NCBI GenBank assembly: GCA_944389185.1
Contig: CALXLL010000002.1
Span: 19,004-83,003, forward strand
Length of the DNA stretch: 64,000 nt
Source of the DNA: an uncultured Alphaproteobacteria bacterium
Lineage (GTDB): Bacteria; Pseudomonadota; Alphaproteobacteria; Rs-D84
Direction: 5' to 3'
Program-made: the position numbers and the translations under genes
Part shown: positions 1 through 64,000 of the stretch, piece after piece
How the letters are laid out: every line of letters begins with the position of its first letter
Position numbering within the stretch: the stretch's first letter is position 1
The notes under the pieces: model-generated
The model's database searches: none
Told to the model about the DNA's origin: nothing
Seen by the model: only the letters and a program-made list of their open reading frames with translations

Positions 1-76
1 GAAATAAGCGGTCGAAAACGGGGCAACCCAAGCATTGCACAGTATTGTCTATTAAAGAATTGGCCAGTTCATTCAT
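1..76 (-). CDS. 5' end of a CDS running off the left edge (MNELANSLIDNTVQCLGCPVFDRLF...); probably another member of the membrane-protein family at 80-1369 and 1438-2724
   Basis: ATG at 76-74 lies 3 nt after the stop of the 80-1369 ORF on the same strand. The frame stays open to position 1 by manual translation; it is absent from the ORF track because it is truncated. The CxxC-x-[VL]F-[DS] motif (CLGCPVFDRLF) parallels CWSCQLFSDIM in the 1438-2724 product. Confidence 0.35.
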   Translation of the reverse strand, partial: MNELANSLIDNTVQCLGCPVFDRLF

Positions 77-79
77 AGT

Positions 80-1369
80 TTACTTTTTTATATTTTTGTA
101 TGCTTTATAAGCTCCTTGTATTTTATTTATTAGCGTTTTTGTATCTTTTGTGGTTTTGTTATAGATATTGTCCATATCTGAACCTACGTAAGCGTTAAGC
201 TGTTCTTTTGTTTTTTCAAAAATCTTGAACATCAGGTAAAAAGTAAGAATTGACGATAACCATAATAAAGAATGTTGCCCAAAACCCAAAGCGGTATTTG
301 CTATTTGCGGAACGTTAGTTGTGGCTGTGCCACCGGCAGAAACTACGAATATAGAGCTGTTCCAATTAAACAAAGATTTTACAATTGCTATATTAACGCA
401 CAGTATAAAAGCGCAAGCTATCATAGTAATAACAAGTTGTTGCAGTGCTTTTGTAATTCCGGCAAAGGCGGGCCAAATATCGAACCATTTTTCTTGGCTT
501 CGCGGTTTTATAACCCATGTTAAGACTTGAAATGGATATAAAATTAACGCCATACCGAAATTAAAAATACCTTGAATTATTAAAAGGGCCATAAATACAT
601 TACTTGATACAAAAGTTGCAATTAATAAGATACCAGTTAAAACGTTTAAAAAGTTTTCCCCGCCATGCGGTATCAACGTCATCATACCGCGTAAACCGCT
701 ATTTAAAAACTCAAAGCCTTTTTTAATGATTTGATTATTTGCATTTGATAAGTCAGATATAGGTTGTATTAAAAACTCGCAACTGGACTTGGATAACCAA
801 CCTTGTTCTATTATTGCGGGCGGGCAAGACATATCAGGTGGATTAATACCTGTTTGTTGGATAGAAGATGTGATACCTTCGGTATATAAAGCGCCAAATT
901 GTAAAAATGGATTTATTAAAAACTCGGTTAAATAAACGGGTTTGATTTGTAAAAGAATCGTCGCAGCTATAATCGCACGAATGATAGGGTTTAATAAGTT
1001 TTTACCTATATCCATTGGATTGACGGCGCCTTTGTAAAAATCACCGCCACCGGAAAAACCAAATAAAGAAAGCCAATCAGAAGGGAAATACATTTTCAAC
1101 AGATATAAAGAAATAGAAAGAATAAGAAAAGCCCAAACCAAAACGTATATAATACCTGTTCCTTTTCCGACAAAGAAATCGTAACTGCCGGTTGCAACTG
1201 CCATAAAAGCGTCAAGTATCATAGGAACAAAAGGAGATAAGTTTAAACCGTCAATTAAATCCGTTGCCGCAGCGAATGAGGTGCCTGGGCATAAAATTAA
1301 GTATAACAAAAATGCATAATAAGTTATGCGAGAAAACCATGAAAAAAACTTATGATTTATAAAAATCAT
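80..1369 (-). CDS. polytopic membrane protein with signal peptide; VirB6/TrbL-like T4SS channel-subunit candidate
   Basis: 429-aa ORF. It has a signal-like N-terminus (..LILCPGTSFA/AATD), at least 6 hydrophobic spans, a Cys-containing loop and a Lys-rich tail (..AYKAYKNIKK). Architecture and length match the divergent neighbour. The CDS is near certain; the family assignment is inference from architecture only. Confidence 0.45.
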   Translation of the reverse strand: MIFINHKFFSWFSRITYYAFLLYLILCPGTSFAAATDLIDGLNLSPFVPMILDAFMAVATGSYDFFVGKGTGIIYVLVWAFLILSISLYLLKMYFPSDWLSLFGFSGGGDFYKGAVNPMDIGKNLLNPIIRAIIAATILLQIKPVYLTEFLINPFLQFGALYTEGITSSIQQTGINPPDMSCPPAIIEQGWLSKSSCEFLIQPISDLSNANNQIIKKGFEFLNSGLRGMMTLIPHGGENFLNVLTGILLIATFVSSNVFMALLIIQGIFNFGMALILYPFQVLTWVIKPRSQEKWFDIWPAFAGITKALQQLVITMIACAFILCVNIAIVKSLFNWNSSIFVVSAGGTATTNVPQIANTALGFGQHSLLWLSSILTFYLMFKIFEKTKEQLNAYVGSDMDNIYNKTTKDTKTLINKIQGAYKAYKNIKK

Positions 1370-1437
1370 TCTCTCTTTTGTTAATTATTATTTATAATTA
1401 TATCATAATTCTTATAAAATATGATATACTTAAAACG

Positions 1438-2724
1438 ATGAATTGGTTAAAAAAGTTTTTTATTGTTTTTTTATCTTTCTTGCCTTTAAGTGCAAGTGCA
1501 TTGGCGCCTTTTTTGATTGGTACTGCAATAGGAGTTGCCGGAATTGCTGGTTTTTCAATATATAGAAGTATGGCACCTGTTAACTTAAATGATGCTTTTA
1601 ATTTTTTTTCTTCGTGTTGGTCTTGTCAGCTTTTTTCAGATATTATGTCTGCGATGTCAAGTTTGCTACCAAAAGCTTATAACGCGATAAGCGAAGTTAT
1701 AATCCCTTTTGCGATTATTTTAAGCGTTGTATGGTTCGCATGGACATTATTTTCTGGATATATAAACGCGAAAGTAGAAGAACCTTGGGGTATTACAAGT
1801 AAGTTTACAACGCATCTTATAAAACTTTCGTTTATATCTGCATTGTTATTATTGCCTTTACCAAGAATGCTGAACGACGTTGTGATAGAGCCGATTTTTA
1901 ATGTCGGTTTATATTTGAATAGAGCTTTCGTAACCGATGATAGCTTTGCTAATTGCGTTGTCGCAACTGCCATAGCAGATCCGGTATCAATCAGTGATAC
2001 GGCAGCATCGTCTGGTGCCTTTTCACCAAGATTGCGTCATAATTTGGCTTGTGAATTATCAAATATTCATCAAATTACAGCTTTGGGAATGACGGTTGGA
2101 TGGACTATGTTAAATATGTCTTTTAACGATGAATATATGTATAAGATTTTATGGGATATTCCAATTTTTCCTAATGTATTCGTCTTTTTTGCGGGCGTTC
2201 TGATATTGGGGTTATTTATATATGCTTTATTACCTATACCGCTTTATTTTCTAGAAATATTCATAACGCTGTCTTTGGACTTAATAATGTTGCCGTTTAT
2301 GTTATTAAGCTGGTTGTTTAAGGGATGGGCTATTTTTCCAAATGGCGGTAAAACGATTCAAGGTATGATAAACGACGTAATAAAAGGCACCGTAGGTATT
2401 GCGTTAACTGGTGTATTTTTGATTTTAGCGGTAATGTTTTTAAATGCGATATTTACAGATTGGAATGGGGTAAACTTTTTGCAGCAAGCTTTTGAAAATA
2501 ACGATTCCAGCATACTAATGGACGGTTTAATGCTTCGCAATGACAGTATAGTAACGATTCTTATGATGGGGGTATTTATAGCGATGTTTATGACTATGAT
2601 ACCGTCCTTGGTAAAGACTATATTTAACGTAGAGATTTCCCAGCGTTTTTATGAAAAGGCCAAAAAAGATCTTAATACATTGTGGTCTGGGGCGCAGAAA
2701 TGGTATAAATCTTTAAAAAAATAA
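1438..2724 (+). CDS. paralogous polytopic membrane protein; VirB6/TrbL-like candidate
   Basis: The ORF track starts at 1378, but the ATG at 1438 gives MNWLKKFF.. with signal peptide ..LPLSASA/LAP and a 428-aa product. It has multiple TM spans, a CWSC motif and the same Lys-rich tail type (..KWYKSLKK) as the 80-1369 product. Confidence 0.45.
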   Translation: MNWLKKFFIVFLSFLPLSASALAPFLIGTAIGVAGIAGFSIYRSMAPVNLNDAFNFFSSCWSCQLFSDIMSAMSSLLPKAYNAISEVIIPFAIILSVVWFAWTLFSGYINAKVEEPWGITSKFTTHLIKLSFISALLLLPLPRMLNDVVIEPIFNVGLYLNRAFVTDDSFANCVVATAIADPVSISDTAASSGAFSPRLRHNLACELSNIHQITALGMTVGWTMLNMSFNDEYMYKILWDIPIFPNVFVFFAGVLILGLFIYALLPIPLYFLEIFITLSLDLIMLPFMLLSWLFKGWAIFPNGGKTIQGMINDVIKGTVGIALTGVFLILAVMFLNAIFTDWNGVNFLQQAFENNDSSILMDGLMLRNDSIVTILMMGVFIAMFMTMIPSLVKTIFNVEISQRFYEKAKKDLNTLWSGAQKWYKSLKK

Positions 2725-2792
2725 AAAATCAAGTAATTTATTTTTATAAGTGGTCTTTTTTATATCTTCCGAATCTGATATAATTCATATCA

Positions 2793-3308
2793 ATGAAACA
2801 GTTTCCGATTCTTTATTGGCCACGCAAGACGACGAATGATACGGATTATCATTTGGCGCGTAAGGTTATAAACTCTGTGACTGGGGTTATGCCCGACGTG
2901 TTAACGGGGCAGCTTGATATAATGGATATATTAAACACCAATCCCGAAGCGACCGTTTATTATCCTGTTTTCTGTGAGTCTACTGGTTGGTGGGGTGAAT
3001 TATTAGGTGGCAGCGCAATTGTTACAGATAAGATAATAATATCCCCTGAATGTCAGCTTATGGCAATAGAAGCAGACGGGGCATCATTGGGGGATAATAA
3101 AGGGCAACATCAGCTGCTGGCAGCGGAAATATATCCAACCAGCGGCTTTTTTAAGAAAATGAATTCTGGGGTGGCGACGGTTGCAGATATGCTGGCTACG
3201 GATACAGGAACTATACTTGCTTTATTTTCAGGCAAAAATAAGAATCAATTTATAAATATTTTAGAATCTACCGGTAATTCTTATCTTGGTTGCATAGGCA
3301 GGTATTAA
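2793..3308 (+). CDS. hypothetical protein (171 aa, no signal peptide or TM seen)
   Basis: Clean ORF downstream of the membrane-protein pair. I recognise no motif. Confidence 0.5.
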   Translation: MKQFPILYWPRKTTNDTDYHLARKVINSVTGVMPDVLTGQLDIMDILNTNPEATVYYPVFCESTGWWGELLGGSAIVTDKIIISPECQLMAIEADGASLGDNKGQHQLLAAEIYPTSGFFKKMNSGVATVADMLATDTGTILALFSGKNKNQFINILESTGNSYLGCIGRY

Positions 3309-3403
3309 AAGTCTAATAATTCTTGATTTATGTAAAAATGTTTGTATAATTTACAAGCTTAAATAAAAAACGCGTGTTAATTTTTAACTAAAAGGTTATA
3401 GAG

Positions 3404-3616
3404 ATGAAAAAAGGTATTCATCCTGAATATTATGAAAATAACGTTACTTTGACGGATGGCAGCACTATTAAAATATATTCTTCGGTAAAGAAGGATATGA
3501 TTTTATCAACGGATTATTTAAATCATTCTGCTTGGACTGGTCAGCGTGTAAATACCGGTGAAAAAGGTCAACGTGCAGAAAGGTTTAAAAATAAGTTTGC
3601 TGGTTTCAATTTCTAA
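3404..3616 (+). CDS. rpmE: 50S ribosomal protein L31
   Basis: The MKKGIHPEY.. N-terminus is typical of L31. 70 aa, with GGTTATAGAG RBS region upstream. Confidence 0.9.
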   Translation: MKKGIHPEYYENNVTLTDGSTIKIYSSVKKDMILSTDYLNHSAWTGQRVNTGEKGQRAERFKNKFAGFNF

Positions 3617-3645
3617 TTTGATAAAGTCATAAAGGGGCTGGCCCG

Positions 3646-4353
3646 ATGGATTTGTTGATAAAAGGTTCTACGGAATTAAACAAGATGTTCATGGCGTTAC
3701 AGCGCACAGCCAGTGGTTTGCGTCATGATTTTGGTGAAGTAGAAAGTTTACAGCAGTCGTTAAGGGGGGCAAAAGACTTTGTGCAGAAAGCTTCAAGAAG
3801 AATAGAAGAAAGCATTCTGTCAGATTTGTTGTTAGTCAGACCATCGGCAGGTTTATTAACGCCCAACGTCAGTCAAGAAGGTGACGGGCGCGACGAATTT
3901 GTTTTAGCTTTATCAGGTGCAGCTAATTTCGTTCGTGGGAATCCGCATTTTGCTATATCATTGGCTTTACGCAGTAACGACGAAACAAAAATCGCTTTGG
4001 TTTATTCACCGATTGACGAAAGGTTGTATTATGCCGAGGCAGGACGTGGGGCTTATGTTTTTTCTGCTTATCATTCTGCAAAGTTAAAAGTATCTAATCT
4101 GTCGGAAGAATCGGATTTAATGATTGCTTATAATGTTTCAGATAATCGTAAGATGATTGGGGCAAATCATCGTTGCACCGGTTGTCCTGCGCTGGATTTG
4201 GCGTGGGTGGCTGCCGGTAAGTTTGATGCGTTTATTTCTGATGCGTTGGATTATGCAGAAATTGCAGCTGGTGATTTGATAGTTCGTGAAGCTGGCGGTA
4301 AGATAGAAATGTCTGCAGATTTAATTGTCACAAATGGTAAGGTTAATTTATAA
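3646..4353 (+). CDS. inositol monophosphatase/SuhB-family protein with degenerate metal-binding motifs
   Basis: IMPase-family signatures are present: ..NFVRGNPHFAISLAL.., ..PALDLAWVAAGKFDAF.., ..AAGDLIVREAGG... The canonical DPxDGTxNF motif reads LALSGAANF, and the EE(S/T)G motif is absent. Confidence 0.7.
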   Translation: MDLLIKGSTELNKMFMALQRTASGLRHDFGEVESLQQSLRGAKDFVQKASRRIEESILSDLLLVRPSAGLLTPNVSQEGDGRDEFVLALSGAANFVRGNPHFAISLALRSNDETKIALVYSPIDERLYYAEAGRGAYVFSAYHSAKLKVSNLSEESDLMIAYNVSDNRKMIGANHRCTGCPALDLAWVAAGKFDAFISDALDYAEIAAGDLIVREAGGKIEMSADLIVTNGKVNL

Positions 4354-4456
4354 AAAGTTTGCTGAAAGGCGAAAAAATGATGCGAGATATAAAGCTCGCA
4401 TTATTTTTATATACTGATTGCAAATCTAAGTTAAATATTTTAAACTTTAAAAAGTT

Positions 4457-6505
4457 ATGAAAATTAAGAAAGTTTTACGTTTTGTATTAAATCTTATATT
4501 TTGGGGCTTTACATTTGGTATTGCCGCTTTGGCTGCATTGGTTTTAATTTATGGGAACGATTTACCGGATTATAGAAAACTGGCAACTTATGCGCCACCT
4601 GTTGCAACGCGTCTGTATGCTTCGGACGGAAGCTTGTTAATAGAATATGCAGAAGAAAGGCGGGTGTTTATAGATTTTGCCGATATCCCGCCACAGTTAG
4701 TAAATGCTTTTGTTGCTGCGGAAGATCAAAACTTTTGGACACATCCTGGTATTGATATACAGGGTATAACAAGGGCAGTTATAAACAATACGATGAGATT
4801 GTTTGGGTTTAATACCAGATTTACTGGTGCGTCTACTATAACGCAGCAAGTTGCAAAAAACTTTTTTCTTTCTTCGGAGCGAACGCTTTCAAGGAAGGTT
4901 AAAGAAGCTATATTGGCACTTAGATTAGAAAGAGCTTTTTCAAAAGAACATATAATGACTCTTTACCTTAATCAGATTTTCTTAGGGGCTCGGGCTTATG
5001 GTATAGGTTCTGCTTCATTGATGTATTTTAATAAACCAGTGTCAGAGCTAAATCTTGCGGAATGCGCATTTCTAGCGTCTTTACCCAAAGCGCCGAATAA
5101 TCGCGACAAGGCGATAGAAAGAAGAAATTATGTTCTTCGCAGAATGGTAGAAGAAGGGTATATAACGCAAGCCGAAGCTGATGCTGCCGCAAAAGAACCT
5201 TTGAATATTAACAGCGGTTTTACGGCACAAATGGACGTTGATTTTCAATACTTTGCAGAAGATGTAAGACGTGAACTGCTGGAAGATCTTGGGCGTGATA
5301 CGTTATATAATGAAGGTTTATATATAAAAACAACTATTGTGCCAGAACTTCAAAAGGTGGCTGTTGCGGCTTTGAATAAAGAGCTTGATTCATACAACGC
5401 AAATCGTTCCGAAGACGAACCTAAATTACAGGGGGCAATTATTGCTATGAACCCTCATACCGGTCGCATTGTTGCGATGGTAGGTGGGCGGTCTTTTAAC
5501 GAAAGTTCTTTTAATCGTGCCACGCAGGCTATGCGTCAGATAGGAAGCACGATTAAACCATTTATTTATTTAGCTGCTTTAGAGCGCGGTATGTCACCAG
5601 AAGCATTGTTATTAGACGCACCGGTTGTTGGTTGGCGCGAAGATAATACTTTATGGAAACCAGAAAATCATGACAGGAAGTTCTTGGGTGAAGTGCCTTT
5701 AAGGTTGGTATTAGAAAACTCTCGTAATGTTCCGACTGTTCGTTTGGTGGAAGAAATAGGTTTGAATGAAGCAATTGGGGTTGCACAAAGATTTGGTGTT
5801 TATCCAAATGATTTACCAAATATAAACTTATCGTTGGCTTTGGGGTCTGGTGAAACAACTTTGGAAAAGTTAGTTTTAGGTTATTCGGCTTTTATAAATG
5901 GCGGACGTGCCATACAGCCTAAAATGGTTGATTATATAGAAGATAGATACGGTAGGGTTTTAAGCGGTAAAGGAACCGAACTGGTAGATTGGTATGAAGG
6001 TATGTTGCCACCAGAAAAAGATGATGTTAGTGAACCGTTATCAGACCCTCAAAGTTTATATCAAATGGTTTCCATATTACAGGGTGCAGTAGAACGCGGA
6101 ACGGGAAAGCAAGCCAGAGTTTATGGTCATACAATTGCCGGAAAAACCGGAACTACAAATGAAGTTAAAGACGTTTGGTTTATCGGTTTTTCGAAAGATT
6201 TAATAGCAGGTGTTTATCTTGGTTTTGATACGCCTGCACCGCTTGGTAAGGGTTCGGGCAGTCATATGGCTGCAAGAGTTTTTGCCGATTTTATGAAAGT
6301 TGCGTTGCAAAATGAAAAGAATCAACCTTTCCCTGTTCCTGACGGTTTGACCTTTGTCCGGGTTAATAGAAGGTCTGGGGCAGCAGCATCTGAAGATCCA
6401 GAAGGTATAATTATAACAGAAGCTTTTAAACCAGGTCAAAAACCTAATCCTGCGCCCAAAAAGCAGGCTTCTGAAAGTTCGTTGATGGTTGGTGGAATAT
6501 TTTAA
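4457..6505 (+). CDS. mrcA: bifunctional penicillin-binding protein 1A (transglycosylase/transpeptidase)
   Basis: N-terminal TM. GT51 motifs EDQNFWTHPGID, STITQQVAKN and RKVKEA; transpeptidase motifs STIKPF, SRN and KTGTT. Confidence 0.92.
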   Translation: MKIKKVLRFVLNLIFWGFTFGIAALAALVLIYGNDLPDYRKLATYAPPVATRLYASDGSLLIEYAEERRVFIDFADIPPQLVNAFVAAEDQNFWTHPGIDIQGITRAVINNTMRLFGFNTRFTGASTITQQVAKNFFLSSERTLSRKVKEAILALRLERAFSKEHIMTLYLNQIFLGARAYGIGSASLMYFNKPVSELNLAECAFLASLPKAPNNRDKAIERRNYVLRRMVEEGYITQAEADAAAKEPLNINSGFTAQMDVDFQYFAEDVRRELLEDLGRDTLYNEGLYIKTTIVPELQKVAVAALNKELDSYNANRSEDEPKLQGAIIAMNPHTGRIVAMVGGRSFNESSFNRATQAMRQIGSTIKPFIYLAALERGMSPEALLLDAPVVGWREDNTLWKPENHDRKFLGEVPLRLVLENSRNVPTVRLVEEIGLNEAIGVAQRFGVYPNDLPNINLSLALGSGETTLEKLVLGYSAFINGGRAIQPKMVDYIEDRYGRVLSGKGTELVDWYEGMLPPEKDDVSEPLSDPQSLYQMVSILQGAVERGTGKQARVYGHTIAGKTGTTNEVKDVWFIGFSKDLIAGVYLGFDTPAPLGKGSGSHMAARVFADFMKVALQNEKNQPFPVPDGLTFVRVNRRSGAAASEDPEGIIITEAFKPGQKPNPAPKKQASESSLMVGGIF

Positions 6506-6519
6506 ATAAGGAGAAAGAA

Positions 6520-6816
6520 ATGAAAAAAGTTTTAGGGGCTCTTGTTTTGATGTTAGCTTTATCTGCATGTAGCGATACAAATACAATACAGCTTGACTGT
6601 TCTGGTAATGACGTGGCTATAAATATGTCTGAAGACGGAGAAAGCCTATCTACTGTTATAAACGGTGAAAACGTAGATTTTAATATTGCGATATCCGCTT
6701 CGGGTGTTCGTTATGTTGGACAAATTAATGGAACGGAAGTTGTTTTGTGGAATAAGGGTGAAGATTGGACTTTATATTTTGATGAAAACACACCGATAGC
6801 ATGTTTAGGTAAATAA
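6520..6816 (+). CDS. lipoprotein, MliC-like (membrane-bound lysozyme inhibitor of C-type lysozyme family)
   Basis: Lipobox LALSAC. The ..SASGVRYVG...VLWNKGEDWTL....C pattern resembles MliC. Confidence 0.6.
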   Translation: MKKVLGALVLMLALSACSDTNTIQLDCSGNDVAINMSEDGESLSTVINGENVDFNIAISASGVRYVGQINGTEVVLWNKGEDWTLYFDENTPIACLGK

Positions 6817-6847
6817 TTTTTGTTTTGTTTAATTTATATGATAAAAT

Positions 6848-6879
6848 GTCAGCATAAGAAGGAGATTTTTTATGCTGAC
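6848..6879 (+). promoter_or_regulatory. stem-loop sequestering the mraY Shine-Dalgarno and start codon, followed by a T-run
   Basis: GTCAGCATA (6848-6856) is the exact reverse complement of TATGCTGAC (6871-6879). The stem extends by 5 more pairs, 2 of them G-U, around a GAGA tetraloop. AAGGAG (6859-6864) and ATG (6872-6874) lie inside it, and TAATTTTTTTA follows. Confidence 0.5.
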
Positions 6880-7960
6880 TAATTTTTTTATCGATCAAGG
6901 TTTTAGCTTTTTTGCAAGTGGTTGGATGCAGTTTGCAGCAGCTTTTGGTTTATCTTTTTTGATAATGTTGTTATTTGGTCGCAGTTTTATAAAAGTAATG
7001 CATCGCTGGCAAAAGAAAGGTCAACCAATCAGTGAAAATCTTCCGGAAGAGCATAGAAAAAAAGCCGGCACTCCTACTATGGGAGGGATACTTATTCTGA
7101 TTGCTATTATAATCCCCAGTATTTTATTTATGCCTATGTATAACCCCGTTGGTTGGATTGCATTGTTAGCTTTAATAATGTTTGGTTTAATTGGTTTTGC
7201 AGATGATTATAAGAAAGTATCTTCTCAGTCTCGTAAAGCATCAAATGGTTTGTCGCCTTCTTTAAGATTAATATTGGAAGGTATATGCGTAATAATATTA
7301 ACTTATTTAATAAATAAAACAATGCCGGCTTATGTTCCAGAACTTTCTTTGGCTTTGCCATTTGGTATAATAGTATCTTTGGGGTTTTGGTATTATATAT
7401 TTGCTTACTTTGTGATATGCGGCAGCGCGAATGCAACCAATATAACCGATGGATTAGATGGTATGTTGGTAAAGCTGTATATGCCGGTTTTAGTCGTGTT
7501 AGTCGTTGCTTTATATGGGGCAACGCGCATAGGATTTATGGATACGGTTTTGTTCTTACCCGCTGCAAGCGCTTTATACGCAGTATTGGGGGCGGCTTTT
7601 GGTGCTGTTTTGGGATTTTTATGGTTTAATTCAAAGCCGGCTTCAATATTTATGGGGGATGTAGGTTCACTTGCTTTGGGGGGCTTTATGGGAACTGTTG
7701 CGATGTTATTAAAGTCCGAAATCATTATGGGAATATCAGCAGGTATGATGGTTTTAATTTTATTATCTTCATTCATACAGACAATGTATTTTAAGATAAC
7801 CAGAAAAACAACGGGGACAGGCAAAAGAATCTTTTTACGTGCTCCGCTGCATCATCATTTTGAAGAGCTTGGGTGGCCGGAAACTAAAATAGTAGAGCGT
7901 TTTTTCGTTATATCTATACTTTTTTCCGGGCTTGCTTTGGTATTATTAAAATTCGCATAA
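6872..7960 (+). CDS. mraY: phospho-N-acetylmuramoyl-pentapeptide transferase
   Basis: Motifs KKAGTPTMGGILIL, NATNITDGLDGM and HHHFE; polytopic. Confidence 0.95.
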   Translation: MLTNFFIDQGFSFFASGWMQFAAAFGLSFLIMLLFGRSFIKVMHRWQKKGQPISENLPEEHRKKAGTPTMGGILILIAIIIPSILFMPMYNPVGWIALLALIMFGLIGFADDYKKVSSQSRKASNGLSPSLRLILEGICVIILTYLINKTMPAYVPELSLALPFGIIVSLGFWYYIFAYFVICGSANATNITDGLDGMLVKLYMPVLVVLVVALYGATRIGFMDTVLFLPAASALYAVLGAAFGAVLGFLWFNSKPASIFMGDVGSLALGGFMGTVAMLLKSEIIMGISAGMMVLILLSSFIQTMYFKITRKTTGTGKRIFLRAPLHHHFEELGWPETKIVERFFVISILFSGLALVLLKFA

Positions 7961-7969
7961 AGACAAAAT

Positions 7970-9109
7970 ATGTTTAAAAGAACAGAAGAAAGTAAGTTAA
8001 CCAGTTGGTATTTTGAAATAGACCGAGGTCTATTAGGCTTGCTTTTATTTCTTATCTTGATAGGCGTTTTGTTTGTTATATCTGCCGGTAGCGTTGTTGC
8101 GGAAAGAATGGGGCAACCATGGCATTATTTTGTTCTTAAAGCTTTGCCGTTTTATTGCATAGGTTTGATTACTTTGTTCATAGCAAGTGCATTAAACAAA
8201 AAACAGGTATTGGGTATATCGTGGTTAAATATAGGCGTTGGTTTACTTTTGTTGCTGGTAACCGTGATACATCCGCATATAATCAAAGGCTCTGCTAGGT
8301 TCGTATATTTGGGGTTCGTTAATGTTATGCCTTCCGATATTATGAAACCTGGTTTTGTTATATTGACTGCCTGGTTCCTTGCTAAAATGAAAGAAAAATA
8401 TGGGGAAAATATTTTCTTTAATAAAGAAGCTTGGAAGTTGAACGGAATAAACTGGTGGTATTACATAGCGGTGTTTGTTCCCAGTGTTTTGATTATATTT
8501 ACCCATCCGGATTTTGGAACTTCTGTTTTATATTTTGCTGTTTTGGCTGCAATGTTGTTTATTGCTGGTTTGCCTTTGGTTTTAATACCTTTGTTTGCCG
8601 CTGGTGGACTGCTGGGGTTAACTGTTGCTTTTTTTACAATGTCGCACGTTCACAATCGTATTATTTCTTGGCTTTATGGAACGGGCGATAAATATCAGAT
8701 AGTTAAGTCAATTCAGTCCATTCAACATGGTGGTTTATTTGGCAGTGGTGATAATGCGTTTATCAAACAGTCTTTACCAGATGCACACACAGATTTTATT
8801 TATGCTGCAATTGCGGAAGACTTGGGTGCTATTATGGCATGTGGTTTGTTGGTAGTGTTGCTTTTGGTTTTAAAAAGGTTAACGTTGTCTGCGCTTAATG
8901 CAAAAGATAAGTTTGTTTTTTATGCGGCGGGGGGGACGGCAGCTTTGTTTGGAACGCAAGTTTGTATAAACTTGATGTCAACGTTGCATATATTTGCACC
9001 CAAGGGTATGACTTTACCTTTTATATCTTATGGTGGAAGTTCTTTTGTTGGTTTTTGTTTGCTGTTTGGCATGGTATTAGCGCTTGTCAGAGAAGATAAA
9101 TGGAAGTAG
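7970..9109 (+). CDS. ftsW: SEDS-family peptidoglycan glycosyltransferase FtsW
   Basis: FtsW/RodA/SpoVE-type polytopic protein (..PDAHTDFIYAAIAEDLG.., ..GMTLPFISYGGSS..) located between mraY and murG. Confidence 0.88.
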   Translation: MFKRTEESKLTSWYFEIDRGLLGLLLFLILIGVLFVISAGSVVAERMGQPWHYFVLKALPFYCIGLITLFIASALNKKQVLGISWLNIGVGLLLLLVTVIHPHIIKGSARFVYLGFVNVMPSDIMKPGFVILTAWFLAKMKEKYGENIFFNKEAWKLNGINWWYYIAVFVPSVLIIFTHPDFGTSVLYFAVLAAMLFIAGLPLVLIPLFAAGGLLGLTVAFFTMSHVHNRIISWLYGTGDKYQIVKSIQSIQHGGLFGSGDNAFIKQSLPDAHTDFIYAAIAEDLGAIMACGLLVVLLLVLKRLTLSALNAKDKFVFYAAGGTAALFGTQVCINLMSTLHIFAPKGMTLPFISYGGSSFVGFCLLFGMVLALVREDKWK

Positions 9110-9178
9110 TTTTTTAGTTGTATTGAAAGATTATTATACCAGTGATATAATTCTTATTAAATATATAAAGGATTTCTT

Positions 9179-10225
9179 ATGAAAGTATGGATTGCGACCG
9201 GTGGAACAGGGGGACATGTTTTTCCTGCGCTTAGCGTTGCGCAAGAACTTGTTACTCGTGGGCACAAGGTAATAATTTCTTGTGATGGCAGAGTAAAAAA
9301 AATGGTGCAAGATGGGGCGCCTAAAAACGCTAAACTTGTTCATATATGGGCGTCTGGGGTGGGGGCTAAAAGTAAGATAAATCAATTATGGGCATTGTTT
9401 AAAATCGGGCTGTCTGCAGTTGCATTAAGTTTAAGATTTGCTGTTTTTAAACCAGATAGAATGGTTGCTTTTGGTGGGTATGCTTCTGTTCCGGCTGTTT
9501 TTGCGGCTCATTTATGGAAAGTGCCCACCTTCTTGCACGAGCAAAATGCTGCTATCGGACGTGCAAATAAGTTTTCTATGCGCTGGGTTAAAACTTTGAT
9601 GACAAGTTTTCCTGCGGTGTCTGGTGTTCCGGATAATACAGGTGCAAATGTTGTTTATACCGGTCTGCCCGTTCGTAAAGACTTTATAGAGCTGGCCGGA
9701 AAACCGATACCGAAAAAGTCAATGTTGCTTGTTACAGGTGGCTCGCTGGGGTCGCAGATACTTGATGAAATAGTTCCCCAAGCGGTCGTTCAAATGAAAA
9801 ATAAAAAATTATTTGTAATGCATCAGACAAGACCTGAAAACGTAAAATCTTTACAAAAGTTTTATGCTGATAATAAAATAAAAGCAAATGTTTTATCTTT
9901 TATTCATGATATGGCGTCTGCCATAGCTGAATCGGATTTAATAATTGGTCGCAGCGGTGCCAGCACGGTGATAGAGCTTGAAACAATAGGAAGGCCAGCA
10001 ATACTTGTTCCTTTAAATATAAATCCAGATCAGGCGGCGAATGCAGCAAGCTTTGCAAAGTTGGGCGGTGGATTTTCTGTTGCGCAGGAAAAGTTTACTG
10101 TTAAATGGTTGGCTTCTATTTTGTCGGAACTTTTTGATAATCCTTTAAGGCTTGAAAAGATGGCAAAAAAAGCTTGTGTAGAAAATAAAGCCGTTCAAAA
10201 GATATGTGATGAAGTGACAAAATAG
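9179..10225 (+). CDS. murG: UDP-N-acetylglucosamine--N-acetylmuramyl-(pentapeptide) pyrophosphoryl-undecaprenol GlcNAc transferase
   Basis: GGTGGHVFPALSVAQEL N-terminal motif, GT28 architecture and dcw context. Confidence 0.93.
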   Translation: MKVWIATGGTGGHVFPALSVAQELVTRGHKVIISCDGRVKKMVQDGAPKNAKLVHIWASGVGAKSKINQLWALFKIGLSAVALSLRFAVFKPDRMVAFGGYASVPAVFAAHLWKVPTFLHEQNAAIGRANKFSMRWVKTLMTSFPAVSGVPDNTGANVVYTGLPVRKDFIELAGKPIPKKSMLLVTGGSLGSQILDEIVPQAVVQMKNKKLFVMHQTRPENVKSLQKFYADNKIKANVLSFIHDMASAIAESDLIIGRSGASTVIELETIGRPAILVPLNINPDQAANAASFAKLGGGFSVAQEKFTVKWLASILSELFDNPLRLEKMAKKACVENKAVQKICDEVTK

Positions 10226-10295
10226 TAAAAGTTGCATTTTTCTGCTTGCGTGCGATTCGTAATTTGTTCTATTATACAAATGGAAGGAAAGGAAA

Positions 10296-11654
10296 ATGCG
10301 ACATATTACAGCTTCAATAATATCGCTTTTGGTTATATTACCGGCGTATGCGGACGCGCGTTTGCCGGTTGTTAATATTGCTGCCGGTGGCGTTTCTGCC
10401 AGGGCAGCCTTTGGGGAAGAAACCGCTGTTAAGACGGATGAAAAAAAAGCTGTAAAAAATAATTCTAATAATAATTCAACAAGACGCGTTGTATCAAGAG
10501 TCGCGACAAGTCCCGTAAAAAGAACTGATACTTCTATTCCTTCTTTTGATACAGGACAGCAAATATTTGCAAGTTCTGACGTTTTAAGTCCGCGCAGACC
10601 AAGCTCTGATTTGTGGGCGCGATCTGGTTCTGATGATATGGTTGAAGCGCCTTTGCGTTTACCAGAACCGCAAGAGTTTTCTGTTTTTCGCTCGGACGAA
10701 TTATTACCGGAAGAAAGTATTGATAAAAACTCTGTTGCTAGCAAGGTAGTTGCAAGAAACTCGCAATTAAATGATGCAACCGTTTCTAAACGTCCTGTTG
10801 TTCAGGCAGAACCTATGAGTCAGCTTGATGCAGAAATAGCAAGATTGACAGAATTGCAAAGACGTGCAGAAGCAAGCGTTTCTGATGAAGTATTTAAGGC
10901 AAATGCTGTTATTGCCCAAGCCGCAACAGAAAGTAAAGCTGCTGAATCGGTAAATGTAAAACAAGACAGAATTGCTAAAGTTCGTTCTGGTATGGACGAT
11001 GAAATAAGTTTAAGTAGAATGATAGTTCCTGTAGAAGATGATGTTATAGTTAGATCTGTGGAAAAAGCAAAATCGCCACAGGTTGTATCTGTTAGAAATG
11101 ATATGTCCAGTATGTCGCCAACGGAATTAAGAAAAGCGTTTAGAAAAACATTTTTGTCCGAGAACAAGCATTTGTCTACTTATCAAATAGATGACAGGTT
11201 TGACGTTGCCAGTGATATGGGTTCTTCTATGGAAGGTTTTACTGCGCGACGCGATTTGTCTGAAACAGGTGGTATCAGACCATTGGAAATCAAGATAAAG
11301 TTCCGTAATGACGATGCGGCTTTGTCGCGTGATAATTATAATTTGCTGGCGGAATATGCTGGTATTGTTTTAAGCAATCCAACGCGTGCAGTTCAAATAT
11401 CTATTCCGGAAAACGCTACAAGAAATTCGGACGACAGAAAGTTAGCAGCAAAAAGGTTGGCAATTGTAGAGCAGGTATTACGTGATGCGGGGATTTCTGA
11501 ATATCGTATTATGCCTGTTTTATCTCAGCGAGAAGAGGAAGGACTGGTTCTTAGAATGATTTCCAGTGACCAGTATGAAACATTAACTCAGCAAAAACGC
11601 GATATGTTTGGCGATTCTGTCAGCAAGAAAACTTACAAAAGTATGAGCTGGTAG
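10296..11654 (+). CDS. secreted protein with degenerate C-terminal OmpA/MotB-like domain
   Basis: Signal peptide (..LPAYADA/RLP) and a long low-complexity middle region. The C-terminus (IKFRNDDAALSRDNYNLLAEYAGIVLSNP...KLAAKRLAIVEQVLRDAGI) follows the OmpA_C pattern but lacks canonical residues. Confidence 0.45.
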   Translation: MRHITASIISLLVILPAYADARLPVVNIAAGGVSARAAFGEETAVKTDEKKAVKNNSNNNSTRRVVSRVATSPVKRTDTSIPSFDTGQQIFASSDVLSPRRPSSDLWARSGSDDMVEAPLRLPEPQEFSVFRSDELLPEESIDKNSVASKVVARNSQLNDATVSKRPVVQAEPMSQLDAEIARLTELQRRAEASVSDEVFKANAVIAQAATESKAAESVNVKQDRIAKVRSGMDDEISLSRMIVPVEDDVIVRSVEKAKSPQVVSVRNDMSSMSPTELRKAFRKTFLSENKHLSTYQIDDRFDVASDMGSSMEGFTARRDLSETGGIRPLEIKIKFRNDDAALSRDNYNLLAEYAGIVLSNPTRAVQISIPENATRNSDDRKLAAKRLAIVEQVLRDAGISEYRIMPVLSQREEEGLVLRMISSDQYETLTQQKRDMFGDSVSKKTYKSMSW

Positions 11655-11658
11655 TATC

Positions 11659-12405
11659 TTGTTTAAGTCGTCAAGTTTTTCTTTTAAAAGTATAAGCGAT
11701 TGTTTGTTAGATTTTCTTTTTCCTGCTTCTTGTGCTGTATGTGGTAAACCTGTTTCTAAAAATGGAGAACTTTGTCCAGATTGTTGGAAGTTGTTTGATT
11801 GGATATCAAGTCCGAAGTGTTATAAATGTGGCTATCCTTTTCCTGCTGATTTAGATTTAGATGATAAACCTTTGTGCCCTGTTTGTGCGGCAGGTAAGTC
11901 AGAACTGGATTTTATTCGTTCTGCATGTGTTTACAATGATATATCACGGGATGTGATTTTGCCTTTTAAGCATTCGGGACACATTTCTTATGCCAAGTTT
12001 ATGTCAAAATCAATGATAAACGCACTGCAAGATTTAAACTTAAAACCAGATGTTGTTTTACCTGTTCCATTGTCGCATCGGCGATTGTTTCATCGTGGAT
12101 ATAATCAAGCTGTTTTACTTGCGCGTGATATAGCAAGATTTTATGGTGTGGCTTTAGATTTTGATAGTGTTAAAAGGATTCATCGTCCTGATATGGGGCA
12201 TAAAAATGCAAAGCAAAGAGCAGAAAATATTGCAGGTGTTTTCAAAATCTTGAAGCCACATAATATAAAAGACAGAAATATTTTAATTGTTGATGATGTG
12301 ATGACAACCGGTGCAACGTTCGCAGAGTTATACAAAGTATTAAAGAAAGGCGGAGCGAATAAGGTTTATGGTGTGACTTTTGCCAGAGTTGTTAGAGCAA
12401 TTTAA
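11659..12405 (+). CDS. comF: ComF-family phosphoribosyltransferase-like competence protein
   Basis: N-terminal Cys4 (CAVCG..CPDCW; CYKCG..CPVC) plus the PRTase motif ILIVDDVMTTGAT. Confidence 0.85.
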   Translation: MFKSSSFSFKSISDCLLDFLFPASCAVCGKPVSKNGELCPDCWKLFDWISSPKCYKCGYPFPADLDLDDKPLCPVCAAGKSELDFIRSACVYNDISRDVILPFKHSGHISYAKFMSKSMINALQDLNLKPDVVLPVPLSHRRLFHRGYNQAVLLARDIARFYGVALDFDSVKRIHRPDMGHKNAKQRAENIAGVFKILKPHNIKDRNILIVDDVMTTGATFAELYKVLKKGGANKVYGVTFARVVRAI

Positions 12406-12758
12406 CTTTCCCTTTGATTCCCAAGATATTTTAACATATTAAAATTCATAGCTTGTTGTTCTTGCCTGATGATTTTTAAAGAGCATCTTTTGGCTAAGTT
12501 TTCCATAAAATATGCGGTTGTATTTTTTATGCTTTGTGACAGCAATGTTTTTGACGTTTTTAACGTTATTTCACCGTTTTCAATAAGTGCATATTGAACG
12601 GTCATATTAGTCAAATAAGATGTGACTAATTTAAAGTTACCGAAAAGTTCTGGTAAATCGTTTTCTATAAAATAAATCGTGCCAGTTTTAGAGTTTACTA
12701 CGGAAATAGTAGATATATCAATGATATCGCATAAAAACTCGAAATAGGCTTTGTTCAT
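12402..12758 (-). CDS. hypothetical protein (118 aa)
   Basis: ORF convergent with comF with a 4-nt overlap. No recognisable motif. Confidence 0.45.
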   Translation of the reverse strand: MNKAYFEFLCDIIDISTISVVNSKTGTIYFIENDLPELFGNFKLVTSYLTNMTVQYALIENGEITLKTSKTLLSQSIKNTTAYFMENLAKRCSLKIIRQEQQAMNFNMLKYLGNQRES

Positions 12759-12875
12759 TGTTTTTTACAATAATCAAAAAGTATAAAATTGTCAATTTTT
12801 TTATAAAATCAATCCTGTTGAAAAAGCATAAAATTTGATACAATATTGCAAAAATAAAAAACAAAAGAGATATCA

Positions 12876-13610
12876 ATGACAGATAAAATAGTAACGAAAA
12901 GAATATTACAAGCTTATCAATGTGATAGATATGGCAATGTCCGTCCTTTGATTTTAATGAATGAATTACAGGGCGTTGCGGACGGTCATGCCGAAATACT
13001 GGGTTGCGGTAGAACTTATCTGCTGGAGCATAATCTTGCTTGGGTAGTGACTCATTATTTAGTAGATATAATAGAAATGCCAAAGGAAGGTGAAGAGTTT
13101 ACGTTTACTTCATGGCCGTCTTCGCAGGATATCGTTCGTGCTACGCGTGATTTTGAAATACGCGGAGAAGATGGAAGATTGATGGTGCGCGCAACAAGTC
13201 AATGGGTTTTGATAGATATGGAAAAACGAAGACCTTTACGTTTGGACGGTGATTTGCCTTTATGGTCTGTTATACCTGAAAGGGCTTGGGATAGAAAGTT
13301 TGAAAAGTTTCCTGATTTTGAAGCTACGAAAACTCACACTTTTAAGTGCAGATTTGATGATATAGACGTAAACCAGCATATAAATAACGCTGTATATGCG
13401 GTTTGGGCAACGGAAAGCGTCGGTTATGTTTATAGAAACCAGCATCAATTAAAAAGAATAGAGCTGAATTTTAAGAAAGAAATTAGTCCGGATAATCCGG
13501 AAGTTCAGGTAGATGTAGCAATAGATGGTTTGGTTTCAAGACATAAAATAAGAACGGGTGAAACCGAACATGCAAACGTAATATGTTATTGGGAAGAAAA
13601 TAAAGATTAA
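12876..13610 (+). CDS. acyl-ACP thioesterase (FatA/FatB-type double hot-dog)
   Basis: YQCDRYGNVRPLILMNELQGVADGHAE..LAWVVTHY.. and the second half DVNQHINNAVY.. resemble the Acyl-ACP_TE family. Confidence 0.7.
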   Translation: MTDKIVTKRILQAYQCDRYGNVRPLILMNELQGVADGHAEILGCGRTYLLEHNLAWVVTHYLVDIIEMPKEGEEFTFTSWPSSQDIVRATRDFEIRGEDGRLMVRATSQWVLIDMEKRRPLRLDGDLPLWSVIPERAWDRKFEKFPDFEATKTHTFKCRFDDIDVNQHINNAVYAVWATESVGYVYRNQHQLKRIELNFKKEISPDNPEVQVDVAIDGLVSRHKIRTGETEHANVICYWEENKD

Positions 13611-13637
13611 AAAAAAACCGCGGTTGCGGTTTTTTAT
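13609..13637. terminator. bidirectional rho-independent terminator between the thioesterase gene and rpmH
   Basis: AAAAAAAACCGCGGTTGCGGTTTTTTATTT: a 5-bp GC stem flanked by an A-run and a T-run. Confidence 0.7.
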
Positions 13638-13786
13638 TTAACTGCGTTAACGGCCAATCTTTTACGGCCAGCTGCGCGACGGCGGCTTAAAACTTCACGA
13701 CCGCCTTTAGTAGCCATTCTTTCACGAAAGCCGTGTGTGCGAACACGACGAGTTTTAGAAGGTTGATAAGTTCTTTTTGTTGCCAT
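13634..13786 (-). CDS. rpmH: 50S ribosomal protein L34
   Basis: Manual translation gives [50 protein letters not shown] (50 aa), below the ORF-track cutoff. This is the canonical L34 sequence. Confidence 0.93.
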
Positions 13787-14012
13787 ATCTAAATCCTTTT
13801 GTGCGTATATTTAATCATACCTTTTATAAAAACGCAACTATTTTATTTCGCTTTTATGATACCAAGTTGTTTTAAAGCTTCTAAACATAGATAGTATGTA
13901 AATAAAGCTGCAAACAATTTCCATATAGGAAGAAACATTTTTTTGCCTTTTATATTGATTATGATTATATCACAAAGTGTTATTTTGTCAATGTTTTTTT
14001 TGGGTTTATTCC

Positions 14013-14042
14013 TTGACCGAACGATTAAAAATTTGCTATTCT
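14013..14042 (+). promoter_or_regulatory. candidate sigma70-type promoter for gyrA
   Basis: TTGACC (14013-14018), N18, TATTCT (14037-14042), about 30 nt upstream of the gyrA ATG. Confidence 0.3.
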
Positions 14043-14072
14043 TTATATGTTAAAAATAGGGGAAAATTAAGT

Positions 14073-16814
14073 ATGTCAGAAACAAGCAATTTTAACGAAG
14101 TAAGCGAAATCAAAATCCCGCAATCTTCCATTGAACATGAAATGCGAACAAGTTTTTTAGATTATGCTATGTCGGTTATCGTTGATCGTGCGTTGCCCGA
14201 CGTTCGTGACGGATGCAAACCAGTGCATCGCAGAATATTATACGTTATGAATGACGTTGCGCCGGCAAATAAGCCAACAGTAAAATCGGCCAGAATTGTC
14301 GGTGATGTTATGGGTAAATATCATCCGCATGGTGATAGCTCTATTTATGAAGCTATGGCTCGTATGGCGCAGGACTTTTCCATGGGTGAAATGCTTGTTC
14401 AGGGGCAAGGTAATTTTGGTTCTCGTGACGGGGATAAACCCGCTGCTATGCGTTATACCGAGGCCAGATTATCTAAGCTGGGTGCCACTTTGATGGAGGA
14501 TATGGATAAGGATACTGTTGACTGGCAACCTAACTTTGACGGAACTTTACAAGAACCTGTTGTTTTGCCGACTAAGTTTCCTAACTTTTTGGTAAATGGT
14601 GGTTCTGGTATCGCTGTTGGTATGGCGACAAACGTCCCTACTTATAACCTAGGTGAAGTATGTAACGGTATTTTAGCTATACTGGATAATGAAAATATTT
14701 CTGACGACGAATTGTTTAGTATTATTCCTGGGCCTGATTTTCCAACGGGGGCTGTAATTATGGGCAGGGCTGGTGCTTATAAAGCTCATACTACTGGTCG
14801 CGGTTCAATTATAGTTCGTGCAAAGACTCATATGGAAAGTTTTCATGATCACGAAGCGATTGTTGTGGATGAAATACCGTATCAGGTAAATAAATCTCAA
14901 CTTATTATAAAGATTGCGGAGTTAAGTAAAGACAAACGCATAGAAGGTATATCAGAAATAAGGGATGAATCTTCAAAAGAAGGTTTGCGAATAGTGATAG
15001 AGCTGAAACGTGATGCGATTCCGGATGTTGTTCTTAATCAGCTTTTCCAATATACAGAAATGCAAACTAATTTCCCTGTTAATATGATGGCGTTAAATCG
15101 CGGTCGTCCTATGTTGTTTAATATTCGCGGTGTCTTGGACGCGTTCATAGAGTTTAGAACCGAAGTAATTCGTCGTCGCACGATATTTGATTTAAATAAA
15201 GCAAGAAATCGTGCACATACATTGCTTGGGTTGTCTGTGGCCGTTGGTAATTTAGACGAAGTGATAGAGCTTATAAAATCAAGTGCTAATCCGGATGATG
15301 CGCGTGAAGGTTTGATGTCTCGTGGTTGGAAGGCTTCCGACATAGAATCTTATATTCAGCTGATTGATGACCCTAACACAGAATATAAAGATGGTTTGTT
15401 CTATATGTCCGAAGACCAGGCAAAAGCCATTTTGGAACTTCAACTACATCGTTTGACGGGGTTAGAACGCGATAAAATACACGACGATTTAACCGAGCTT
15501 GGTGCATTGATTAAAGACTTGTTAGATATTTTGGGCAGTCACGAAAGAATTGTTCAGATAATACGCGAAGAAACTACGTCTGTTCGTGATAACTGGTCCA
15601 GTGCCAGAAGAACGGAAATATCTGATGCAGAAATTGATATTGATATAGAAGACTTGATTGCTCGTGAAGATATGGTTATAACGGTTTCAAATACTGGTTA
15701 TATCAAGCGGGTTTCTTTGGATACGTATCGTGCACAAAAGCGCGGTGGTAAAGGTCGTAACGCTATGACTACGAAAGATGACGATTATGTTGTTCAAGTA
15801 TTCGTAGCAAATACTCATACACCGCTTTTGTTCTTCAGTTCCAAGGGGTTGTGCTATAAGTTAAAGACTTATAAATTACCAGAAGCAGCAGCTGCTGCAA
15901 AAGGAAGGCCGTTGGTTAACTTATTGCCGCTGGAAAATGGTGAGACTATAACCGCTATATTGCCGGTCCCAGAAGAAGACGTTGAAAGAGTAAAGCAGTC
16001 AGGTAAAGAACATTTCTTAATGTTTGCGACTGCATCTGGCACAGTTCGTCGCAATCGTATGTCTGATTTTGATTCTATTCGTGCGAACGGTAAAATCGCA
16101 ATGAAGCTGGATGATGGGGACAGCTTGATTTCCGTTCTCCCGTGTAACGAAGATCAAGATGTATTCTTATCTACTTATCGCGGTCGTTGTATCAGATTCC
16201 CTGTTTCAGAAATTCGCATATTTGCCGGAAGAAACTCAACCGGTGTTCGCGGAATGTCTTTGGGAAAAGACGACAGAATAATCGGTATGGCTATGTTGAA
16301 TCACGGTGAATCTGATGCTGCCGTTCGTGCTGCTTACATTAAACAAAGCAGGGCGGCTCGTCGTGCCGAAACGGGAATAGAAGAAGAGGCAGATGCAGAA
16401 GAAGAAACAACTAACTTGGTATTGGACGAAGCAAAAATGGCAGAAATGGCAAAAACAGAAGAGTTTATCTTGACTATTTCTGAAAACGGCTTTGGTAAAA
16501 GAACAAGTTCTTATGAATACCGCACTACGCATCGTGGAGGTGGTGGGTTTACAAATATAAAGCTTGGAGGTAAGAATACAGCCGTTGCAGGTTCTTTCCC
16601 AGTTAAAGAAGATAACGATATAATTATGGTAACAGACGGCGGAAAGATAATAAGAACGCCAGTCAAAGACGTTAGAATAGCAGGTCGTTCAACTGCTGGT
16701 GTAACTTTATTCCGCACCGCAGAAAATGAAAAAGTAGTATCTGCGATATCAATCGTCAGTGAAGAAGCTGAAGAAAAAGAAGTAGAAACGGAAGTTGCGG
16801 AACAGCAAGAATAA
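14073..16814 (+). CDS. gyrA: DNA gyrase subunit A
   Basis: The ATG at 14073 (MSETSNF..) is preceded by AGGGGAAAA. Motifs [17 protein letters not shown] and [11 protein letters not shown]-terminal beta-pinwheel with acidic tail. The track start at 13977 is an upstream extension. Confidence 0.96.
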
Positions 16815-16830
16815 TAAAAGGAAAGTCGGT

Positions 16831-17205
16831 ATGGATAATGAATATTTTGCATCTATAAACGAAGTGTCAAAACGGATGTCTGTGCCGGCTTATACTTTAC
16901 GTTATTGGGAAAAGCAATTTCCTGCGGTTATTAAGCCTACGACTGGGGCTGGGGGCAGAAGGTATTATAGAACGGAAGTTCTTGCAAAATTATTCGTTGT
17001 TAAAGAGCTTTTATACGGTCGCGGTATGACGATTGCCGGCGTAAAAAAGATGATAAAAGATGGCACTTTTCCAAACGATATTTCAGATTTGAATAAGGAA
17101 GTTGCGACAAATAAAGATGCACCGATTGTTTCAAGGTCTGAGTATGGCAAGGATATAGAGCTGGTCATAGGTTTGCTGGAACAAGCGAAAAAGTTATTAA
17201 ATTAA
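16831..17205 (+). CDS. MerR-family transcriptional regulator
   Basis: INEVSKRMSVPAYTLRYWEKQF...GGRRYY is a MerR HTH signature. Start taken at ATG 16831 with an AAAGGAAAG RBS. Confidence 0.8.
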   Translation: MDNEYFASINEVSKRMSVPAYTLRYWEKQFPAVIKPTTGAGGRRYYRTEVLAKLFVVKELLYGRGMTIAGVKKMIKDGTFPNDISDLNKEVATNKDAPIVSRSEYGKDIELVIGLLEQAKKLLN

Positions 17206-17214
17206 GGTTTGGTT

Positions 17215-17790
17215 ATGAAAAAAACATTAATAATTTATGCTCATCCTTATAAGAAAAGTTTTAACCATGCGATATTGATGAAAGTAAGCGAGGTTATGAA
17301 TAAAAAAGGATGTCAGTTTGATATAATAGATTTGTATAAAGATAATTTTAATCCTGCATATTCTGCTGCAGAATTAGCTTTGTTCAGTCAAGGTAAGACG
17401 CAAGACCCTTTGGTAAAGAAATATCAAAAGAAATTATTGCAAGCCGAAAAGATAATATTCATATTTCCAATTTGGTGGAGCAGTCAGCCGGCAATAATCA
17501 AAGGTTTTTTTGATAAGGTAATGAAACAAAAGTTTGCTTATACTGCAACAAAGTCAGGTATTAAAGGAAATCTTGATAATATAAAGGAAGCGATTATTAT
17601 AACGACATCTACGTCACCGACTTGGTATTTAAAATATTTTTGTGGTAATTTTATAAACAAGGTATTTATAAAATCTATGCTTAAACAAATCGGAGTAAAA
17701 AGTGGCAAGTGGATTAATTGTGAAAAGGTGAATATTGTATCTGATGAGATTAGACAGATTTTTTTAGATTCTTTGGAAAAAAAGCTTTAA
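17215..17790 (+). CDS. flavodoxin-like-fold NAD(P)H (quinone) oxidoreductase
   Basis: MKKTLIIYAHPYKKSFNHA.. and ..IFIFPIWWSSQPAIIKGFFDKV.. are typical of the NQO/KefF/YwrO-type family. Confidence 0.75.
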   Translation: MKKTLIIYAHPYKKSFNHAILMKVSEVMNKKGCQFDIIDLYKDNFNPAYSAAELALFSQGKTQDPLVKKYQKKLLQAEKIIFIFPIWWSSQPAIIKGFFDKVMKQKFAYTATKSGIKGNLDNIKEAIIITTSTSPTWYLKYFCGNFINKVFIKSMLKQIGVKSGKWINCEKVNIVSDEIRQIFLDSLEKKL

Positions 17791-17816
17791 AAAAAACGCC
17801 CAATGGGCGTTTTTTA
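17790..17816. terminator. bidirectional rho-independent terminator
   Basis: AAAAAAAACGCCCAATGGGCGTTTTTT lies between convergent genes. Confidence 0.8.
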
Positions 17817-18404
17817 ACGAGACAATTCGTTTAATTTTTTCTTATGCATATTTATAAACTTTTCATGCATTTTTCGTTGCATAAGTTTATAATTTTCTTG
17901 TGCACGTTGTTTTGTAGAAGTTTGCAATATTTTTGCACGATTTGCACTATCTTGCTTTAATTGGTTGATATAGTTTTCTTGATTCTGCATATTTTGTGTT
18001 GCAATTTCCAAAGTTTTATCATTAGAAATATATTCGTTCATCAAGCTGTCTTTTACTTTTGCAAACTCTTCGTTCATCTGGTTTAGTTTATTTTGGGCAT
18101 CTGTGTATTTTTCAGAGTTTGCTTTTTGCATATTTTTTTCTATATCATACATTTGATTTCTTTTTTCTTGCAGTAAATCACTGTATTCGGCAAAGTCTGC
18201 CGCTTCTTTAACAGATTTTTCTTGCTGTAAAGCAAATTGATCTTGTAAATAAGCTAAATATATACGTGCATTTTCTAATTCCTTGGACTTGTCTTGCGGC
18301 ACGTTTGCATTAGCGACCGAATAAAACGCAATAAGGTATAATACAGTGCCCAAGCCTGCACCTGTTAATACTGTATATAAAGATTTTTTTATGTTTTTAT
18401 TCAT
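17814..18404 (-). CDS. membrane-anchored coiled-coil protein (hypothetical)
   Basis: N-terminal TM (LYTVLTGAGLGTVLYLIAFY), then about 150 aa of Q/E/K-rich heptad-like sequence. Confidence 0.55.
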   Translation of the reverse strand: MNKNIKKSLYTVLTGAGLGTVLYLIAFYSVANANVPQDKSKELENARIYLAYLQDQFALQQEKSVKEAADFAEYSDLLQEKRNQMYDIEKNMQKANSEKYTDAQNKLNQMNEEFAKVKDSLMNEYISNDKTLEIATQNMQNQENYINQLKQDSANRAKILQTSTKQRAQENYKLMQRKMHEKFINMHKKKLNELSR

Positions 18405-18492
18405 AATTATTCCCTCTTGTTATTATTTACACATTATTATATAATACAAAAATATATATTGTCAAGAGCCGAAACAAAAAAATAAATATTTT

Positions 18493-18568
18493 TGGCAGTC
18501 CCAACGGGAATCGAACCCGTGTTTTCAGAATGAGAATCTGACGTCCTAGACCGCTAGACGATGGGACC
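18493..18568 (-). tRNA. tRNA-Glu (anticodon CUC)
   Basis: Manual fold of GGTCCCATCGTCTAGCGGTCTAGGACGTCAGATTCTCATTCTGAAAACACGGGTTCGATTCCCGTTGGGACTGCCA. Acceptor GGTCCCA/TGGGACT with a G1-U72 wobble, anticodon stem TCAGA/TCTGA, loop TTCTCAT, T-arm ACGGG-TTCGATT-CCCGT, encoded CCA. Confidence 0.8.
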
Positions 18569-18674
18569 AAGCGCTCATATTCTATATGTTAAATATCAAA
18601 ATATCAATTAACTTTTTCGTATTTGACAAAATAATTTTATGATATTAAAGTCTTAAGGCTTTAAGAGGGCTTTT

Positions 18675-27001: not shown

Positions 27002-27604
27002 ATGTTTCAAAAAAAAGAAATAGTTGTTTTTGATTTTGACGGGACTTTGTCCGCAAAAGATACAAATCGTGAATTCGTTAAATATTGCTTTAAGCATTCT
27101 TTGCGTCCTTGGTTGTTTTTACCTTGGATGCTGGTTGCAGGAATTGCAAGATTCTTTAATCGTGACGGAGTTTGGTGGCGTGAAAATATTAGGGCTTTTT
27201 ATACTCCTGAATTATTGAAAAGATTTTTACCTGTCTTTATAAAACAACATAAACGTGAAAGATTTGGTTGGGCAAAAGAAAGGGTCGAAATAGAAAAGTC
27301 TGCTGGCAGAAAAGTCATACTTGTTTCTGCAAGTCCTGATTATGTATTACCGAAACTGGTTTCTGATATAAAGTTTGATGCAGTTTTGTGTTCTATTACT
27401 TATAAAGACAAACCATGGAAGTATCGTTTTTTATGCTGGGGACAAAATAAAGTTTTAGCACTTGATGAATGGGCAAAAGAAAATAATATAATTCCTGACG
27501 TTGTTCGAGCTTATTCGGATAGCAAAAGTGATATGCCTTTAATGGAAATCGCAAAAGAACAAGTATGGATAGACGCTAAAACGGGTTTAAGAAAACAAGC
27601 CTAG
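27002..27604 (+). CDS. HAD-superfamily hydrolase (subfamily IB-like)
   Basis: Motif I VVFDFDGTLS, motif III/IV region ..YSDSKSDMPL.., and a cap insertion between motifs I and II. Confidence 0.75.
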   Translation: MFQKKEIVVFDFDGTLSAKDTNREFVKYCFKHSLRPWLFLPWMLVAGIARFFNRDGVWWRENIRAFYTPELLKRFLPVFIKQHKRERFGWAKERVEIEKSAGRKVILVSASPDYVLPKLVSDIKFDAVLCSITYKDKPWKYRFLCWGQNKVLALDEWAKENNIIPDVVRAYSDSKSDMPLMEIAKEQVWIDAKTGLRKQA

Positions 27605-27638
27605 TGAAAAAATTGTGTCGCAGTGATAATCTTTGATT

Positions 27639-27854
27639 ATGGCTATAACAGATGTTTTGTATGATTTAGTAAGTGGAACTGCCGGGGCGGTTATGGGCGC
27701 TTTGGTAATGACTTTGTTAAATCTGCGAAAAAATAAAAAGTTAAGGCTTGAAAATAAAAAATTATTAGATGTTATAAAGGATAAAGAAAATCAGATTTTA
27801 GTTTTAGAACAAAAGATAGTTAAACAACGGGTAATAAAAAAAGCAAAGAAATAA
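27639..27854 (+). CDS. small membrane/coiled-coil protein (hypothetical)
   Basis: One TM (GTAGAVMGALVMTLLNL) followed by a Lys-rich helix. A terminator follows. Confidence 0.4.
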   Translation: MAITDVLYDLVSGTAGAVMGALVMTLLNLRKNKKLRLENKKLLDVIKDKENQILVLEQKIVKQRVIKKAKK

Positions 27855-27870
27855 ATCTTTGCTTTTTTTT
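27842..27870. terminator. bidirectional terminator between the small ORF and rmuC
   Basis: GCAAAGA-AATAAA-TCTTTGC hairpin flanked by A- and T-runs. Confidence 0.6.
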
Positions 27871-28741
27871 ATTCTTGGTCTCCGAAGTCCATTTCTTTAA
27901 TTTTTTCGGCGCGCGGTGTTATCTTGTTTATTGATATTTGCAAATCTTCGATATCTTTTGTGGCCAAAGAAAAATGTTGCTGAACTTTATAAGCTCGGTC
28001 ATTTAATCGTGATAAGTCTGTCAGCAAATAATCTAGTTCTTTTTTTATTTTATCGGCAACCCGTTTAATTTTTATATCTGATAGCACTGCCCGTATAGTA
28101 TTCAAAGTCGCCCATAACGTAGATGGTGATACTATAAATACTTTTCGCTTGTTTGCATATTCTATTGTTGCTGGGAAATCTCTGTGTAAAGTTTCAAATA
28201 TAGATTCCGAAGCTATAAACATCATGGCCGAATCTGCTGTTCTTCCTGGAATTATATATTTTTCTGCAATAGCATCTATATGCTTTCTAACGTCAAGTTC
28301 AAACTGTTTTCTTGCGCCAATCTCTTGGTCTATTTTTGAATAGCTTTCCAATGGGAACTTGCTGTCTATTACCATATCACCAGGAGGATACGGAAGCCTT
28401 ATTATGCAGTCTGGTCTAACGCCGGTTTCAAGGACTTCTTGAAAAGCGTAAGATTCTGGTGGCATAACATCTGCAACCAAATCTTCCAGTTGTCTTTCAC
28501 CGAAAGTGCCACGAGCTTGTTTGTTACCCATAAGTATGTTTTTAAAGTTTGCAATATCATTGCTTATATTTTTAAGCTCCATAGCGTTCTGGTTAAGAGT
28601 TCCAAGCCTTTCTGCAAGTCTTTCACGAAGTATTGCGTTATCTTCTCGCAAAGCCGATATGTCAACGGTTTGCTTTCTGAAAATCAGCACCAGTAATAGA
28701 ATTAAAATTATAACTAACAATACAAAAATATAAGTTGTCAT
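27869..28741 (-). CDS. rmuC: DNA recombination protein RmuC (short form)
   Basis: N-terminal TM, a short coiled coil, then the RmuC nuclease core ..GVRPDCIIRLPYPPGDMVIDSKFPLESY... Confidence 0.85.
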   Translation of the reverse strand: MTTYIFVLLVIILILLLVLIFRKQTVDISALREDNAILRERLAERLGTLNQNAMELKNISNDIANFKNILMGNKQARGTFGERQLEDLVADVMPPESYAFQEVLETGVRPDCIIRLPYPPGDMVIDSKFPLESYSKIDQEIGARKQFELDVRKHIDAIAEKYIIPGRTADSAMMFIASESIFETLHRDFPATIEYANKRKVFIVSPSTLWATLNTIRAVLSDIKIKRVADKIKKELDYLLTDLSRLNDRAYKVQQHFSLATKDIEDLQISINKITPRAEKIKEMDFGDQE

Positions 28742-28782
28742 TTTTCTTTCCTTTGATAGAATTATTATAAAAGGATTTATAG

Positions 28783-29283
28783 ATGTTGCAAATGAAACTT
28801 TGTGGAGATTTAGTTTTAAGGGAAAAATGCGCCCCAGTAGAGCGTGTATCAGATGATGTTCTATCTGTTATGGATGAAATGGTTGAAATTATGAAGGAAC
28901 AAAGCGGCGTAGGTTTGGCAGCTCCGCAGGTTGGGGTGTTAAAGCGCTTTTTAGTTATGATGGATCCGGATACTAATAAAGTTTATAAAATGATAAACCC
29001 AAAGATTTTATCGCGCAGTTCTGAAACTTGCACTATGGAAGAGGGGTGTTTATCTGTTTTGGGGCCCGATAATTTACCCGTGTTTTCAAAAGTTGTTCGC
29101 CCGTCCGACGTGGAAGTAGAGTGGACAGACGAAAACGGAAAAAAATTACAAGCCGCTATGTCTGGTGTAATGGCAAGAATAGTGCAACATGAAACAGACC
29201 ATCTGGACGGTATCTTATTTATAGATTATTTGTCACCTGTTCATCGTGAAATGGTTATGCGTAAAGTAAGGAAACGTAAATGA
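28783..29283 (+). CDS. def: peptide deformylase
   Basis: Motifs GVGLAAPQVG, EEGCLSV and QHETDHLDG. Confidence 0.95.
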   Translation: MLQMKLCGDLVLREKCAPVERVSDDVLSVMDEMVEIMKEQSGVGLAAPQVGVLKRFLVMMDPDTNKVYKMINPKILSRSSETCTMEEGCLSVLGPDNLPVFSKVVRPSDVEVEWTDENGKKLQAAMSGVMARIVQHETDHLDGILFIDYLSPVHREMVMRKVRKRK

Positions 29284-30083
29284 AGCTTGTTTTAATGGGA
29301 ACTAATAGTTTTGTTGTCCCTATTTTTGATGCTTTATCAAAACTACATACGGTGCAGGCAGTGTTTACCGGTGAACCTAAACCGCAAGGAAGAAAACAAG
29401 TTTTAACTAAAACATCTGTTCATTTATGGGCCGAAGAAAAGGGATTTCCTGTTTTTCATAATACTATGGAATATAATTTTTCTCCGGATATGGTGGTGGT
29501 CATTTCTTACGGTAAGATTTTGCGTGATAATGTATTAAAATCTGCGCCTTGTATAAACGTTCATCCAAGCATGCTTCCAAAGTATCGTGGGCCATCACCT
29601 ATCAGGACAGCTTTATATAACGGTGACAAAAAGTCTGCCGTATGTATTATGCAGATTGTGCCGGAACTAGATGCAGGTGATATTTTAATGCGTAAAGATT
29701 TCGATATATCAGATAATGACACAAATGAAACATTGGAAGCAAAAGTATCAGATATAGCAACGGATATGTTGATTGAATATTTATCTTGTCCTGAAAAATA
29801 TAAACCTGTGAAACAAGAAGGTGAAGTTATATATACCAGAAAGTTCACAAGTAAAGATGAAATAATAGATTGGTCAAGAAGTCCTGTGGACATACATAAT
29901 CAAATTCGTGCGCTGGGTTCTGGGCGAACAAAGATAAACGGAATAGAAGTAAAGATTTTAGAAACGGTCATTAAGGACGGTAAACTAGAAATAACGAAGA
30001 TACAACCAAGCGGTAAAAAGGCTATGGATTGGAAAAGTTTTGTAAATGGTATGCATGGAGCTGAGCTTAGGTTTAGTGAATAA
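29280..30083 (+). CDS. fmt: methionyl-tRNA formyltransferase (short, 267 aa)
   Basis: NVHPSMLPKYRGPSPI motif. Overlaps the def stop (ATGA), the classic def-fmt pair. Confidence 0.9.
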   Translation: MKLVLMGTNSFVVPIFDALSKLHTVQAVFTGEPKPQGRKQVLTKTSVHLWAEEKGFPVFHNTMEYNFSPDMVVVISYGKILRDNVLKSAPCINVHPSMLPKYRGPSPIRTALYNGDKKSAVCIMQIVPELDAGDILMRKDFDISDNDTNETLEAKVSDIATDMLIEYLSCPEKYKPVKQEGEVIYTRKFTSKDEIIDWSRSPVDIHNQIRALGSGRTKINGIEVKILETVIKDGKLEITKIQPSGKKAMDWKSFVNGMHGAELRFSE

Positions 30084-30084
30084 T

Positions 30085-30309
30085 ATGAGCCGTAAAAATA
30101 ACATAAGTTTTGAAGAAAAGAAGATGTGTGGTTTATGGCATGCTCATGTTGCGTTGTCCGAATATAACGATTTTGGAAAATGTGATTGCTTAGACTGTTT
30201 TGGTGGTGGTTGTCATAATTGTCGGACTTATTTAAGATTATCTAGGGAAGCGTTGGAAATAAACGAACTATCAGAAAAAACAAGATGTGATAAGTGTTTA
30301 GGAAGATAA
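30085..30309 (+). CDS. small Cys/His-rich protein (74 aa), putative zinc-binding; hypothetical
   Basis: The ATG at 30085 lies 1 nt after the fmt stop, and the stop overlaps the truA ATG (ATAATG). Product: MSRKNNISFEEKKMCGLWHAHVALSEYNDFGKCDCLDCFGGGCHNCRTYL...RCDKCLGR, with 8 Cys and 3 His. Confidence 0.4.
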   Translation: MSRKNNISFEEKKMCGLWHAHVALSEYNDFGKCDCLDCFGGGCHNCRTYLRLSREALEINELSEKTRCDKCLGR

Positions 30310-31055
30310 TGAGCAGATATAAAATAATTCTTGAATATGACGGAACGGATTTAATAGGTTGGCAGGAAAATCGCCAAGGTGATTCTGTGCAATCTTTATT
30401 AAAATCTGCGTTAAAGCAATTTATTGGAAAAACAACAGATGTTGTTGCAGCTGGCAGAACTGATGCGGGTGTGCATGCTTTGGGGATGGTGGCTCATTTT
30501 GATATAGCAGATAAAGATTATGATGCGGATACGGTTATGCGTGCTCTTAATTTTTATCTGACGGGCAAACCAATAGCCGTTTTGTTCTGCCAAAAAGTCG
30601 GTGATGATTTTCATGCTAGGTTTTCTTGCTTGCGAAGAAATTATAAGTATCTAGTTTTAAATAGAAGGCCGCCTGCAGTTTTGTCCAGTAATCGTGTTTG
30701 GTGGGTGCCAAGAAAACTTAATATCAAAGCTATGCGCGTTGCAGCAGAAAAACTTTTGGGGCGTCATGATTTTACAAGTTTTCGTGCTTCGGAATGTCAG
30801 GCAAAAAGCCCGATAAAAACTTTGGACTTATGCAAAATAAAAAAATCTGGTGATATGATTATTTTTGAATTTTCTGCTAAATCTTTTCTTCATCACCAAG
30901 TCAGAAATATGGTCGGAACATTGATAGAAATAGGCCTTGGTAAACCGTTAGATATACAAGAAATATTTAACGCCAAAGATAGAAGTGCAGCCGGTCCTAC
31001 GGCGCCAGCGTCTGGACTTTATTTCGTCAGCGCCCAATATGCCACAGACGATTAG
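30309..31055 (+). CDS. truA: tRNA pseudouridine(38-40) synthase
   Basis: MSRYKIILEYDGTDLIGWQ.. and the catalytic GRTDAGVHA motif. Confidence 0.93.
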   Translation: MSRYKIILEYDGTDLIGWQENRQGDSVQSLLKSALKQFIGKTTDVVAAGRTDAGVHALGMVAHFDIADKDYDADTVMRALNFYLTGKPIAVLFCQKVGDDFHARFSCLRRNYKYLVLNRRPPAVLSSNRVWWVPRKLNIKAMRVAAEKLLGRHDFTSFRASECQAKSPIKTLDLCKIKKSGDMIIFEFSAKSFLHHQVRNMVGTLIEIGLGKPLDIQEIFNAKDRSAAGPTAPASGLYFVSAQYATDD

Positions 31056-32970
31056 GGTTATTATATTTTATCTTGCCGCTGTCGTATATCACAAGACCGC
31101 CATTTAATATCTTATGTTCACATGATTTTGAATATATCTTAAAGTAAGAAACTATATAATCTATATCTTCGTCTTTGCATAGTTTGGATATATTCTTTTC
31201 TAATGTCGTAAACTTTTGCATGTATGCAAGATTAAAGTTCTTCGTTTTATAAACGTAAAGACTTTTGTTGTGTTTGCGTCTTTTGTTCGGCGTTTCTGTT
31301 GGTTCATTATTAAGTCTTTTCCAGGTATCAAAAGCAAAATAATGATTGGAAGCCCGGGACTTATTAAACTCTAATTTATCTTCGTTCAAGAACGCAACAA
31401 GTTCATGGTCTGGCGTTGCGTAAAATATGGGCTTGGGTTGAATACTTGTTAATATTATTCCTATAAAGCAGAAAAATAAAAACAAATAAAGATTTATTAA
31501 TTTTATTTTTAATGGCTTTATAAATACTAAGCACAAAAATCCGATAATTATAAAAGTCAAAGCTATATTTGGAACGTGAGGAAAGTTAAGAGTTGAAAAA
31601 GGAAGGTCTGATATTATTTGTGCGAAGTGCAAGGTTTTATCATAAAATATTTCTGCTAAATCTAACGGTCCGTATATATGAAAGCAAGCTGTAAAAGTTC
31701 CGACGATAACAAGCGGCATAATGGCAAAAGAAAATATAGGTAATAAGATTAGATTACCAATCAGACTGTAAATCGGCATACTGTAAAAATGAGCAATTAC
31801 GAACGGAGCCGTAAATAAAGTAGCAACCAAAGAAGTTAAGGTAGCAGTATAGATTATTTTAAGGATTTTATTTTTAGGAAGTCTTGGTTTAACTTCTGTC
31901 CAAAGCCACACGAGTCCAAATATAGCAGAAAAAGATAATTGAAAACCTGCTTGCATAACAAAGTGCGGATTTATGAAGAAAAGAATGCAAAATGCGATAC
32001 AGATATTTCTGACGGATATAACTTTGCGACCGAATAAGAAGGCTAGAAATAATAAAGTCGTCATAAGAAAGGCTCGGATTGTTGCGACATCTGTTCCCGA
32101 TAAAAATAAGTAAAATAAAAGTCCAAACCACGCAAGTATAGTTGCAGGAAACTTAGCCGGTATTCTTTTCGTTATAACAGGCATGCATCTAAAAATGCAA
32201 TAGAATAAAATCGTCAGCCAACCGCCAACCAAAGTCATATGAAAGCCGCTGATTGACCAGACGTGACCGACGCCTGTTGCCGTCCAGATGGGGTTGTCAT
32301 TTTCTGGAACGGACTTTTTATAACCAAGCACCAAACTATCCACAAGAAAAGAATCAGATAAGTTATGAAGTTTATTTCTTAAAGAGTTTATCCAATTTAT
32401 GTTTTGATGAGATATAATATCATAAGAATCTAAATATCCCGTTCCGGTAAGCCTGTTAAAATACGCCCATCTGGCATAATCAAAAGTTTCCAGGGCATAA
32501 AGTGCTGACGGTTTGAATATACCTATATTTGCTTTTATAGTATCACCGATATCTAAATTGGAAACATCTTGCTTGGTTGATAGGCGAATGATAGCTGTCC
32601 CGTCATATTCATCATTAAGCTTTGTCGCATCGGTTGATAAATATACTCTTGTTTTGTCTGCGGTATAATCAATATTTTTAACACTAGCAATAATTTCACC
32701 CCTGAAAAATCTAGAACGAAGTTGCGGAGTGTTTAATAAATAAGTAAAAATACTTGCATAGCAAAAACCGAATAAGAAAAGCATACAAGCTTTTATTATT
32801 TTCGGTGTTTTATTAAAAACTAGTAAAGCAATAGAAATTATAAAACCAATTATTATGAAAGTAAGATTCGGTTCAAACGAAATGTTAAAATAAAGTCCGG
32901 CACCGAAAGCCATTAAAAATGGTATCCAACAGAAAGCGTTAACAAATTGATTATTCAGGAAATCTTTCAT
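31027..32970 (-). CDS. comEC: ComEC/Rec2-family DNA internalization channel protein
   Basis: 647 aa and polytopic. The ComEC competence domain shows the ..GVGHVWSISGFHM.. motif. No obvious C-terminal metallo-beta-lactamase HxHxDH motif was seen. Confidence 0.85.
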   Translation of the reverse strand: MKDFLNNQFVNAFCWIPFLMAFGAGLYFNISFEPNLTFIIIGFIISIALLVFNKTPKIIKACMLFLFGFCYASIFTYLLNTPQLRSRFFRGEIIASVKNIDYTADKTRVYLSTDATKLNDEYDGTAIIRLSTKQDVSNLDIGDTIKANIGIFKPSALYALETFDYARWAYFNRLTGTGYLDSYDIISHQNINWINSLRNKLHNLSDSFLVDSLVLGYKKSVPENDNPIWTATGVGHVWSISGFHMTLVGGWLTILFYCIFRCMPVITKRIPAKFPATILAWFGLLFYLFLSGTDVATIRAFLMTTLLFLAFLFGRKVISVRNICIAFCILFFINPHFVMQAGFQLSFSAIFGLVWLWTEVKPRLPKNKILKIIYTATLTSLVATLFTAPFVIAHFYSMPIYSLIGNLILLPIFSFAIMPLVIVGTFTACFHIYGPLDLAEIFYDKTLHFAQIISDLPFSTLNFPHVPNIALTFIIIGFLCLVFIKPLKIKLINLYLFLFFCFIGIILTSIQPKPIFYATPDHELVAFLNEDKLEFNKSRASNHYFAFDTWKRLNNEPTETPNKRRKHNKSLYVYKTKNFNLAYMQKFTTLEKNISKLCKDEDIDYIVSYFKIYSKSCEHKILNGGLVIYDSGKIKYNNPNRLWHIGR

Positions 32971-32996
32971 ATATTAAAGTATAGGAATTATTTTAA

Positions 32997-33025
32997 TTGC
33001 GTCGCAAGAAGATTTTTCGTATGAT
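32997..33025 (+). promoter_or_regulatory. candidate sigma70 promoter for pyrG
   Basis: TTGCGT, N17, TATGAT. AAGGAG and the ATG at 33049 follow. Confidence 0.45.
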
Positions 33026-33027
33026 AA

Positions 33028-34632
<1,605 letters not shown>

Positions 34633-34633
34633 T

Positions 34634-34664
34634 AAAAAGCGCCAATTTGGCGCTTTTTATTTTG
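34634..34664. terminator. bidirectional terminator between pyrG and gapR
   Basis: AAAAAGCGCCAATTTGGCGCTTTTTATTTT. Confidence 0.8.
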
Positions 34665-34675
34665 AATCTTATTGA

Positions 34676-34924
34676 TTATAAACCCAATGCGTTACGATAC
34701 ATCTGAGTCAATTCGTCTGCTTCGTCAAGTTCATCTGGGTCAAGCTTGCGCAAACGTATCATCTGACGGATATATTTAGGGTCAAACCCTGCGCTTTTGG
34801 CTTCGCTGTATATTTCCTTTATATCGGCAGCAATAGCGGCTGTTTCTTCGTTAAGCTTTTCTATTCTTTCAATTATGCTGACAAGCTGTTGGTTGTCAAT
34901 TGCACCGTGATTTGCGTTTTTCAT
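34676..34924 (-). CDS. gapR: DUF2312/GapR-family nucleoid-associated protein
   Basis: 82 aa. ..QLVSIIERIEKLNEE...IKEIYSEAKSAGFDPKYIRQMIRLRK.. matches the alphaproteobacterial GapR family. Confidence 0.85.
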   Translation of the reverse strand: MKNANHGAIDNQQLVSIIERIEKLNEETAAIAADIKEIYSEAKSAGFDPKYIRQMIRLRKLDPDELDEADELTQMYRNALGL

Positions 34925-35016
34925 TGTTGATTTCCCCTTGTTTCTTTCTGAACTTTATGATATACCATAAAACGTAAAAATCAAGAAAAACAAAAGAAGA
35001 AAAACGGAAGGAAATT

Positions 35017-36387
35017 ATGAATAAGTTCACAAAAATAACCGCTTCTATTGGTCCGAACAGTGAAGATAAAAAGACTTTGACGGAAATGGTAAAAGCGGGG
35101 GTAAATGTTTTTCGTATAAACTTCAGTCATGATACCGGTGAAGTGCAGGGTAAAAAGATAGATTGTATACGTGAAATATCAAAAAAATTGAATATACCTG
35201 TTGCGGTAATGGTTGATTTGCAAGGACCAAAGCATCGTATAGGAAATTTTAAGACCGAAGATAAATATCCTTTAACTATCGGGCAGAAGTTTACTTTTGA
35301 TTCTTCTGATAAACCAGGTGATTCCAGCAGGGTTCAATTGCCAGATTCTGATGTTATGGAATCTTTGAAAGTAGGTGACCGTGTTTTGTTAAATGACGGT
35401 AAAATAGAAATGCAAGTGACAAAAGTTTCAAAGGGTAAAATAGAAACTAAAGTTATACGTGGAACAGAAATTTGGTCAAGGCGCGGTTTTAATCTGCCTG
35501 ATACGGACGTTGTTACTTCTGTATTGACAGAAAAAGACAGGCAGGATTTAGAGTATGCAATAACTAAAAAACCAGATTGGGTTGCAATATCGTTTGTTCA
35601 AAAGCCCGAAGATGTATCAGAAGTTCGTGATTTTATAACGGCAAGAACATCATTGCCAATTAAAATAGTCGCAAAGATAGAGCGCCCAAATGCGGTTGAA
35701 AGAATTACGGAAATAGCATCAGTTGCCGATGGAATTATGATAGCGCGCGGTGATTTGGCCGTAGAGGTTCCTTTTGAAGAAGTTCCTGCGATTTCGCGTC
35801 ATATAATACGGGAATGTCGTAAAATGAATAAACCGGTAATTATGGCGACTCAGATGTTGGGGTCTATGGTAAATAGTGAATTTCCGACTCGTGCAGAAAT
35901 ATCAGACGTAGCAAATGCTGCTTATTTAAGGGCTGATTCAACTATGACGTCCGAAGAAACGACAATTGGTATAAATCCGGTAAACGTAATAGAAACTATG
36001 AATAAGATTTTATCTTATGCAGATAAAGATGCTATTGAAAATCCATATGATTGGTCCAGGGTTGAAAACGTCCCTGAAAACGATTGGTCAAGAAGTGTTG
36101 CGTCTATGGCGTATCTTAATAAGGCATCGGCTATTGTTGTGTTTGCAAAAGACACGGTAAACGCAATTCAGATTTCTTGCCGTAAACCTGACATTCCGAT
36201 TATAGCTGTGTGTAAAGATAGGTTAATAGCAAGTCAGCTGTGTTTATGTCGTGGTGTCTTGCCGCTGTATAATCCAGATTTATTTGCTCAGAGATTGGCT
36301 TTTGAATCTGCAGAACTATTTTCTATAACCAGCGGTAAGTTAGTCATAGTAGATGACGATAAGATAAGCCTAAGAACATTAGATTAA
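35017..36387 (+). CDS. pyk: pyruvate kinase
   Basis: TKITASIGPNS.., NVFRINFSH, ..MIARGDLAVEVP.. and ..MATQMLGSM.. motifs. Confidence 0.93.
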   Translation: MNKFTKITASIGPNSEDKKTLTEMVKAGVNVFRINFSHDTGEVQGKKIDCIREISKKLNIPVAVMVDLQGPKHRIGNFKTEDKYPLTIGQKFTFDSSDKPGDSSRVQLPDSDVMESLKVGDRVLLNDGKIEMQVTKVSKGKIETKVIRGTEIWSRRGFNLPDTDVVTSVLTEKDRQDLEYAITKKPDWVAISFVQKPEDVSEVRDFITARTSLPIKIVAKIERPNAVERITEIASVADGIMIARGDLAVEVPFEEVPAISRHIIRECRKMNKPVIMATQMLGSMVNSEFPTRAEISDVANAAYLRADSTMTSEETTIGINPVNVIETMNKILSYADKDAIENPYDWSRVENVPENDWSRSVASMAYLNKASAIVVFAKDTVNAIQISCRKPDIPIIAVCKDRLIASQLCLCRGVLPLYNPDLFAQRLAFESAELFSITSGKLVIVDDDKISLRTLD

Positions 36388-36405
36388 TGTAAAATAATGT
36401 ATAAA

Positions 36406-36443
36406 GACGGCGGGATTTCTATTGACCGCCGTTGTGTTTTTTT
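36406..36443 (+). terminator. rho-independent terminator after pyk
   Basis: ACGGCGG...CCGCCGT stem followed by TGTGTTTTTTT. It overlaps the track's TTG start at 36432, which argues for a later start of the next gene. Confidence 0.7.
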
Positions 36444-36458
36444 ACTATGATTTATATT

Positions 36459-37637
36459 ATGATGAAAAGAAGGTTAGGGATTTTTTTCTTGTGCTTTTTT
36501 TGGTCTTTTTCCGCAATGTCGGCTCAGTATCGCGCGGCGTTGGTTGCTGATATGGATACGGGTCAAGTTTTGTATCAAGAAAACGCAAAAGTTCAAAATT
36601 ATCCGGCAAGCTTAACGAAAATAATGACGTTATATTTAACGTTCGATGCATTGGAACATGGGCGTCTTAGTCTGGATGATTATTTAATTGTTTCTCAAAG
36701 CGCAGCTTCGGCTTCTCCTGTGAAATTAGGCTTGAAGGCAGGAAGTAAAATAAAAGTAGAAGATGCAATTAAGGCTTTAACGGTTTTAAGCGCTAATGAT
36801 GTCGCAAGAGTTTTAGCCGAAAACTTAAAAGGTGGTAAAGAGGGTAATTTTGCTTCTTTGATGACGCAAGTTGCGGGTGAAATAGGTTTGTCTCAAACTA
36901 ATTTTGAAAACTCGTCTGGGCTTCCTAATGACGACCATTTATCTACGGCACGTGATATTGCCTTGTTATCTATGGCGGTTTATAAGCACTTTCCGCAGTA
37001 TTGGAAATATTTCGGGATAAAGACTTGGACTTATAACGGCAAGACCTATACAAACGGCAATAGACTATTAGGGACTTATGAAGGTTGTGATGGTATGAAG
37101 ACTGGTTTTACGAATAAGTCAAAATATTCTTTGGTGGCGACGGCTAAAAGAAACGGTAAGCATTTAATATCGGTTGTTTTAGGGGCGGAAAATAAAGACG
37201 TTCGTGCTAATGTATCTGTAAAGCTTTTGAATAAGGGTTTTGAAATGGTCGCAAATGGCAGTGCACCGATTGTGAAACAAACTGCGGTTAGTTCTGTTAA
37301 TTCTTATAGTGCGCCAAAACAGACGACGGGTGGTGCAAATACTTTTTCCTCTGCGTATAATACGGCCACTGGAAATGTTGCAAAATCTTACAACGGTCAA
37401 AGTTCTGATGCGATAAGGTCTGGTAATGCCGGTGTTCAGTTTGGGGCTTTTTCTTCCAAATCTTATGCGCAAAATCAGGTAAATAATGTAAAAAATAAGA
37501 TAGGGGTAAATACCGTGATAGAAACGGCTCCGAACGGTATGTATCGTGTCAGAGCGAATGGTTTATCTGAAAGCTTGGCGCAAAATGTAAAAAATCGTGC
37601 TTTGGATGCAGGTATAGATTGTTATATATTTCACTAA
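36459..37637 (+). CDS. D-alanyl-D-alanine carboxypeptidase (PBP5/6 class) with C-terminal SPOR domain
   Basis: Signal peptide MMKRRLGIFFLCFFWSFSAMSA. Motifs SLTK (SxxK), SAND (SxN) and KTGFT (KTG). The C-terminus GVQFGAFSSKSYAQNQ...MYRVRANGLSESLAQNVKNRALDAGIDCYIF is SPOR-like. Confidence 0.85.
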   Translation: MMKRRLGIFFLCFFWSFSAMSAQYRAALVADMDTGQVLYQENAKVQNYPASLTKIMTLYLTFDALEHGRLSLDDYLIVSQSAASASPVKLGLKAGSKIKVEDAIKALTVLSANDVARVLAENLKGGKEGNFASLMTQVAGEIGLSQTNFENSSGLPNDDHLSTARDIALLSMAVYKHFPQYWKYFGIKTWTYNGKTYTNGNRLLGTYEGCDGMKTGFTNKSKYSLVATAKRNGKHLISVVLGAENKDVRANVSVKLLNKGFEMVANGSAPIVKQTAVSSVNSYSAPKQTTGGANTFSSAYNTATGNVAKSYNGQSSDAIRSGNAGVQFGAFSSKSYAQNQVNNVKNKIGVNTVIETAPNGMYRVRANGLSESLAQNVKNRALDAGIDCYIFH

Positions 37638-37645
37638 GGTAGAAA

Positions 37646-38245
37646 ATGAATTCAAAAATTGAAAAACTTATAAAGCAATTTGCTAAATTACCGCGAGTCG
37701 GAAATAGAGCTGCCCAACGTATCGTATTGGCGTTATTGCAAGATAAAACAGGGCGTGCAGAGTCTTTGGCTTCTGCTTTGTTAGATGCAGCCGAAAGCAT
37801 AGTGCCATGCAGTATATGTGGTGTCCTTACCGATAAAGAGGTGGGAATATGCGAATTTTGTCGCGATGTAAATCGTGCCAATGGGCAACTTTGCATTGTC
37901 AGAGATTTATCAGATGTTTGGACGCTTGAAAAGTCTGGTGTTTTCCAAGGAAGGTATCATATTCTTGGTGGTTTGCTGTCTGGGGCTATGGGGATAACGC
38001 CGGAAGATTTGAATATAAGCAATTTAAAAAATCGTATTCAAAAGGAAAACATTAAAGAAATTATATTTGCATTACCTAATACCATTGAAGGAAAGACGAC
38101 TCAGCATTATGTTATGTCTTCCGTTGGTAAAGATTCTGAAGTAGTTTTTTCAGAGCTTGCATCTGGTGTTCCATTAGGCGGGGATTTAGATTATCTTGAT
38201 GACGGAACTTTAACGTTGGCGTTCGGAGGGCGTAAGACTTTATGA
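37646..38245 (+). CDS. recR: recombination protein RecR
   Basis: ..LPRVGNRAAQRI.. HhH, a Cys4 zinc finger (CSICG..CEFC) and a Toprim domain. Confidence 0.95.
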   Translation: MNSKIEKLIKQFAKLPRVGNRAAQRIVLALLQDKTGRAESLASALLDAAESIVPCSICGVLTDKEVGICEFCRDVNRANGQLCIVRDLSDVWTLEKSGVFQGRYHILGGLLSGAMGITPEDLNISNLKNRIQKENIKEIIFALPNTIEGKTTQHYVMSSVGKDSEVVFSELASGVPLGGDLDYLDDGTLTLAFGGRKTL

Positions 38246-39072
38246 ACTTGGATTCATTAAAATCTTTACCGCCTGTTGCAGAAATGATGCGCGATTGTGG
38301 TCTGGAACCTAAAAAGCAATTTGGACAGAACTTTTTATTTGATTTGAATTTAACCGGTAAAATAGCAAGGTCTGTTCCGAATATAGAACGTTCCGTTGTT
38401 GTTGAAATAGGACCGGGGCCTGCTGGTTTAACCAGGGCTTTACTTATGGCCGGCGCAGAAAAAGTAATTGCGATTGAAAAAGATAAAACCACGAAACCAA
38501 TTTTAGATAAAGTTATTCAGGCATCATATGGTCGACTTGAAGTTATTTTTGGTGACGCTTTGAAAGTTGATTTTGAAAGTCTTGGTATAGGTAAGTATGC
38601 AATTTGTTCTAATTTACCTTATAATGTCGGGACCGAGCTTTTAATAGGCTGGTTACAAAAAATAGCATCAGGTGCAAAGATTACTTCTATGACTTTGATG
38701 TTTCAAAAAGAAGTGGCACAACGTATCGTTGCAAAGGTCGGTGATTGTCAATATGGGCGGTTATCAGTTTTGTGCGGCTTAATAACCGATGCTAAGATTT
38801 TGTTTGACGTTCCTAATACGGCGTTTGTGCCGCGGCCTAAAGTTCAATCGGCGGTTGTTCAGTTGATTCCGAATAAAGAAAAAATGCAAAAATTGGGTGA
38901 CTTAAAAAATATAGAGCAAATAACGGCAAAACTATTCGGTCAAAGACGTAAGATGATACGTGGTATAATATCTGGTTTTGATTGGAGTTCTGTTGGTTTG
39001 GCTGGAACAGAAAGGGCAGAAGAGTTATCACCGAATAAGTTTGTAGAAATATCTAAAAAACTAGTGTTATGA
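38242..39072 (+). CDS. rsmA: 16S rRNA (adenine1518/1519-N6)-dimethyltransferase
   Basis: KKQFGQNFLFD and VVEIGPGPAGLT SAM motifs, plus NLPYNV. Confidence 0.93.
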   Translation: MNLDSLKSLPPVAEMMRDCGLEPKKQFGQNFLFDLNLTGKIARSVPNIERSVVVEIGPGPAGLTRALLMAGAEKVIAIEKDKTTKPILDKVIQASYGRLEVIFGDALKVDFESLGIGKYAICSNLPYNVGTELLIGWLQKIASGAKITSMTLMFQKEVAQRIVAKVGDCQYGRLSVLCGLITDAKILFDVPNTAFVPRPKVQSAVVQLIPNKEKMQKLGDLKNIEQITAKLFGQRRKMIRGIISGFDWSSVGLAGTERAEELSPNKFVEISKKLVL

Positions 39073-39118
39073 AAATACTTTTTTGATATAATTTTAATAG
39101 TGGGTTCAGGAGAGAGAA

Positions 39119-40822
39119 ATGTCACTATCTATTTTAATATTTTTTTTAATAATGTTTGCGCTGGTATTTATTTTACGCAGCGTTAAAGTTGGGGTCTTGG
39201 TTGCATTTTTACTGGCTGGTATAATATCTGGACCTTATGTCTTGAATCTTTTTGAATTGACAGATGCTTGGACGTTTCTTGGCGATTTAGGAATCATGTT
39301 TTTATGGTTTAACATCGGATTGGAAATAAACATAAAGCGATTGTGGAATATGCGGCATACGATTTTTGGTTTCGGTGCGGCGCAAGTTTTAATGGTTGCA
39401 GTAATGCTGTTCCCTGTTTTATTCGGTGTAACGTCTTGGGGAATTATGGGATGTATAATGGTTTCTTTGTTATTAGCAATGTCCAGCACTTCTGAAGACT
39501 TGCAATTATTAACAGACAGAAATCAATTAAATACTGAAGTAGGAAGACAGACTTTTTCTATTTTACTGTTCCAAGATTTATTATCTATACCGCTTCTTGC
39601 GATGTTACCGGTGTTTGCAGGGAAAAGTTTTAATTTAGGTGCAACGGCAATTGATATTTTAGTTTTATCTGTGTCTTTGGTATTGGGGGTCGTAATTGTC
39701 GGTCGTTTAATATTAAACCCATTGTTTAAATTGGTTTCAAAGTTAAGGTCAAAAGAAGTTTTCTTAATAGCGATAATGTTAAATATCGTGTTATTTGCTT
39801 TATTATTACAATGGTTAGGTTTACCTATGGGGCTTGGTGCTTTCTTGGCGGGTATGCTTATGTCGGAAACAATATACAGGCATCAGATAACCGCAGAAAT
39901 CAGTCCTTATTCAATGTTGTTTCTTGCGTTCTTTTTCATAGCTTTAGGAATGGGATTAAAGTTAGATTTATTATTGGATAATTGGTTAGTTATTTTACTT
40001 GGTTTATTAATATTGGTATTCGTTAAGTTCTTTGCGTTGTTTATGGTTGCCAGGGTCAGAAAAGTCCCAAATTATGAAGCGGCATTCATAGCTTTGATAT
40101 TGGCGCAGGGCGGCGAGTTTGGTTTGTTAATGTTACAGACCATGAAAATTAGCGGTATAAACATTTTGCCGGAAGTTCACCAAGAGATTTTAACGGCAAT
40201 AATAATACTTTCTATTATGTTAACTCCGTTCTTAATAGGTATATATGACTTTTTAAGAACTAAGGGAATTATATTTAGCAATTCTTCTATCAAGGAAGAA
40301 AAATCTGATACGGATAAACCTGAAGTAATAATATGTGGCTTCGGCCGAGTGGGTCAAATCGTTACAGAAATGATGATAGCAGAAAACATTCCGTATGTTG
40401 CACTTGATATGGACGTTAATACGGTTATGCTGGGGCGCGAGCGCGGTTTTAATGTCGTATATGGTGACGCAACGCATTCAGATGTTTTAAAGGAAATAGG
40501 TATGATGCCCCGCAGAACAAAAGCGGTAGTCATCGCTTTGGATAATGTATCTACGGCTATTGATACCATAGAGACTGTAAAAGAAGTTGCACCGAAAGCA
40601 AAAATATTTGCACGTGCCAGAAACCTAGCGGATACCAAAGTTTTATTAAAAGAAGGCGTAGAAGAAGCTTTACCAGAAACAATAGAGTCTTCTTTCTTCC
40701 TTGGGCGAGGTGTGCTTAGCCATTTAGGTATATCAGATAACAAGATAGAAAACCTGCTTAGTTATATGCGACAAGATAATTATTCTATGTTGGATGATAA
40801 CGCTGTGGCGGACGAGCAATAA
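39119..40822 (+). CDS. kefB: CPA2-family K+/H+ antiporter with C-terminal TrkA-N (RCK) domain
   Basis: Polytopic Na_H-exchanger-type N-half. The Rossmann motif ICGFGRVGQ sits in the C-half. Confidence 0.8.
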   Translation: MSLSILIFFLIMFALVFILRSVKVGVLVAFLLAGIISGPYVLNLFELTDAWTFLGDLGIMFLWFNIGLEINIKRLWNMRHTIFGFGAAQVLMVAVMLFPVLFGVTSWGIMGCIMVSLLLAMSSTSEDLQLLTDRNQLNTEVGRQTFSILLFQDLLSIPLLAMLPVFAGKSFNLGATAIDILVLSVSLVLGVVIVGRLILNPLFKLVSKLRSKEVFLIAIMLNIVLFALLLQWLGLPMGLGAFLAGMLMSETIYRHQITAEISPYSMLFLAFFFIALGMGLKLDLLLDNWLVILLGLLILVFVKFFALFMVARVRKVPNYEAAFIALILAQGGEFGLLMLQTMKISGINILPEVHQEILTAIIILSIMLTPFLIGIYDFLRTKGIIFSNSSIKEEKSDTDKPEVIICGFGRVGQIVTEMMIAENIPYVALDMDVNTVMLGRERGFNVVYGDATHSDVLKEIGMMPRRTKAVVIALDNVSTAIDTIETVKEVAPKAKIFARARNLADTKVLLKEGVEEALPETIESSFFLGRGVLSHLGISDNKIENLLSYMRQDNYSMLDDNAVADEQ

Positions 40823-40927
40823 TATATACAACATATCAAAAACTATAAAAGCCTTGTTATATAACGGGGCTTTTATATTTGATTTTATCTTTTTGTCTTG
40901 ATATATTCTTTTAAAACGGGGAAAATC

Positions 40928-41473
40928 ATGAAGAAAAAAATATTAACTTATATCGCTATTATATTTTCTGTGATAATTTTTGATCAATTAATCAAAGACA
41001 TTTTATTATATTTGATTACGGGCGGTGTTCCTTTGTATGGTTCTGCTTGGGAAATAGTTCCTGTGCCGTATTTAATGGCGCAAGTTTGTGATTTCTTTAA
41101 TATTGTTTTCACTTGGAATCCGGGAACATCTTTTTCTATGTTCAGAACGTTGGGTGAAGCTGCACCTTTCATAATGGTTGTTTTCACAGGTTTTATCATA
41201 GGATTGATAGGTTATTATGCTTTTACCCGTGCAGCATCTTATGAAAAATGGCCTTTAGCATTGATTTTAGGCGGTGCAATGGGCAATTTAATAGATAGAA
41301 TTCGTTTTGGGGCTGTGATAGATTTTCTTGATTTTCATATAGGTGGTTTGCATTGGCCTGCTTTTAACGTTGCCGATGCTTGTATTGTAATAGGTGTTGG
41401 ACTATATATATTAAACTGGTTCATAGCCAGAAGAAAATGTATAAACAGCATTAAAGAAAAAGGTGATAAATAA
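40928..41473 (+). CDS. lspA: lipoprotein signal peptidase (signal peptidase II)
   Basis: ..NPGTSFSM.., ..GGAMGNLIDR.. and ..FNVADA.. motifs. The ATG at 40928 is preferred over the track start. Confidence 0.92.
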   Translation: MKKKILTYIAIIFSVIIFDQLIKDILLYLITGGVPLYGSAWEIVPVPYLMAQVCDFFNIVFTWNPGTSFSMFRTLGEAAPFIMVVFTGFIIGLIGYYAFTRAASYEKWPLALILGGAMGNLIDRIRFGAVIDFLDFHIGGLHWPAFNVADACIVIGVGLYILNWFIARRKCINSIKEKGDK

Positions 41474-41475
41474 TC

Positions 41476-43059
41476 ATGGTTAAGTTTTTAGATAATAATT
41501 CTGGTTTTAATCAGTGGAATGCGAATAGGAATAAGGAAGCTAAGAAATCCGGTTGGGGCGGATTTTTATGGTGGATAGTATTATTTTTATTTTCTTGGTG
41601 GTTGATAGGTTTATGGTTGGGACCAAAGGAAACAGTTAATCCGCCGGCAGCAACTGAACAGCAATTAATAGAAGAGGTTACAGACGTTCCGGTTACGAAC
41701 ATTGCTTCGGATAAGCTGAGTGTTGATGTGCAAGGTTTGCGTTTCTCTAATATGGATTTAAAAGATTTTCCAAAAAATGCGGATGCGTCAGATAAAAATA
41801 ATCCAATTCGTCTATTGGGCGGGAAAAATAATTTTATTGAAGTTGGCTTGATTGGTGGGGGGACAAGCGCCCCGACGGCTAACACTATTTGGAATAATAA
41901 AGGCGGTATATTATCATGGAAAAATTCAGATGGTGTAAGCTTTACAAGAACTTTAAGCGTTAAAGATTATATAATTAAAATTACTGATAGGATACAGAAT
42001 ACAACCAAGCAAGATTTGTCTTTTGCGCCTTATGCAAGAATAGTTCGTGATAATGATATGCAATCTTCCGCTGGTGTTTATACTGGGTTGGTGGCATATG
42101 TTAATTCCGATATAGAACACGAAGATTGGCATAAGTTAGATAAAAAATCTTATGCGTATTCTACTACTTCTGGTTTTGCCGGTTTTGTAGATCAATATTG
42201 GGAAACAATAGTCAGTATAGACAGCCCAGACCAGACGGTTATATCAAAAAAGTTGGCCGATAAATATACTGCAGATGTTGCGGCGGCTCCTGTTCAAGTA
42301 AAATCCGGACAAAGTGCAGAAATAGAAACTTATATATTTGCGGGTCCGCGTGATAGGTCTGCTTTGGAACAGGCTTCTAATATAATATCCGGGATAGAAG
42401 AAACCGTAGATTATGGTTGGTTTTGGTTTTTAGCAATGCCTATGCTGTGGATATTAGGCGTTATTAATTCTTTTGTTATGAATTACGGCGTTGCGATAAT
42501 CATTCTAACGATTTTGTTAAGATTTGCTATGTGGCCGCTTACAAGAAAGTCTTATACTTCAATGATAGCCATGCAAAAAATGCAGCCGGAAATGCTAAGA
42601 TTGCAAAAACTGTATGGGAATGATAAAGCAAGGTTACAGATGGAAATGATGAAGTTATATCAGACGCATAAGACTTCACCTATGTCTGGATGCTTGCCTA
42701 TGTTATTGCAAATACCTATTTTCTTTGCGTTATATAAGGCTTTATTAATTTCTGTCCAGATGAGAAGTGCAAGCTTTTTATGGATAAAAGATTTAGCTGC
42801 AATGGATCCTTATTTTATCTTACCTATATTAATGGGGTTAACTATGTGGTTGCAGCAATATTTGCAAAGCGCTAAAACGCCGGATAATAAAGATAAGAAT
42901 GACCCTGCTGCACAGACGCAAAAGGTTATGAAATGGATGCCATTAATATTTACAGTTATGTTTGCTTGGATGCCGGCAGGGTTGGTTTTATATTGGACCG
43001 TATCTAATATATTCGGTATCGTTCAAATGTATATAATAAAACGTCGTGCTGCTAAATAA
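41476..43059 (+). CDS. yidC: membrane protein insertase YidC
   Basis: N-terminal TM, a large periplasmic P1 domain and the 60-kDa IMP core (..YGVAIIILTILLRFAMWPLT.., ..GCLPMLLQIPIFFALY..). Confidence 0.95.
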   Translation: MVKFLDNNSGFNQWNANRNKEAKKSGWGGFLWWIVLFLFSWWLIGLWLGPKETVNPPAATEQQLIEEVTDVPVTNIASDKLSVDVQGLRFSNMDLKDFPKNADASDKNNPIRLLGGKNNFIEVGLIGGGTSAPTANTIWNNKGGILSWKNSDGVSFTRTLSVKDYIIKITDRIQNTTKQDLSFAPYARIVRDNDMQSSAGVYTGLVAYVNSDIEHEDWHKLDKKSYAYSTTSGFAGFVDQYWETIVSIDSPDQTVISKKLADKYTADVAAAPVQVKSGQSAEIETYIFAGPRDRSALEQASNIISGIEETVDYGWFWFLAMPMLWILGVINSFVMNYGVAIIILTILLRFAMWPLTRKSYTSMIAMQKMQPEMLRLQKLYGNDKARLQMEMMKLYQTHKTSPMSGCLPMLLQIPIFFALYKALLISVQMRSASFLWIKDLAAMDPYFILPILMGLTMWLQQYLQSAKTPDNKDKNDPAAQTQKVMKWMPLIFTVMFAWMPAGLVLYWTVSNIFGIVQMYIIKRRAAK

Positions 43060-43083
43060 AAACGCCCGAAAGGGCGTTTTTAT
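43058..43083. terminator. bidirectional terminator after yidC
   Basis: AAAAACGCCCGAAAGGGCGTTTTTA. Confidence 0.8.
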
Positions 43084-43415
43084 AAGAACAATTTATATAA
43101 ACTGTCGGGTGTTTGAATAAAAACTTTTTTCATACCTATAACTTGCTTGGTAAATTGAACGCAAGTAAAAGGATGTTTTGGTTTATATTTTTTTATGTTC
43201 CCCAGATACACGAAACGCCAACCAAAAGATTCAAGGACAGATAAATCGCGTTGTGATAAATTAATAGGTATAATTTTTTTTGTTGTTATAAATTGTAATA
43301 ATATAAACCCTTTGTTTTTATTAAAAATTATCGGTGCGCAATGTTTGAAATGTCTGCAAAACAACCTGGGCATTAGTTTAGATGTTCTGGTTGAAAAAGC
43401 TATAATTATAATCAT
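43080..43415 (-). CDS. small hypothetical protein (111 aa); weak permuted NlpC/P60/LRAT-like His...Cys pattern
   Basis: AGGAAA RBS 7 nt upstream of the ATG. ..FCRHFKHCAPIIF.. (His residues) precedes ..FTCVQFTKQVIG.. (an NCEHF-like Cys motif). The family call is speculative. Confidence 0.35.
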   Translation of the reverse strand: MIIIIAFSTRTSKLMPRLFCRHFKHCAPIIFNKNKGFILLQFITTKKIIPINLSQRDLSVLESFGWRFVYLGNIKKYKPKHPFTCVQFTKQVIGMKKVFIQTPDSLYKLFL

Positions 43416-43433
43416 TTGTGTTTCCTTTATATT

Positions 43434-43784
43434 TTATTCTATCCAATCTTTTTCTTTAGCGGCTTTGTATAAGGTTGTCATAGCCGATTTCCAAAGGCTT
43501 GCTGCTTTATTTTCGGTCCAAATATATTGATGTGGTGCACGTCTTTTATCGCCGAAAAGCTTCATTGTTTCTAATTGTTCATCGGAAAGTTGACCGGATA
43601 AATAAAGTTTTGTTATAAGAGTTTCAACATCTAAAAGTTCGCAAGGTCGTTTTGTCGTATGTGTTTTTTGATATATGAAGTTTTTCTGCACTGATTTTGA
43701 ATATACAAACCAAAACCAAAGCTGTTCAGCGTTTTGAAATTTTTCTATATTTGATATATTTAATTGAGTGTTGTTTGCTTTCAT
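43434..43784 (-). CDS. small hypothetical protein (116 aa)
   Basis: Strong RBS (AAGGAGG, 6 nt, ATG). No TM. ..AEQLWFWFVYSK...LSDEQLETMKLFGDKRRAP.. has no confident family. Confidence 0.5.
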   Translation of the reverse strand: MKANNTQLNISNIEKFQNAEQLWFWFVYSKSVQKNFIYQKTHTTKRPCELLDVETLITKLYLSGQLSDEQLETMKLFGDKRRAPHQYIWTENKAASLWKSAMTTLYKAAKEKDWIE

Positions 43785-43954
43785 ATATTTCCTCCTTTTT
43801 TGTATTAAGACAAAAGTCCTAGACCGATATATAAATCAAGAATTGAAATCTGTAAAAGATTACAACCTTTGGTTGAAATGCGAATCGGATTTCTGATTCG
43901 TTAAGCGTTTTTTTTACTGTATTTACGAATCGCAGAAATCTGCATATTTGAAGT

Positions 43955-43983
43955 AATAAAAACGCACTGCGACAGCAGTGCGT
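43955..43983 (-). terminator. second minus-strand rho-independent terminator downstream of the virB10-like gene
   Basis: ACGCACTGC-TGTC-GCAGTGCGT followed by TTTTTATT on the minus strand. Confidence 0.6.
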
Positions 43984-44042
43984 TAAAACGATTTTATTTT
44001 ATATTAATATATGTATTCAATCCTTTTTTTTCAATGGTTATC

Positions 44043-44066
44043 ATAAAAAAACTGCCAAAAGGCAGT
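44043..44066 (-). terminator. rho-independent terminator of the virB8-9-10-like operon
   Basis: ACTGCC-TTTT-GGCAGT followed by TTTTTTTATGA on the minus strand, 9 nt after the stop codon. Confidence 0.75.
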
Positions 44067-44074
44067 TTAATTTT

Positions 44075-46528
44075 TTAAAGAATAGGCGGGAAGCAATCGC
44101 CACCTGTTTCTGGGCAACAGTTAAAACCTTGTTCGCCCATATCTGTATATATTTCACCTGGACAGCAGCCATATTCATCTGGTAAAGCCCCGTCTTCGCA
44201 AGTTATAACAGGCGCAGCTTCTTCTGTAACAGTTTCTGTTGTTTGTGTGAAGGGATTCAATATAGCACCTGAATCATCATAGGTAAGTCCAAGAATATCT
44301 TCGTTATAAGATTGTAATCCGGTTGATGTAGACGTATCATAATTTGTTTGGAATTGTTGCTGTTGATTTTGATAATAAGCATCTTGACGAGCATTATTTA
44401 TTGCTTCATATTGACTAGATTGGCAATAGAACAAAACCGTTCTATAATCAAGCCCTGCTTCACGAATAGCTTCTTCAACAGTCATTCCATTAACAGATGT
44501 TTTTAATTTTGTATCTGTAGATAAATCACAGAATTGTTCAAGATTAAATGAACGAACTTGTCCGGTCCAAGAACCGTCCGCATAATTAGGAACTGCTTGA
44601 TTCGCCCAATTATCATTTCTTTTATTTCTCATAGAAGCAATACTATCTGCTTGTGCTTGGCTTATAGAACATTTTTTACCGTTTCCTACGCCACAGGTCA
44701 CGACCAGGTCTGTCGGAGAATATACAGTAATACGCGTTCCTGCTGCAATAGAAAACGGTGGAACTGTATTATCCATCATATCTACAATTAATTTTTGCGC
44801 CACCTGATTCCAGGCATTTATTATTTCATTTTTAGCTAATTCAGAAGATCTTATAGTACCACTTTGCACAACTGTATTATTGTCCAAATCAATTTGATTT
44901 ACGAAAGTATCGGCAACAGGCGCAATCATATTAACTGCTGCCGGAACAATAGCGGTAAGCATAGGCATAACGAATTGTTCAAGATAGTCTGTGCTGCCAC
45001 GGCCTGGAACGCCTATACGACCTTGCGAGTCTGCAGAAAATGGATCTGAACCAGAGTTAAAATTAAACTCAACTCCATTTGGTAAAATAAACTGATACCA
45101 ATTTATTTCCATACGACCAATAGAACTATAAGGCCCCGGTAAAGTTCCCGTTAAATATCCTAACATTAATGTCCCAGCTGGTATAATAACCGTTCTGCCG
45201 TTATCTGCATATACGTTTCTATCAACGGTTGCACGAACCGGCATACTTTTTTCTCCTTGTTTATAAACAGATGGATCCGCACGAACTTCGGATACTATGG
45301 TTGCAGGAATTGGTTTATATTGACGTAAGACGAAAGTTCTGTCATATGGATCAGAAGAATATGTTGCATTACCACTGGTCCCGACAATTTCTTCCCCTTG
45401 CGTTTCTTGCGTTATCACTGCAAACCCGCCACCTGCCGAGCTTGTTGCCGTATCTGGCGTAGCATTTGTTATTCCAAGTTCTGCATCAGTTAATTGTCTT
45501 GCTTTATTTACATTTGCTTGACTTTTAGGATTGGAAAGTTGCGGTATAGTGCCATTTGTTATCGTCGTATAACCGATATGTTCGGCATCTGTTCCTATTT
45601 TTTTTCCGCTGTCGTTTATATCTGTAATAATCCCATTATCTGGATTGTAAACACCTGTTGGATTGTTGCAATCTTTATCGGAAAAAGGATGAAAATAATA
45701 AGCACCAGCTTCTGGTCTTATCCAGCCTATCTGTGTGCCAGAAGAATTATAACCAGGAAAAGCAAAATCTGAACAAGATATTGCCGGCGTTTTTTCTTCC
45801 TCTTCTTCCGTATAACCTTCTATATATACAGGTTGCGGTGTGAACTGTCTTTCCAGTGGGTCTGGTAAAGCGATAGATGCAATTTCTTCCTTAAAAGATT
45901 CTTTTACGGGTTCTTCCTTTATTACTACTTCTTCTTTCTCTTCTATAACTGGTTCTGTCTTATTTTCTACCTTTTGTTCTATTTTTTGTTCTGTCTGTTT
46001 TTCTTCCGTATTATTTTCTTCATCTGCAACGGCTCCCAATACAATAACTATTTTATTAGTTTTTTTCATCTTTTCAGGTTCGTCCACTCCGCGCCAATCT
46101 ATATATAAGGCAACAGGTTCTGTTGTGAATGGCTTCGTCGGGTTATAATCTAAAACAATTTTACATGCAGTTTTGTCATCTATAAAAGCCATTTGCGTGC
46201 AAGAGTTTAACGGTGTAGGAAAACCGTTAACTTCTTTTGTAATTCTTATGGCCATAATTTTAACCGGTGCAGAAGCATAAACTTTTACAGTTTGATTTCT
46301 GTTTTCGCCGACTTTTGTTTCTGCCCAGTTTACGGATTCGGGGCTCATAATAAGTTTTAACGGAACGTCTGAAGAAGATATTTCTGATACATCTGAATCT
46401 TCTTTATTTGTAAGCAATAGCGTCAACAATATGATTACAAGAACAAAAGCTGCAATTAGCAATAACCATTGAACTGCTTTCGGTGTTGACTTTCTTAATT
46501 CAGAAAACTGCTGTTTAATTTTATTCAT
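44075..46528 (-). CDS. virB10: VirB10/TrbI-family T4SS core protein with extra N-terminal beta-sandwich-like module, acidic linker and Cys-rich C-terminal extension
   Basis: 817 aa. TM at res 21-40. VirB10/TrbI core at about res 398-611 (..VRATVDRNVYADNGRTVIIPAGTLMLGYLTG...GRMEINWYQFILPNGVEFNF...ADSQGRIGVPGRG...PPFSIAAGTRITVYSPTDLVV). An E/K-rich linker at res 168-246 replaces the usual Pro-rich region. The tail at res 612-817 contains 10 Cys. Confidence 0.75.
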   Translation of the reverse strand: MNKIKQQFSELRKSTPKAVQWLLLIAAFVLVIILLTLLLTNKEDSDVSEISSSDVPLKLIMSPESVNWAETKVGENRNQTVKVYASAPVKIMAIRITKEVNGFPTPLNSCTQMAFIDDKTACKIVLDYNPTKPFTTEPVALYIDWRGVDEPEKMKKTNKIVIVLGAVADEENNTEEKQTEQKIEQKVENKTEPVIEEKEEVVIKEEPVKESFKEEIASIALPDPLERQFTPQPVYIEGYTEEEEEKTPAISCSDFAFPGYNSSGTQIGWIRPEAGAYYFHPFSDKDCNNPTGVYNPDNGIITDINDSGKKIGTDAEHIGYTTITNGTIPQLSNPKSQANVNKARQLTDAELGITNATPDTATSSAGGGFAVITQETQGEEIVGTSGNATYSSDPYDRTFVLRQYKPIPATIVSEVRADPSVYKQGEKSMPVRATVDRNVYADNGRTVIIPAGTLMLGYLTGTLPGPYSSIGRMEINWYQFILPNGVEFNFNSGSDPFSADSQGRIGVPGRGSTDYLEQFVMPMLTAIVPAAVNMIAPVADTFVNQIDLDNNTVVQSGTIRSSELAKNEIINAWNQVAQKLIVDMMDNTVPPFSIAAGTRITVYSPTDLVVTCGVGNGKKCSISQAQADSIASMRNKRNDNWANQAVPNYADGSWTGQVRSFNLEQFCDLSTDTKLKTSVNGMTVEEAIREAGLDYRTVLFYCQSSQYEAINNARQDAYYQNQQQQFQTNYDTSTSTGLQSYNEDILGLTYDDSGAILNPFTQTTETVTEEAAPVITCEDGALPDEYGCCPGEIYTDMGEQGFNCCPETGGDCFPPIL

Positions 46529-46553
46529 ATTTTACTTCATACAATTCGTTTAA

Positions 46554-48092
46554 TTACTGAATTCTTACAACGCTGCAAGATATTCCTTGGGATTTTGTCA
46601 GTTTATCGCACAAAGTTTGTGCCGTATCAATATCTGCCATAGGACCAATACGTAGGCGATACAATCTTGCTGTTGAAGAATCTGCACCCAAATCACCGAC
46701 GCCTTGTTCGTCAACGGCAAAGAATACCATATCTTTATAAGGTGTCAGTAATCCTTGACCGTCTTCACCGCTGAACATAGCAAGTAAGCTTGCCCAGTAA
46801 TCATCCAAAGCTTTTACAGAAGTATCCGCTTTTAATTCAACCGCAACGCCGTTTTGGTTGCTTGTGATAAGCGGTATATTTGATTGTGGCAAGTATGAAC
46901 CTGCGGTTAAACGTTCTGTTGGTATCATCGATAAACCAGAGCTTGAACCACCGCCATAGTTTCCATACATCTGAACAGAATAACCCGCCGGCATATAGGT
47001 TCCGGCACCACCAGCATTAACATTATTCCCTACAAACATTGGTGTTGTTGTATAATTTGATACGCCTGAATTAATTGCCGCCATATCGGATGTATAAGCG
47101 ATATTATTTAGCGATTGACCGGATAAAATGCTTTGGGCGACATTTGCTTCTGCCAATGCCATAACACTGGCCGTATCGGCAATTAAGAACGGTTTTTCAC
47201 GTTTCTTTATGCAGACAATTCTTTGACCGCTGCGCAGCACCATATCACCCACGGCTTCCACAATAAGTAATCTGCTGTCTTCGCCGTCTGTCCTGAAGCT
47301 GACAGGTGATTCACCACCTTCAACCAACAACGATACTACAGGGCGTTGCGTCATAGAAATAACTTTGTCACCGAAATCAATATAAGTAAATATCTGATCG
47401 CGCCATACGCGTTCAGGTGCAATCACGTAATCATCAGGATTTGGAACAAATATATCCAGGTCAAACCTAAACTCTGAAGGGTCAATCTTCATAGATTTTA
47501 TCCAACCATAGTCTTCACCGTCTACACCCACGGTATTTGATGTTGATGAAGCTTTTTTAAATATCGAAGAAGCGCCACTTCCCATAGTCGTATTTCCCGA
47601 TGCATTCGGCAAAGTAGAATTACCATCCAAAGTAATATCAACCTGAGAATAAGTAATTTCACTGGAATTAGAAGGTTCACTTCTTAAATAGAATATATAT
47701 TGATTACCAGACTTACCAGTCACGATAAGGTTAGTATCAGAACCTTGATTACTGGCCAGCGGTGAAATTAACATATTATTGCTGCCTTGTGTTGCGTCAA
47801 TTTTGAAAAGGTTTTCGTTTCCTATAACTGCTTCTGCAATTTGTTCGCCGTTTGGTAAAGTTACCAAAGTAACCATACCGTTACGAAGCTTAATTGGTAA
47901 AACGCTGCCTGGTGACCAGGTTAGTTGAGCATACCCAGGTTTGACACTTCCGCTTGCCATATTTGCATTTGGATTATCCCAAGCGCTTTGCACACCATAG
48001 TTGTATCCGGCAGAATAAGCTTCTGATAACGCAAGCACGCTTAGTAAGCAAAACATGGATACATTTATTTTAATAGCCTTTGATATACTCAT
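46554..48092 (-). CDS. virB9: VirB9/TrbG-family T4SS outer-membrane core protein fused to a C-terminal SPOR domain
   Basis: ATG at 48092 with a GGAAGGA RBS; the track TTG lies at 48098. Signal peptide ..LALSEAYSA. VirB9 N-domain (..MVTLVTLPNGEQIAEAVIGNENLFKID...NMLISPL...TNLIVTGKSGNQYIFYL) and C-domain (..APERVWRDQIFTYIDFGD...RPVVSLLVEGGESPVSFRTDGE..LIVEAVGDMVLRSGQRIVCI). A G/S/N-rich linker precedes the SPOR-like end ..ARLYRLRIGPMADIDTAQTLCDKLTKSQGISCSVVRI. Confidence 0.75.
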   Translation of the reverse strand: MSISKAIKINVSMFCLLSVLALSEAYSAGYNYGVQSAWDNPNANMASGSVKPGYAQLTWSPGSVLPIKLRNGMVTLVTLPNGEQIAEAVIGNENLFKIDATQGSNNMLISPLASNQGSDTNLIVTGKSGNQYIFYLRSEPSNSSEITYSQVDITLDGNSTLPNASGNTTMGSGASSIFKKASSTSNTVGVDGEDYGWIKSMKIDPSEFRFDLDIFVPNPDDYVIAPERVWRDQIFTYIDFGDKVISMTQRPVVSLLVEGGESPVSFRTDGEDSRLLIVEAVGDMVLRSGQRIVCIKKREKPFLIADTASVMALAEANVAQSILSGQSLNNIAYTSDMAAINSGVSNYTTTPMFVGNNVNAGGAGTYMPAGYSVQMYGNYGGGSSSGLSMIPTERLTAGSYLPQSNIPLITSNQNGVAVELKADTSVKALDDYWASLLAMFSGEDGQGLLTPYKDMVFFAVDEQGVGDLGADSSTARLYRLRIGPMADIDTAQTLCDKLTKSQGISCSVVRIQ

Positions 48093-48111
48093 ACCCAATC
48101 CTTCCGTTCTT

Positions 48112-48780
48112 TTAATTCAAATAACCTGTATCAAGCGGATCACCGTTTCCTGAATCAACTTCATATTCAACCACACGAAGCCCCAGTGGGTTTTTCATAC
48201 GGTCTGACCACTTAACGTCTTTTTGGTCATCCATTGCCAACTTTACAATGATTGTATAATCTTTTTTACCTGTCTGTCCATCACTATTTGCACAAAAATA
48301 ACTAAAATTAACATAATAAGTATCGTCCGTTCTTGGGGTAATTGCACCGGGTTGAAATTCTACTGGGCAGAAAAATTCAAAATCCGGTGTATTAGTCATC
48401 AAAGCATTCCACATATTAGTTTCTGTAAAACTGCCGTAAACTTCGGGTGAAGACCAAGCATGAACAATTCCTTCGTCGTCATTATTCCATTTTTTTATCA
48501 TGACTTTTTGATTTGTGACGATTTCATTTCTTGCTTTGATGTATTCGCGGATAAAACTTCTTTTATATATTTCCAGATTTTCATCTTGCGGTGGCATATC
48601 TACAACTGTGACTTCAAGGTTATCAGCAGGTTGGGTGACTAAAAAGAAGATTTGAGGCCTTTCCAAAGGGTATATTTTATATAGCGTATAAAGCAAAACG
48701 CCAACAGCAACAACCATTGCAGCAAACACGAAAGTCAAAAGTCTTGATATTAAAGTTGGCGGTTCTATGCGGGTTTGCAC
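48112..48780 (-). CDS. virB8: VirB8-family T4SS inner-membrane protein
   Basis: Short cytoplasmic N-terminus and a single TM (LLTFVFAAMVVAVGVLLYTLY). The periplasmic domain ends in the VirB8-type NPLGLRVVEYEV motif. GTG at 48780 is preceded by AAGGGAGA; the track's TTG at 48840 would place a promoter-like element inside the CDS. Confidence 0.7.
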   Translation of the reverse strand: MQTRIEPPTLISRLLTFVFAAMVVAVGVLLYTLYKIYPLERPQIFFLVTQPADNLEVTVVDMPPQDENLEIYKRSFIREYIKARNEIVTNQKVMIKKWNNDDEGIVHAWSSPEVYGSFTETNMWNALMTNTPDFEFFCPVEFQPGAITPRTDDTYYVNFSYFCANSDGQTGKKDYTIIVKLAMDDQKDVKWSDRMKNPLGLRVVEYEVDSGNGDPLDTGYLN

Positions 48781-48806
48781 GTGCTTTTCTCCCTTCTTAC
48801 AGAAAG

Positions 48807-48836
48807 ATTGTAGAAAAAAAGTGCATATCTGTGCAA
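48807..48836 (-). promoter_or_regulatory. candidate sigma70 promoter for the virB8-9-10-like operon
   Basis: Minus strand: TTGCAC (48836-48831), N18, TACAAT (48812-48807), about 27 nt upstream of GTG 48780. Confidence 0.35.
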
Positions 48837-48898
48837 GCAAAAAGTTAATAAATTAAAATCAAAACGATAAAAATATGGTTGTATTTATTAAAAAGTTC

Positions 48899-48927
48899 TT
48901 GCGAAAAAAAATACAAAGCCTTATAAT
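48899..48927 (+). promoter_or_regulatory. near-consensus sigma70 promoter upstream of tRNA-Trp-secE-nusG
   Basis: TTGCGA, N17, TATAAT, about 90 nt upstream of the tRNA-Trp 5' end. Confidence 0.45.
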
Positions 48928-49017
48928 ATTTCCGCTTGCATTTTTGTATTGGTGTGGTATTGTATCGCAGAATGTTGTGGGCATAAGGTATAAAAAGGAC
49001 GCCGATACAAGTAAAAT

Positions 49018-49091
49018 AGGGGCATAGTTCAACGGTAGAATATCGGTCTCCAAAACCGCGGATGAGGGTTCGATTCCTTCTGCCCCTGCCA
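49018..49091 (+). tRNA. tRNA-Trp (anticodon CCA)
   Basis: AGGGGCATAGTTCAACGGTAGAATATCGGTCTCCAAAACCGCGGATGAGGGTTCGATTCCTTCTGCCCCTGCCA. Acceptor AGGGGCA/TGCCCCT, anticodon loop CTCCAAA, T-loop TTCGATT. It holds the conserved position before secE. Confidence 0.88.
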
Positions 49092-49127
49092 GAAACATGG
49101 CGAAAGTATAGAAGATTGGAAGTTTTT

Positions 49128-49307
49128 ATGAAAAAATTGCTAGATTTTATAAAATCAGTGCGAAGTGAATGGTTTAAAATTGTATGGCCGTCAAGGGATG
49201 CGGTTATTCGTGCTACGATTTTAATTTTGGTTTTTTCGGCGTTGGCGGCATTGTTCTTTTTTGTTGTGGACAGTGCTTTAAATGCGTTGGTAGGGTGGAT
49301 TTTCTAA
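49128..49307 (+). CDS. secE: preprotein translocase subunit SecE
   Basis: The 59-aa product MKKLLDFIKSVRSEWFKIVWPSRDAV.. plus a single TM is the canonical short SecE. tRNA-Trp-secE-nusG synteny. Confidence 0.9.
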   Translation: MKKLLDFIKSVRSEWFKIVWPSRDAVIRATILILVFSALAALFFFVVDSALNALVGWIF

Positions 49308-49328
49308 CAACTGGCAAAGGAAGTCGAT

Positions 49329-49862
49329 ATGGAAGATAAAATGCAATGGTTCGTTGTCAATGTTCATACTGGATGCGAAGATAAAGTTGCTCGTAATTTA
49401 CGTGAACAGATTGATAAAAGACGTTTGAATGCTTTTTTTGGAGAGATTCTTGTTCCAACGCGTGAAGTGACGGAAATAAAGGCCGGTAAGCGCGTTAAAA
49501 GCGAAAGAAAGTTTTTTCCTGGTTATATAGTTGTTCAGATGGTTATGAATAATGAGACTTTCTCTTTGGTAAAGTTGATGCCGCAAGTTGTTATGTTTTT
49601 GGGGGCCAAGAACAAACCTATTGCAGTTAGTGAAGAAGAAGCTCGTCGCTTATTAAAGCAGGTAGAAGAAGGTGCAGTTGCGGCAGATGATATTGAATAC
49701 GAAGTCGGGCAAGAAGTTCATGTGATAGACGGTCCTTTTGCTGGTTTTAATGGTGTTGTTGCAGAAGTTGATAATTTAAAGCAAAAGATGACTGTTACGA
49801 TATTGGTATTTGGTCGTGAAACAAGTGTAGAATTGGATTTTGCTCAGGTGGAAAGAGTGTAA
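49329..49862 (+). CDS. nusG: transcription termination/antitermination factor NusG
   Basis: NGN domain (WFVVNVHTGCEDKV..) and KOW motif (IDGPFAGFNGVVAEV). Confidence 0.95.
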   Translation: MEDKMQWFVVNVHTGCEDKVARNLREQIDKRRLNAFFGEILVPTREVTEIKAGKRVKSERKFFPGYIVVQMVMNNETFSLVKLMPQVVMFLGAKNKPIAVSEEEARRLLKQVEEGAVAADDIEYEVGQEVHVIDGPFAGFNGVVAEVDNLKQKMTVTILVFGRETSVELDFAQVERV

Positions 49863-49866
49863 TATT

Positions 49867-50013
49867 ATGAATGGTAATGAAAAGTCATCTAATAAAGTAA
49901 GCGGGGCTACGTTGTGGGCTCGTTTGGCTTTGGCGTATTTTAAGAAGCAGAATGATGATTTATCAAAAGCGATAGCAAAAAAGTTAACTGAAAGGTGCGA
50001 TAATCAGCGCTAA
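49867..50013 (+). CDS. possible small ORF (48 aa) inserted between nusG and rplK; hypothetical
   Basis: Manual translation gives MNGNEKSSNKVSGATLWARLALAYFKKQNDDLSKAIAKKLTERCDNQR. It starts 5 nt after the nusG stop with no clear RBS. Confidence 0.25.
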   Translation: MNGNEKSSNKVSGATLWARLALAYFKKQNDDLSKAIAKKLTERCDNQR

Positions 50014-50106
50014 GTAGGTTTTTTGGCGGTTTTATTAAAAATCGTCGCAGTTGTGGTAGATACGCCATATCGAACCACAATCACAACAAAAAAATGGAGT
50101 GAATAA

Positions 50107-50541
50107 ATGGCAGCAAAAAAAGAAATAAAAGGGATTGTAAAATTAGTCGTCCCTGCTAAGCAAGCTAATCCTGCGCCACCAATTGGTCCTGCGTTGGGTG
50201 CAGCTGGTGTTAATATTGCAGAGTTCTGCAAACAGTTTAATGATAAAACAGCAGATAAAGAACCAGGAATGCCAATTCCTTGTATTATTACTGTTTATAC
50301 AGACCGCAGCTTTGAATTTATTATGAAGTTGCCACCTGTATCGTATTATATTAAGAAGGCTTTGAAGTTGAAAATCGGCTCTCATAAGCCAGGTCGCGAT
50401 TTTGTCGGGACAATTTCAAAAGCTCAGCTGAAAGAAATTGCTGAAAACAAAATGCCTGATTTAAATTGCTCTACCATTGAATCTGCTATGAATATTGTTG
50501 CAGGTCAATGCCGTTCTATGGGCGTAAAGGTGGAGGAATAA
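50107..50541 (+). CDS. rplK: 50S ribosomal protein L11
   Basis: ..KLVVPAKQANPAPPIGPALGAAGVNI.. is canonical L11. Confidence 0.97.
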   Translation: MAAKKEIKGIVKLVVPAKQANPAPPIGPALGAAGVNIAEFCKQFNDKTADKEPGMPIPCIITVYTDRSFEFIMKLPPVSYYIKKALKLKIGSHKPGRDFVGTISKAQLKEIAENKMPDLNCSTIESAMNIVAGQCRSMGVKVEE

Positions 50542-50544
50542 GTC

Positions 50545-51219
50545 ATGAAATTAACAAAAAGACAAAAGACTTGGGCTAATTTAGATACAGAAAAAGTCTA
50601 TACTTTAAACGATGCTATTGAAGCGTTGCGTAGTTATTGTTCTAAGAAATTTGATGAAACCTTAGAAATAGCTATTCGCCTGGGCGTTGATGTTGCAAAA
50701 GCAGACCAGAATATTCGTGGTATGTTGGCTTTGCCAAACGGGACCGGTAAATCTGTAAGAGTTGCCGTTTTTACTGTAAACAGTCAAGACGAAGCAAAGA
50801 AAGCAGGTGCGGACGTTGTTGGTGGTGAAGACTTAATAGAAAAAGTTGCAGCAGGTGAAATTAATTTTGACCGTGTTATTGCGACACCTGACATGATGCC
50901 AAAGATGTCAAAAGTTGCCCGTGTATTGGGACCAAAAGGTTTGATGCCGAACCCAAAGTTGGGGACTGTAACAAACAACGTTGCTGAAGCAGTTGCTACT
51001 GCAAAAGCAGGTCAGATAGAATACCGTGCGGAAAAGAACGGTATAGTTCATGCGGGTATTGGTAAGATGTCTTTTTCTACTGATAAATTGGTTGAAAACG
51101 CAAATGCGTTGATAGAGCAGTTGAAAAAAGTAAGACCTGCATCTGTAAAAGGTCAGTATATATTAAGTTGCTCTGTTGCAACTACGCAAGGACCTGGTTT
51201 AAAGGTTGAAGTAAAATAA
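50545..51219 (+). CDS. rplA: 50S ribosomal protein L1
   Basis: ..FDETLEIAIRLGVD.., ..GTGKSVRVAVF.. and ..LGPKGLMPNPK.. motifs. Confidence 0.97.
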   Translation: MKLTKRQKTWANLDTEKVYTLNDAIEALRSYCSKKFDETLEIAIRLGVDVAKADQNIRGMLALPNGTGKSVRVAVFTVNSQDEAKKAGADVVGGEDLIEKVAAGEINFDRVIATPDMMPKMSKVARVLGPKGLMPNPKLGTVTNNVAEAVATAKAGQIEYRAEKNGIVHAGIGKMSFSTDKLVENANALIEQLKKVRPASVKGQYILSCSVATTQGPGLKVEVK

Positions 51220-51221
51220 TA

Positions 51222-51425
51222 AAGTGATCTTATCGATTATTCGGTAAGGTCACAAAAAGATTTCTGTCCGAGACTGATGGTGCATAAAAAGCTTAATTTC
51301 CATCATAGACAAAGAAAAGATTCTTTGGGGCAGGAACGAAGGCCCCATCCCAGATTAAAATCTGGATGGAAAGTTTAACAAAACAAAGGTCCCGATATAA
51401 AGGGGCTTAAAGTAAGGGTAAAGAT
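51222..51425 (+). promoter_or_regulatory. structured rplJ 5' leader (candidate L10(L12)4 autoregulatory leader)
   Basis: A 200-nt untranslated gap with several hairpins: GTGATCTTA..TAAGGTCAC, GATGG..CCATC, GGGGC..GCCCC and CCCAGATT..AATCTGG. The position matches the known L10 leader. Confidence 0.5.
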
Positions 51426-51902
51426 ATGAGACGCGAAGAAAAATCAGATTTGATTTCAGCGTTGCAATCGTCCTTAAAAGAAGCGAACGGTGTTTTCGTT
51501 GTTGAAAACCATGGCTTGACAGTTAAAGAAATGGAAACGTTGCGTAATGAATTACGTCCACTTGTTTCTATTTTTAAAGTGGTCAAGAATCGTTTGATGA
51601 AGTTAGCGTTAAAAGACACTGACTTTGAAGCCGTATCCGATATGATGAAGCGCCCAACGGCGGTTGCAGTTGCGACCGATGGTTTGGCGGTTACCAAAGT
51701 ATTGGCTAAGTTTGCTGAAGAACATCCAAACTTAACGATTATCGGTGGTAAAATGGATGCGGGCGTTTTAGGTAAAGACGATATTGTGCAATTATCCAAG
51801 CTACCATCTTTGTTGGAAATTCGTGGAACTATCGCACGTATATTGGTAGAACCAGCGTCGCGTTTGGCACGTGTTTCAGCAGAATATGGAAAGAAAAATT
51901 AA
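51426..51902 (+). CDS. rplJ: 50S ribosomal protein L10
   Basis: 158 aa with the L10 pattern (..KEANGVFVVENHGLTVKEMETLR..); synteny. Confidence 0.95.
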   Translation: MRREEKSDLISALQSSLKEANGVFVVENHGLTVKEMETLRNELRPLVSIFKVVKNRLMKLALKDTDFEAVSDMMKRPTAVAVATDGLAVTKVLAKFAEEHPNLTIIGGKMDAGVLGKDDIVQLSKLPSLLEIRGTIARILVEPASRLARVSAEYGKKN

Positions 51903-51949
51903 AAGAAACCAGAATGGCGACATTCTGATTATTGAATAGGAGCAAAAAA

Positions 51950-52315
51950 ATGGCAGATATTCAAAAATTAGTTGAAGAATTGTCAAAATTAAGTGTTTTG
52001 GAAGCTGTTGAATTATCCAAAGCATTAGAAGAAACTTGGGGCGTAAGCGCTGCAGCTGCTGTTGCAGTTGCTGCTGGTCCTGCTGCAGCTGCTGCAGAAG
52101 AAAAGACAGAATTTGACGTTGTATTAGCAGAAGCTGGTGCAAACAAATTGGCTGTTATCAAAGCAGTTAAAGAAATGACAGGTCTTGGTTTGACAGAAGC
52201 AAAAGCTTTGGTTGAAGCAGCACCAAAGGCTGTTAAAGAAGCCGTTGCAAAAGATGAAGCTGAAAAAATGAAAGCTACATTAGAAGCAGCAGGTGCAAAG
52301 GTTGAATTGAAATAA
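51950..52315 (+). CDS. rplL: 50S ribosomal protein L7/L12
   Basis: [28 protein letters not shown].., an Ala-rich hinge and ..[24 protein letters not shown]... Confidence 0.97.
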
Positions 52316-52380
52316 TTTAACCGAAAAGGACCGTTGGTTCTTAAAAGATGAAGTTGCGTCATTAATCGCAACAATACGTC

Positions 52381-52416
52381 GCCCGCTTAAGAAGACAAGG
52401 TTTTTCTTAGGCGGGC
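52381..52416 (+). promoter_or_regulatory. 13-bp stem-loop in the rplL-rpoB spacer (candidate attenuator/processing site)
   Basis: GCCCGCTTAAGAA (52381-52393) pairs with TTCTTAGGCGGGC (52404-52416), with one G-U. No T-run follows. Confidence 0.4.
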
Positions 52417-52482
52417 AAAAAGGCGTAAAAATAGATACGAATATTTCGTTTGCAAAACGCATAAAAAAAAGGATTAAAACCC

Positions 52483-55400
52483 ATGGCAGTTATCCAGAAA
52501 TTTAGAAAATCTTTTGGTAAAAGTTTTTTGCAAACTCCGCTTCCTGATTTAGTTGAAATTCAATATGATTCTTACAAAGATTTCTTACAGGCAGATGTAG
52601 AGCCACAAAATAGAAAAAACATTGGTTTACAGAATGTATTTACATCTATGTTTCCTATCAAAGACTACGCAGGTATCGCAGATTTGGAATTTGTAGAGTA
52701 TACATTAGACAAGCCTGTTTACGGGGTTAAAGAATGCTTGTTGCGTAATTTGACGTATTCCAGCAAGTTAAAGTTGAAGCTGAGGTTGATTTTATGGGAT
52801 GTTGCAGAAGACGGTAAAAAAACTTTGCGCGACATCAAAGAACAAGAAATATTTATGGGCGACGTGCCTTTGATGACCGAACGCGGCAGTTTTATTGCAG
52901 CAGGTGTTGAACGTGTTATTGTTTCACAGATGCATCGTGCGCAGGGCGTTGTTTTTGCTACTACAAAAGAAGCTAAAATTGCGGGCAATCCGATAACTTA
53001 TACGGCAAGAATAATACCGGAACATGGAAGCTGGATTGACTTTGAAGAAGCCAAAGGGGTTATTTACGTTCGTATAGACCGTCGTCGTAAAATACCAGCA
53101 ACGGTTTTATTACGTTGCTTGCCGGCGGAAGAAGACGAAAAGAAATGGCAAGCAGAACCAAGAAAACCGACTATTCGCGGTATGAGCGATACCGAGATTT
53201 TATCTGCTTTTTATAAACGTATACCATTAAGTTTTGATGGTAAACTATGGTGCGGTGAAACTTCTGCTTTTGATGGATTAGATAAATATCGTTTAAATTA
53301 TGATTTAATAAATCCGAAAGACAAGAAAGAGCTTGCAAACAAAGGTGACCGCTTAAACGCAAAACGTTTGGCAAAGATTCAAGCTGCTTCAAAAGAGTTT
53401 GGCATATTACCAGAAAGTTTAATCGGTGAATATTTGTTTGATCCGATTATGTCTGGTGATGAAGTTGTTTTCCAAGCCGGCACAGAAATTACAGAAGAAA
53501 TCTTGTCAGAATTGGATAAGATGGGTGTTAAGAATATATCTTTGATAGCTATTGATAACACTACTATTACCGCGCATATGCGTAATACTTTGATGGCTGA
53601 TAAGACAACAAACCGTGAAGAAGCATTAATAGAAATATATAACGTTATCAGACCGGGTGAACGTCCGACATTGGAAGCTGCAATCAACTTGTTTATGCGT
53701 CAAGGTTTTGATGCGGCTTATTATGACTTATCTGCCGTTGGTCGTTTCAAGATGAATAAACGTTTAAAAATAGATTCTGGTAAAAAACCAGAAGACGAAC
53801 GTTTGTTAACAAAGTCTGATTTCTTAGCGGTATTAAAAACTTTAACGAATATTATAGACCACAAAGATACGATAGACGATATTGATAACTTGTCAAATCG
53901 TCGCGTTCGCACTGTTGGTGAATTGTTAGAGCAGAACTTCCGCACAGGTATGTTGCGTATTGAACGTTTAGTTCGTGAAAGTTTATCTTCACCGAATATT
54001 GCTAATATGCAACCGCAAGACGTAGTTAATGTTAAACCATTAATGTCTTTGGTTTCCGAGTTCTTAGGAACGTCACAACTGTCTCAATTTATGGAAGCCT
54101 ATAATCCATTGTCAGAATTAGAGCATAAGCGCTTGATTTCTGCATTAGGGCCTGGTGGTTTGAATCGTGATCGTGCAGGTATCGACGTCCGAGACGTTCA
54201 TCCTACGCATTATGGCAGACTATGTCCAATTCACACGCCAGAAGGTGCGAATATTGGTTTGATTAATCACTTAGCGACTTATGCAAGAGTTAATCCATAT
54301 GGTTTCATTGAAACGCCTTATTATGTTGTAGAAAACAGCAAAATTACAGATAAGATGGTTTATCTGACAGCTGACGAAGAGCTTGGACATAAGATTGCAC
54401 AGGGTAACACACCTACGACATCTGACGGTCGTTTGGCAGAAGATACTGTTACAGCCCGCGTAGATGGTGAGTTTACTATGGTTCCAAAAGAAGAAGTTGA
54501 CTTAATTGACGTTGAACCGCGTCAGGTTGTGTCTATTGCTACTGGGTTGATACCTTTCGTTGAAAACGATGACGCTAACCGTGCTTTGATGGGTTCTAAC
54601 ATGCAACGTCAAGGTGTGCCTTTGCTTCGTTCGGATGCGCCTTTGGTTGGAACCGGTATTGAGCGTGAAGTTGCCCGTGATTCCAGAACAGGTAAAGTTG
54701 CAAAGCATAGCGGTATAGTAGAATCTGTTGATGCAAATCGTATAGTTGTAAAATGTATGAACAGTCGTAACGTTGTGACGGGTGTTGATATTTACAACCT
54801 TGAAAAGTTTGAGCGCAGCAACAGTGAAACTTTGATTCATCAAAAGCCGTTGGTAAAAGTAGGTGACCGCATTTCTGCAGGTGACATAATTGCTGATGGT
54901 TCTGCTATGAATTATGGCGAGCTTGCTTTGGGACGCAATGTATTAGTAGCTTTCGTTCCATGGCGCGGTTATAACTATGAAGATTCTATTGTTATATCTG
55001 AACGCATTTCTCGTGACGACGTATTTACTTCTGTGAAAATCGTTGAAAAAGAAATCAAAGTTCGTGATACTCAATTAGGGCCAGAAAGCTTGACTCGTGA
55101 TATACCGAACGTCAGCGAAGAAGCTTTGAAGAACTTGGACGAATCCGGTATTATTTATGTCGGTGCACGCGTTAAACAAGGTGATATTTTGGTTGGTCGC
55201 GTATCACCAAAATCTGAAACTTTATTAACGCCAGAAGAAGCTTTATTACGTAATATATTCGGTGAAAAAGCACTTAACGTAAAAGATTCTTCATTAAAAG
55301 TTGGTCCAAACGAAGAAGGAACTGTTATCGGTGTGAACGTTTTAACGCGTCATGGCGTAAAGAAAGACGAACGCACACAGATGATAGAGCTTCAGAAAAT

Positions 55401-56619
55401 AGAAAAGATAAACAAAGACCGTGAAGAAGAAACGGCTATTATAGAAAAAGGCTTTGCTGATCAAGTATTCCAGCTTGCAGAAGGTCAAGTAATAGATAAC
55501 GGTACTGGCAGCTTAAAACCGTTTGTAGGTAAGAAGCTGACGGAAGAGGTCTTTGAAGGTATCAGACCTGCTGACGTAAAGAAGCTGGTTGTTGGTAACA
55601 AAGAAATCCAAGCAAAGATAGACGAACTTCGCGAACAGCACGTTATAAAGTTAAAAGCTTTGAATGAAAGGGCTGACGCAGAAATTGCAAAGGTTACGGA
55701 AAGCAATTCTTTAGCTGCTGGCGTATTAAAAGAAGTAAAAGTTTATATTGCGCACAAGATGAAGTTGCAGCCTGGTGATAAAATGGCCGGTCGTCATGGG
55801 AACAAGGGTATTGTATCTAAAGTAGTTCCTATTGAAGATATGCCTTATATGGAAGATGGAACGCCTGTTGATATCGTATTGAATCCATTGGGTGTGCCAA
55901 GCCGTATGAATATCGGTCAGATATTAGAAACTCACCTTGGTATGGCTGCGCGGACTTTGGGTAAGCAGATTGGCGAAGTCTTGGAAGAAGTAAAGCAGAA
56001 GCGTGCAGTTACAGATGACTTGCGTGCTGTAATGGGTAAAGTTTACGGTAAAGAAGTATCCGAAAAGCTAGAAAAGATGACGGATACAGACGTTCGCGCC
56101 GAAGCTGCTTTGCTAAAAGACGGTGTTCCAATGGCAACACCTACGTTTGACGGAGCAACGCCGGAAGATATTCGTTATATGTTAAAGCTGGCTAAATTAC
56201 CAGAATCTGGTCAATTTACGCTTTATGACGGTATGACCGGTGAAAAGTTTGCTCGTCCTGTGACTGTCGGCGTTATGTATATGTTAAAGTTGCACCACTT
56301 TGTTGACGAAAAGATTCACGCAAGGTCTACTGGTAACTATTCTCTTGTTACGCAGCAACCGTTATCTGGTAAAGCCCATATGGGTGGTCAGAGATTAGGT
56401 GAAATGGAAGTTTGGGCAATTGAAGCTCATGGTGCAGCGCACTTACTGAAAGAAATGCTGACTGTTAAATCTGACGATATAATAGGTAGAAATAAAATGT
56501 ATGAATCCATTATATCTGGCAGTAACGACATTCAGACAGGAACGCCGGAAGCCTTTAATGTGTTAGTTCGTGAACTTCGCGGTTTAGGCTTATCAATGAC
56601 ACCGAAAAAAATAGATTAG
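52483..56619 (+). CDS. rpoB: DNA-directed RNA polymerase subunit beta
   Basis: 1378 aa with conserved blocks (..GPGGL..RDVHPTHYGRLCPI.TPEG.NIGLI.., ..NMQRQ.VPL.., ..GDKMAGRHGNKG..). Confidence 0.98.
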   Translation: MAVIQKFRKSFGKSFLQTPLPDLVEIQYDSYKDFLQADVEPQNRKNIGLQNVFTSMFPIKDYAGIADLEFVEYTLDKPVYGVKECLLRNLTYSSKLKLKLRLILWDVAEDGKKTLRDIKEQEIFMGDVPLMTERGSFIAAGVERVIVSQMHRAQGVVFATTKEAKIAGNPITYTARIIPEHGSWIDFEEAKGVIYVRIDRRRKIPATVLLRCLPAEEDEKKWQAEPRKPTIRGMSDTEILSAFYKRIPLSFDGKLWCGETSAFDGLDKYRLNYDLINPKDKKELANKGDRLNAKRLAKIQAASKEFGILPESLIGEYLFDPIMSGDEVVFQAGTEITEEILSELDKMGVKNISLIAIDNTTITAHMRNTLMADKTTNREEALIEIYNVIRPGERPTLEAAINLFMRQGFDAAYYDLSAVGRFKMNKRLKIDSGKKPEDERLLTKSDFLAVLKTLTNIIDHKDTIDDIDNLSNRRVRTVGELLEQNFRTGMLRIERLVRESLSSPNIANMQPQDVVNVKPLMSLVSEFLGTSQLSQFMEAYNPLSELEHKRLISALGPGGLNRDRAGIDVRDVHPTHYGRLCPIHTPEGANIGLINHLATYARVNPYGFIETPYYVVENSKITDKMVYLTADEELGHKIAQGNTPTTSDGRLAEDTVTARVDGEFTMVPKEEVDLIDVEPRQVVSIATGLIPFVENDDANRALMGSNMQRQGVPLLRSDAPLVGTGIEREVARDSRTGKVAKHSGIVESVDANRIVVKCMNSRNVVTGVDIYNLEKFERSNSETLIHQKPLVKVGDRISAGDIIADGSAMNYGELALGRNVLVAFVPWRGYNYEDSIVISERISRDDVFTSVKIVEKEIKVRDTQLGPESLTRDIPNVSEEALKNLDESGIIYVGARVKQGDILVGRVSPKSETLLTPEEALLRNIFGEKALNVKDSSLKVGPNEEGTVIGVNVLTRHGVKKDERTQMIELQKIEKINKDREEETAIIEKGFADQVFQLAEGQVIDNGTGSLKPFVGKKLTEEVFEGIRPADVKKLVVGNKEIQAKIDELREQHVIKLKALNERADAEIAKVTESNSLAAGVLKEVKVYIAHKMKLQPGDKMAGRHGNKGIVSKVVPIEDMPYMEDGTPVDIVLNPLGVPSRMNIGQILETHLGMAARTLGKQIGEVLEEVKQKRAVTDDLRAVMGKVYGKEVSEKLEKMTDTDVRAEAALLKDGVPMATPTFDGATPEDIRYMLKLAKLPESGQFTLYDGMTGEKFARPVTVGVMYMLKLHHFVDEKIHARSTGNYSLVTQQPLSGKAHMGGQRLGEMEVWAIEAHGAAHLLKEMLTVKSDDIIGRNKMYESIISGSNDIQTGTPEAFNVLVRELRGLGLSMTPKKID

Positions 56620-56699
56620 TGGCACGGGGGCTGCGCATCAAGTAAAAGCTTGATGCCCCAGCCACTAGGCACTTTTAGCGACTGAAAGGAGCAAAATAC

Positions 56700-59600
56700 A
56701 TGACCAATATGTTGCAGAAGATTTTTGGACAAATAGAAACCAAGGAACAATTTGACGCTTTACGCATAACTATTGCGTCACCTGAAGAGATTCTTTCTTG
56801 GTCTCATGGTGAAGTAAAAAAACCAGAAACTATAAATTATCATTCTTTAAAACCAGAACCAGAAGGTTTGTTCTGCCAGCAGATTTTCGGGCCTGTTAAA
56901 GATTATGAATGTGCTTGCGGAAAGTATAAAAGAATAAAGTTTCGTGGCGTTGTTTGCGAACGTTGCGGCGTAGAAGTTGGGCCTTCTTCCGTTCGTCGTG
57001 AACGTATGGGGCATATTAAGTTGGCTATACCTGTTGCGCATACGTGGTTTTTGCGTGAAGGTAAAATTGCCATTTTATTAAACAATTTACCTCAGAAAAA
57101 GCTTGAACAAGTAATTTCTTATGATGCTTATATCGTAATTGAACCTGGTTTAACAAACTTAAAGCAATACGACGTAATAAGCGAAGATGAATATCAGAAC
57201 GCAGTTGAAGAATTCGGTGAAGATGCTTTCCACGTAGGTATTGGTGCTGAAGGTATTCGCAGCATAATTGCAAATCTTGATATGGGTGACGAACGCACAA
57301 GATTGCGTGCTGAATTAGCTGAAACGAAATCTGAAGCAAAGCGTAAAGGCTTGGTAAAGCAATTGAAATTAGTAGAAGCTTTCTTAGATTCTAAAACAGA
57401 TCCTGCTTGGATGTTACCGGATATCATACCTGTTATTCCACCAGATATGCGTCCTTTGGTAACGTTAGACGCAGGTCATGTTGCAGCTTCTGATTTGAAC
57501 GATTTATATCGTCGCGTGATTATACGTAACAATCGTTTGAAAAGATTTATTGAAATGCATGCACCTGAAATCATCGTTCGTAACGAAAAGCGTATGTTGC
57601 AGGAAGCCGTAGATTCTTTATTTGATAATGAACATAAAGCAAGACCTATGGTTTCTCAGAACCGTCGTCCTTTGAAGTCTTTATCTGGGTCTTTGCGCGG
57701 TAAATCTGGTCGCTTCCGTGGTAATATGTTAGGTAAGCGAGTTGATTATTCCGGTCGTTCAGTTATCGTATCAGGCCCATCCTTAAAATTGCATCAAGTA
57801 GGTTTGCCGAAAACAATGGCTTTAGAGTTGTTTAAGCCTTTCGTTTATGCAAGATTACTGGCCGGTGATTATGCTAATACATTAAAGACGGCTCGTAAGA
57901 TGGTTGAAAACGGTGAAGATATCGTATGGGAAATCTTGGAAAAAGTTATATATCAACATCCTGTATTGTTAAATCGTGCACCTTCTTTGCATAGATTGTC
58001 TATGTTGGCCTTTGAACCGGTATTGATTGAAGGTAAAGCTATTCGTTTACATCCATTGGTATGTAAGGGCTTTAATGCGGACTTTGACGGTGACCAGATG
58101 TCTGTTCACGTTCCTATTTCGCTGGAAGCGCAATTAGAAGCAAGAACTTTGATGTTATCTTCTAATAACGTTCTGTCACCTGCAAGTGGTGAACCTATGA
58201 TAGTGCCATCACAAGACATGGTTCTTGGGGTATATTATATATCTTTGATTAACGGTGAACATACAGATAAGTCACCAAGATTTGCAAATATGGACGAAGT
58301 AAAGTTGGCTTTGGAAAATAAGACAATTACGCTTCACACGCCTATTGTTGCACGTATTAACGGTAAAATCTATAAAACGACAGCAGGTCGTATGATTTTG
58401 GGTGAATTGTTACCGAAATCTGACAATATGCCGTTTGATTTAGTTAATAAAGTTATGCCGGTTGGTGAAATAAAATCTTTGCTTGCAACGACTTATGAAC
58501 GTTGCGGTGATAAAGCAATGATTTTATTGGCGGATGCTTTGAAAGATACTGGTTTTGAACAAGCCGCACGCAGTGGTATTTCAATTGGTTTTGACGATAT
58601 CGTAGTTCCTGAAGAAAAGAAAGCTATGATAGAAGAATCTGAAAAAGCCGCCGAAGAAATAGAAGAACAATATCAAAACGGTTTATTATCTGGTGGTGAA
58701 AGACACAATAAGTTAATTGACTTATGGCAGAAGACAACCGATAAGTTAGGTGATATGGCTTATGCAGCTTTAAGTAAATCTACGGGGGATAATTGGAATT
58801 CCGTTATGATGATGGCTTTATCGGGGGCTCGTGGTTCCAAACGTCAGATTCAGCAGTTGGCTGGTATGCGTGGTATGATGCAGAAACCTGACGGTTCTAT
58901 TATTGAAGTTCCAATTATATCAAACTTTAAAGAAGGTTTGACTATGGCGGAATACTTTACTTCTACCCACGGTGCTCGTAAAGGTATGTCGGATACTGCT
59001 TTGAAAACTGCAGAAGCTGGTTATTTGACTCGTAGAATGGTTGAACTTGGTCATAACACAGTTATTACCGAGCATGATTGCGGAACAAAAGAATATATAA
59101 CTGCAAAGCCTGTATATCAGGGCAGCACTTTGGCGGTTCCTTTGGGTGACGTAGTATTGGGGCGCACAGCGGCTCATGACATTATTCATCCGCTGACCAA
59201 GGAAGTAATCGTTCCTGCTGGCGAGCTTATAACAAAGTCCGCCGCAAAGAAAATTAATGAATCTGGTTTACCAAGCGTTGACGTTCGCAGCGTATTGACT
59301 TGCTGCTCGGACGGTCTATGTGCGAAATGCTATGGTATGGATTTGTCGCGTAATGCGCTGGTTCATGTTGGCGAACCCGTAGGTTTGATTGCAGGTCAGT
59401 CAATTGGTGAACCTGGAACTCAGTTGACGCTGCGAACCTTCCATATTGGTGGTGTTGCGGCAGGTGGTGCAGAAAGCCACTTTATAGAAGTTCCTGTTGC
59501 TGGAACAATTAAATTGACCGGTGCAAATACGATTAAAAACTCTGCTGGTCGTATAGTTGTCTTATCAAGAACCGCAGAAATAGCAGTTATGTCTGATAAT

Positions 59601-60809
59601 GGTGAAAAACTGTTCAGCAGCAATTTACCTTATGCTTCTATGCTGATCGTAAACGACGGCGACAAAGTAGAAAAGGGTGCAAAGGTTGCAGAATGGGATC
59701 CTTATTCTAATACCATAATTGCAGAAAAAGATGGAACTGTTGCTTTCAAAGATTTAATAGAAAACGTTTCTTATCAAGAAGAAGTGGATTCTATGACTGG
59801 TATCGTTTCTAGAAAAGTAATTAACTGGAAAACGAATACTAAAAAAGCTTTGAATCCTGCTATAACATTGGTAGACGACAAGGGTGAAATAATATCACTT
59901 GGCGGTAAAAAAATTGCAGAATACTTATTGCCAATGTATTCATTGTTGAATGTATCTAATGGTGATAAGGTTGTTGCAGGTGATGTTTTGGCTCGTATTC
60001 CTGTCCAGACAAAGCGCACGGGTGATATTACCGGTGGTTTACCACGAGTTAACGAATTACTAGAAGTTCGTCGTCCTTCAAATCCTGCTTTACTTGCAGA
60101 AATTGATGGAACGATAGAACTTGAAGATGCAAAGTCTAAGATAATTGTTCGTATAGTTCCAGAAGACGGCACTGCACCAGTAGAATATGCTGTTCCGAAA
60201 GGAACGAACTTATTGGTTCGCAGCGGTGACGTTGTAAGGAAGGCAGATAAATTAGTTGACGGTGACCCTGTTCCACAAGATATATTACGTATATTGGGGC
60301 AGAAAGCATTGGCTACCTTTATGGTAGAACAGATTCAGCAAGTTTATCGACTGCAAGGCGTGGTTATTAACGATAAGCATATAGAGATTCTTATAAGAGA
60401 AATGACGCGTCGTGTAGAAATCACGAATCCTGGCGATACAAGATTCTTGATGGGTAACGTTGTTGACCGCGTTGATTTCGAAGAAGAAAACGCACGTGTT
60501 GCGAAAGAAGGTGGAAGACTGGCCGAAGCTTCACAAGTATTGGTTGGTTTGACTCGTGCTTCTTTGACAAGTCGTTCGTTTATATCCAATGCGGCGTTCC
60601 AACAGACGACAAAGGTATTAGTTGACGCTGCAATCAGCGGAGCAACTGATAAGCTGGTTGGTATTAACGAGAACTTAATCGTCGGTAGATTAGTTCCTAT
60701 TGGAACAGGTGCTTACGTTCGTCGCGTTCGCGAGATTGCAAAAGCTGAAGAAAAAGCAGAAAAGTTGGCTCGTGAAGGTGGTGAACAGCAACAGTTGTTG
60801 GATCTTTAA
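56700..60809 (+). CDS. rpoC: DNA-directed RNA polymerase subunit beta'
   Basis: 1369 aa with a zinc motif (CACGKYK...CERCGVEV), the catalytic NADFDGDQM motif and trigger-loop blocks. Confidence 0.98.
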
Positions 60810-60873
60810 TAAATGAAAGTCTTTGTTGTATGGTTCTGATTTAGTCAGAACCATACAGAAGGATTAAAAAATT

Positions 60874-61275
60874 ATGCAGCAAGAAATCCCCGCAATTTTC
60901 TGTGATATAGATGGTGTTGTGAACAAGAAGTTTGCAATTGCTAACTATGACCGTTTCGGTGAACCTAATTATAATATGATAAAGATATTAGAAACATTAG
61001 GACGTGATTTTACCATAGTTTTCATTACGGGACGGTGGGCAATAGGTCAAGAAAAAGTAGAACAACATATTCAAAATCTTTTGCCTGATATAAAGAAGAA
61101 AGTTTTTTGTAAGGCTCATGATTATCCCGGGACAACGGCTGAATACAAATTAGAAAAGATAGAAGAACTGGAAAAACAAGGTTATAAGTTTTATATGGGC
61201 TTAGACGACCATAGTGCTGTTATTGGTTTAATGCACAACCATGGTATGTTCGTAGCAAAGGTTATATCAGATTAA
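60874..61275 (+). CDS. small HAD-superfamily phosphatase-like protein
   Basis: DxDGV motif I (IFCDIDGVVN), ..VFITGR.. (motif II-like) and ..GLDDH.. (motif IV-like). 133 aa. Confidence 0.55.
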   Translation: MQQEIPAIFCDIDGVVNKKFAIANYDRFGEPNYNMIKILETLGRDFTIVFITGRWAIGQEKVEQHIQNLLPDIKKKVFCKAHDYPGTTAEYKLEKIEELEKQGYKFYMGLDDHSAVIGLMHNHGMFVAKVISD

Positions 61276-61339
61276 AGTTTTCCTTGCAAAATCACAGGAT
61301 TAGAATAAAATAACAAACTGTAAATAAAAGGATTGTAAA

Positions 61340-61489
61340 ATGGCAACACCAAAAAGTAAAACAAGTAAAGCACGTTCTGCACAGCGTCGTTCACATGATG
61401 CTTTGTCAGTAATGCCTTGCAGTGTATGCAAAACTTGTGGCGAAAAAAAGCGTCCACATCATATTTGCCCTGCTTGTGGTGCTAAATAA
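61340..61489 (+). CDS. rpmF: 50S ribosomal protein L32
   Basis: Manual translation gives MATPKSKTSKARSAQRRSHDALSVMPCSVCKTCGEKKRPHHICPACGAK (49 aa). It is upstream of plsX as usual and below the ORF-track cutoff. Confidence 0.92.
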   Translation: MATPKSKTSKARSAQRRSHDALSVMPCSVCKTCGEKKRPHHICPACGAK

Positions 61490-61555
61490 TTTAAACCAAG
61501 GATTATACGGCAGATTGGTGCGCATGTTGTGCCTTTCTGCCTTTTAAGTATTACT

Positions 61556-62620
61556 ATGTCAGCAGAAAAGAAAATTATAGCAATAGATGCAATGGGGGGC
61601 GATAAAGGTCCTCTGGCTGTTCTGGGGGGGATGAATCAATTTTTATATCAGAACGGTGAAGATACTGTATTTTTTCGCGTGTTTGGTGATGAAAAGACGT
61701 TAAAAAAATTACTGGCTAAATATCCACGTGTTTCCAGAAATTGCGAGATAATTCATGCGCCAAATGCTATTAAAGGTACGGATAAATTGCGTGATATTAT
61801 TCGTCATTCTCAGGATACATCTATGTATATGGCGATAAAGGACGTTCGTGAAGGCAATTCCGCAGCGGTAATAAGCGCTGGGAATACGGGGATACTGATG
61901 TCCTTATCTAAGTTGGCGTTAAAAACGGTCGACGGTATTTCAAGACCTGCTATTACGACTATGTTACCTTCTGGTGGTGGTGATTCTCGTGTGGTAGTGT
62001 TAGATTTGGGGGCAAACGTTCAATGTGACGAAGTTAATTTGTTTGACTTTGCCACACTTGGCAGCGTATATGCAGAAGTTATCGGCAAAATGAAGAAACC
62101 TAAACTTGGGGTTTTAAATATAGGTGAAGAAGAAACGAAAGGTAATGAAACTTTACAGAAACTTAATAAGCTATTAACGCAACATAAAAAGGAATTACCT
62201 TATGAATATATAGGTTTTATAGAAGGTAATGATATTGGTGCTGGCAAAGTTCAGGTTGTTGTGACAGATGGTTTTACTGGTAATATAGTTTTAAAGACTG
62301 TGGAAGGAACTGCTAAGTTAATAAAGCGCGTTTTAGTTGACAATCTTAAAAAGTCTATACTTGCTATTATAGGTGCTTTTTTCCTTGTTCATGTATTTAA
62401 GCGTTTAAAGAATAAAATAGATCCGCGCTCGTATGCTGGTGCGACATTTTTGGGATTAAATGGTTTTGCGGTTAAGACGCACGGTAATAGCGATGCATTA
62501 GCGTTTGCGAACTCTATCAAATATACGGCAGATTTAACTAATGCAGATTTAAACGGTCTGATAAAAAAGCGGGCGGTAAAGGTTGCAAAAATTCGCGAAG
62601 AAATAATAAAAGAAGAGTGA
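61556..62620 (+). CDS. plsX: phosphate acyltransferase PlsX
   Basis: IAIDAMGGDKGP.., ..ISAGNTGILM.. and ..FIEGNDI.. motifs. The ATG at 61556 is preferred over the GTG at 61529. Confidence 0.94.
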   Translation: MSAEKKIIAIDAMGGDKGPLAVLGGMNQFLYQNGEDTVFFRVFGDEKTLKKLLAKYPRVSRNCEIIHAPNAIKGTDKLRDIIRHSQDTSMYMAIKDVREGNSAAVISAGNTGILMSLSKLALKTVDGISRPAITTMLPSGGGDSRVVVLDLGANVQCDEVNLFDFATLGSVYAEVIGKMKKPKLGVLNIGEEETKGNETLQKLNKLLTQHKKELPYEYIGFIEGNDIGAGKVQVVVTDGFTGNIVLKTVEGTAKLIKRVLVDNLKKSILAIIGAFFLVHVFKRLKNKIDPRSYAGATFLGLNGFAVKTHGNSDALAFANSIKYTADLTNADLNGLIKKRAVKVAKIREEIIKEE

Positions 62621-62625
62621 TTTTT

Positions 62626-62649
62626 AAGCGCCAATCGGCGCTTTTTTTG
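62626..62649 (+). terminator. rho-independent terminator after plsX
   Basis: AAGCGCCAATCGGCGCTTTTTTTG. Confidence 0.8.
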
Positions 62650-62762
62650 TCGTTTTTAATATTTTTAAAAGTAATTGATTTTTTAAATATATTCAACTAT
62701 AATTAGAATAATGCATAAAATCTATATGGTTTATATGGGTTTTTTGATTATAGGAGAGAAAA

Positions 62763-62993
62763 ATGACTCATGAAAATATTTGGAAAGCAATAGAAAATCT
62801 TGCTGGTGCTTATAATTTATCATGTTCTGGTTTGGCAAGACAAAGTGGTTTAGATCCAACGATATTTAATAAAAGCAAACGTTGGACGAAAGAGGGTAAA
62901 CCAAGATGGCCATCAACGCATAGTTTAGCAAAAATAATGGCCAGCACTGGTGTAGAACCAGACGAATTTGTTAAATATATACCAAAAAACTGA
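62763..62993 (+). CDS. stand-alone Cro/CI-type HTH protein resembling the N-terminal domain of alphaproteobacterial S24-peptidase repressors
   Basis: ..IWKAIENLAGAYNLSCSGLARQSGLDPTIFNKSKRWTKEGKPRWPSTHSLAKIM... It stops after 76 aa, and no S24 domain follows. Confidence 0.6.
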   Translation: MTHENIWKAIENLAGAYNLSCSGLARQSGLDPTIFNKSKRWTKEGKPRWPSTHSLAKIMASTGVEPDEFVKYIPKN

Positions 62994-63057
62994 TATTTTT
63001 GATTATTTTGCGTATTTCAATAATTAATTTGCCATGGCTTATAAACGGGGGGATAAA

Positions 63058-64000
63058 ATGAGATGTTATAAGCATATTTTTTCATATGTGTCATTATTTT
63101 TTATAACGCCGGCATTTGCCGTTGACGTATCAGATTTTAATTCTTTTTATAGTGCTTATAAGACCGGCACGGATAATAATATAAATATAACCAGCGATAT
63201 TACGGCTAATAGGTTGATAGGTGGCAGTAGTATGAGCAACATTAATGTTTCTGCATCTGATGTTGATATAAATGGGGACGGTTTTTCGGGGTTTAATGTA
63301 GGAAGCGGCGAAGAGTTGTCTTTTTTGTCTGCAGGAAGTTTTAGTATTAATAATGGCTGGGTAACGATAGATAAATCTGTAAATGATTTTTATCAATCTC
63401 TTCGTGGTGGTGTAATATTTAATTATGGAAATGTTAATATATCCAATAGTGCATTTACTAATAACAGGGCTGGTCGTGGTGGGGGCGTAGTGCAACAAAC
63501 CAGCGGCAGCATAGTTAATATTTCGAACTCTGCATTTTCTAATAATAATTCGCCTTACGGTGCTGGTGGCGTAATTAACGGCGAGTCAGGTTCTACGACT
63601 AATATTACTGGCTCTTATTTTCAAGAAAATAAGGCATCAAGGTATGGCGGTGCAATTTCCAGCAGTGGAGATATAAATATAGAAAGTTCTTTGTTTAACG
63701 GCAACACTTCTGATTCTGGTGGTGCTGTATATAGCATGGGTCAGGCAAGTATAAATAATAGTTATTTTACAAACAACGAAGGGACAGGAGATGTCGGAGC
63801 TGTATATAGTTCTGGATCATTAGATATTTCTTCAAGTCTTTTTTATAACAACAGCGGTGTGACTGGCGGTGCTTTGGGAGTTTTTAGTATTCCTGGGGAA
63901 GGTTATACCGTGATAAAAGACTCTGTTTTTGCGTTTAATAAAGCCGCATACGGAGGGGCTATATTTTCGTGGGGAGATTTGGCTATAATAGATACAAGTT
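63058..64000 (+). CDS. secreted Pmp-repeat (GGA[ILV]/FxxN) protein, probable autotransporter passenger; 3' end outside the window
   Basis: Manual translation: ATG at 63058, signal peptide ..FFITPAFA/VD, open to 64000, so it is absent from the ORF track. It shows at least 7 repeats such as YGGAISSSGDINIESSLFNGN, SGGAVYSMGQASINNSYFTNN and YGGAIFSWGDL. Confidence 0.7.
   Translation, partial: MRCYKHIFSYVSLFFITPAFAVDVSDFNSFYSAYKTGTDNNINITSDITANRLIGGSSMSNINVSASDVDINGDGFSGFNVGSGEELSFLSAGSFSINNGWVTIDKSVNDFYQSLRGGVIFNYGNVNISNSAFTNNRAGRGGGVVQQTSGSIVNISNSAFSNNNSPYGAGGVINGESGSTTNITGSYFQENKASRYGGAISSSGDINIESSLFNGNTSDSGGAVYSMGQASINNSYFTNNEGTGDVGAVYSSGSLDISSSLFYNNSGVTGGALGVFSIPGEGYTVIKDSVFAFNKAAYGGAIFSWGDLAIIDTS

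What the first reader, a model, noticed from the sequence alone, without database searches (positions are those of the whole stretch)
44075..48840. Self-contained virB8-virB9-virB10-like operon with no ATPase, pilin or coupling-protein genes, possibly a ComB-like or repurposed T4SS core
Three tightly spaced minus-strand genes, with gaps of about 13-19 and 25 nt, encode three T4SS core components. These are a VirB8-like protein (single TM, C-terminal NPLGLRVVEY motif), a VirB9-like protein and a VirB10/TrbI-like protein. A promoter-like TTGCAC-N18-TACAAT precedes the first gene and an intrinsic terminator directly follows the last. In Agrobacterium-type virB operons and in Rickettsiales rvh loci, virB8-9-10 is followed immediately by virB11 and virD4. 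Here the operon ends, and no VirB4, VirB11 or VirD4 ATPase, VirB2 pilin or relaxase occurs anywhere in the 64 kb. The module is inserted between two of the most conserved housekeeping blocks, lspA-yidC and tRNA-Trp-secE-nusG. The best-known T4SS with a B8-B9-B10 operon and no B11 or D4 is the Helicobacter/Campylobacter ComB DNA-uptake machine. This window also retains comEC and comF. An alphaproteobacterial ComB-like uptake system, or an outer-membrane core complex co-opted for another function, would both be new.
Basis: partly seen in the sequence, partly recalled or inferred. Interest (0 to 1): 0.8.

Follow-up and report, generated by a model that had tools for sequence, protein, structure and literature searches.

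The report
Orphan type IV secretion core operon
A gut bacterial lineage with tiny genomes (Candidatus Enterousia, order Rs-D84) keeps, as strictly as its housekeeping genes, only the envelope-spanning scaffold (VirB8, VirB9, VirB10) of an old plasmid-transfer machine, with no motor genes nearby, so it is either one island of a scattered secretion system or a secretion-system shell put to a new use.

Summary
Three adjacent minus-strand genes encode VirB8-, VirB9- and VirB10-like proteins, all above Pfam's cut-offs, followed by a strong terminator. They lie between yidC and tRNA-Trp-secE-nusG.

The host is Candidatus Enterousia (Rs-D84), an uncultured gut alphaproteobacterium with a genome of about 0.9 Mb. 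The module sits at the same site in all 80 related species genomes fetched. It is intact everywhere (B9 dN/dS 0.02-0.07, mostly below yidC).

Deeper relatives (24-45% identity) carry B9-B10, with B8 where visible, at other chromosomal sites. None has VirB11 or VirD4 after B10.

In trees, these stand-alone modules group beside complete conjugative T4SSs of Sphingomonadales and Microvirga plasmids. The ComB-type system sampled is only 21-28% identical, so a ComB origin is not supported.

B9 carries a SPOR peptidoglycan-binding tail. B10 keeps the outer-membrane antenna helices and has gained an Ig-like domain and a new Cys-rich knob.

No other T4SS gene occurs in 1.79 Mb of fetched DNA, but whole genomes could not be searched. 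"Self-contained" is therefore shown locally and remains untested genome-wide.

Verdict: an unreported, domesticated variant of a T4SS core.

The parts
48807..48835 (-). Promoter-like site (TGCACA-17-TACAAT) upstream of the VirB8-like gene
   Evidence: 9 of 12 matches. Weak, because 32 such sites were found in the region against 21.6 expected. Position is appropriate, about 30 nt upstream of the GTG start.
48112..48780 (-). VirB8-like gene (222 aa from GTG 48780; the mechanical ORF extends to TTG 48840). Short conserved cytoplasmic tail, one TM helix, NTF2-like periplasmic domain with NPLG motif.
   Evidence: Pfam PF04335 E 3.6e-12, 47 bits, cut-off 23.2. RBS and GTG start. TM at aa 7-37. Family profile hits solved TrwG/VirB8 structures at E 8e-6 to 1e-4. 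44-68% identity across 80 species, dN/dS 0.02-0.13.
46554..48092 (-). VirB9-like gene (512 aa from ATG 48092; ORF from TTG 48098). Sec signal peptide, VirB9 N- and C-terminal domains (aa ~58-299), a low-complexity linker, then a C-terminal SPOR domain.
   Evidence: Pfam CagX PF03524 E 8.8e-23 and TraK_N (weak). Signal peptide without a lipobox. 70-81% identity across 80 species, higher than YidC; dN/dS 0.02-0.07. Columns aa 200-320 are 96-100% identical among 120 homologs.
46557..46850 (-). SPOR (peptidoglycan-binding) domain at the C-terminus of VirB9 (aa ~415-512)
   Evidence: Pfam SPOR PF05036 E 1.8e-6, 28.6 bits, cut-off 21. The same domain is precomputed for many homologs. The AF2 model has a beta-alpha-beta-beta / beta-alpha-beta topology here at moderate pLDDT. 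Weak counterparts occur in second-tier relatives (L087, L106) and in the Erythrobacter conjugative VirB9 tail.
44075..46528 (-). VirB10-like gene (817 aa). Conserved 19-aa cytoplasmic tail, TM helix (aa 17-39), PapD/ASH-like Ig domain, disordered acidic/Pro-rich linker, second beta domain, TrbI barrel with two antenna helices, helical extension, Cys-rich knob.
   Evidence: Pfam TrbI PF03743 E 3.2e-17 (aa 401-608). AF2 model m60ccfb57a4b4. Foldseek hits to CagY, TrwE, Xanthomonas VirB10, TraF and ComB10 at E 5e-10 to 1e-5. 50-63% identity across 80 species, no internal stops.
46025..46363 (-). PapD/ASH-like beta-sandwich domain of VirB10 (aa 56-168), absent from canonical VirB10
   Evidence: pLDDT about 90. 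Foldseek hits to ASH/PapD-like domains of CEP192 and HYDIN. Pfam ASH E 5e-4, below cut-off, in second-tier relative L090. Invariant Cys110 and Cys122.
44699..45367 (-). VirB10 C-terminal barrel with antenna helices (aa 388-610; helices 515-535 and 561-587), the element that forms the outer-membrane pore in solved T4SS core complexes
   Evidence: Columns aa 500-600 are 92-98% identical among 120 homologs.
44078..44206 (-). C-terminal six-cysteine knob of VirB10 (aa ~775-817; GCCPGEIYTDMGEQGFNCCPETGGDCFPPIL). A module not in Pfam that also occurs, often in tandem, in small signal-peptide proteins of the same lineage.
   Evidence: P0192, P0201, P0208, P0234, P0241, P0256, P0269, P0273. pLDDT about 83. 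93% column identity. It is the only copy in the window.
44049..44068 (-). Intrinsic terminator directly after the VirB10 stop codon
   Evidence: 8-bp stem, T-run, z -3.96.
43961..43984 (-). Second, stronger terminator-like hairpin (10-bp stem), about 65 nt further downstream
43434..43784 (-). o116: conserved 116-aa cytoplasmic protein of unknown function. Always follows the module in Enterousia and is probably a separate transcription unit.
   Evidence: Strong RBS. 58-72% identity in 76 of the 80 species loci, dN/dS 0-0.14. 39 invariant positions. No Pfam, PHROG or PDB match. No homolog in second-tier or conjugative loci.
43080..43415 (-). o111: conserved 111-aa protein of unknown function downstream of o116
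   Evidence: 34-55% identity across species, dN/dS 0.06-0.23. No family match. Profile-profile comparison with the second-tier small exported protein is not significant.

Best explanation
The locus is a domesticated remnant of an alphaproteobacterial conjugative (MPF_T, VirB-type) type IV secretion system. It has been cut down to the envelope-spanning scaffold and fixed in the chromosome of the Rs-D84 / Candidatus Enterousia lineage.

Shown:
- The three proteins are true VirB8, VirB9 and VirB10 homologs.
- They form one clade with similar stand-alone modules in other uncultured bacteria. That clade groups with complete conjugative T4SSs of Sphingomonadales and Microvirga megaplasmids.
- The ancestral neighbours (relaxase, VirB2-B6 upstream; VirB11 and VirD4 downstream) are gone from the locus in every lineage examined.
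- The genes are intact and under purifying selection as strong as for housekeeping genes.

Inferred mechanism, by homology with solved pKM101, R388, Xanthomonas and Cag complexes:
- VirB10 is anchored in the inner membrane by its N-terminal helix. It reaches the outer membrane and lines an outer-membrane pore with its two conserved antenna helices.
- VirB9 forms the surrounding periplasmic and outer-membrane ring. Here it is pinned to peptidoglycan by its SPOR domain rather than to the outer membrane by a VirB7 lipoprotein.
- VirB8 forms the periplasmic collar above the inner membrane.
- The added Ig-like domain and the Cys knob on VirB10 provide lineage-specific contacts.

My best guess (about 0.5) is that this scaffold is still the channel of a translocation machine used by these metabolically dependent bacteria to exchange macromolecules with partner cells or the environment. 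In that case the motor, a VirB4-type ATPase, is encoded at another locus, as in the scattered rvh systems of Rickettsiales. It is not a conjugation module, because no relaxase or coupling protein is linked, and it is not a ComB-family member.
For: Domain assignments above Pfam cut-offs. VirB10 fold with antenna helices. VirB8 profile matches solved VirB8/TrwG structures.

Host identified as Ca. Enterousia and related gut MAGs, including a closed 958,618-bp genome. The same five-gene arrangement occurs at the same site in 80 species genomes. dN/dS: B9 0.02-0.07, B8 0.02-0.13, B10 0.03-0.36, against yidC 0.04-0.16; no internal stops.

Nearest annotated relatives are complete T4SS operons: MobA/MobL, VirB2, B3, B4, B5, B6, B8, B9, B10, B11, D4. 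Trees: stand-alone clade 100% (B9) and 98-100% (B10, most second-tier members); joint clade with the Sphingosinicella, Erythrobacter and Microvirga systems 100% in both.

Strong conservation of the short cytoplasmic tails and TM helices of B10 (91-96% column identity) and of B8 (invariant S12 and R13; near-invariant R4, P7, P8, L10) suggests a conserved inner-membrane or cytoplasmic partner.

From established knowledge: VirB4 is the only ubiquitous T4SS protein (PMC4027160), and rvh genes are scattered in reduced Rickettsiales genomes (PMC2653234). The lineage is inferred to be partner-dependent and poor in standard transporters (PMC12306168).
Against: No VirB2/3/4/5/6/7/11/D4 homolog (tblastn E <= 0.01, probes from the closest complete systems) in 1.79 Mb. 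That covers the 64-kb window, about +-10 kb in 80 further species genomes, and second-tier contigs.

In seven second-tier contexts at different chromosomal sites, B10 is never followed by B11 or D4, and the flanks are housekeeping genes.

The only genomic study of the order mentions no secretion system (PMC12306168).

Enterousia has no VirB7-like lipoprotein gene at the locus.

The accessory-domain gains point to a change of function.

No experiment of any kind exists for this lineage.
Confidence: 0.5

Rival explanations
1. ATPase-less, repurposed core complex. The genome has no VirB4, VirB11 or VirD4 at all. VirB8, VirB9-SPOR and VirB10 self-assemble into a peptidoglycan-anchored cage that spans both membranes. 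It works without a dedicated motor, as a large gated outer-membrane channel for import or export of macromolecules or metabolites, or as an envelope tether, in a bacterium with very few conventional transporters.
For: The local absence of every other T4SS gene is consistent across more than 80 genomes and seven deeper lineages at different chromosomal sites.

The retained block is the set that forms the outer-membrane core complex plus arches in solved structures (7o3j, 3jqo, 6gyb hits). From established knowledge, the pKM101 core complex self-assembles without ATPases.

B9-B10 occur without an adjacent B8 in L090.

New domains are present (ASH, second beta domain, Cys knob, SPOR).

The published genome survey reports no secretion system and few transporters (PMC12306168).
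Against: No T4SS-derived machine lacking VirB4 is known (PMC4027160).

VirB8 and the conserved cytoplasmic tails of B8 and B10 suggest an inner-membrane or cytoplasmic partner.

More than 90% of the genome is unseen.

A passive channel of this size would need gating, for which there is no evidence.
Confidence: 0.35
2. ComB-like DNA-uptake machine. The module brings DNA across the outer membrane into the periplasm and hands it to ComEC/ComF, as in Helicobacter and Campylobacter, supplying nucleotides to a bacterium that cannot make them.
For: comEC and a comF-like gene are in the window.

The best single-sequence PDB match of B10 is H. pylori ComB10 (E 2.6e-4). NCBIfam ComB10 scores 50.6 bits, almost as high as VirB10 at 58.7.

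The order lacks nucleotide biosynthesis, and type IV pili were reported only for another lineage in the same study (PMC12306168).

Like ComB, the operon lacks B11 and D4.
Against: In the trees the Helicobacter ComB-type plasmid system, used as root, is only 21-28% identical. The module groups instead with alphaproteobacterial conjugative systems.

The ComB10 equivalog cut-off is 300 bits and is not met.

ComB needs ComB4, ComB2/3 and ComB6, none of which is seen locally.

comEC and comF are 12-32 kb away and, to my knowledge, are widespread in Alphaproteobacteria irrespective of T4SS.

Any DNA-uptake role would be convergent, not family membership.
Confidence: 0.1
3. Non-functional relic of an integrated conjugative element that is decaying.
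For: Loss of the relaxase, VirB2-B6, VirB11 and VirD4 relative to the nearest complete systems. The module is oriented against almost all neighbouring genes.
Against: Intact in all 80 species genomes, with no internal stops and dN/dS of 0.02-0.13 for B8 and B9. B9 is more conserved than YidC. GC content is the same as the flanks. These genomes are under 1 Mb and have high coding density (PMC12306168).
Confidence: 0.02

Closest known systems
Complete conjugative VirB/D4-type (MPF_T) T4SS with MobA/MobL (MOBQ) relaxase on megaplasmids of Sphingosinicella sp. BN140058 (NZ_CP035502), Erythrobacter aureus (NZ_CP031358) and Microvirga sp. VF16 (NZ_CP069357)
   Same: Closest annotated relatives. VirB9 core is 31-40% identical (tblastn E up to 4e-46), and the VirB10 barrel is 26-31% identical. 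The B8-B9-B10 order is the same. VirB9 is unusually long (430-550 aa), and the Erythrobacter tail aligns weakly to the SPOR region. The joint clade has 100% bootstrap in both trees.
   Different: Those systems have all eleven genes in one operon, plus a relaxase, primase and topoisomerase, and sit on plasmids. Here only B8-B9-B10 remain, in the chromosome between housekeeping operons. VirB10 has about 400 extra residues (ASH domain, second beta domain, helical extension, Cys knob).
Outer-membrane core complex of minimized T4SSs (pKM101 TraN/O/F, R388 TrwH/F/E, Xanthomonas VirB7/9/10)
   Same: VirB10 barrel with a two-helix antenna, VirB9 N- and C-terminal domains, and VirB8 NTF2-like domain with NPXG motif. 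Foldseek E 5e-9 to 3e-6 against 7o3j, 8rt6, 6gyb and 3jqo.
   Different: No VirB7 lipoprotein gene at the Enterousia locus (a 57-aa lipoprotein is present in second-tier locus L087). VirB9 is fused to SPOR. The proteins fall far below the NCBIfam equivalog cut-offs (54 against 217.7 bits; 59 against 220 bits). No linked ATPases, VirB6, VirB5 or pilin.
Helicobacter/Campylobacter ComB DNA-uptake T4SS
   Same: An operon with B8-B9-B10 and no B11 or D4. The genome also has ComEC. ComB10 is the best single-sequence PDB hit.
   Different: Not phylogenetically related beyond the general T4SS level. The ComB10 equivalog cut-off is not met. ComB has ComB2, ComB3, ComB4 and ComB6, and comB6-7 precede comB8. 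None of these is seen here.
Rickettsiales vir homolog (rvh) T4SS
   Same: A chromosomal, vertically inherited T4SS in Alphaproteobacteria with genomes of about 1 Mb, with genes scattered over several islands (PMC2653234). Some Enterousia MAGs are labelled 'uncultured Rickettsiales'.
   Different: In rvh, virB8-virB9-virB10-virB11-virD4 stay contiguous and B8, B9 and B4 are duplicated. Here the operon stops after B10 and a single copy was seen. Sequence affinity to rvh could not be tested.
Peptidoglycan-anchored secretion-system outer-membrane complexes (e.g. Legionella Dot/Icm DotK with an OmpA-like domain) - recalled from general knowledge, not tested
   Same: A peptidoglycan-binding module built into a T4SS outer-membrane complex.
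   Different: There it is a separate OmpA-type lipoprotein. Here it is a SPOR domain fused to VirB9.

Membership tests
Type IV secretion system, VirB-type (MPF_T) core components | VirB8 domain (PF04335) with NPXG motif and N-terminal TM helix | tested here: met
   47 bits against cut-off 23.2. NPLG is invariant in the family. TM at aa 7-37. Profile hits to solved VirB8/TrwG structures.
Type IV secretion system, VirB-type (MPF_T) core components | VirB9 (PF03524) with signal peptide | tested here: met
   81.6 bits against cut-off 34.2. NCBI names homologs 'TrbG/VirB9 family'. Weak profile hit to TrwF.
Type IV secretion system, VirB-type (MPF_T) core components | VirB10 (PF03743) barrel with antenna helices and N-terminal TM anchor | tested here: met
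   63.4 bits against cut-off 35. AF2 helices at aa 515-535 and 561-587, TM at aa 17-39. Foldseek hits to CagY, TrwE, VirB10, TraF and ComB10.
Type IV secretion system, VirB-type (MPF_T) core components | NCBIfam equivalog scores for VirB9 (TIGR02781, 217.7 bits) and VirB10 (NF038091, 220 bits) | tested here: not met
   54.4 and 58.7 bits. These are divergent members, not equivalogs.
Type IV secretion system (any class) | A VirB4-family ATPase, the only ubiquitous T4SS protein (PMC4027160) | tested here: inconclusive
   None in the window, in about +-10 kb of 80 further species genomes, or in second-tier contigs. About 90% of each genome could not be searched with the tools.
Type IV secretion system, VirB-type | VirB7 lipoprotein encoded upstream of virB8 | tested here: not met
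   No lipobox ORF upstream of B8 in Enterousia (1 spurious match in 74 loci). A 57-aa LLSGC lipoprotein is present in second-tier locus L087.
Conjugative T4SS (mating-pair formation plus DNA transfer) | Linked relaxase and type IV coupling protein (VirD4) | tested here: not met
   Present in the nearest relatives. Absent here and in all related loci.
ComB DNA-uptake T4SS | ComB10 equivalog (NF038092, cut-off 300 bits) | tested here: not met
   50.6 bits.
ComB DNA-uptake T4SS | Phylogenetic grouping with epsilonproteobacterial ComB/Tfs-type B9 and B10 | tested here: not met
   The H. suis ComB-type plasmid system was used as the root and is only 21-28% identical. The module groups with alphaproteobacterial conjugative systems, 100% bootstrap. 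Only one ComB-type system was sampled.
ComB DNA-uptake T4SS | ComB2, ComB3, ComB4 and ComB6 partners | tested here: inconclusive
   Not in any fetched DNA. The rest of the genome is unseen.
Rickettsiales rvh T4SS | Contiguous virB8-virB9-virB10-virB11-virD4 | tested here: not met
   The operon terminates after B10. No B11 or D4 within 10 kb in any genome.
Rickettsiales rvh T4SS | B8, B9 and B10 nest within rvh clades | not testable with these tools
   No rvh B9 or B10 sequences were available. The only solved rvh protein, RvhB8-II (4O3V), is a divergent paralog lacking NPXG (PMC4676284). It was not hit by the B8 profile, which is not a fair test.
SPOR-domain proteins | SPOR domain (PF05036) above the gathering score | tested here: met
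   28.6 bits against cut-off 21, covering the C-terminal half of the profile. Compatible AF2 topology at moderate confidence. Binding to peptidoglycan was not tested.

The most novel reading that the evidence does not exclude
Rs-D84 genomes contain no VirB4, VirB11 or VirD4 at all. The VirB8 / VirB9-SPOR / extended-VirB10 module would then be the first T4SS-derived machine that works without its ATPases: a peptidoglycan-anchored, double-membrane-spanning channel or cage, domesticated from a conjugative plasmid. It would be kept as a core gene set by a whole order of partner-dependent gut bacteria and by related uncultured lineages, for example as their main large-solute or DNA gateway through the outer membrane.
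Probability: 0.35. Interest if true: 0.85.

Novelty: new variant of a known kind. Interest (0 to 1): 0.62.

Why it matters
Candidatus Enterousia and the rest of Rs-D84 are widespread in human and livestock guts. They have genomes under 1 Mb, no respiration, almost no biosynthesis and few recognizable transporters, and how they obtain what they need is unknown (PMC12306168).

A T4SS scaffold conserved as tightly as ribosomal-operon neighbours is the first concrete candidate for their interaction or uptake machinery.

For T4SS biology, this is a clean natural case of a conjugative system stripped down to B8-B9-B10. It shows new fusions (VirB9-SPOR; VirB10 with an Ig-like domain and a Cys knob) that persist across deep lineages.

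If a VirB4 exists elsewhere, this is a second, independent example of a scattered and domesticated T4SS in reduced Alphaproteobacteria, alongside rvh. If none exists, it overturns the rule that VirB4 is indispensable.

A single profile search on an already closed genome would settle the question.

Tried and rejected
1. Whole-genome check for VirB4, B11 and D4: not possible. I therefore did not spend the third protein search on it.

2. Literature. Searches for Enterousia, Rs-D84, stand-alone VirB8-10 and VirB9-SPOR found no description of this module. The 2023 Enterousia paper is not held, and PMC12306168 has no supplements held.

3. Single-sequence PDB searches for B8 and B9 found nothing. Profiles were needed.

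4. o116 and o111. There were no significant Pfam, PHROG or PDB hits, and no homologs in second-tier or conjugative loci. hhalign of o111 against the second-tier small exported protein gave probability 5%, so I rejected that link.

5. The 888-aa neighbour in L087 and the 450-aa and 412-aa neighbours in L090 were tested as possible hidden VirB4 or VirB6. None had a Pfam match.

6. Loci encoding other Cys-knob proteins were checked for T4SS genes and had none.

7. The B9 AF2 model had low confidence (pLDDT 48), because the alignment is too uniform. I did not use it for a fold search.

8. An Rfam scan found only the three tRNAs.

9. The rvh test through solved RvhB8-II was judged uninformative, because that paralog is atypical.

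Full report
**1. What is there**

Three minus-strand ORFs lie at 48112..48840, 46554..48098 and 44075..46528. Pfam assigns them to VirB8 (47 bits), CagX/VirB9 (81.6 bits) and TrbI/VirB10 (63.4 bits), each above its gathering score. NCBIfam equivalog models for VirB9, VirB10 and ComB10 are matched only weakly (54, 59 and 51 bits against cut-offs of 218, 220 and 300). These are therefore real but divergent family members.

The VirB8 gene most likely starts at the GTG at 48780, behind an AAGGGAG ribosome-binding site, which is how it is called on a sister contig. Intergenic gaps are 13-19 nt and 25 nt.

A hairpin plus T-run follows the VirB10 stop directly (44068..44049; -12 kcal/mol, z = -3.96). 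A second hairpin follows about 65 nt later.

The flanks are lspA-yidC on one side and tRNA-Trp-secE-nusG-rplK on the other. The rest of the window is housekeeping: cell-wall synthesis genes, gyrA, an RND efflux operon, comEC, a comF-like gene, pyrG, pyk, recR, rpoB and rpoC. No other T4SS gene is present.

**2.

VirB8 is bitopic and keeps the canonical NPLG (NPXG) motif (PMC4676284).

VirB9 has an ordinary signal peptide with no lipobox, then the VirB9 N- and C-terminal domains and a low-complexity linker. It ends in a C-terminal SPOR domain (28.6 bits, cut-off 21). SPOR was also precomputed for many homologs.

VirB10 is 817 aa, and only aa 401-608 match TrbI. An AlphaFold model built with 62 homologs (mean pLDDT 66) shows these parts:
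- a TM helix (aa 17-39);
- a confident beta-sandwich (aa 56-168, pLDDT about 90) that Foldseek matches to PapD/ASH-type Ig domains;
- a disordered acidic/Pro-rich linker;
- a second beta domain (aa 250-315);
- the VirB10 barrel with both antenna helices (aa 515-535 and 561-587), matching CagY, TrwE, Xanthomonas VirB10, TraF and ComB10;
- a helical extension;
- a six-cysteine knob (aa ~775-817).

The knob is not in Pfam. It recurs, often in tandem, in small signal-peptide proteins of the same lineage, which are encoded elsewhere without T4SS neighbours.

Two small ORFs, o116 and o111, follow the terminators. They have no recognizable family.

**3. Whose genome, and how conserved**

The exact VirB10 protein occurs on ENA gut-metagenome scaffolds. 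A scan of one genome per GTDB species returned 80 full-length relatives at 50-63% identity. All are gut MAGs named Candidatus Enterousia, uncultured Alphaproteobacteria or uncultured Rickettsiales, from humans, chickens, ruminants and rabbits. One is a closed 958,618-bp chromosome.

The one genomic study of the order (Rs-D84) describes genomes under 1 Mb with no respiration, no flagella, little biosynthesis and few transporters. It infers a partner-dependent life and mentions no secretion system (PMC12306168).

In every one of the 80 loci the order B8-B9-B10 sits at the same site, followed by o116 and o111 in all but four of them. Identities are 70-81% for VirB9, against 56-66% for YidC (full-length matches) and mostly 60-75% for LspA. 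dN/dS is 0.02-0.07 for B9, 0.02-0.13 for B8 and 0.03-0.36 for B10, against 0.04-0.16 for yidC. There are no internal stops.

The most constrained parts are:
- the VirB9 C-terminal domain (96-100% identical columns);
- the VirB10 antenna and barrel (92-98%);
- the VirB10 cytoplasmic tail and TM helix (91-96%);
- the Cys knob (93%);
- the SPOR region (82-93%).

GC content equals that of the flanks. Only the GC skew flips, because the module is on the other strand. The locus is thus an old, vertically inherited core locus, not a recent insertion or a decaying element.

**4. Deeper relatives**

An exhaustive search of 1.84 billion cluster representatives found about 20 full-length clusters. It also found a second tier of 600-830-aa proteins at 24-40% identity. 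Seven of their contexts were read:
- L087/L088: mutS | 57-aa lipoprotein, B8, B9, B10, 137 aa, 121 aa | thrS.
- L090: ribosome hibernation factor (opposite strand) | B9, B10 | secF.
- L091: B9, B10, 119 aa | sodB.
- L089 and L104: (B9), B10, then DUF4402 genes.
- L105: B8, B9, B10 | lepA, tyrS, ybaB.
- L106: B9(SPOR), B10.

None has VirB11 or VirD4 after B10, and none has another T4SS gene in view. The accessory domains are shared: SPOR-like in L087 and L106, and ASH-like in L090 (all below Pfam's cut-offs).

The 57-aa ORF in L087 has a textbook lipobox (LLSGC) and is a VirB7 counterpart. Enterousia has none at the locus.

A small exported protein of about 120 aa recurs after B10 in three second-tier loci. 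It is not detectably related to o111.

**5. Origin**

A tblastn search of VirB9 against 72,556 plasmids gave its best hits on megaplasmids of Sphingosinicella (39%, E 4e-46), Erythrobacter (36%) and Microvirga (31%). All three carry complete operons: MobA/MobL relaxase, VirB2, B3, B4, B5, B6, small ORF, B8, B9, B10, B11, D4. More distant plasmid systems also keep their ATPases next to B8-B10.

I built neighbour-joining trees of the VirB9 core (265 columns) and the VirB10 barrel (212 columns), each with 100 bootstraps:
- Enterousia plus the second tier form a clade at 100% for B9. For B10 the support is 98-100% for all but the deepest second-tier branch, where the full clade gets only 44%.
- That clade groups with the Sphingosinicella, Erythrobacter and Microvirga systems at 100% in both trees.
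- The Helicobacter suis ComB-type plasmid system, used as the root, is only 21-28% identical.

The Erythrobacter VirB9 tail aligns weakly to the SPOR region (E 1e-4 for that single comparison). The fusion may therefore predate domestication.

Probes from these complete systems (VirB2, 3, 4, 5, 6, 7, 11 and D4) found nothing at E <= 0.01 in 1.79 Mb of fetched DNA, while B9 and B10 hit every locus.

**6. Interpretation**

Shown: a conjugative MPF_T-type T4SS was reduced to (B7)-B8-B9-B10 in an ancestor of these lineages. It was fixed in the chromosome, decorated with new domains and kept under housekeeping-level constraint.

Inferred by homology: the proteins build the T4SS core scaffold. VirB10 bridges the two membranes and lines the outer-membrane pore. 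VirB9 forms the ring, here tied to peptidoglycan by SPOR. VirB8 forms the collar.

Not shown: whether a VirB4-type motor exists elsewhere.
- In favour of a motor: no T4SS without VirB4 is known (PMC4027160). Reduced Rickettsiales scatter their rvh genes (PMC2653234). The cytoplasmic tails of B8 and B10 are conserved.
- Against a motor: local absence is consistent across many lineages and sites, B7 has been lost, new domains have been gained, and the published genome survey is silent on secretion systems.

I put the scattered-but-complete machine at about 0.5, an ATPase-less repurposed scaffold at about 0.35, a convergent ComB-like uptake role at about 0.1, and a dead relic at about 0.02.

**7. 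Comparison and novelty**

Membership in the VirB8, VirB9 and VirB10 protein families is met. Membership in a complete T4SS is undecided, because VirB4 is untested genome-wide. Membership in conjugative systems, ComB or rvh-type organisation is not met on the features that could be tested. Sequence nesting within rvh could not be tested.

I found no paper describing this module. NCBI merely labels some homologs "TrbG/VirB9 family".

I rate it a new variant of a known kind. One profile search of an existing closed genome decides between an interesting and a very surprising reading.

Noticed in passing
window 44078-44206 (-); also P0192, P0201, P0208, P0234, P0241, P0256, P0269, P0273; loci L094, L095, L096: A small six-cysteine module (consensus about C-x-PDxxGCCPGExYTDMGxxGFNCCPxxGGxCFPP) ends VirB10. 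It also occurs once to three times in small signal-peptide proteins, which share an N-terminal two-Cys helical segment. It is not in Pfam. One such gene lies downstream of a MacB/FtsX-type permease and an ABC ATPase.
   Followed up: partly
window 43434-43784 (-) and 43080-43415 (-): Two small ORFs (116 and 111 aa) are conserved behind the module in 76 of the 80 Enterousia species loci (o116 has 39 invariant residues and dN/dS 0-0.14). They match no known family and have no counterpart in second-tier or conjugative loci. They are probably a separate transcription unit behind two terminators.
   Followed up: partly
L087:10882-11247, L091:3029-3388, L106:2616-2882; also L087:10466-10879 and L104:3950-4306: In second-tier stand-alone modules, a signal-peptide protein of about 120 aa recurs immediately after VirB10 (pairwise E 1e-19 to 1e-22). 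A second small membrane-anchored protein is shared by L087 and L104 (E 1e-3). These are possible lineage-specific accessory subunits.
   Followed up: partly
L087:5543-5716: A 57-aa lipoprotein (MKYSFLALLAVVLLSGC...) lies directly upstream of VirB8 in a second-tier module, so it is a VirB7 counterpart. No equivalent ORF exists upstream of VirB8 in Enterousia.
   Followed up: partly
window 36432-37637 (+): A D-alanyl-D-alanine carboxypeptidase (Peptidase_S11) also carries a C-terminal SPOR domain. SPOR is therefore used more than once as a peptidoglycan-targeting module in this small genome.
   Followed up: no
L089:7628-9239 and L104:4340-5250: DUF4402 genes, and in L089 a 1050-aa protein with a faint SdrD_B match, lie next to the stand-alone VirB10 in two related second-tier contigs. 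This may be a surface-fibre cluster or a coincidence.
   Followed up: no
L106 (JGI 3300042606): One second-tier contig carrying VirB9(SPOR)-VirB10 has 62.5% GC, whereas all the others have 30-38%. The stand-alone module is therefore not confined to AT-rich reduced genomes.
   Followed up: no
window 80-1369 (-), 1378-2724 (+), 2793-3308 (+), 10296-11654 (+), 17814-18404 (-), 18675-20105 (+), 20116-20778 (-), 23268-23870 (+): Eight ORFs of 171-476 aa have no Pfam match at E <= 1e-5, a high share for a housekeeping region. 10296-11654 sits between murG and the comF-like gene. 23268-23870 sits between the TolC-like and AcrB-like genes, where a membrane-fusion protein is expected.
   Followed up: no
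window 44001-48000: GC skew turns negative (-0.07 to -0.09) only over the module, while it is +0.06 to +0.27 in the rest of the window. The module is one of the few gene blocks transcribed against the dominant direction. GC content is unchanged.
   Followed up: partly
L092, L093, L097 (Sphingosinicella, Erythrobacter and Microvirga plasmids): The nearest complete conjugative systems have unusually long VirB9 proteins (430-550 aa). The Erythrobacter tail aligns weakly to the SPOR region (E 1e-4). This may be an unannotated VirB9-SPOR fusion in a whole family of alphaproteobacterial conjugative T4SSs.
   Followed up: partly

What the first reader, a model, noticed from the sequence alone, without database searches (positions are those of the whole stretch)
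46554..48092. VirB9-like protein fused to a peptidoglycan-binding SPOR domain through a G/S/N-rich linker
Residues about 55-300 reproduce both VirB9 domains: an N-terminal beta-sandwich with ..TNLIVTGKSGNQYIFYL, and a C-terminal domain with ..FTYIDFGD...PVVSLLVEGGESPVSFRTDG...VLRSGQRIVCI. About 115 low-complexity residues follow. The last 100 aa (nt about 46557-46853) read like a SPOR domain, ending ..LYRLRIGPMADIDTAQTLCDKLTKSQGISCSVVRI. Canonical VirB9 proteins stop after the C-terminal domain and are tethered to the outer membrane via the VirB7 lipoprotein, and no VirB7-like gene is seen here. A SPOR tail would instead anchor the core complex to denuded septal or polar glycan strands. That predicts division-site localisation of the machine, and I am not aware of this architecture being described.
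Basis: partly seen in the sequence, partly recalled or inferred. Interest (0 to 1): 0.7.

Follow-up and report, generated by a model that had tools for sequence, protein, structure and literature searches.

The report
VirB9 secretion subunit with SPOR-like tail
A gut alphaproteobacterium with a tiny genome encodes a type IV secretion core protein (VirB9) that really does carry a cell-wall-binding-type SPOR fold at its end, but the tail belongs to a widespread, undescribed variant whose key sugar-contacting residue is changed, so the predicted division-site targeting is doubtful.

Summary
ORF 46554-48092(-) lies in a virB8-virB9-virB10 operon. It has a VirB9/CagX domain (Pfam E 9e-23) and a C-terminal SPOR match above Pfam's cut-off. 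A confident model of the tail (pLDDT 88) finds RlpA and DedD SPOR domains as its top three PDB matches. The fusion is one uninterrupted frame in 80 related species (Candidatus Enterousia, order Rs-D84), so it is not a frameshift artefact.

- The Gln that contacts denuded glycan (FtsN Q251, RlpA Q270) is Glu in 312 of 316 tails, Asp in 3 and Gln in 1. Q251E is the FtsN mutation that weakens septal localisation. A canonical SPOR in the same window keeps Gln.
- Relatives with the same tail also encode a VirB7-like lipoprotein, so the tail does not replace VirB7.
- The same two-cysteine tail occurs on VirB9 of complete plasmid T4SS in cultured Sphingosinicella and Erythrobacter.

Best reading: a divergent SPOR-fold module tethers the outer-membrane core complex to the wall, with an unknown or altered ligand. 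No paper describing it was found. I file it as a new variant of a known kind, of moderate interest. Whether this genome has a complete T4SS is unresolved.

The parts
48112..48840 (-). virB8 homologue (242 aa), first gene of the operon
   Evidence: PF04335 VirB8, E=3.6e-12. Conserved upstream of virB9 in all 80 relatives, median 54% identity.
46554..48098 (-). VirB9-family protein with C-terminal SPOR-like tail. 514 aa from TTG; the ATG at 48092 gives the 512-aa product. Stop codon at 46554-46556.
48009..48098 (-). Sec-type signal peptide (about residues 1-30; K-rich n-region, hydrophobic core, AYS|AG)
   Evidence: Read from the sequence. This is an inference; no predictor was run.
47202..47927 (-). 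VirB9/CagX region, residues 58-299 (N-terminal and C-terminal beta domains with a variable S/T/N-rich inter-domain stretch at 159-192)
   Evidence: PF03524 E=8.8e-23. Residues 193-300 are 99% conserved across 81 sequences. TIGR02781 scores only 54 bits against a cut-off of 218.
47094..47198 (-). Residues 301-335: nearly invariant post-domain segment, predicted helical
   Evidence: 97% majority identity across 81 sequences. Helices 309-326 and 330-345 appear in a low-confidence full-length model. The segment is not conserved in the plasmid homologues.
46929..47093 (-). Residues 336-390: variable low-complexity linker, 64% G/S/N/T/A
   Evidence: 56% majority identity, with length variation.
46854..46928 (-). 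Residues 391-415: conserved lead-in to the tail (MIPTERLTAGSYLPQSNIPLITSNQ)
   Evidence: 86% majority identity.
46557..46853 (-). Residues 416-514: SPOR-fold domain (beta-alpha-beta-beta-alpha-beta). Key residues: E421 (nt 46836-46838), L479, R481, R483, G485-P486, C497, C508.
   Evidence: PF05036 hit. AlphaFold2 pLDDT 87.8, pTM 0.78. Foldseek top three hits are RlpA and DedD SPOR domains. Residue mapping.
44075..46528 (-). virB10 homologue (817 aa): TrbI domain at residues 401-608, a long N-terminal region, and a roughly 200-aa C-terminal extension ending in a Cys-rich motif
   Evidence: PF03743 E=3.2e-17; NF038091 VirB10 and NF038092 ComB10, both below their cut-offs. The Cys-rich end is conserved in 77 of 80 relatives.
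43434..43784 (-). 116-aa ORF of unknown function downstream of virB10; possibly the last gene of the operon
   Evidence: No Pfam hit. Conserved in 72 of 80 relatives at 65% identity.
37422..37628 (+). Canonical SPOR domain, residues 331-399 of the DD-carboxypeptidase encoded at 36432-37637. Used as an internal comparator; not part of the machine.
   Evidence: PF05036, 30 bits, profile positions 3-74. It keeps the glycan-contacting Gln ('GVQFGAF') and 'MYRVRANG'.

Best explanation
The gene encodes the VirB9-type subunit of a type IV secretion outer-membrane core complex. It is expressed from a virB8-virB9-virB10 operon in a Candidatus Enterousia-like (order Rs-D84) gut alphaproteobacterium with a genome of about 0.9 Mb.

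After the two VirB9 beta domains come a conserved helix, a roughly 55-residue flexible linker, and a periplasmic SPOR-fold domain of about 100 aa that probably carries a disulfide.

In the assembled ring, one tail per VirB9 copy would hang below the outer-membrane layer at the height of the sacculus and tether the complex to the cell wall. It would act as a built-in wall anchor or positioning device. This is functionally analogous to the OmpA-like DotK subunit of Dot/Icm and to the AMIN domains of the PilQ secretin. The tail acts in addition to, not instead of, a VirB7-type lipoprotein.

The domain is a distinct subfamily. The glycan-contacting Gln is an invariant Glu or Asp, while the Arg pair is kept. 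Its ligand or binding mode therefore probably differs from classical recognition of denuded septal glycan.

Shown: the architecture, the fold, the conservation, the gene context and the residue substitution.
Inferred: wall binding, the ring geometry and the disulfide.
For: Domains and fold:
- Pfam VirB9 and SPOR matches.
- 19 of 21 divergent tails hit SPOR, and no other family is hit.
- The tail model has pLDDT 87.8 with beta-alpha-beta-beta-alpha-beta order.
- The Foldseek top three are RlpA SPOR (with and without glycan; probability 1.0, TM-score 0.73 normalised to the target) and DedD SPOR. Later hits are generic ferredoxin-like folds with TM-scores mostly near 0.3 (at most 0.43).

Selection: the fusion is in one frame in all 81 sequences, and the tail is as conserved as the VirB9 N-domain (88% against 85%), while the linker drifts (56%).

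Residues:
- R481/R483 match RlpA R309/R311, the basic patch that binds the MurNAc lactyl carboxylate. L479 matches L307.
- C497 and C508 are essentially invariant (one Cys-to-Ser at C497) in 335 tails, consistent with a periplasmic disulfide. C508 aligns with FtsN C312.

Context:
- The virB8-9-10 order is conserved in the 80 species (79 for the VirB10 TrbI domain).
- The same tail sits on VirB9 in full clusters: VirB2-B11/D4 on the Erythrobacter plasmid, a VirB4-sized protein to VirD4 plus MobA on the Sphingosinicella plasmid, and the chromosomal cluster L083 (VirB4 through VirB11).

Precedent for a wall-binding subunit that positions a secretion machine: DotK (PMC10266036) and the PilQ AMIN domains (PMC10653833).
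Against: - No binding data exist.
- The Gln-to-Glu/Asp change at the key position is the same type of change that weakens FtsN SPOR binding, so the tail may bind the wall poorly or not at all.
- Sequence similarity to solved SPOR domains is marginal. hhalign against FtsN or CwlC gives E of 0.004-0.02 at low probability. A PDB profile search finds nothing. The Foldseek E-value is only 1.5e-3.
- The plasmid tails are not recognised by Pfam.
- VirB4, VirB6, VirB11 and VirD4 were not found in the window, in about 10 kb to its left, or within 10 kb of virB9 in 80 relatives. A working T4SS in this genome is therefore not demonstrated.
- The full-length model is poor (pLDDT 45), so the geometry is inferred from established T4SS structures, not computed here.
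Confidence: 0.5

Rival explanations
1. The tail is a classical SPOR domain that binds denuded glycan strands made by septal amidases. It therefore targets the T4SS to division sites and new poles, and it substitutes for the missing VirB7 lipoprotein.
For: - The SPOR fold and Pfam hit.
- The Arg pair and the hydrophobic beta3 residue are retained.
- No VirB7-like gene lies in the window or within 10 kb of virB9 in 80 relatives.
- Peptidoglycan synthesis genes are present in the window.
- Multi-copy avidity in a ring could compensate for weak individual sites (inference).
Against: - The Gln equivalent to FtsN Q251 / RlpA Q270 is Glu in 312 of 316 tails, Asp in 3 and Gln in 1. Q251 is described as the most conserved residue of the cleft, and Q251E lowers septal localisation and glycan binding. 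In RlpA the Gln amide donates hydrogen bonds to the lactyl carboxylate and the N-acetyl carbonyl, which a carboxylate cannot do.
- The canonical SPOR in the same window keeps Gln, so the change is specific to the VirB9 tail.
- VirB7-like lipoproteins co-occur with the tail in relatives.
Confidence: 0.17
2. The tail has lost glycan binding and is a protein-protein module. It might dock on VirB10, VirB8, a pilus or stalk component, or neighbouring tails, to stabilise or gate the core complex.
For: - The acidic replacement of the glycan-contacting Gln is fixed across the family.
- The tail co-evolves with a T4SS clade that has unusual partners: giant VirB10 proteins (2,717 aa in L083; 1,442 aa in L081, which also encodes a further 2,195-aa protein) and the 817-aa VirB10 here with a Cys-rich end.
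- Conserved flanking segments (301-335 and 391-415) suggest additional contacts.
Against: - The basic Arg pair that binds the MurNAc carboxylate in RlpA is nearly invariant (R483 in 333 of 335 tails; R481 is Arg or His). That is hard to explain without a sugar-acid ligand.
- A long flexible linker suits reaching a distant layer more than a fixed docking site (inference).
- No partner was identified.
Confidence: 0.2
3. The virB8-9-10 operon of this reduced genome is not part of a classical effector or conjugation T4SS. It could be a remnant, or a ComB-like DNA-uptake conduit that works with ComEC and ComFC. In either case the tail's role would be tied to that function.
For: - Only virB8, virB9 and virB10 are found, and no ATPase or VirB6 lies nearby.
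- ComEC (31027-32970) and a ComFC-like gene (11659-12405) are in the window.
- VirB10 also matches the ComB10 model (E=1.5e-13).
- The published Rs-D84 survey reports type IV pilus genes only for another of its three lineages (UBA9783) and says Rs-D84 lacks nucleotide biosynthesis (PMC12306168).
Against: - Only about 9% of the genome was seen, and rvh-type systems (the Rickettsiales VirB homologues) are typically scattered (established knowledge).
- The operon is under strong constraint: the VirB9 C-terminal domain is 99% conserved across 80 species.
- Both the VirB10 and ComB10 scores are far below their cut-offs.
- This rival concerns the machine's cargo and does not by itself explain the tail.
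Confidence: 0.1
4. The fusion is a sequencing or assembly frameshift that joins two separate genes.
For: In one distant relative (L081/L082) the tail is called as a separate 101-aa ORF overlapping the end of virB9.
Against: - There is one uninterrupted frame in the window and in all 80 species-level genomes, and in hundreds of independent assemblies.
- The L081 split is itself a frame change inside the variable linker, relative to an intact 621-aa homologue, P0136.
Confidence: 0.01

Closest known systems
VirB9 / TraO / TrbG outer-membrane core subunits of type IVA secretion systems (A. tumefaciens VirB9, pKM101 TraO, R388 TrwF, X. citri VirB9)
   Same: - PF03524 match over both beta domains, and a signal peptide.
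- Gene order virB8-virB9-virB10.
- In relatives, the full VirB2-B11/D4 set and a small lipoprotein next to virB8.
   Different: - Canonical proteins end after the C-terminal domain. This one adds about 215 residues: a helix, a linker and a SPOR-fold domain.
- It scores far below the TIGR02781 equivalog cut-off (54 against 218 bits).
- The closest plasmid VirB9s are only 31-39% identical.
SPOR domains of FtsN, DamX, DedD, RlpA and CwlC (PF05036), which bind denuded septal glycan
   Same: - Fold and strand/helix order.
- The 'hydrophobic-x-R-x-(R)-hydrophobic-G-P' beta3 motif and the x-G-[SA] turn after beta1.
- A Cys in beta4 aligned with FtsN C312.
- Pfam score above the cut-off.
   Different: - The invariant glycan-contacting Gln is Glu or Asp.
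- The second Cys is in helix 2, not beta1, so any disulfide has a different geometry.
- There is an insertion of about 20 residues between beta2 and beta3.
- The domain is attached to a secretion-system subunit rather than a divisome or wall-remodelling protein.
DotK (IcmN), the OmpA-like lipoprotein of the Legionella Dot/Icm (type IVB) outer-membrane core complex
   Same: A wall-binding module that is part of a T4SS outer-membrane complex. DotK binds peptidoglycan and is needed for polar placement of the machine (PMC10266036).
   Different: - DotK has an OmpA-like fold and is a separate lipoprotein subunit in a type IVB system.
- Here the module is a SPOR fold, covalently fused to VirB9, in a VirB/D4-type (IVA-like) system.
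AMIN domains of the type IVa pilus secretin PilQ
   Same: Peptidoglycan-binding domains fused to the ring-forming outer-membrane subunit. They recruit it to septal and polar wall (PMC10653833; PMC5285504).
   Different: Unrelated fold, N-terminal position, a secretin rather than VirB9, and experimentally shown there but not here.
Rickettsiales vir homologue (rvh)-type chromosomal T4SS
   Same: Relatives carrying the tail (L083, L081, L092) show the order virB8 - small lipoprotein - virB8 - virB9 - virB10 (- virB11 in L083). From my own knowledge this is the order typical of rvh systems. The hosts are reduced-genome Alphaproteobacteria.
   Different: - The window has a single virB8 and no lipoprotein gene.
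- To my knowledge, which I could not test here, rvh VirB9 proteins are not described with a SPOR-like tail.
- The VirB10 proteins here are much larger.

Membership tests
VirB9/CagX/TrbG family (PF03524) | Profile match above the curated cut-off, covering both domains | tested here: met
   81.6 bits against a cut-off of 34.2; residues 58-299 cover profile positions 5-197 of 198.
VirB9/CagX/TrbG family (PF03524) | Encoded between virB8 and virB10 homologues | tested here: met
   VirB8 at 48112-48840 and VirB10/TrbI at 44075-46528. The order is conserved in the 80 relatives (VirB8 in 80, the VirB10 TrbI domain in 79).
VirB9/CagX/TrbG family (PF03524) | Exported to the periplasm (N-terminal signal peptide) | tested here: inconclusive
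   A typical n-h-c region ending AYS|AG is visible in the sequence. No signal-peptide predictor was available.
VirB9/CagX/TrbG family (PF03524) | Part of a complete T4SS (VirB4 and the other components) in the same genome | tested here: inconclusive
   None found in the 64-kb window, about 10 kb to its left, or within 10 kb of virB9 in 80 relatives. The rest of the genome could not be read. Relatives with the tail do have full sets.
P-type VirB9 equivalog (TIGR02781) | Score at or above the equivalog cut-off | tested here: not met
   54.4 bits against a cut-off of 217.7. This is a divergent family member, not the canonical P-type orthologue.
SPOR domain (PF05036) | Profile match above the gathering cut-off | tested here: met
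   28.6 bits in the full protein and 32.2 bits for the isolated tail, against a cut-off of 21. Only profile positions 38-76 are covered. 19 of 21 divergent tails match at E<=0.1. The plasmid tails do not match.
SPOR domain (PF05036) | RNP-like beta-alpha-beta-beta-alpha-beta fold of about 70-100 residues | tested here: met
   AlphaFold2 pLDDT 87.8. The Foldseek top three PDB hits are SPOR domains 6i09, 6i05 and 6ztg.
SPOR domain (PF05036) | Conserved glycan-contacting Gln in beta1 (FtsN Q251, RlpA Q270) | tested here: not met
   Glu in the window protein (E421). Across 335 tails, 316 have a residue at this position: 312 Glu, 3 Asp, 1 Gln.
SPOR domain (PF05036) | Basic and hydrophobic beta3 residues that hold MurNAc (FtsN W283/R285; RlpA L307/R309/R311) | tested here: met
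   L479, R481 and R483 align with them. R483 is Arg in 333 of 335 tails. R481 is Arg or His.
SPOR domain (PF05036) | Binds amidase-processed (denuded) glycan and localises to the septum | not testable with these tools
   Needs pull-down, calorimetry or localisation experiments.

The most novel reading that the evidence does not exclude
The VirB9 tail defines a separate, widespread branch of the SPOR fold, with an acidic residue in place of the Gln and a helix2-strand4 cysteine pair. It recognises a wall feature other than denuded glycan, for example peptide-bearing or N-deacetylated strands, or an unrelated periplasmic polymer. Through that feature it sets where VirB/D4-type machines are built in many Alphaproteobacteria, from conjugative plasmids of Sphingomonadales to chromosomal systems of reduced-genome gut symbionts. 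This would give type IVA systems a built-in wall anchor that has been overlooked, and it could be tested in cultured hosts.
Probability: 0.3. Interest if true: 0.65.

Novelty: new variant of a known kind. Interest (0 to 1): 0.5.

Why it matters
How VirB/D4-type secretion machines are fixed in, and positioned relative to, the cell wall is poorly understood. The known wall links are a lytic transglycosylase (VirB1) and, in the unrelated type IVB system, DotK.

A wall-binding-type domain fused directly to the ring-forming VirB9 subunit would be a simple structural answer for a large group of systems. That group is at least 281 species-level genomes, plus plasmids of cultured Erythrobacter and Sphingosinicella.

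The fixed Gln-to-Glu/Asp change also offers a natural experiment on what determines SPOR ligand specificity.

For Enterousia, a common but uncultured gut lineage thought to depend on partner cells, the operon is one of the few recognisable cell-surface machines in the stretch of genome examined.

Tried and rejected
- Sequence search of the full protein and of a 21-sequence tail profile against PDB chains gave no meaningful hit.
- hhalign of the tail profile against the single FtsN or CwlC SPOR sequences gave only the beta3-alpha2 stretch, E 0.004-0.02. Bona fide SPOR domains are barely detectable by one another too: an FtsN+CwlC profile against RlpA gives E=0.14.
- The full-length AlphaFold2 model from a shallow alignment was too poor to use (pLDDT 45). 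I did not search with it.
- The 'separate SPOR gene' in L081/L082 looked like gene fission. It is a frame change inside the variable linker relative to intact homologues, so I do not count it as evidence.
- Hunt for the rest of the T4SS in this organism:
  - tblastn with VirB4, VirB11 and unknown proteins from relatives against the window and 80 loci found nothing.
  - Extending left of the window found no T4SS gene.
  - A database search with a relative's VirB4 returned a different gut alphaproteobacterial lineage with a contiguous cluster, not Enterousia.
  - Extending to the right failed because the edge protein is not on record.
- I tested whether the polytopic membrane proteins at the left edge are VirB6-like. 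They have no Pfam support and no similarity to the unknown proteins of related clusters.
- A lipobox scan and a 'PCAC' motif scan for a VirB7-like gene found none in the window.
Full report
**What is at the coordinates.** The minus-strand ORF 46554..48098 encodes 514 aa from TTG. The ATG at 48092 gives the 512-aa product that gene callers report. It sits 13 nt downstream of a VirB8 homologue (48112-48840) and 25 nt upstream of a VirB10/TrbI homologue (44075-46528). This three-gene block is the only sizeable minus-strand unit in a stretch of plus-strand housekeeping genes: lspA and yidC on one side, and tRNA-Trp followed by ORFs that read as secE, nusG, rplKAJL and rpoBC (assigned by eye from their translations, not scanned) on the other. 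The window is about 37% G+C.

**Domain matches.** Pfam gives CagX/VirB9 at E=8.8e-23 over residues 58-299. It gives SPOR at E=1.8e-6 (28.6 bits, cut-off 21) over residues 474-512, which is only the second half of the profile. The NCBIfam VirB9 equivalog is far below its cut-off. This is therefore a divergent member of the VirB9 family.

**Organism.** A scan of one genome per GTDB species found 281 genomes with a relative. The 80 best are 73-81% identical. They are labelled Candidatus Enterousia, 'uncultured Rickettsiales' or Alphaproteobacteria MAGs from human and animal guts, and include one closed 958,618-bp chromosome. The literature places Enterousia in order Rs-D84. These are reduced genomes of less than about 1 Mb that lack most biosynthesis and are thought to depend on partner cells. 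The published survey does not mention secretion systems (PMC12306168).

**The fusion is real.** In the window and in all 80 relatives, the VirB9 C-terminal-domain motif and the tail motif lie in one stop-free frame. Conservation is uneven:

| Segment (residues) | Majority identity |
|---|---|
| VirB9 N-terminal domain, 56-158 | 85% |
| VirB9 C-terminal domain, 193-300 | 99% |
| Following segment, 301-335 | 97% |
| Variable linker, 336-390 | 56% (64% G/S/N/T/A) |
| Lead-in, 391-415 | 86% |
| Tail, 416-514 | 88% |

 The '115 low-complexity residues' are thus a conserved helix, a true linker of about 55 residues, and a conserved lead-in. One distant relative (L081/L082) has the tail called as a separate 101-aa ORF. 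An intact 621-aa homologue aligns to that locus in two frames, with the break inside the linker. It is therefore a frameshift, real or technical, and not evidence for independent genes.

**The tail has a SPOR fold.**
- I built a 21-sequence alignment of tails 25-64% identical to the window's tail.
- 19 of the 21 hit SPOR in Pfam, and no other family is hit.
- AlphaFold2 on this alignment gives pLDDT 87.8 and pTM 0.78, with the order beta-alpha-(short alpha)-beta-beta-alpha-beta.
- Foldseek against the PDB puts RlpA SPOR (with and without bound glycan) and DedD SPOR in the first three places. The best hit, 6i09, has probability 1.0, a TM-score of 0.73 normalised to the target, and E=1.5e-3. Generic ferredoxin-like folds follow, with TM-scores mostly near 0.3 (at most 0.43).
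- Direct sequence comparison with solved SPOR domains is weak. Solved SPOR domains are equally weak against one another.

**The tail is not a classical SPOR domain.** Three MAFFT modes agree on the alignment with FtsN, CwlC and RlpA:

| VirB9 tail | FtsN | RlpA |
|---|---|---|
| E421 | Q251 | Q270 |
| L479 | W283 | L307 |
| R481 | R285 | R309 |
| R483 | - | R311 |
| C508 | C312 | - |

Pfam's own coordinates give the same answer. In the window's canonical SPOR the Gln falls at profile position 8, and the divergent tail P0144 has Asp at that position. Among 335 tails, 316 have a residue at the Q251 position: Glu 312 times, Asp 3 times and Gln once. C497 and C508 are essentially invariant (one Cys-to-Ser at C497), and R483 is nearly invariant.

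In RlpA the Gln amide donates hydrogen bonds to the MurNAc lactyl carboxylate and to the GlcNAc N-acetyl carbonyl (PMC6895207). In FtsN, Q251 is called the most conserved residue of the cleft, and Q251E reduces septal localisation and denuded-glycan binding (bioRxiv 10.1101/2024.05.13.594014). The same window encodes a DD-carboxypeptidase (36432-37637) with a full-length canonical SPOR domain that keeps the Gln ('GVQFGAF ... MYRVRANG'). The substitution is therefore a property of the VirB9 tail, not of the organism.

**Distribution and partners.**
- An exhaustive search of 50%-identity representatives found 490 relatives.
- Among the 89 full-length proteins (380 aa or longer) in the best 150, an iterated tail HMM finds the module in 23. 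A further 26 end in the same two-cysteine signature, giving 49 of 89.
- Plasmid VirB9s of cultured Sphingosinicella sp. BN140058 (430 aa) and Erythrobacter aureus (432 aa) carry it ('YMVDLGAG ... VRLRVGPF ... VCKAM ... SCSVV'). The Erythrobacter gene sits in a complete VirB2-B11/D4 cluster. The Sphingosinicella gene sits in a cluster running from a VirB4-sized protein to VirD4, next to MobA. Pfam does not detect SPOR in either.
- Chromosomal clusters of other gut Alphaproteobacteria show VirB4 ... VirB8, a 62-66-aa lipoprotein, VirB8, VirB9 with the tail, a giant VirB10, and VirB11.
- That small lipoprotein has a lipobox and a conserved 'LK.[ST]PCAC' motif. It is also present upstream of virB8 on the Erythrobacter and Microvirga plasmids, and unannotated on the Sphingosinicella plasmid. 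The tail and a VirB7-like lipoprotein therefore co-exist.
- In the window, and within 10 kb of virB9 in 80 Enterousia-type loci, no such lipoprotein gene is found. No VirB4, VirB11 or VirB6-like gene is found there either. I could not read the rest of the genome, so the completeness of the system here is open.

**How it most likely works.** By homology with solved VirB7/9/10 core complexes (established knowledge, not computed here), the VirB9 C-terminal domain sits in the outer-membrane layer of a ring of about 14 copies. A roughly 55-residue disordered linker could carry the tail the few nanometres down to the sacculus. The retained Arg pair, the invariant cysteines (a likely periplasmic disulfide) and the strong conservation point to a functional ligand-binding module. 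The simplest ligand is the cell wall. The tail would then act as a built-in anchor, like DotK in Dot/Icm, which binds peptidoglycan and is needed for polar placement (PMC10266036), or the PilQ AMIN domains (PMC10653833). Because the key Gln is replaced, I do not think classical denuded-glycan recognition, and hence septal targeting, can be predicted. An altered ligand or a protein partner are both live alternatives.

**Novelty.** No paper in the library mentions VirB9 together with a SPOR domain. The papers that mention type IV secretion together with a SPOR domain do not, judging by their titles and abstracts, concern such a fusion; I did not open them. Nothing describes secretion systems in Rs-D84. 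Database names are only 'TrbG/VirB9 family' for full-length proteins, and 'SPOR domain-containing protein, partial' for fragments. I rate it a new variant of a known kind. The parts and the principle (a wall-binding module on a secretion-system ring) are known. The combination on a VirB9, and the acidic two-cysteine SPOR subfamily, appear to be undescribed.

Noticed in passing
window 36432-37637 (+): DD-carboxypeptidase (Peptidase_S11) with a full-length canonical SPOR domain at its C-terminus (residues 331-399) that keeps the conserved Gln. It served as an internal control for the VirB9 tail.
   Followed up: partly
window 31027-32970 (-) and 11659-12405 (+): ComEC and a ComFC-like protein (double zinc ribbon plus phosphoribosyltransferase) in a lineage for which the published survey reports no type IV pilus genes. 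Together with the weak ComB10 match of VirB10, this raises the idea of a ComB-like DNA-uptake role for the virB8-10 operon.
   Followed up: no
window 44075-46528 (-): The VirB10 homologue is 817 aa. It has a long Glu/Lys-rich N-terminal region and about 200 residues after the TrbI domain, ending in a Cys-rich motif (CCPGE...CCPETGGDCFPP) conserved in 77 of 80 relatives. Relatives have giant VirB10s: 1,442 aa with Bflower domains in L081 and 2,717 aa in L083.
   Followed up: partly
window 43434-43784 (-): A 116-aa ORF with no Pfam match and no signal peptide lies directly downstream of virB10. It is conserved in 72 of 80 relatives at about 65% identity and may be a fourth operon gene.
   Followed up: partly
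window 80-1369 (-) and 1378-2724 (+); L085 8646-15225: Divergently transcribed polytopic membrane proteins (about 430-450 aa, 5-10 predicted helices) with no Pfam match. To the left of the window they continue as an array of five such genes with similar helix spacing. They are not detectably VirB6-like.
   Followed up: partly
L081 4119-4307; L083 9030-9230; L084 4026-4190; L089 7907-8113; L090 1675-1851; L088 about 7900-8100 (unannotated): A family of 54-68-aa lipoproteins with a lipobox and a conserved 'LK.[ST]PCAC' motif lies next to virB8 in every related cluster examined that carries the VirB9 tail. These are VirB7-like candidates. None was found in the window.
   Followed up: partly
window 6520-6816 (+): A 98-aa lipoprotein between the PBP1a and mraY genes. 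Its counterpart in L085 carries a Pfam MliC (lysozyme inhibitor) hit.
   Followed up: no
window 10296-11654 (+): A 452-aa secreted protein after murG with no Pfam match. By eye, its C-terminal roughly 100 residues resemble an OmpA/MotB-like wall-binding motif (…DDRKLAAKRLAIVEQVLRDAGI…).
   Followed up: no
L092-L098 (other gut alphaproteobacterial MAGs): A very prevalent lineage (its VirB4 is indexed in 328 blocks of the contig collection) has a contiguous cluster: VirB2 x2, VirB3, VirB4, four unknown proteins, VirB8, lipoprotein, VirB8, VirB9. It lies beside a secretin/TcpQ/PilO/ATPase pilus cluster.
   Followed up: no
window 44001-48000: GC skew turns negative only over the virB operon, matching its opposite orientation to the surrounding genes. 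G+C content there is not unusual, so composition gives no sign of recent acquisition.
   Followed up: no
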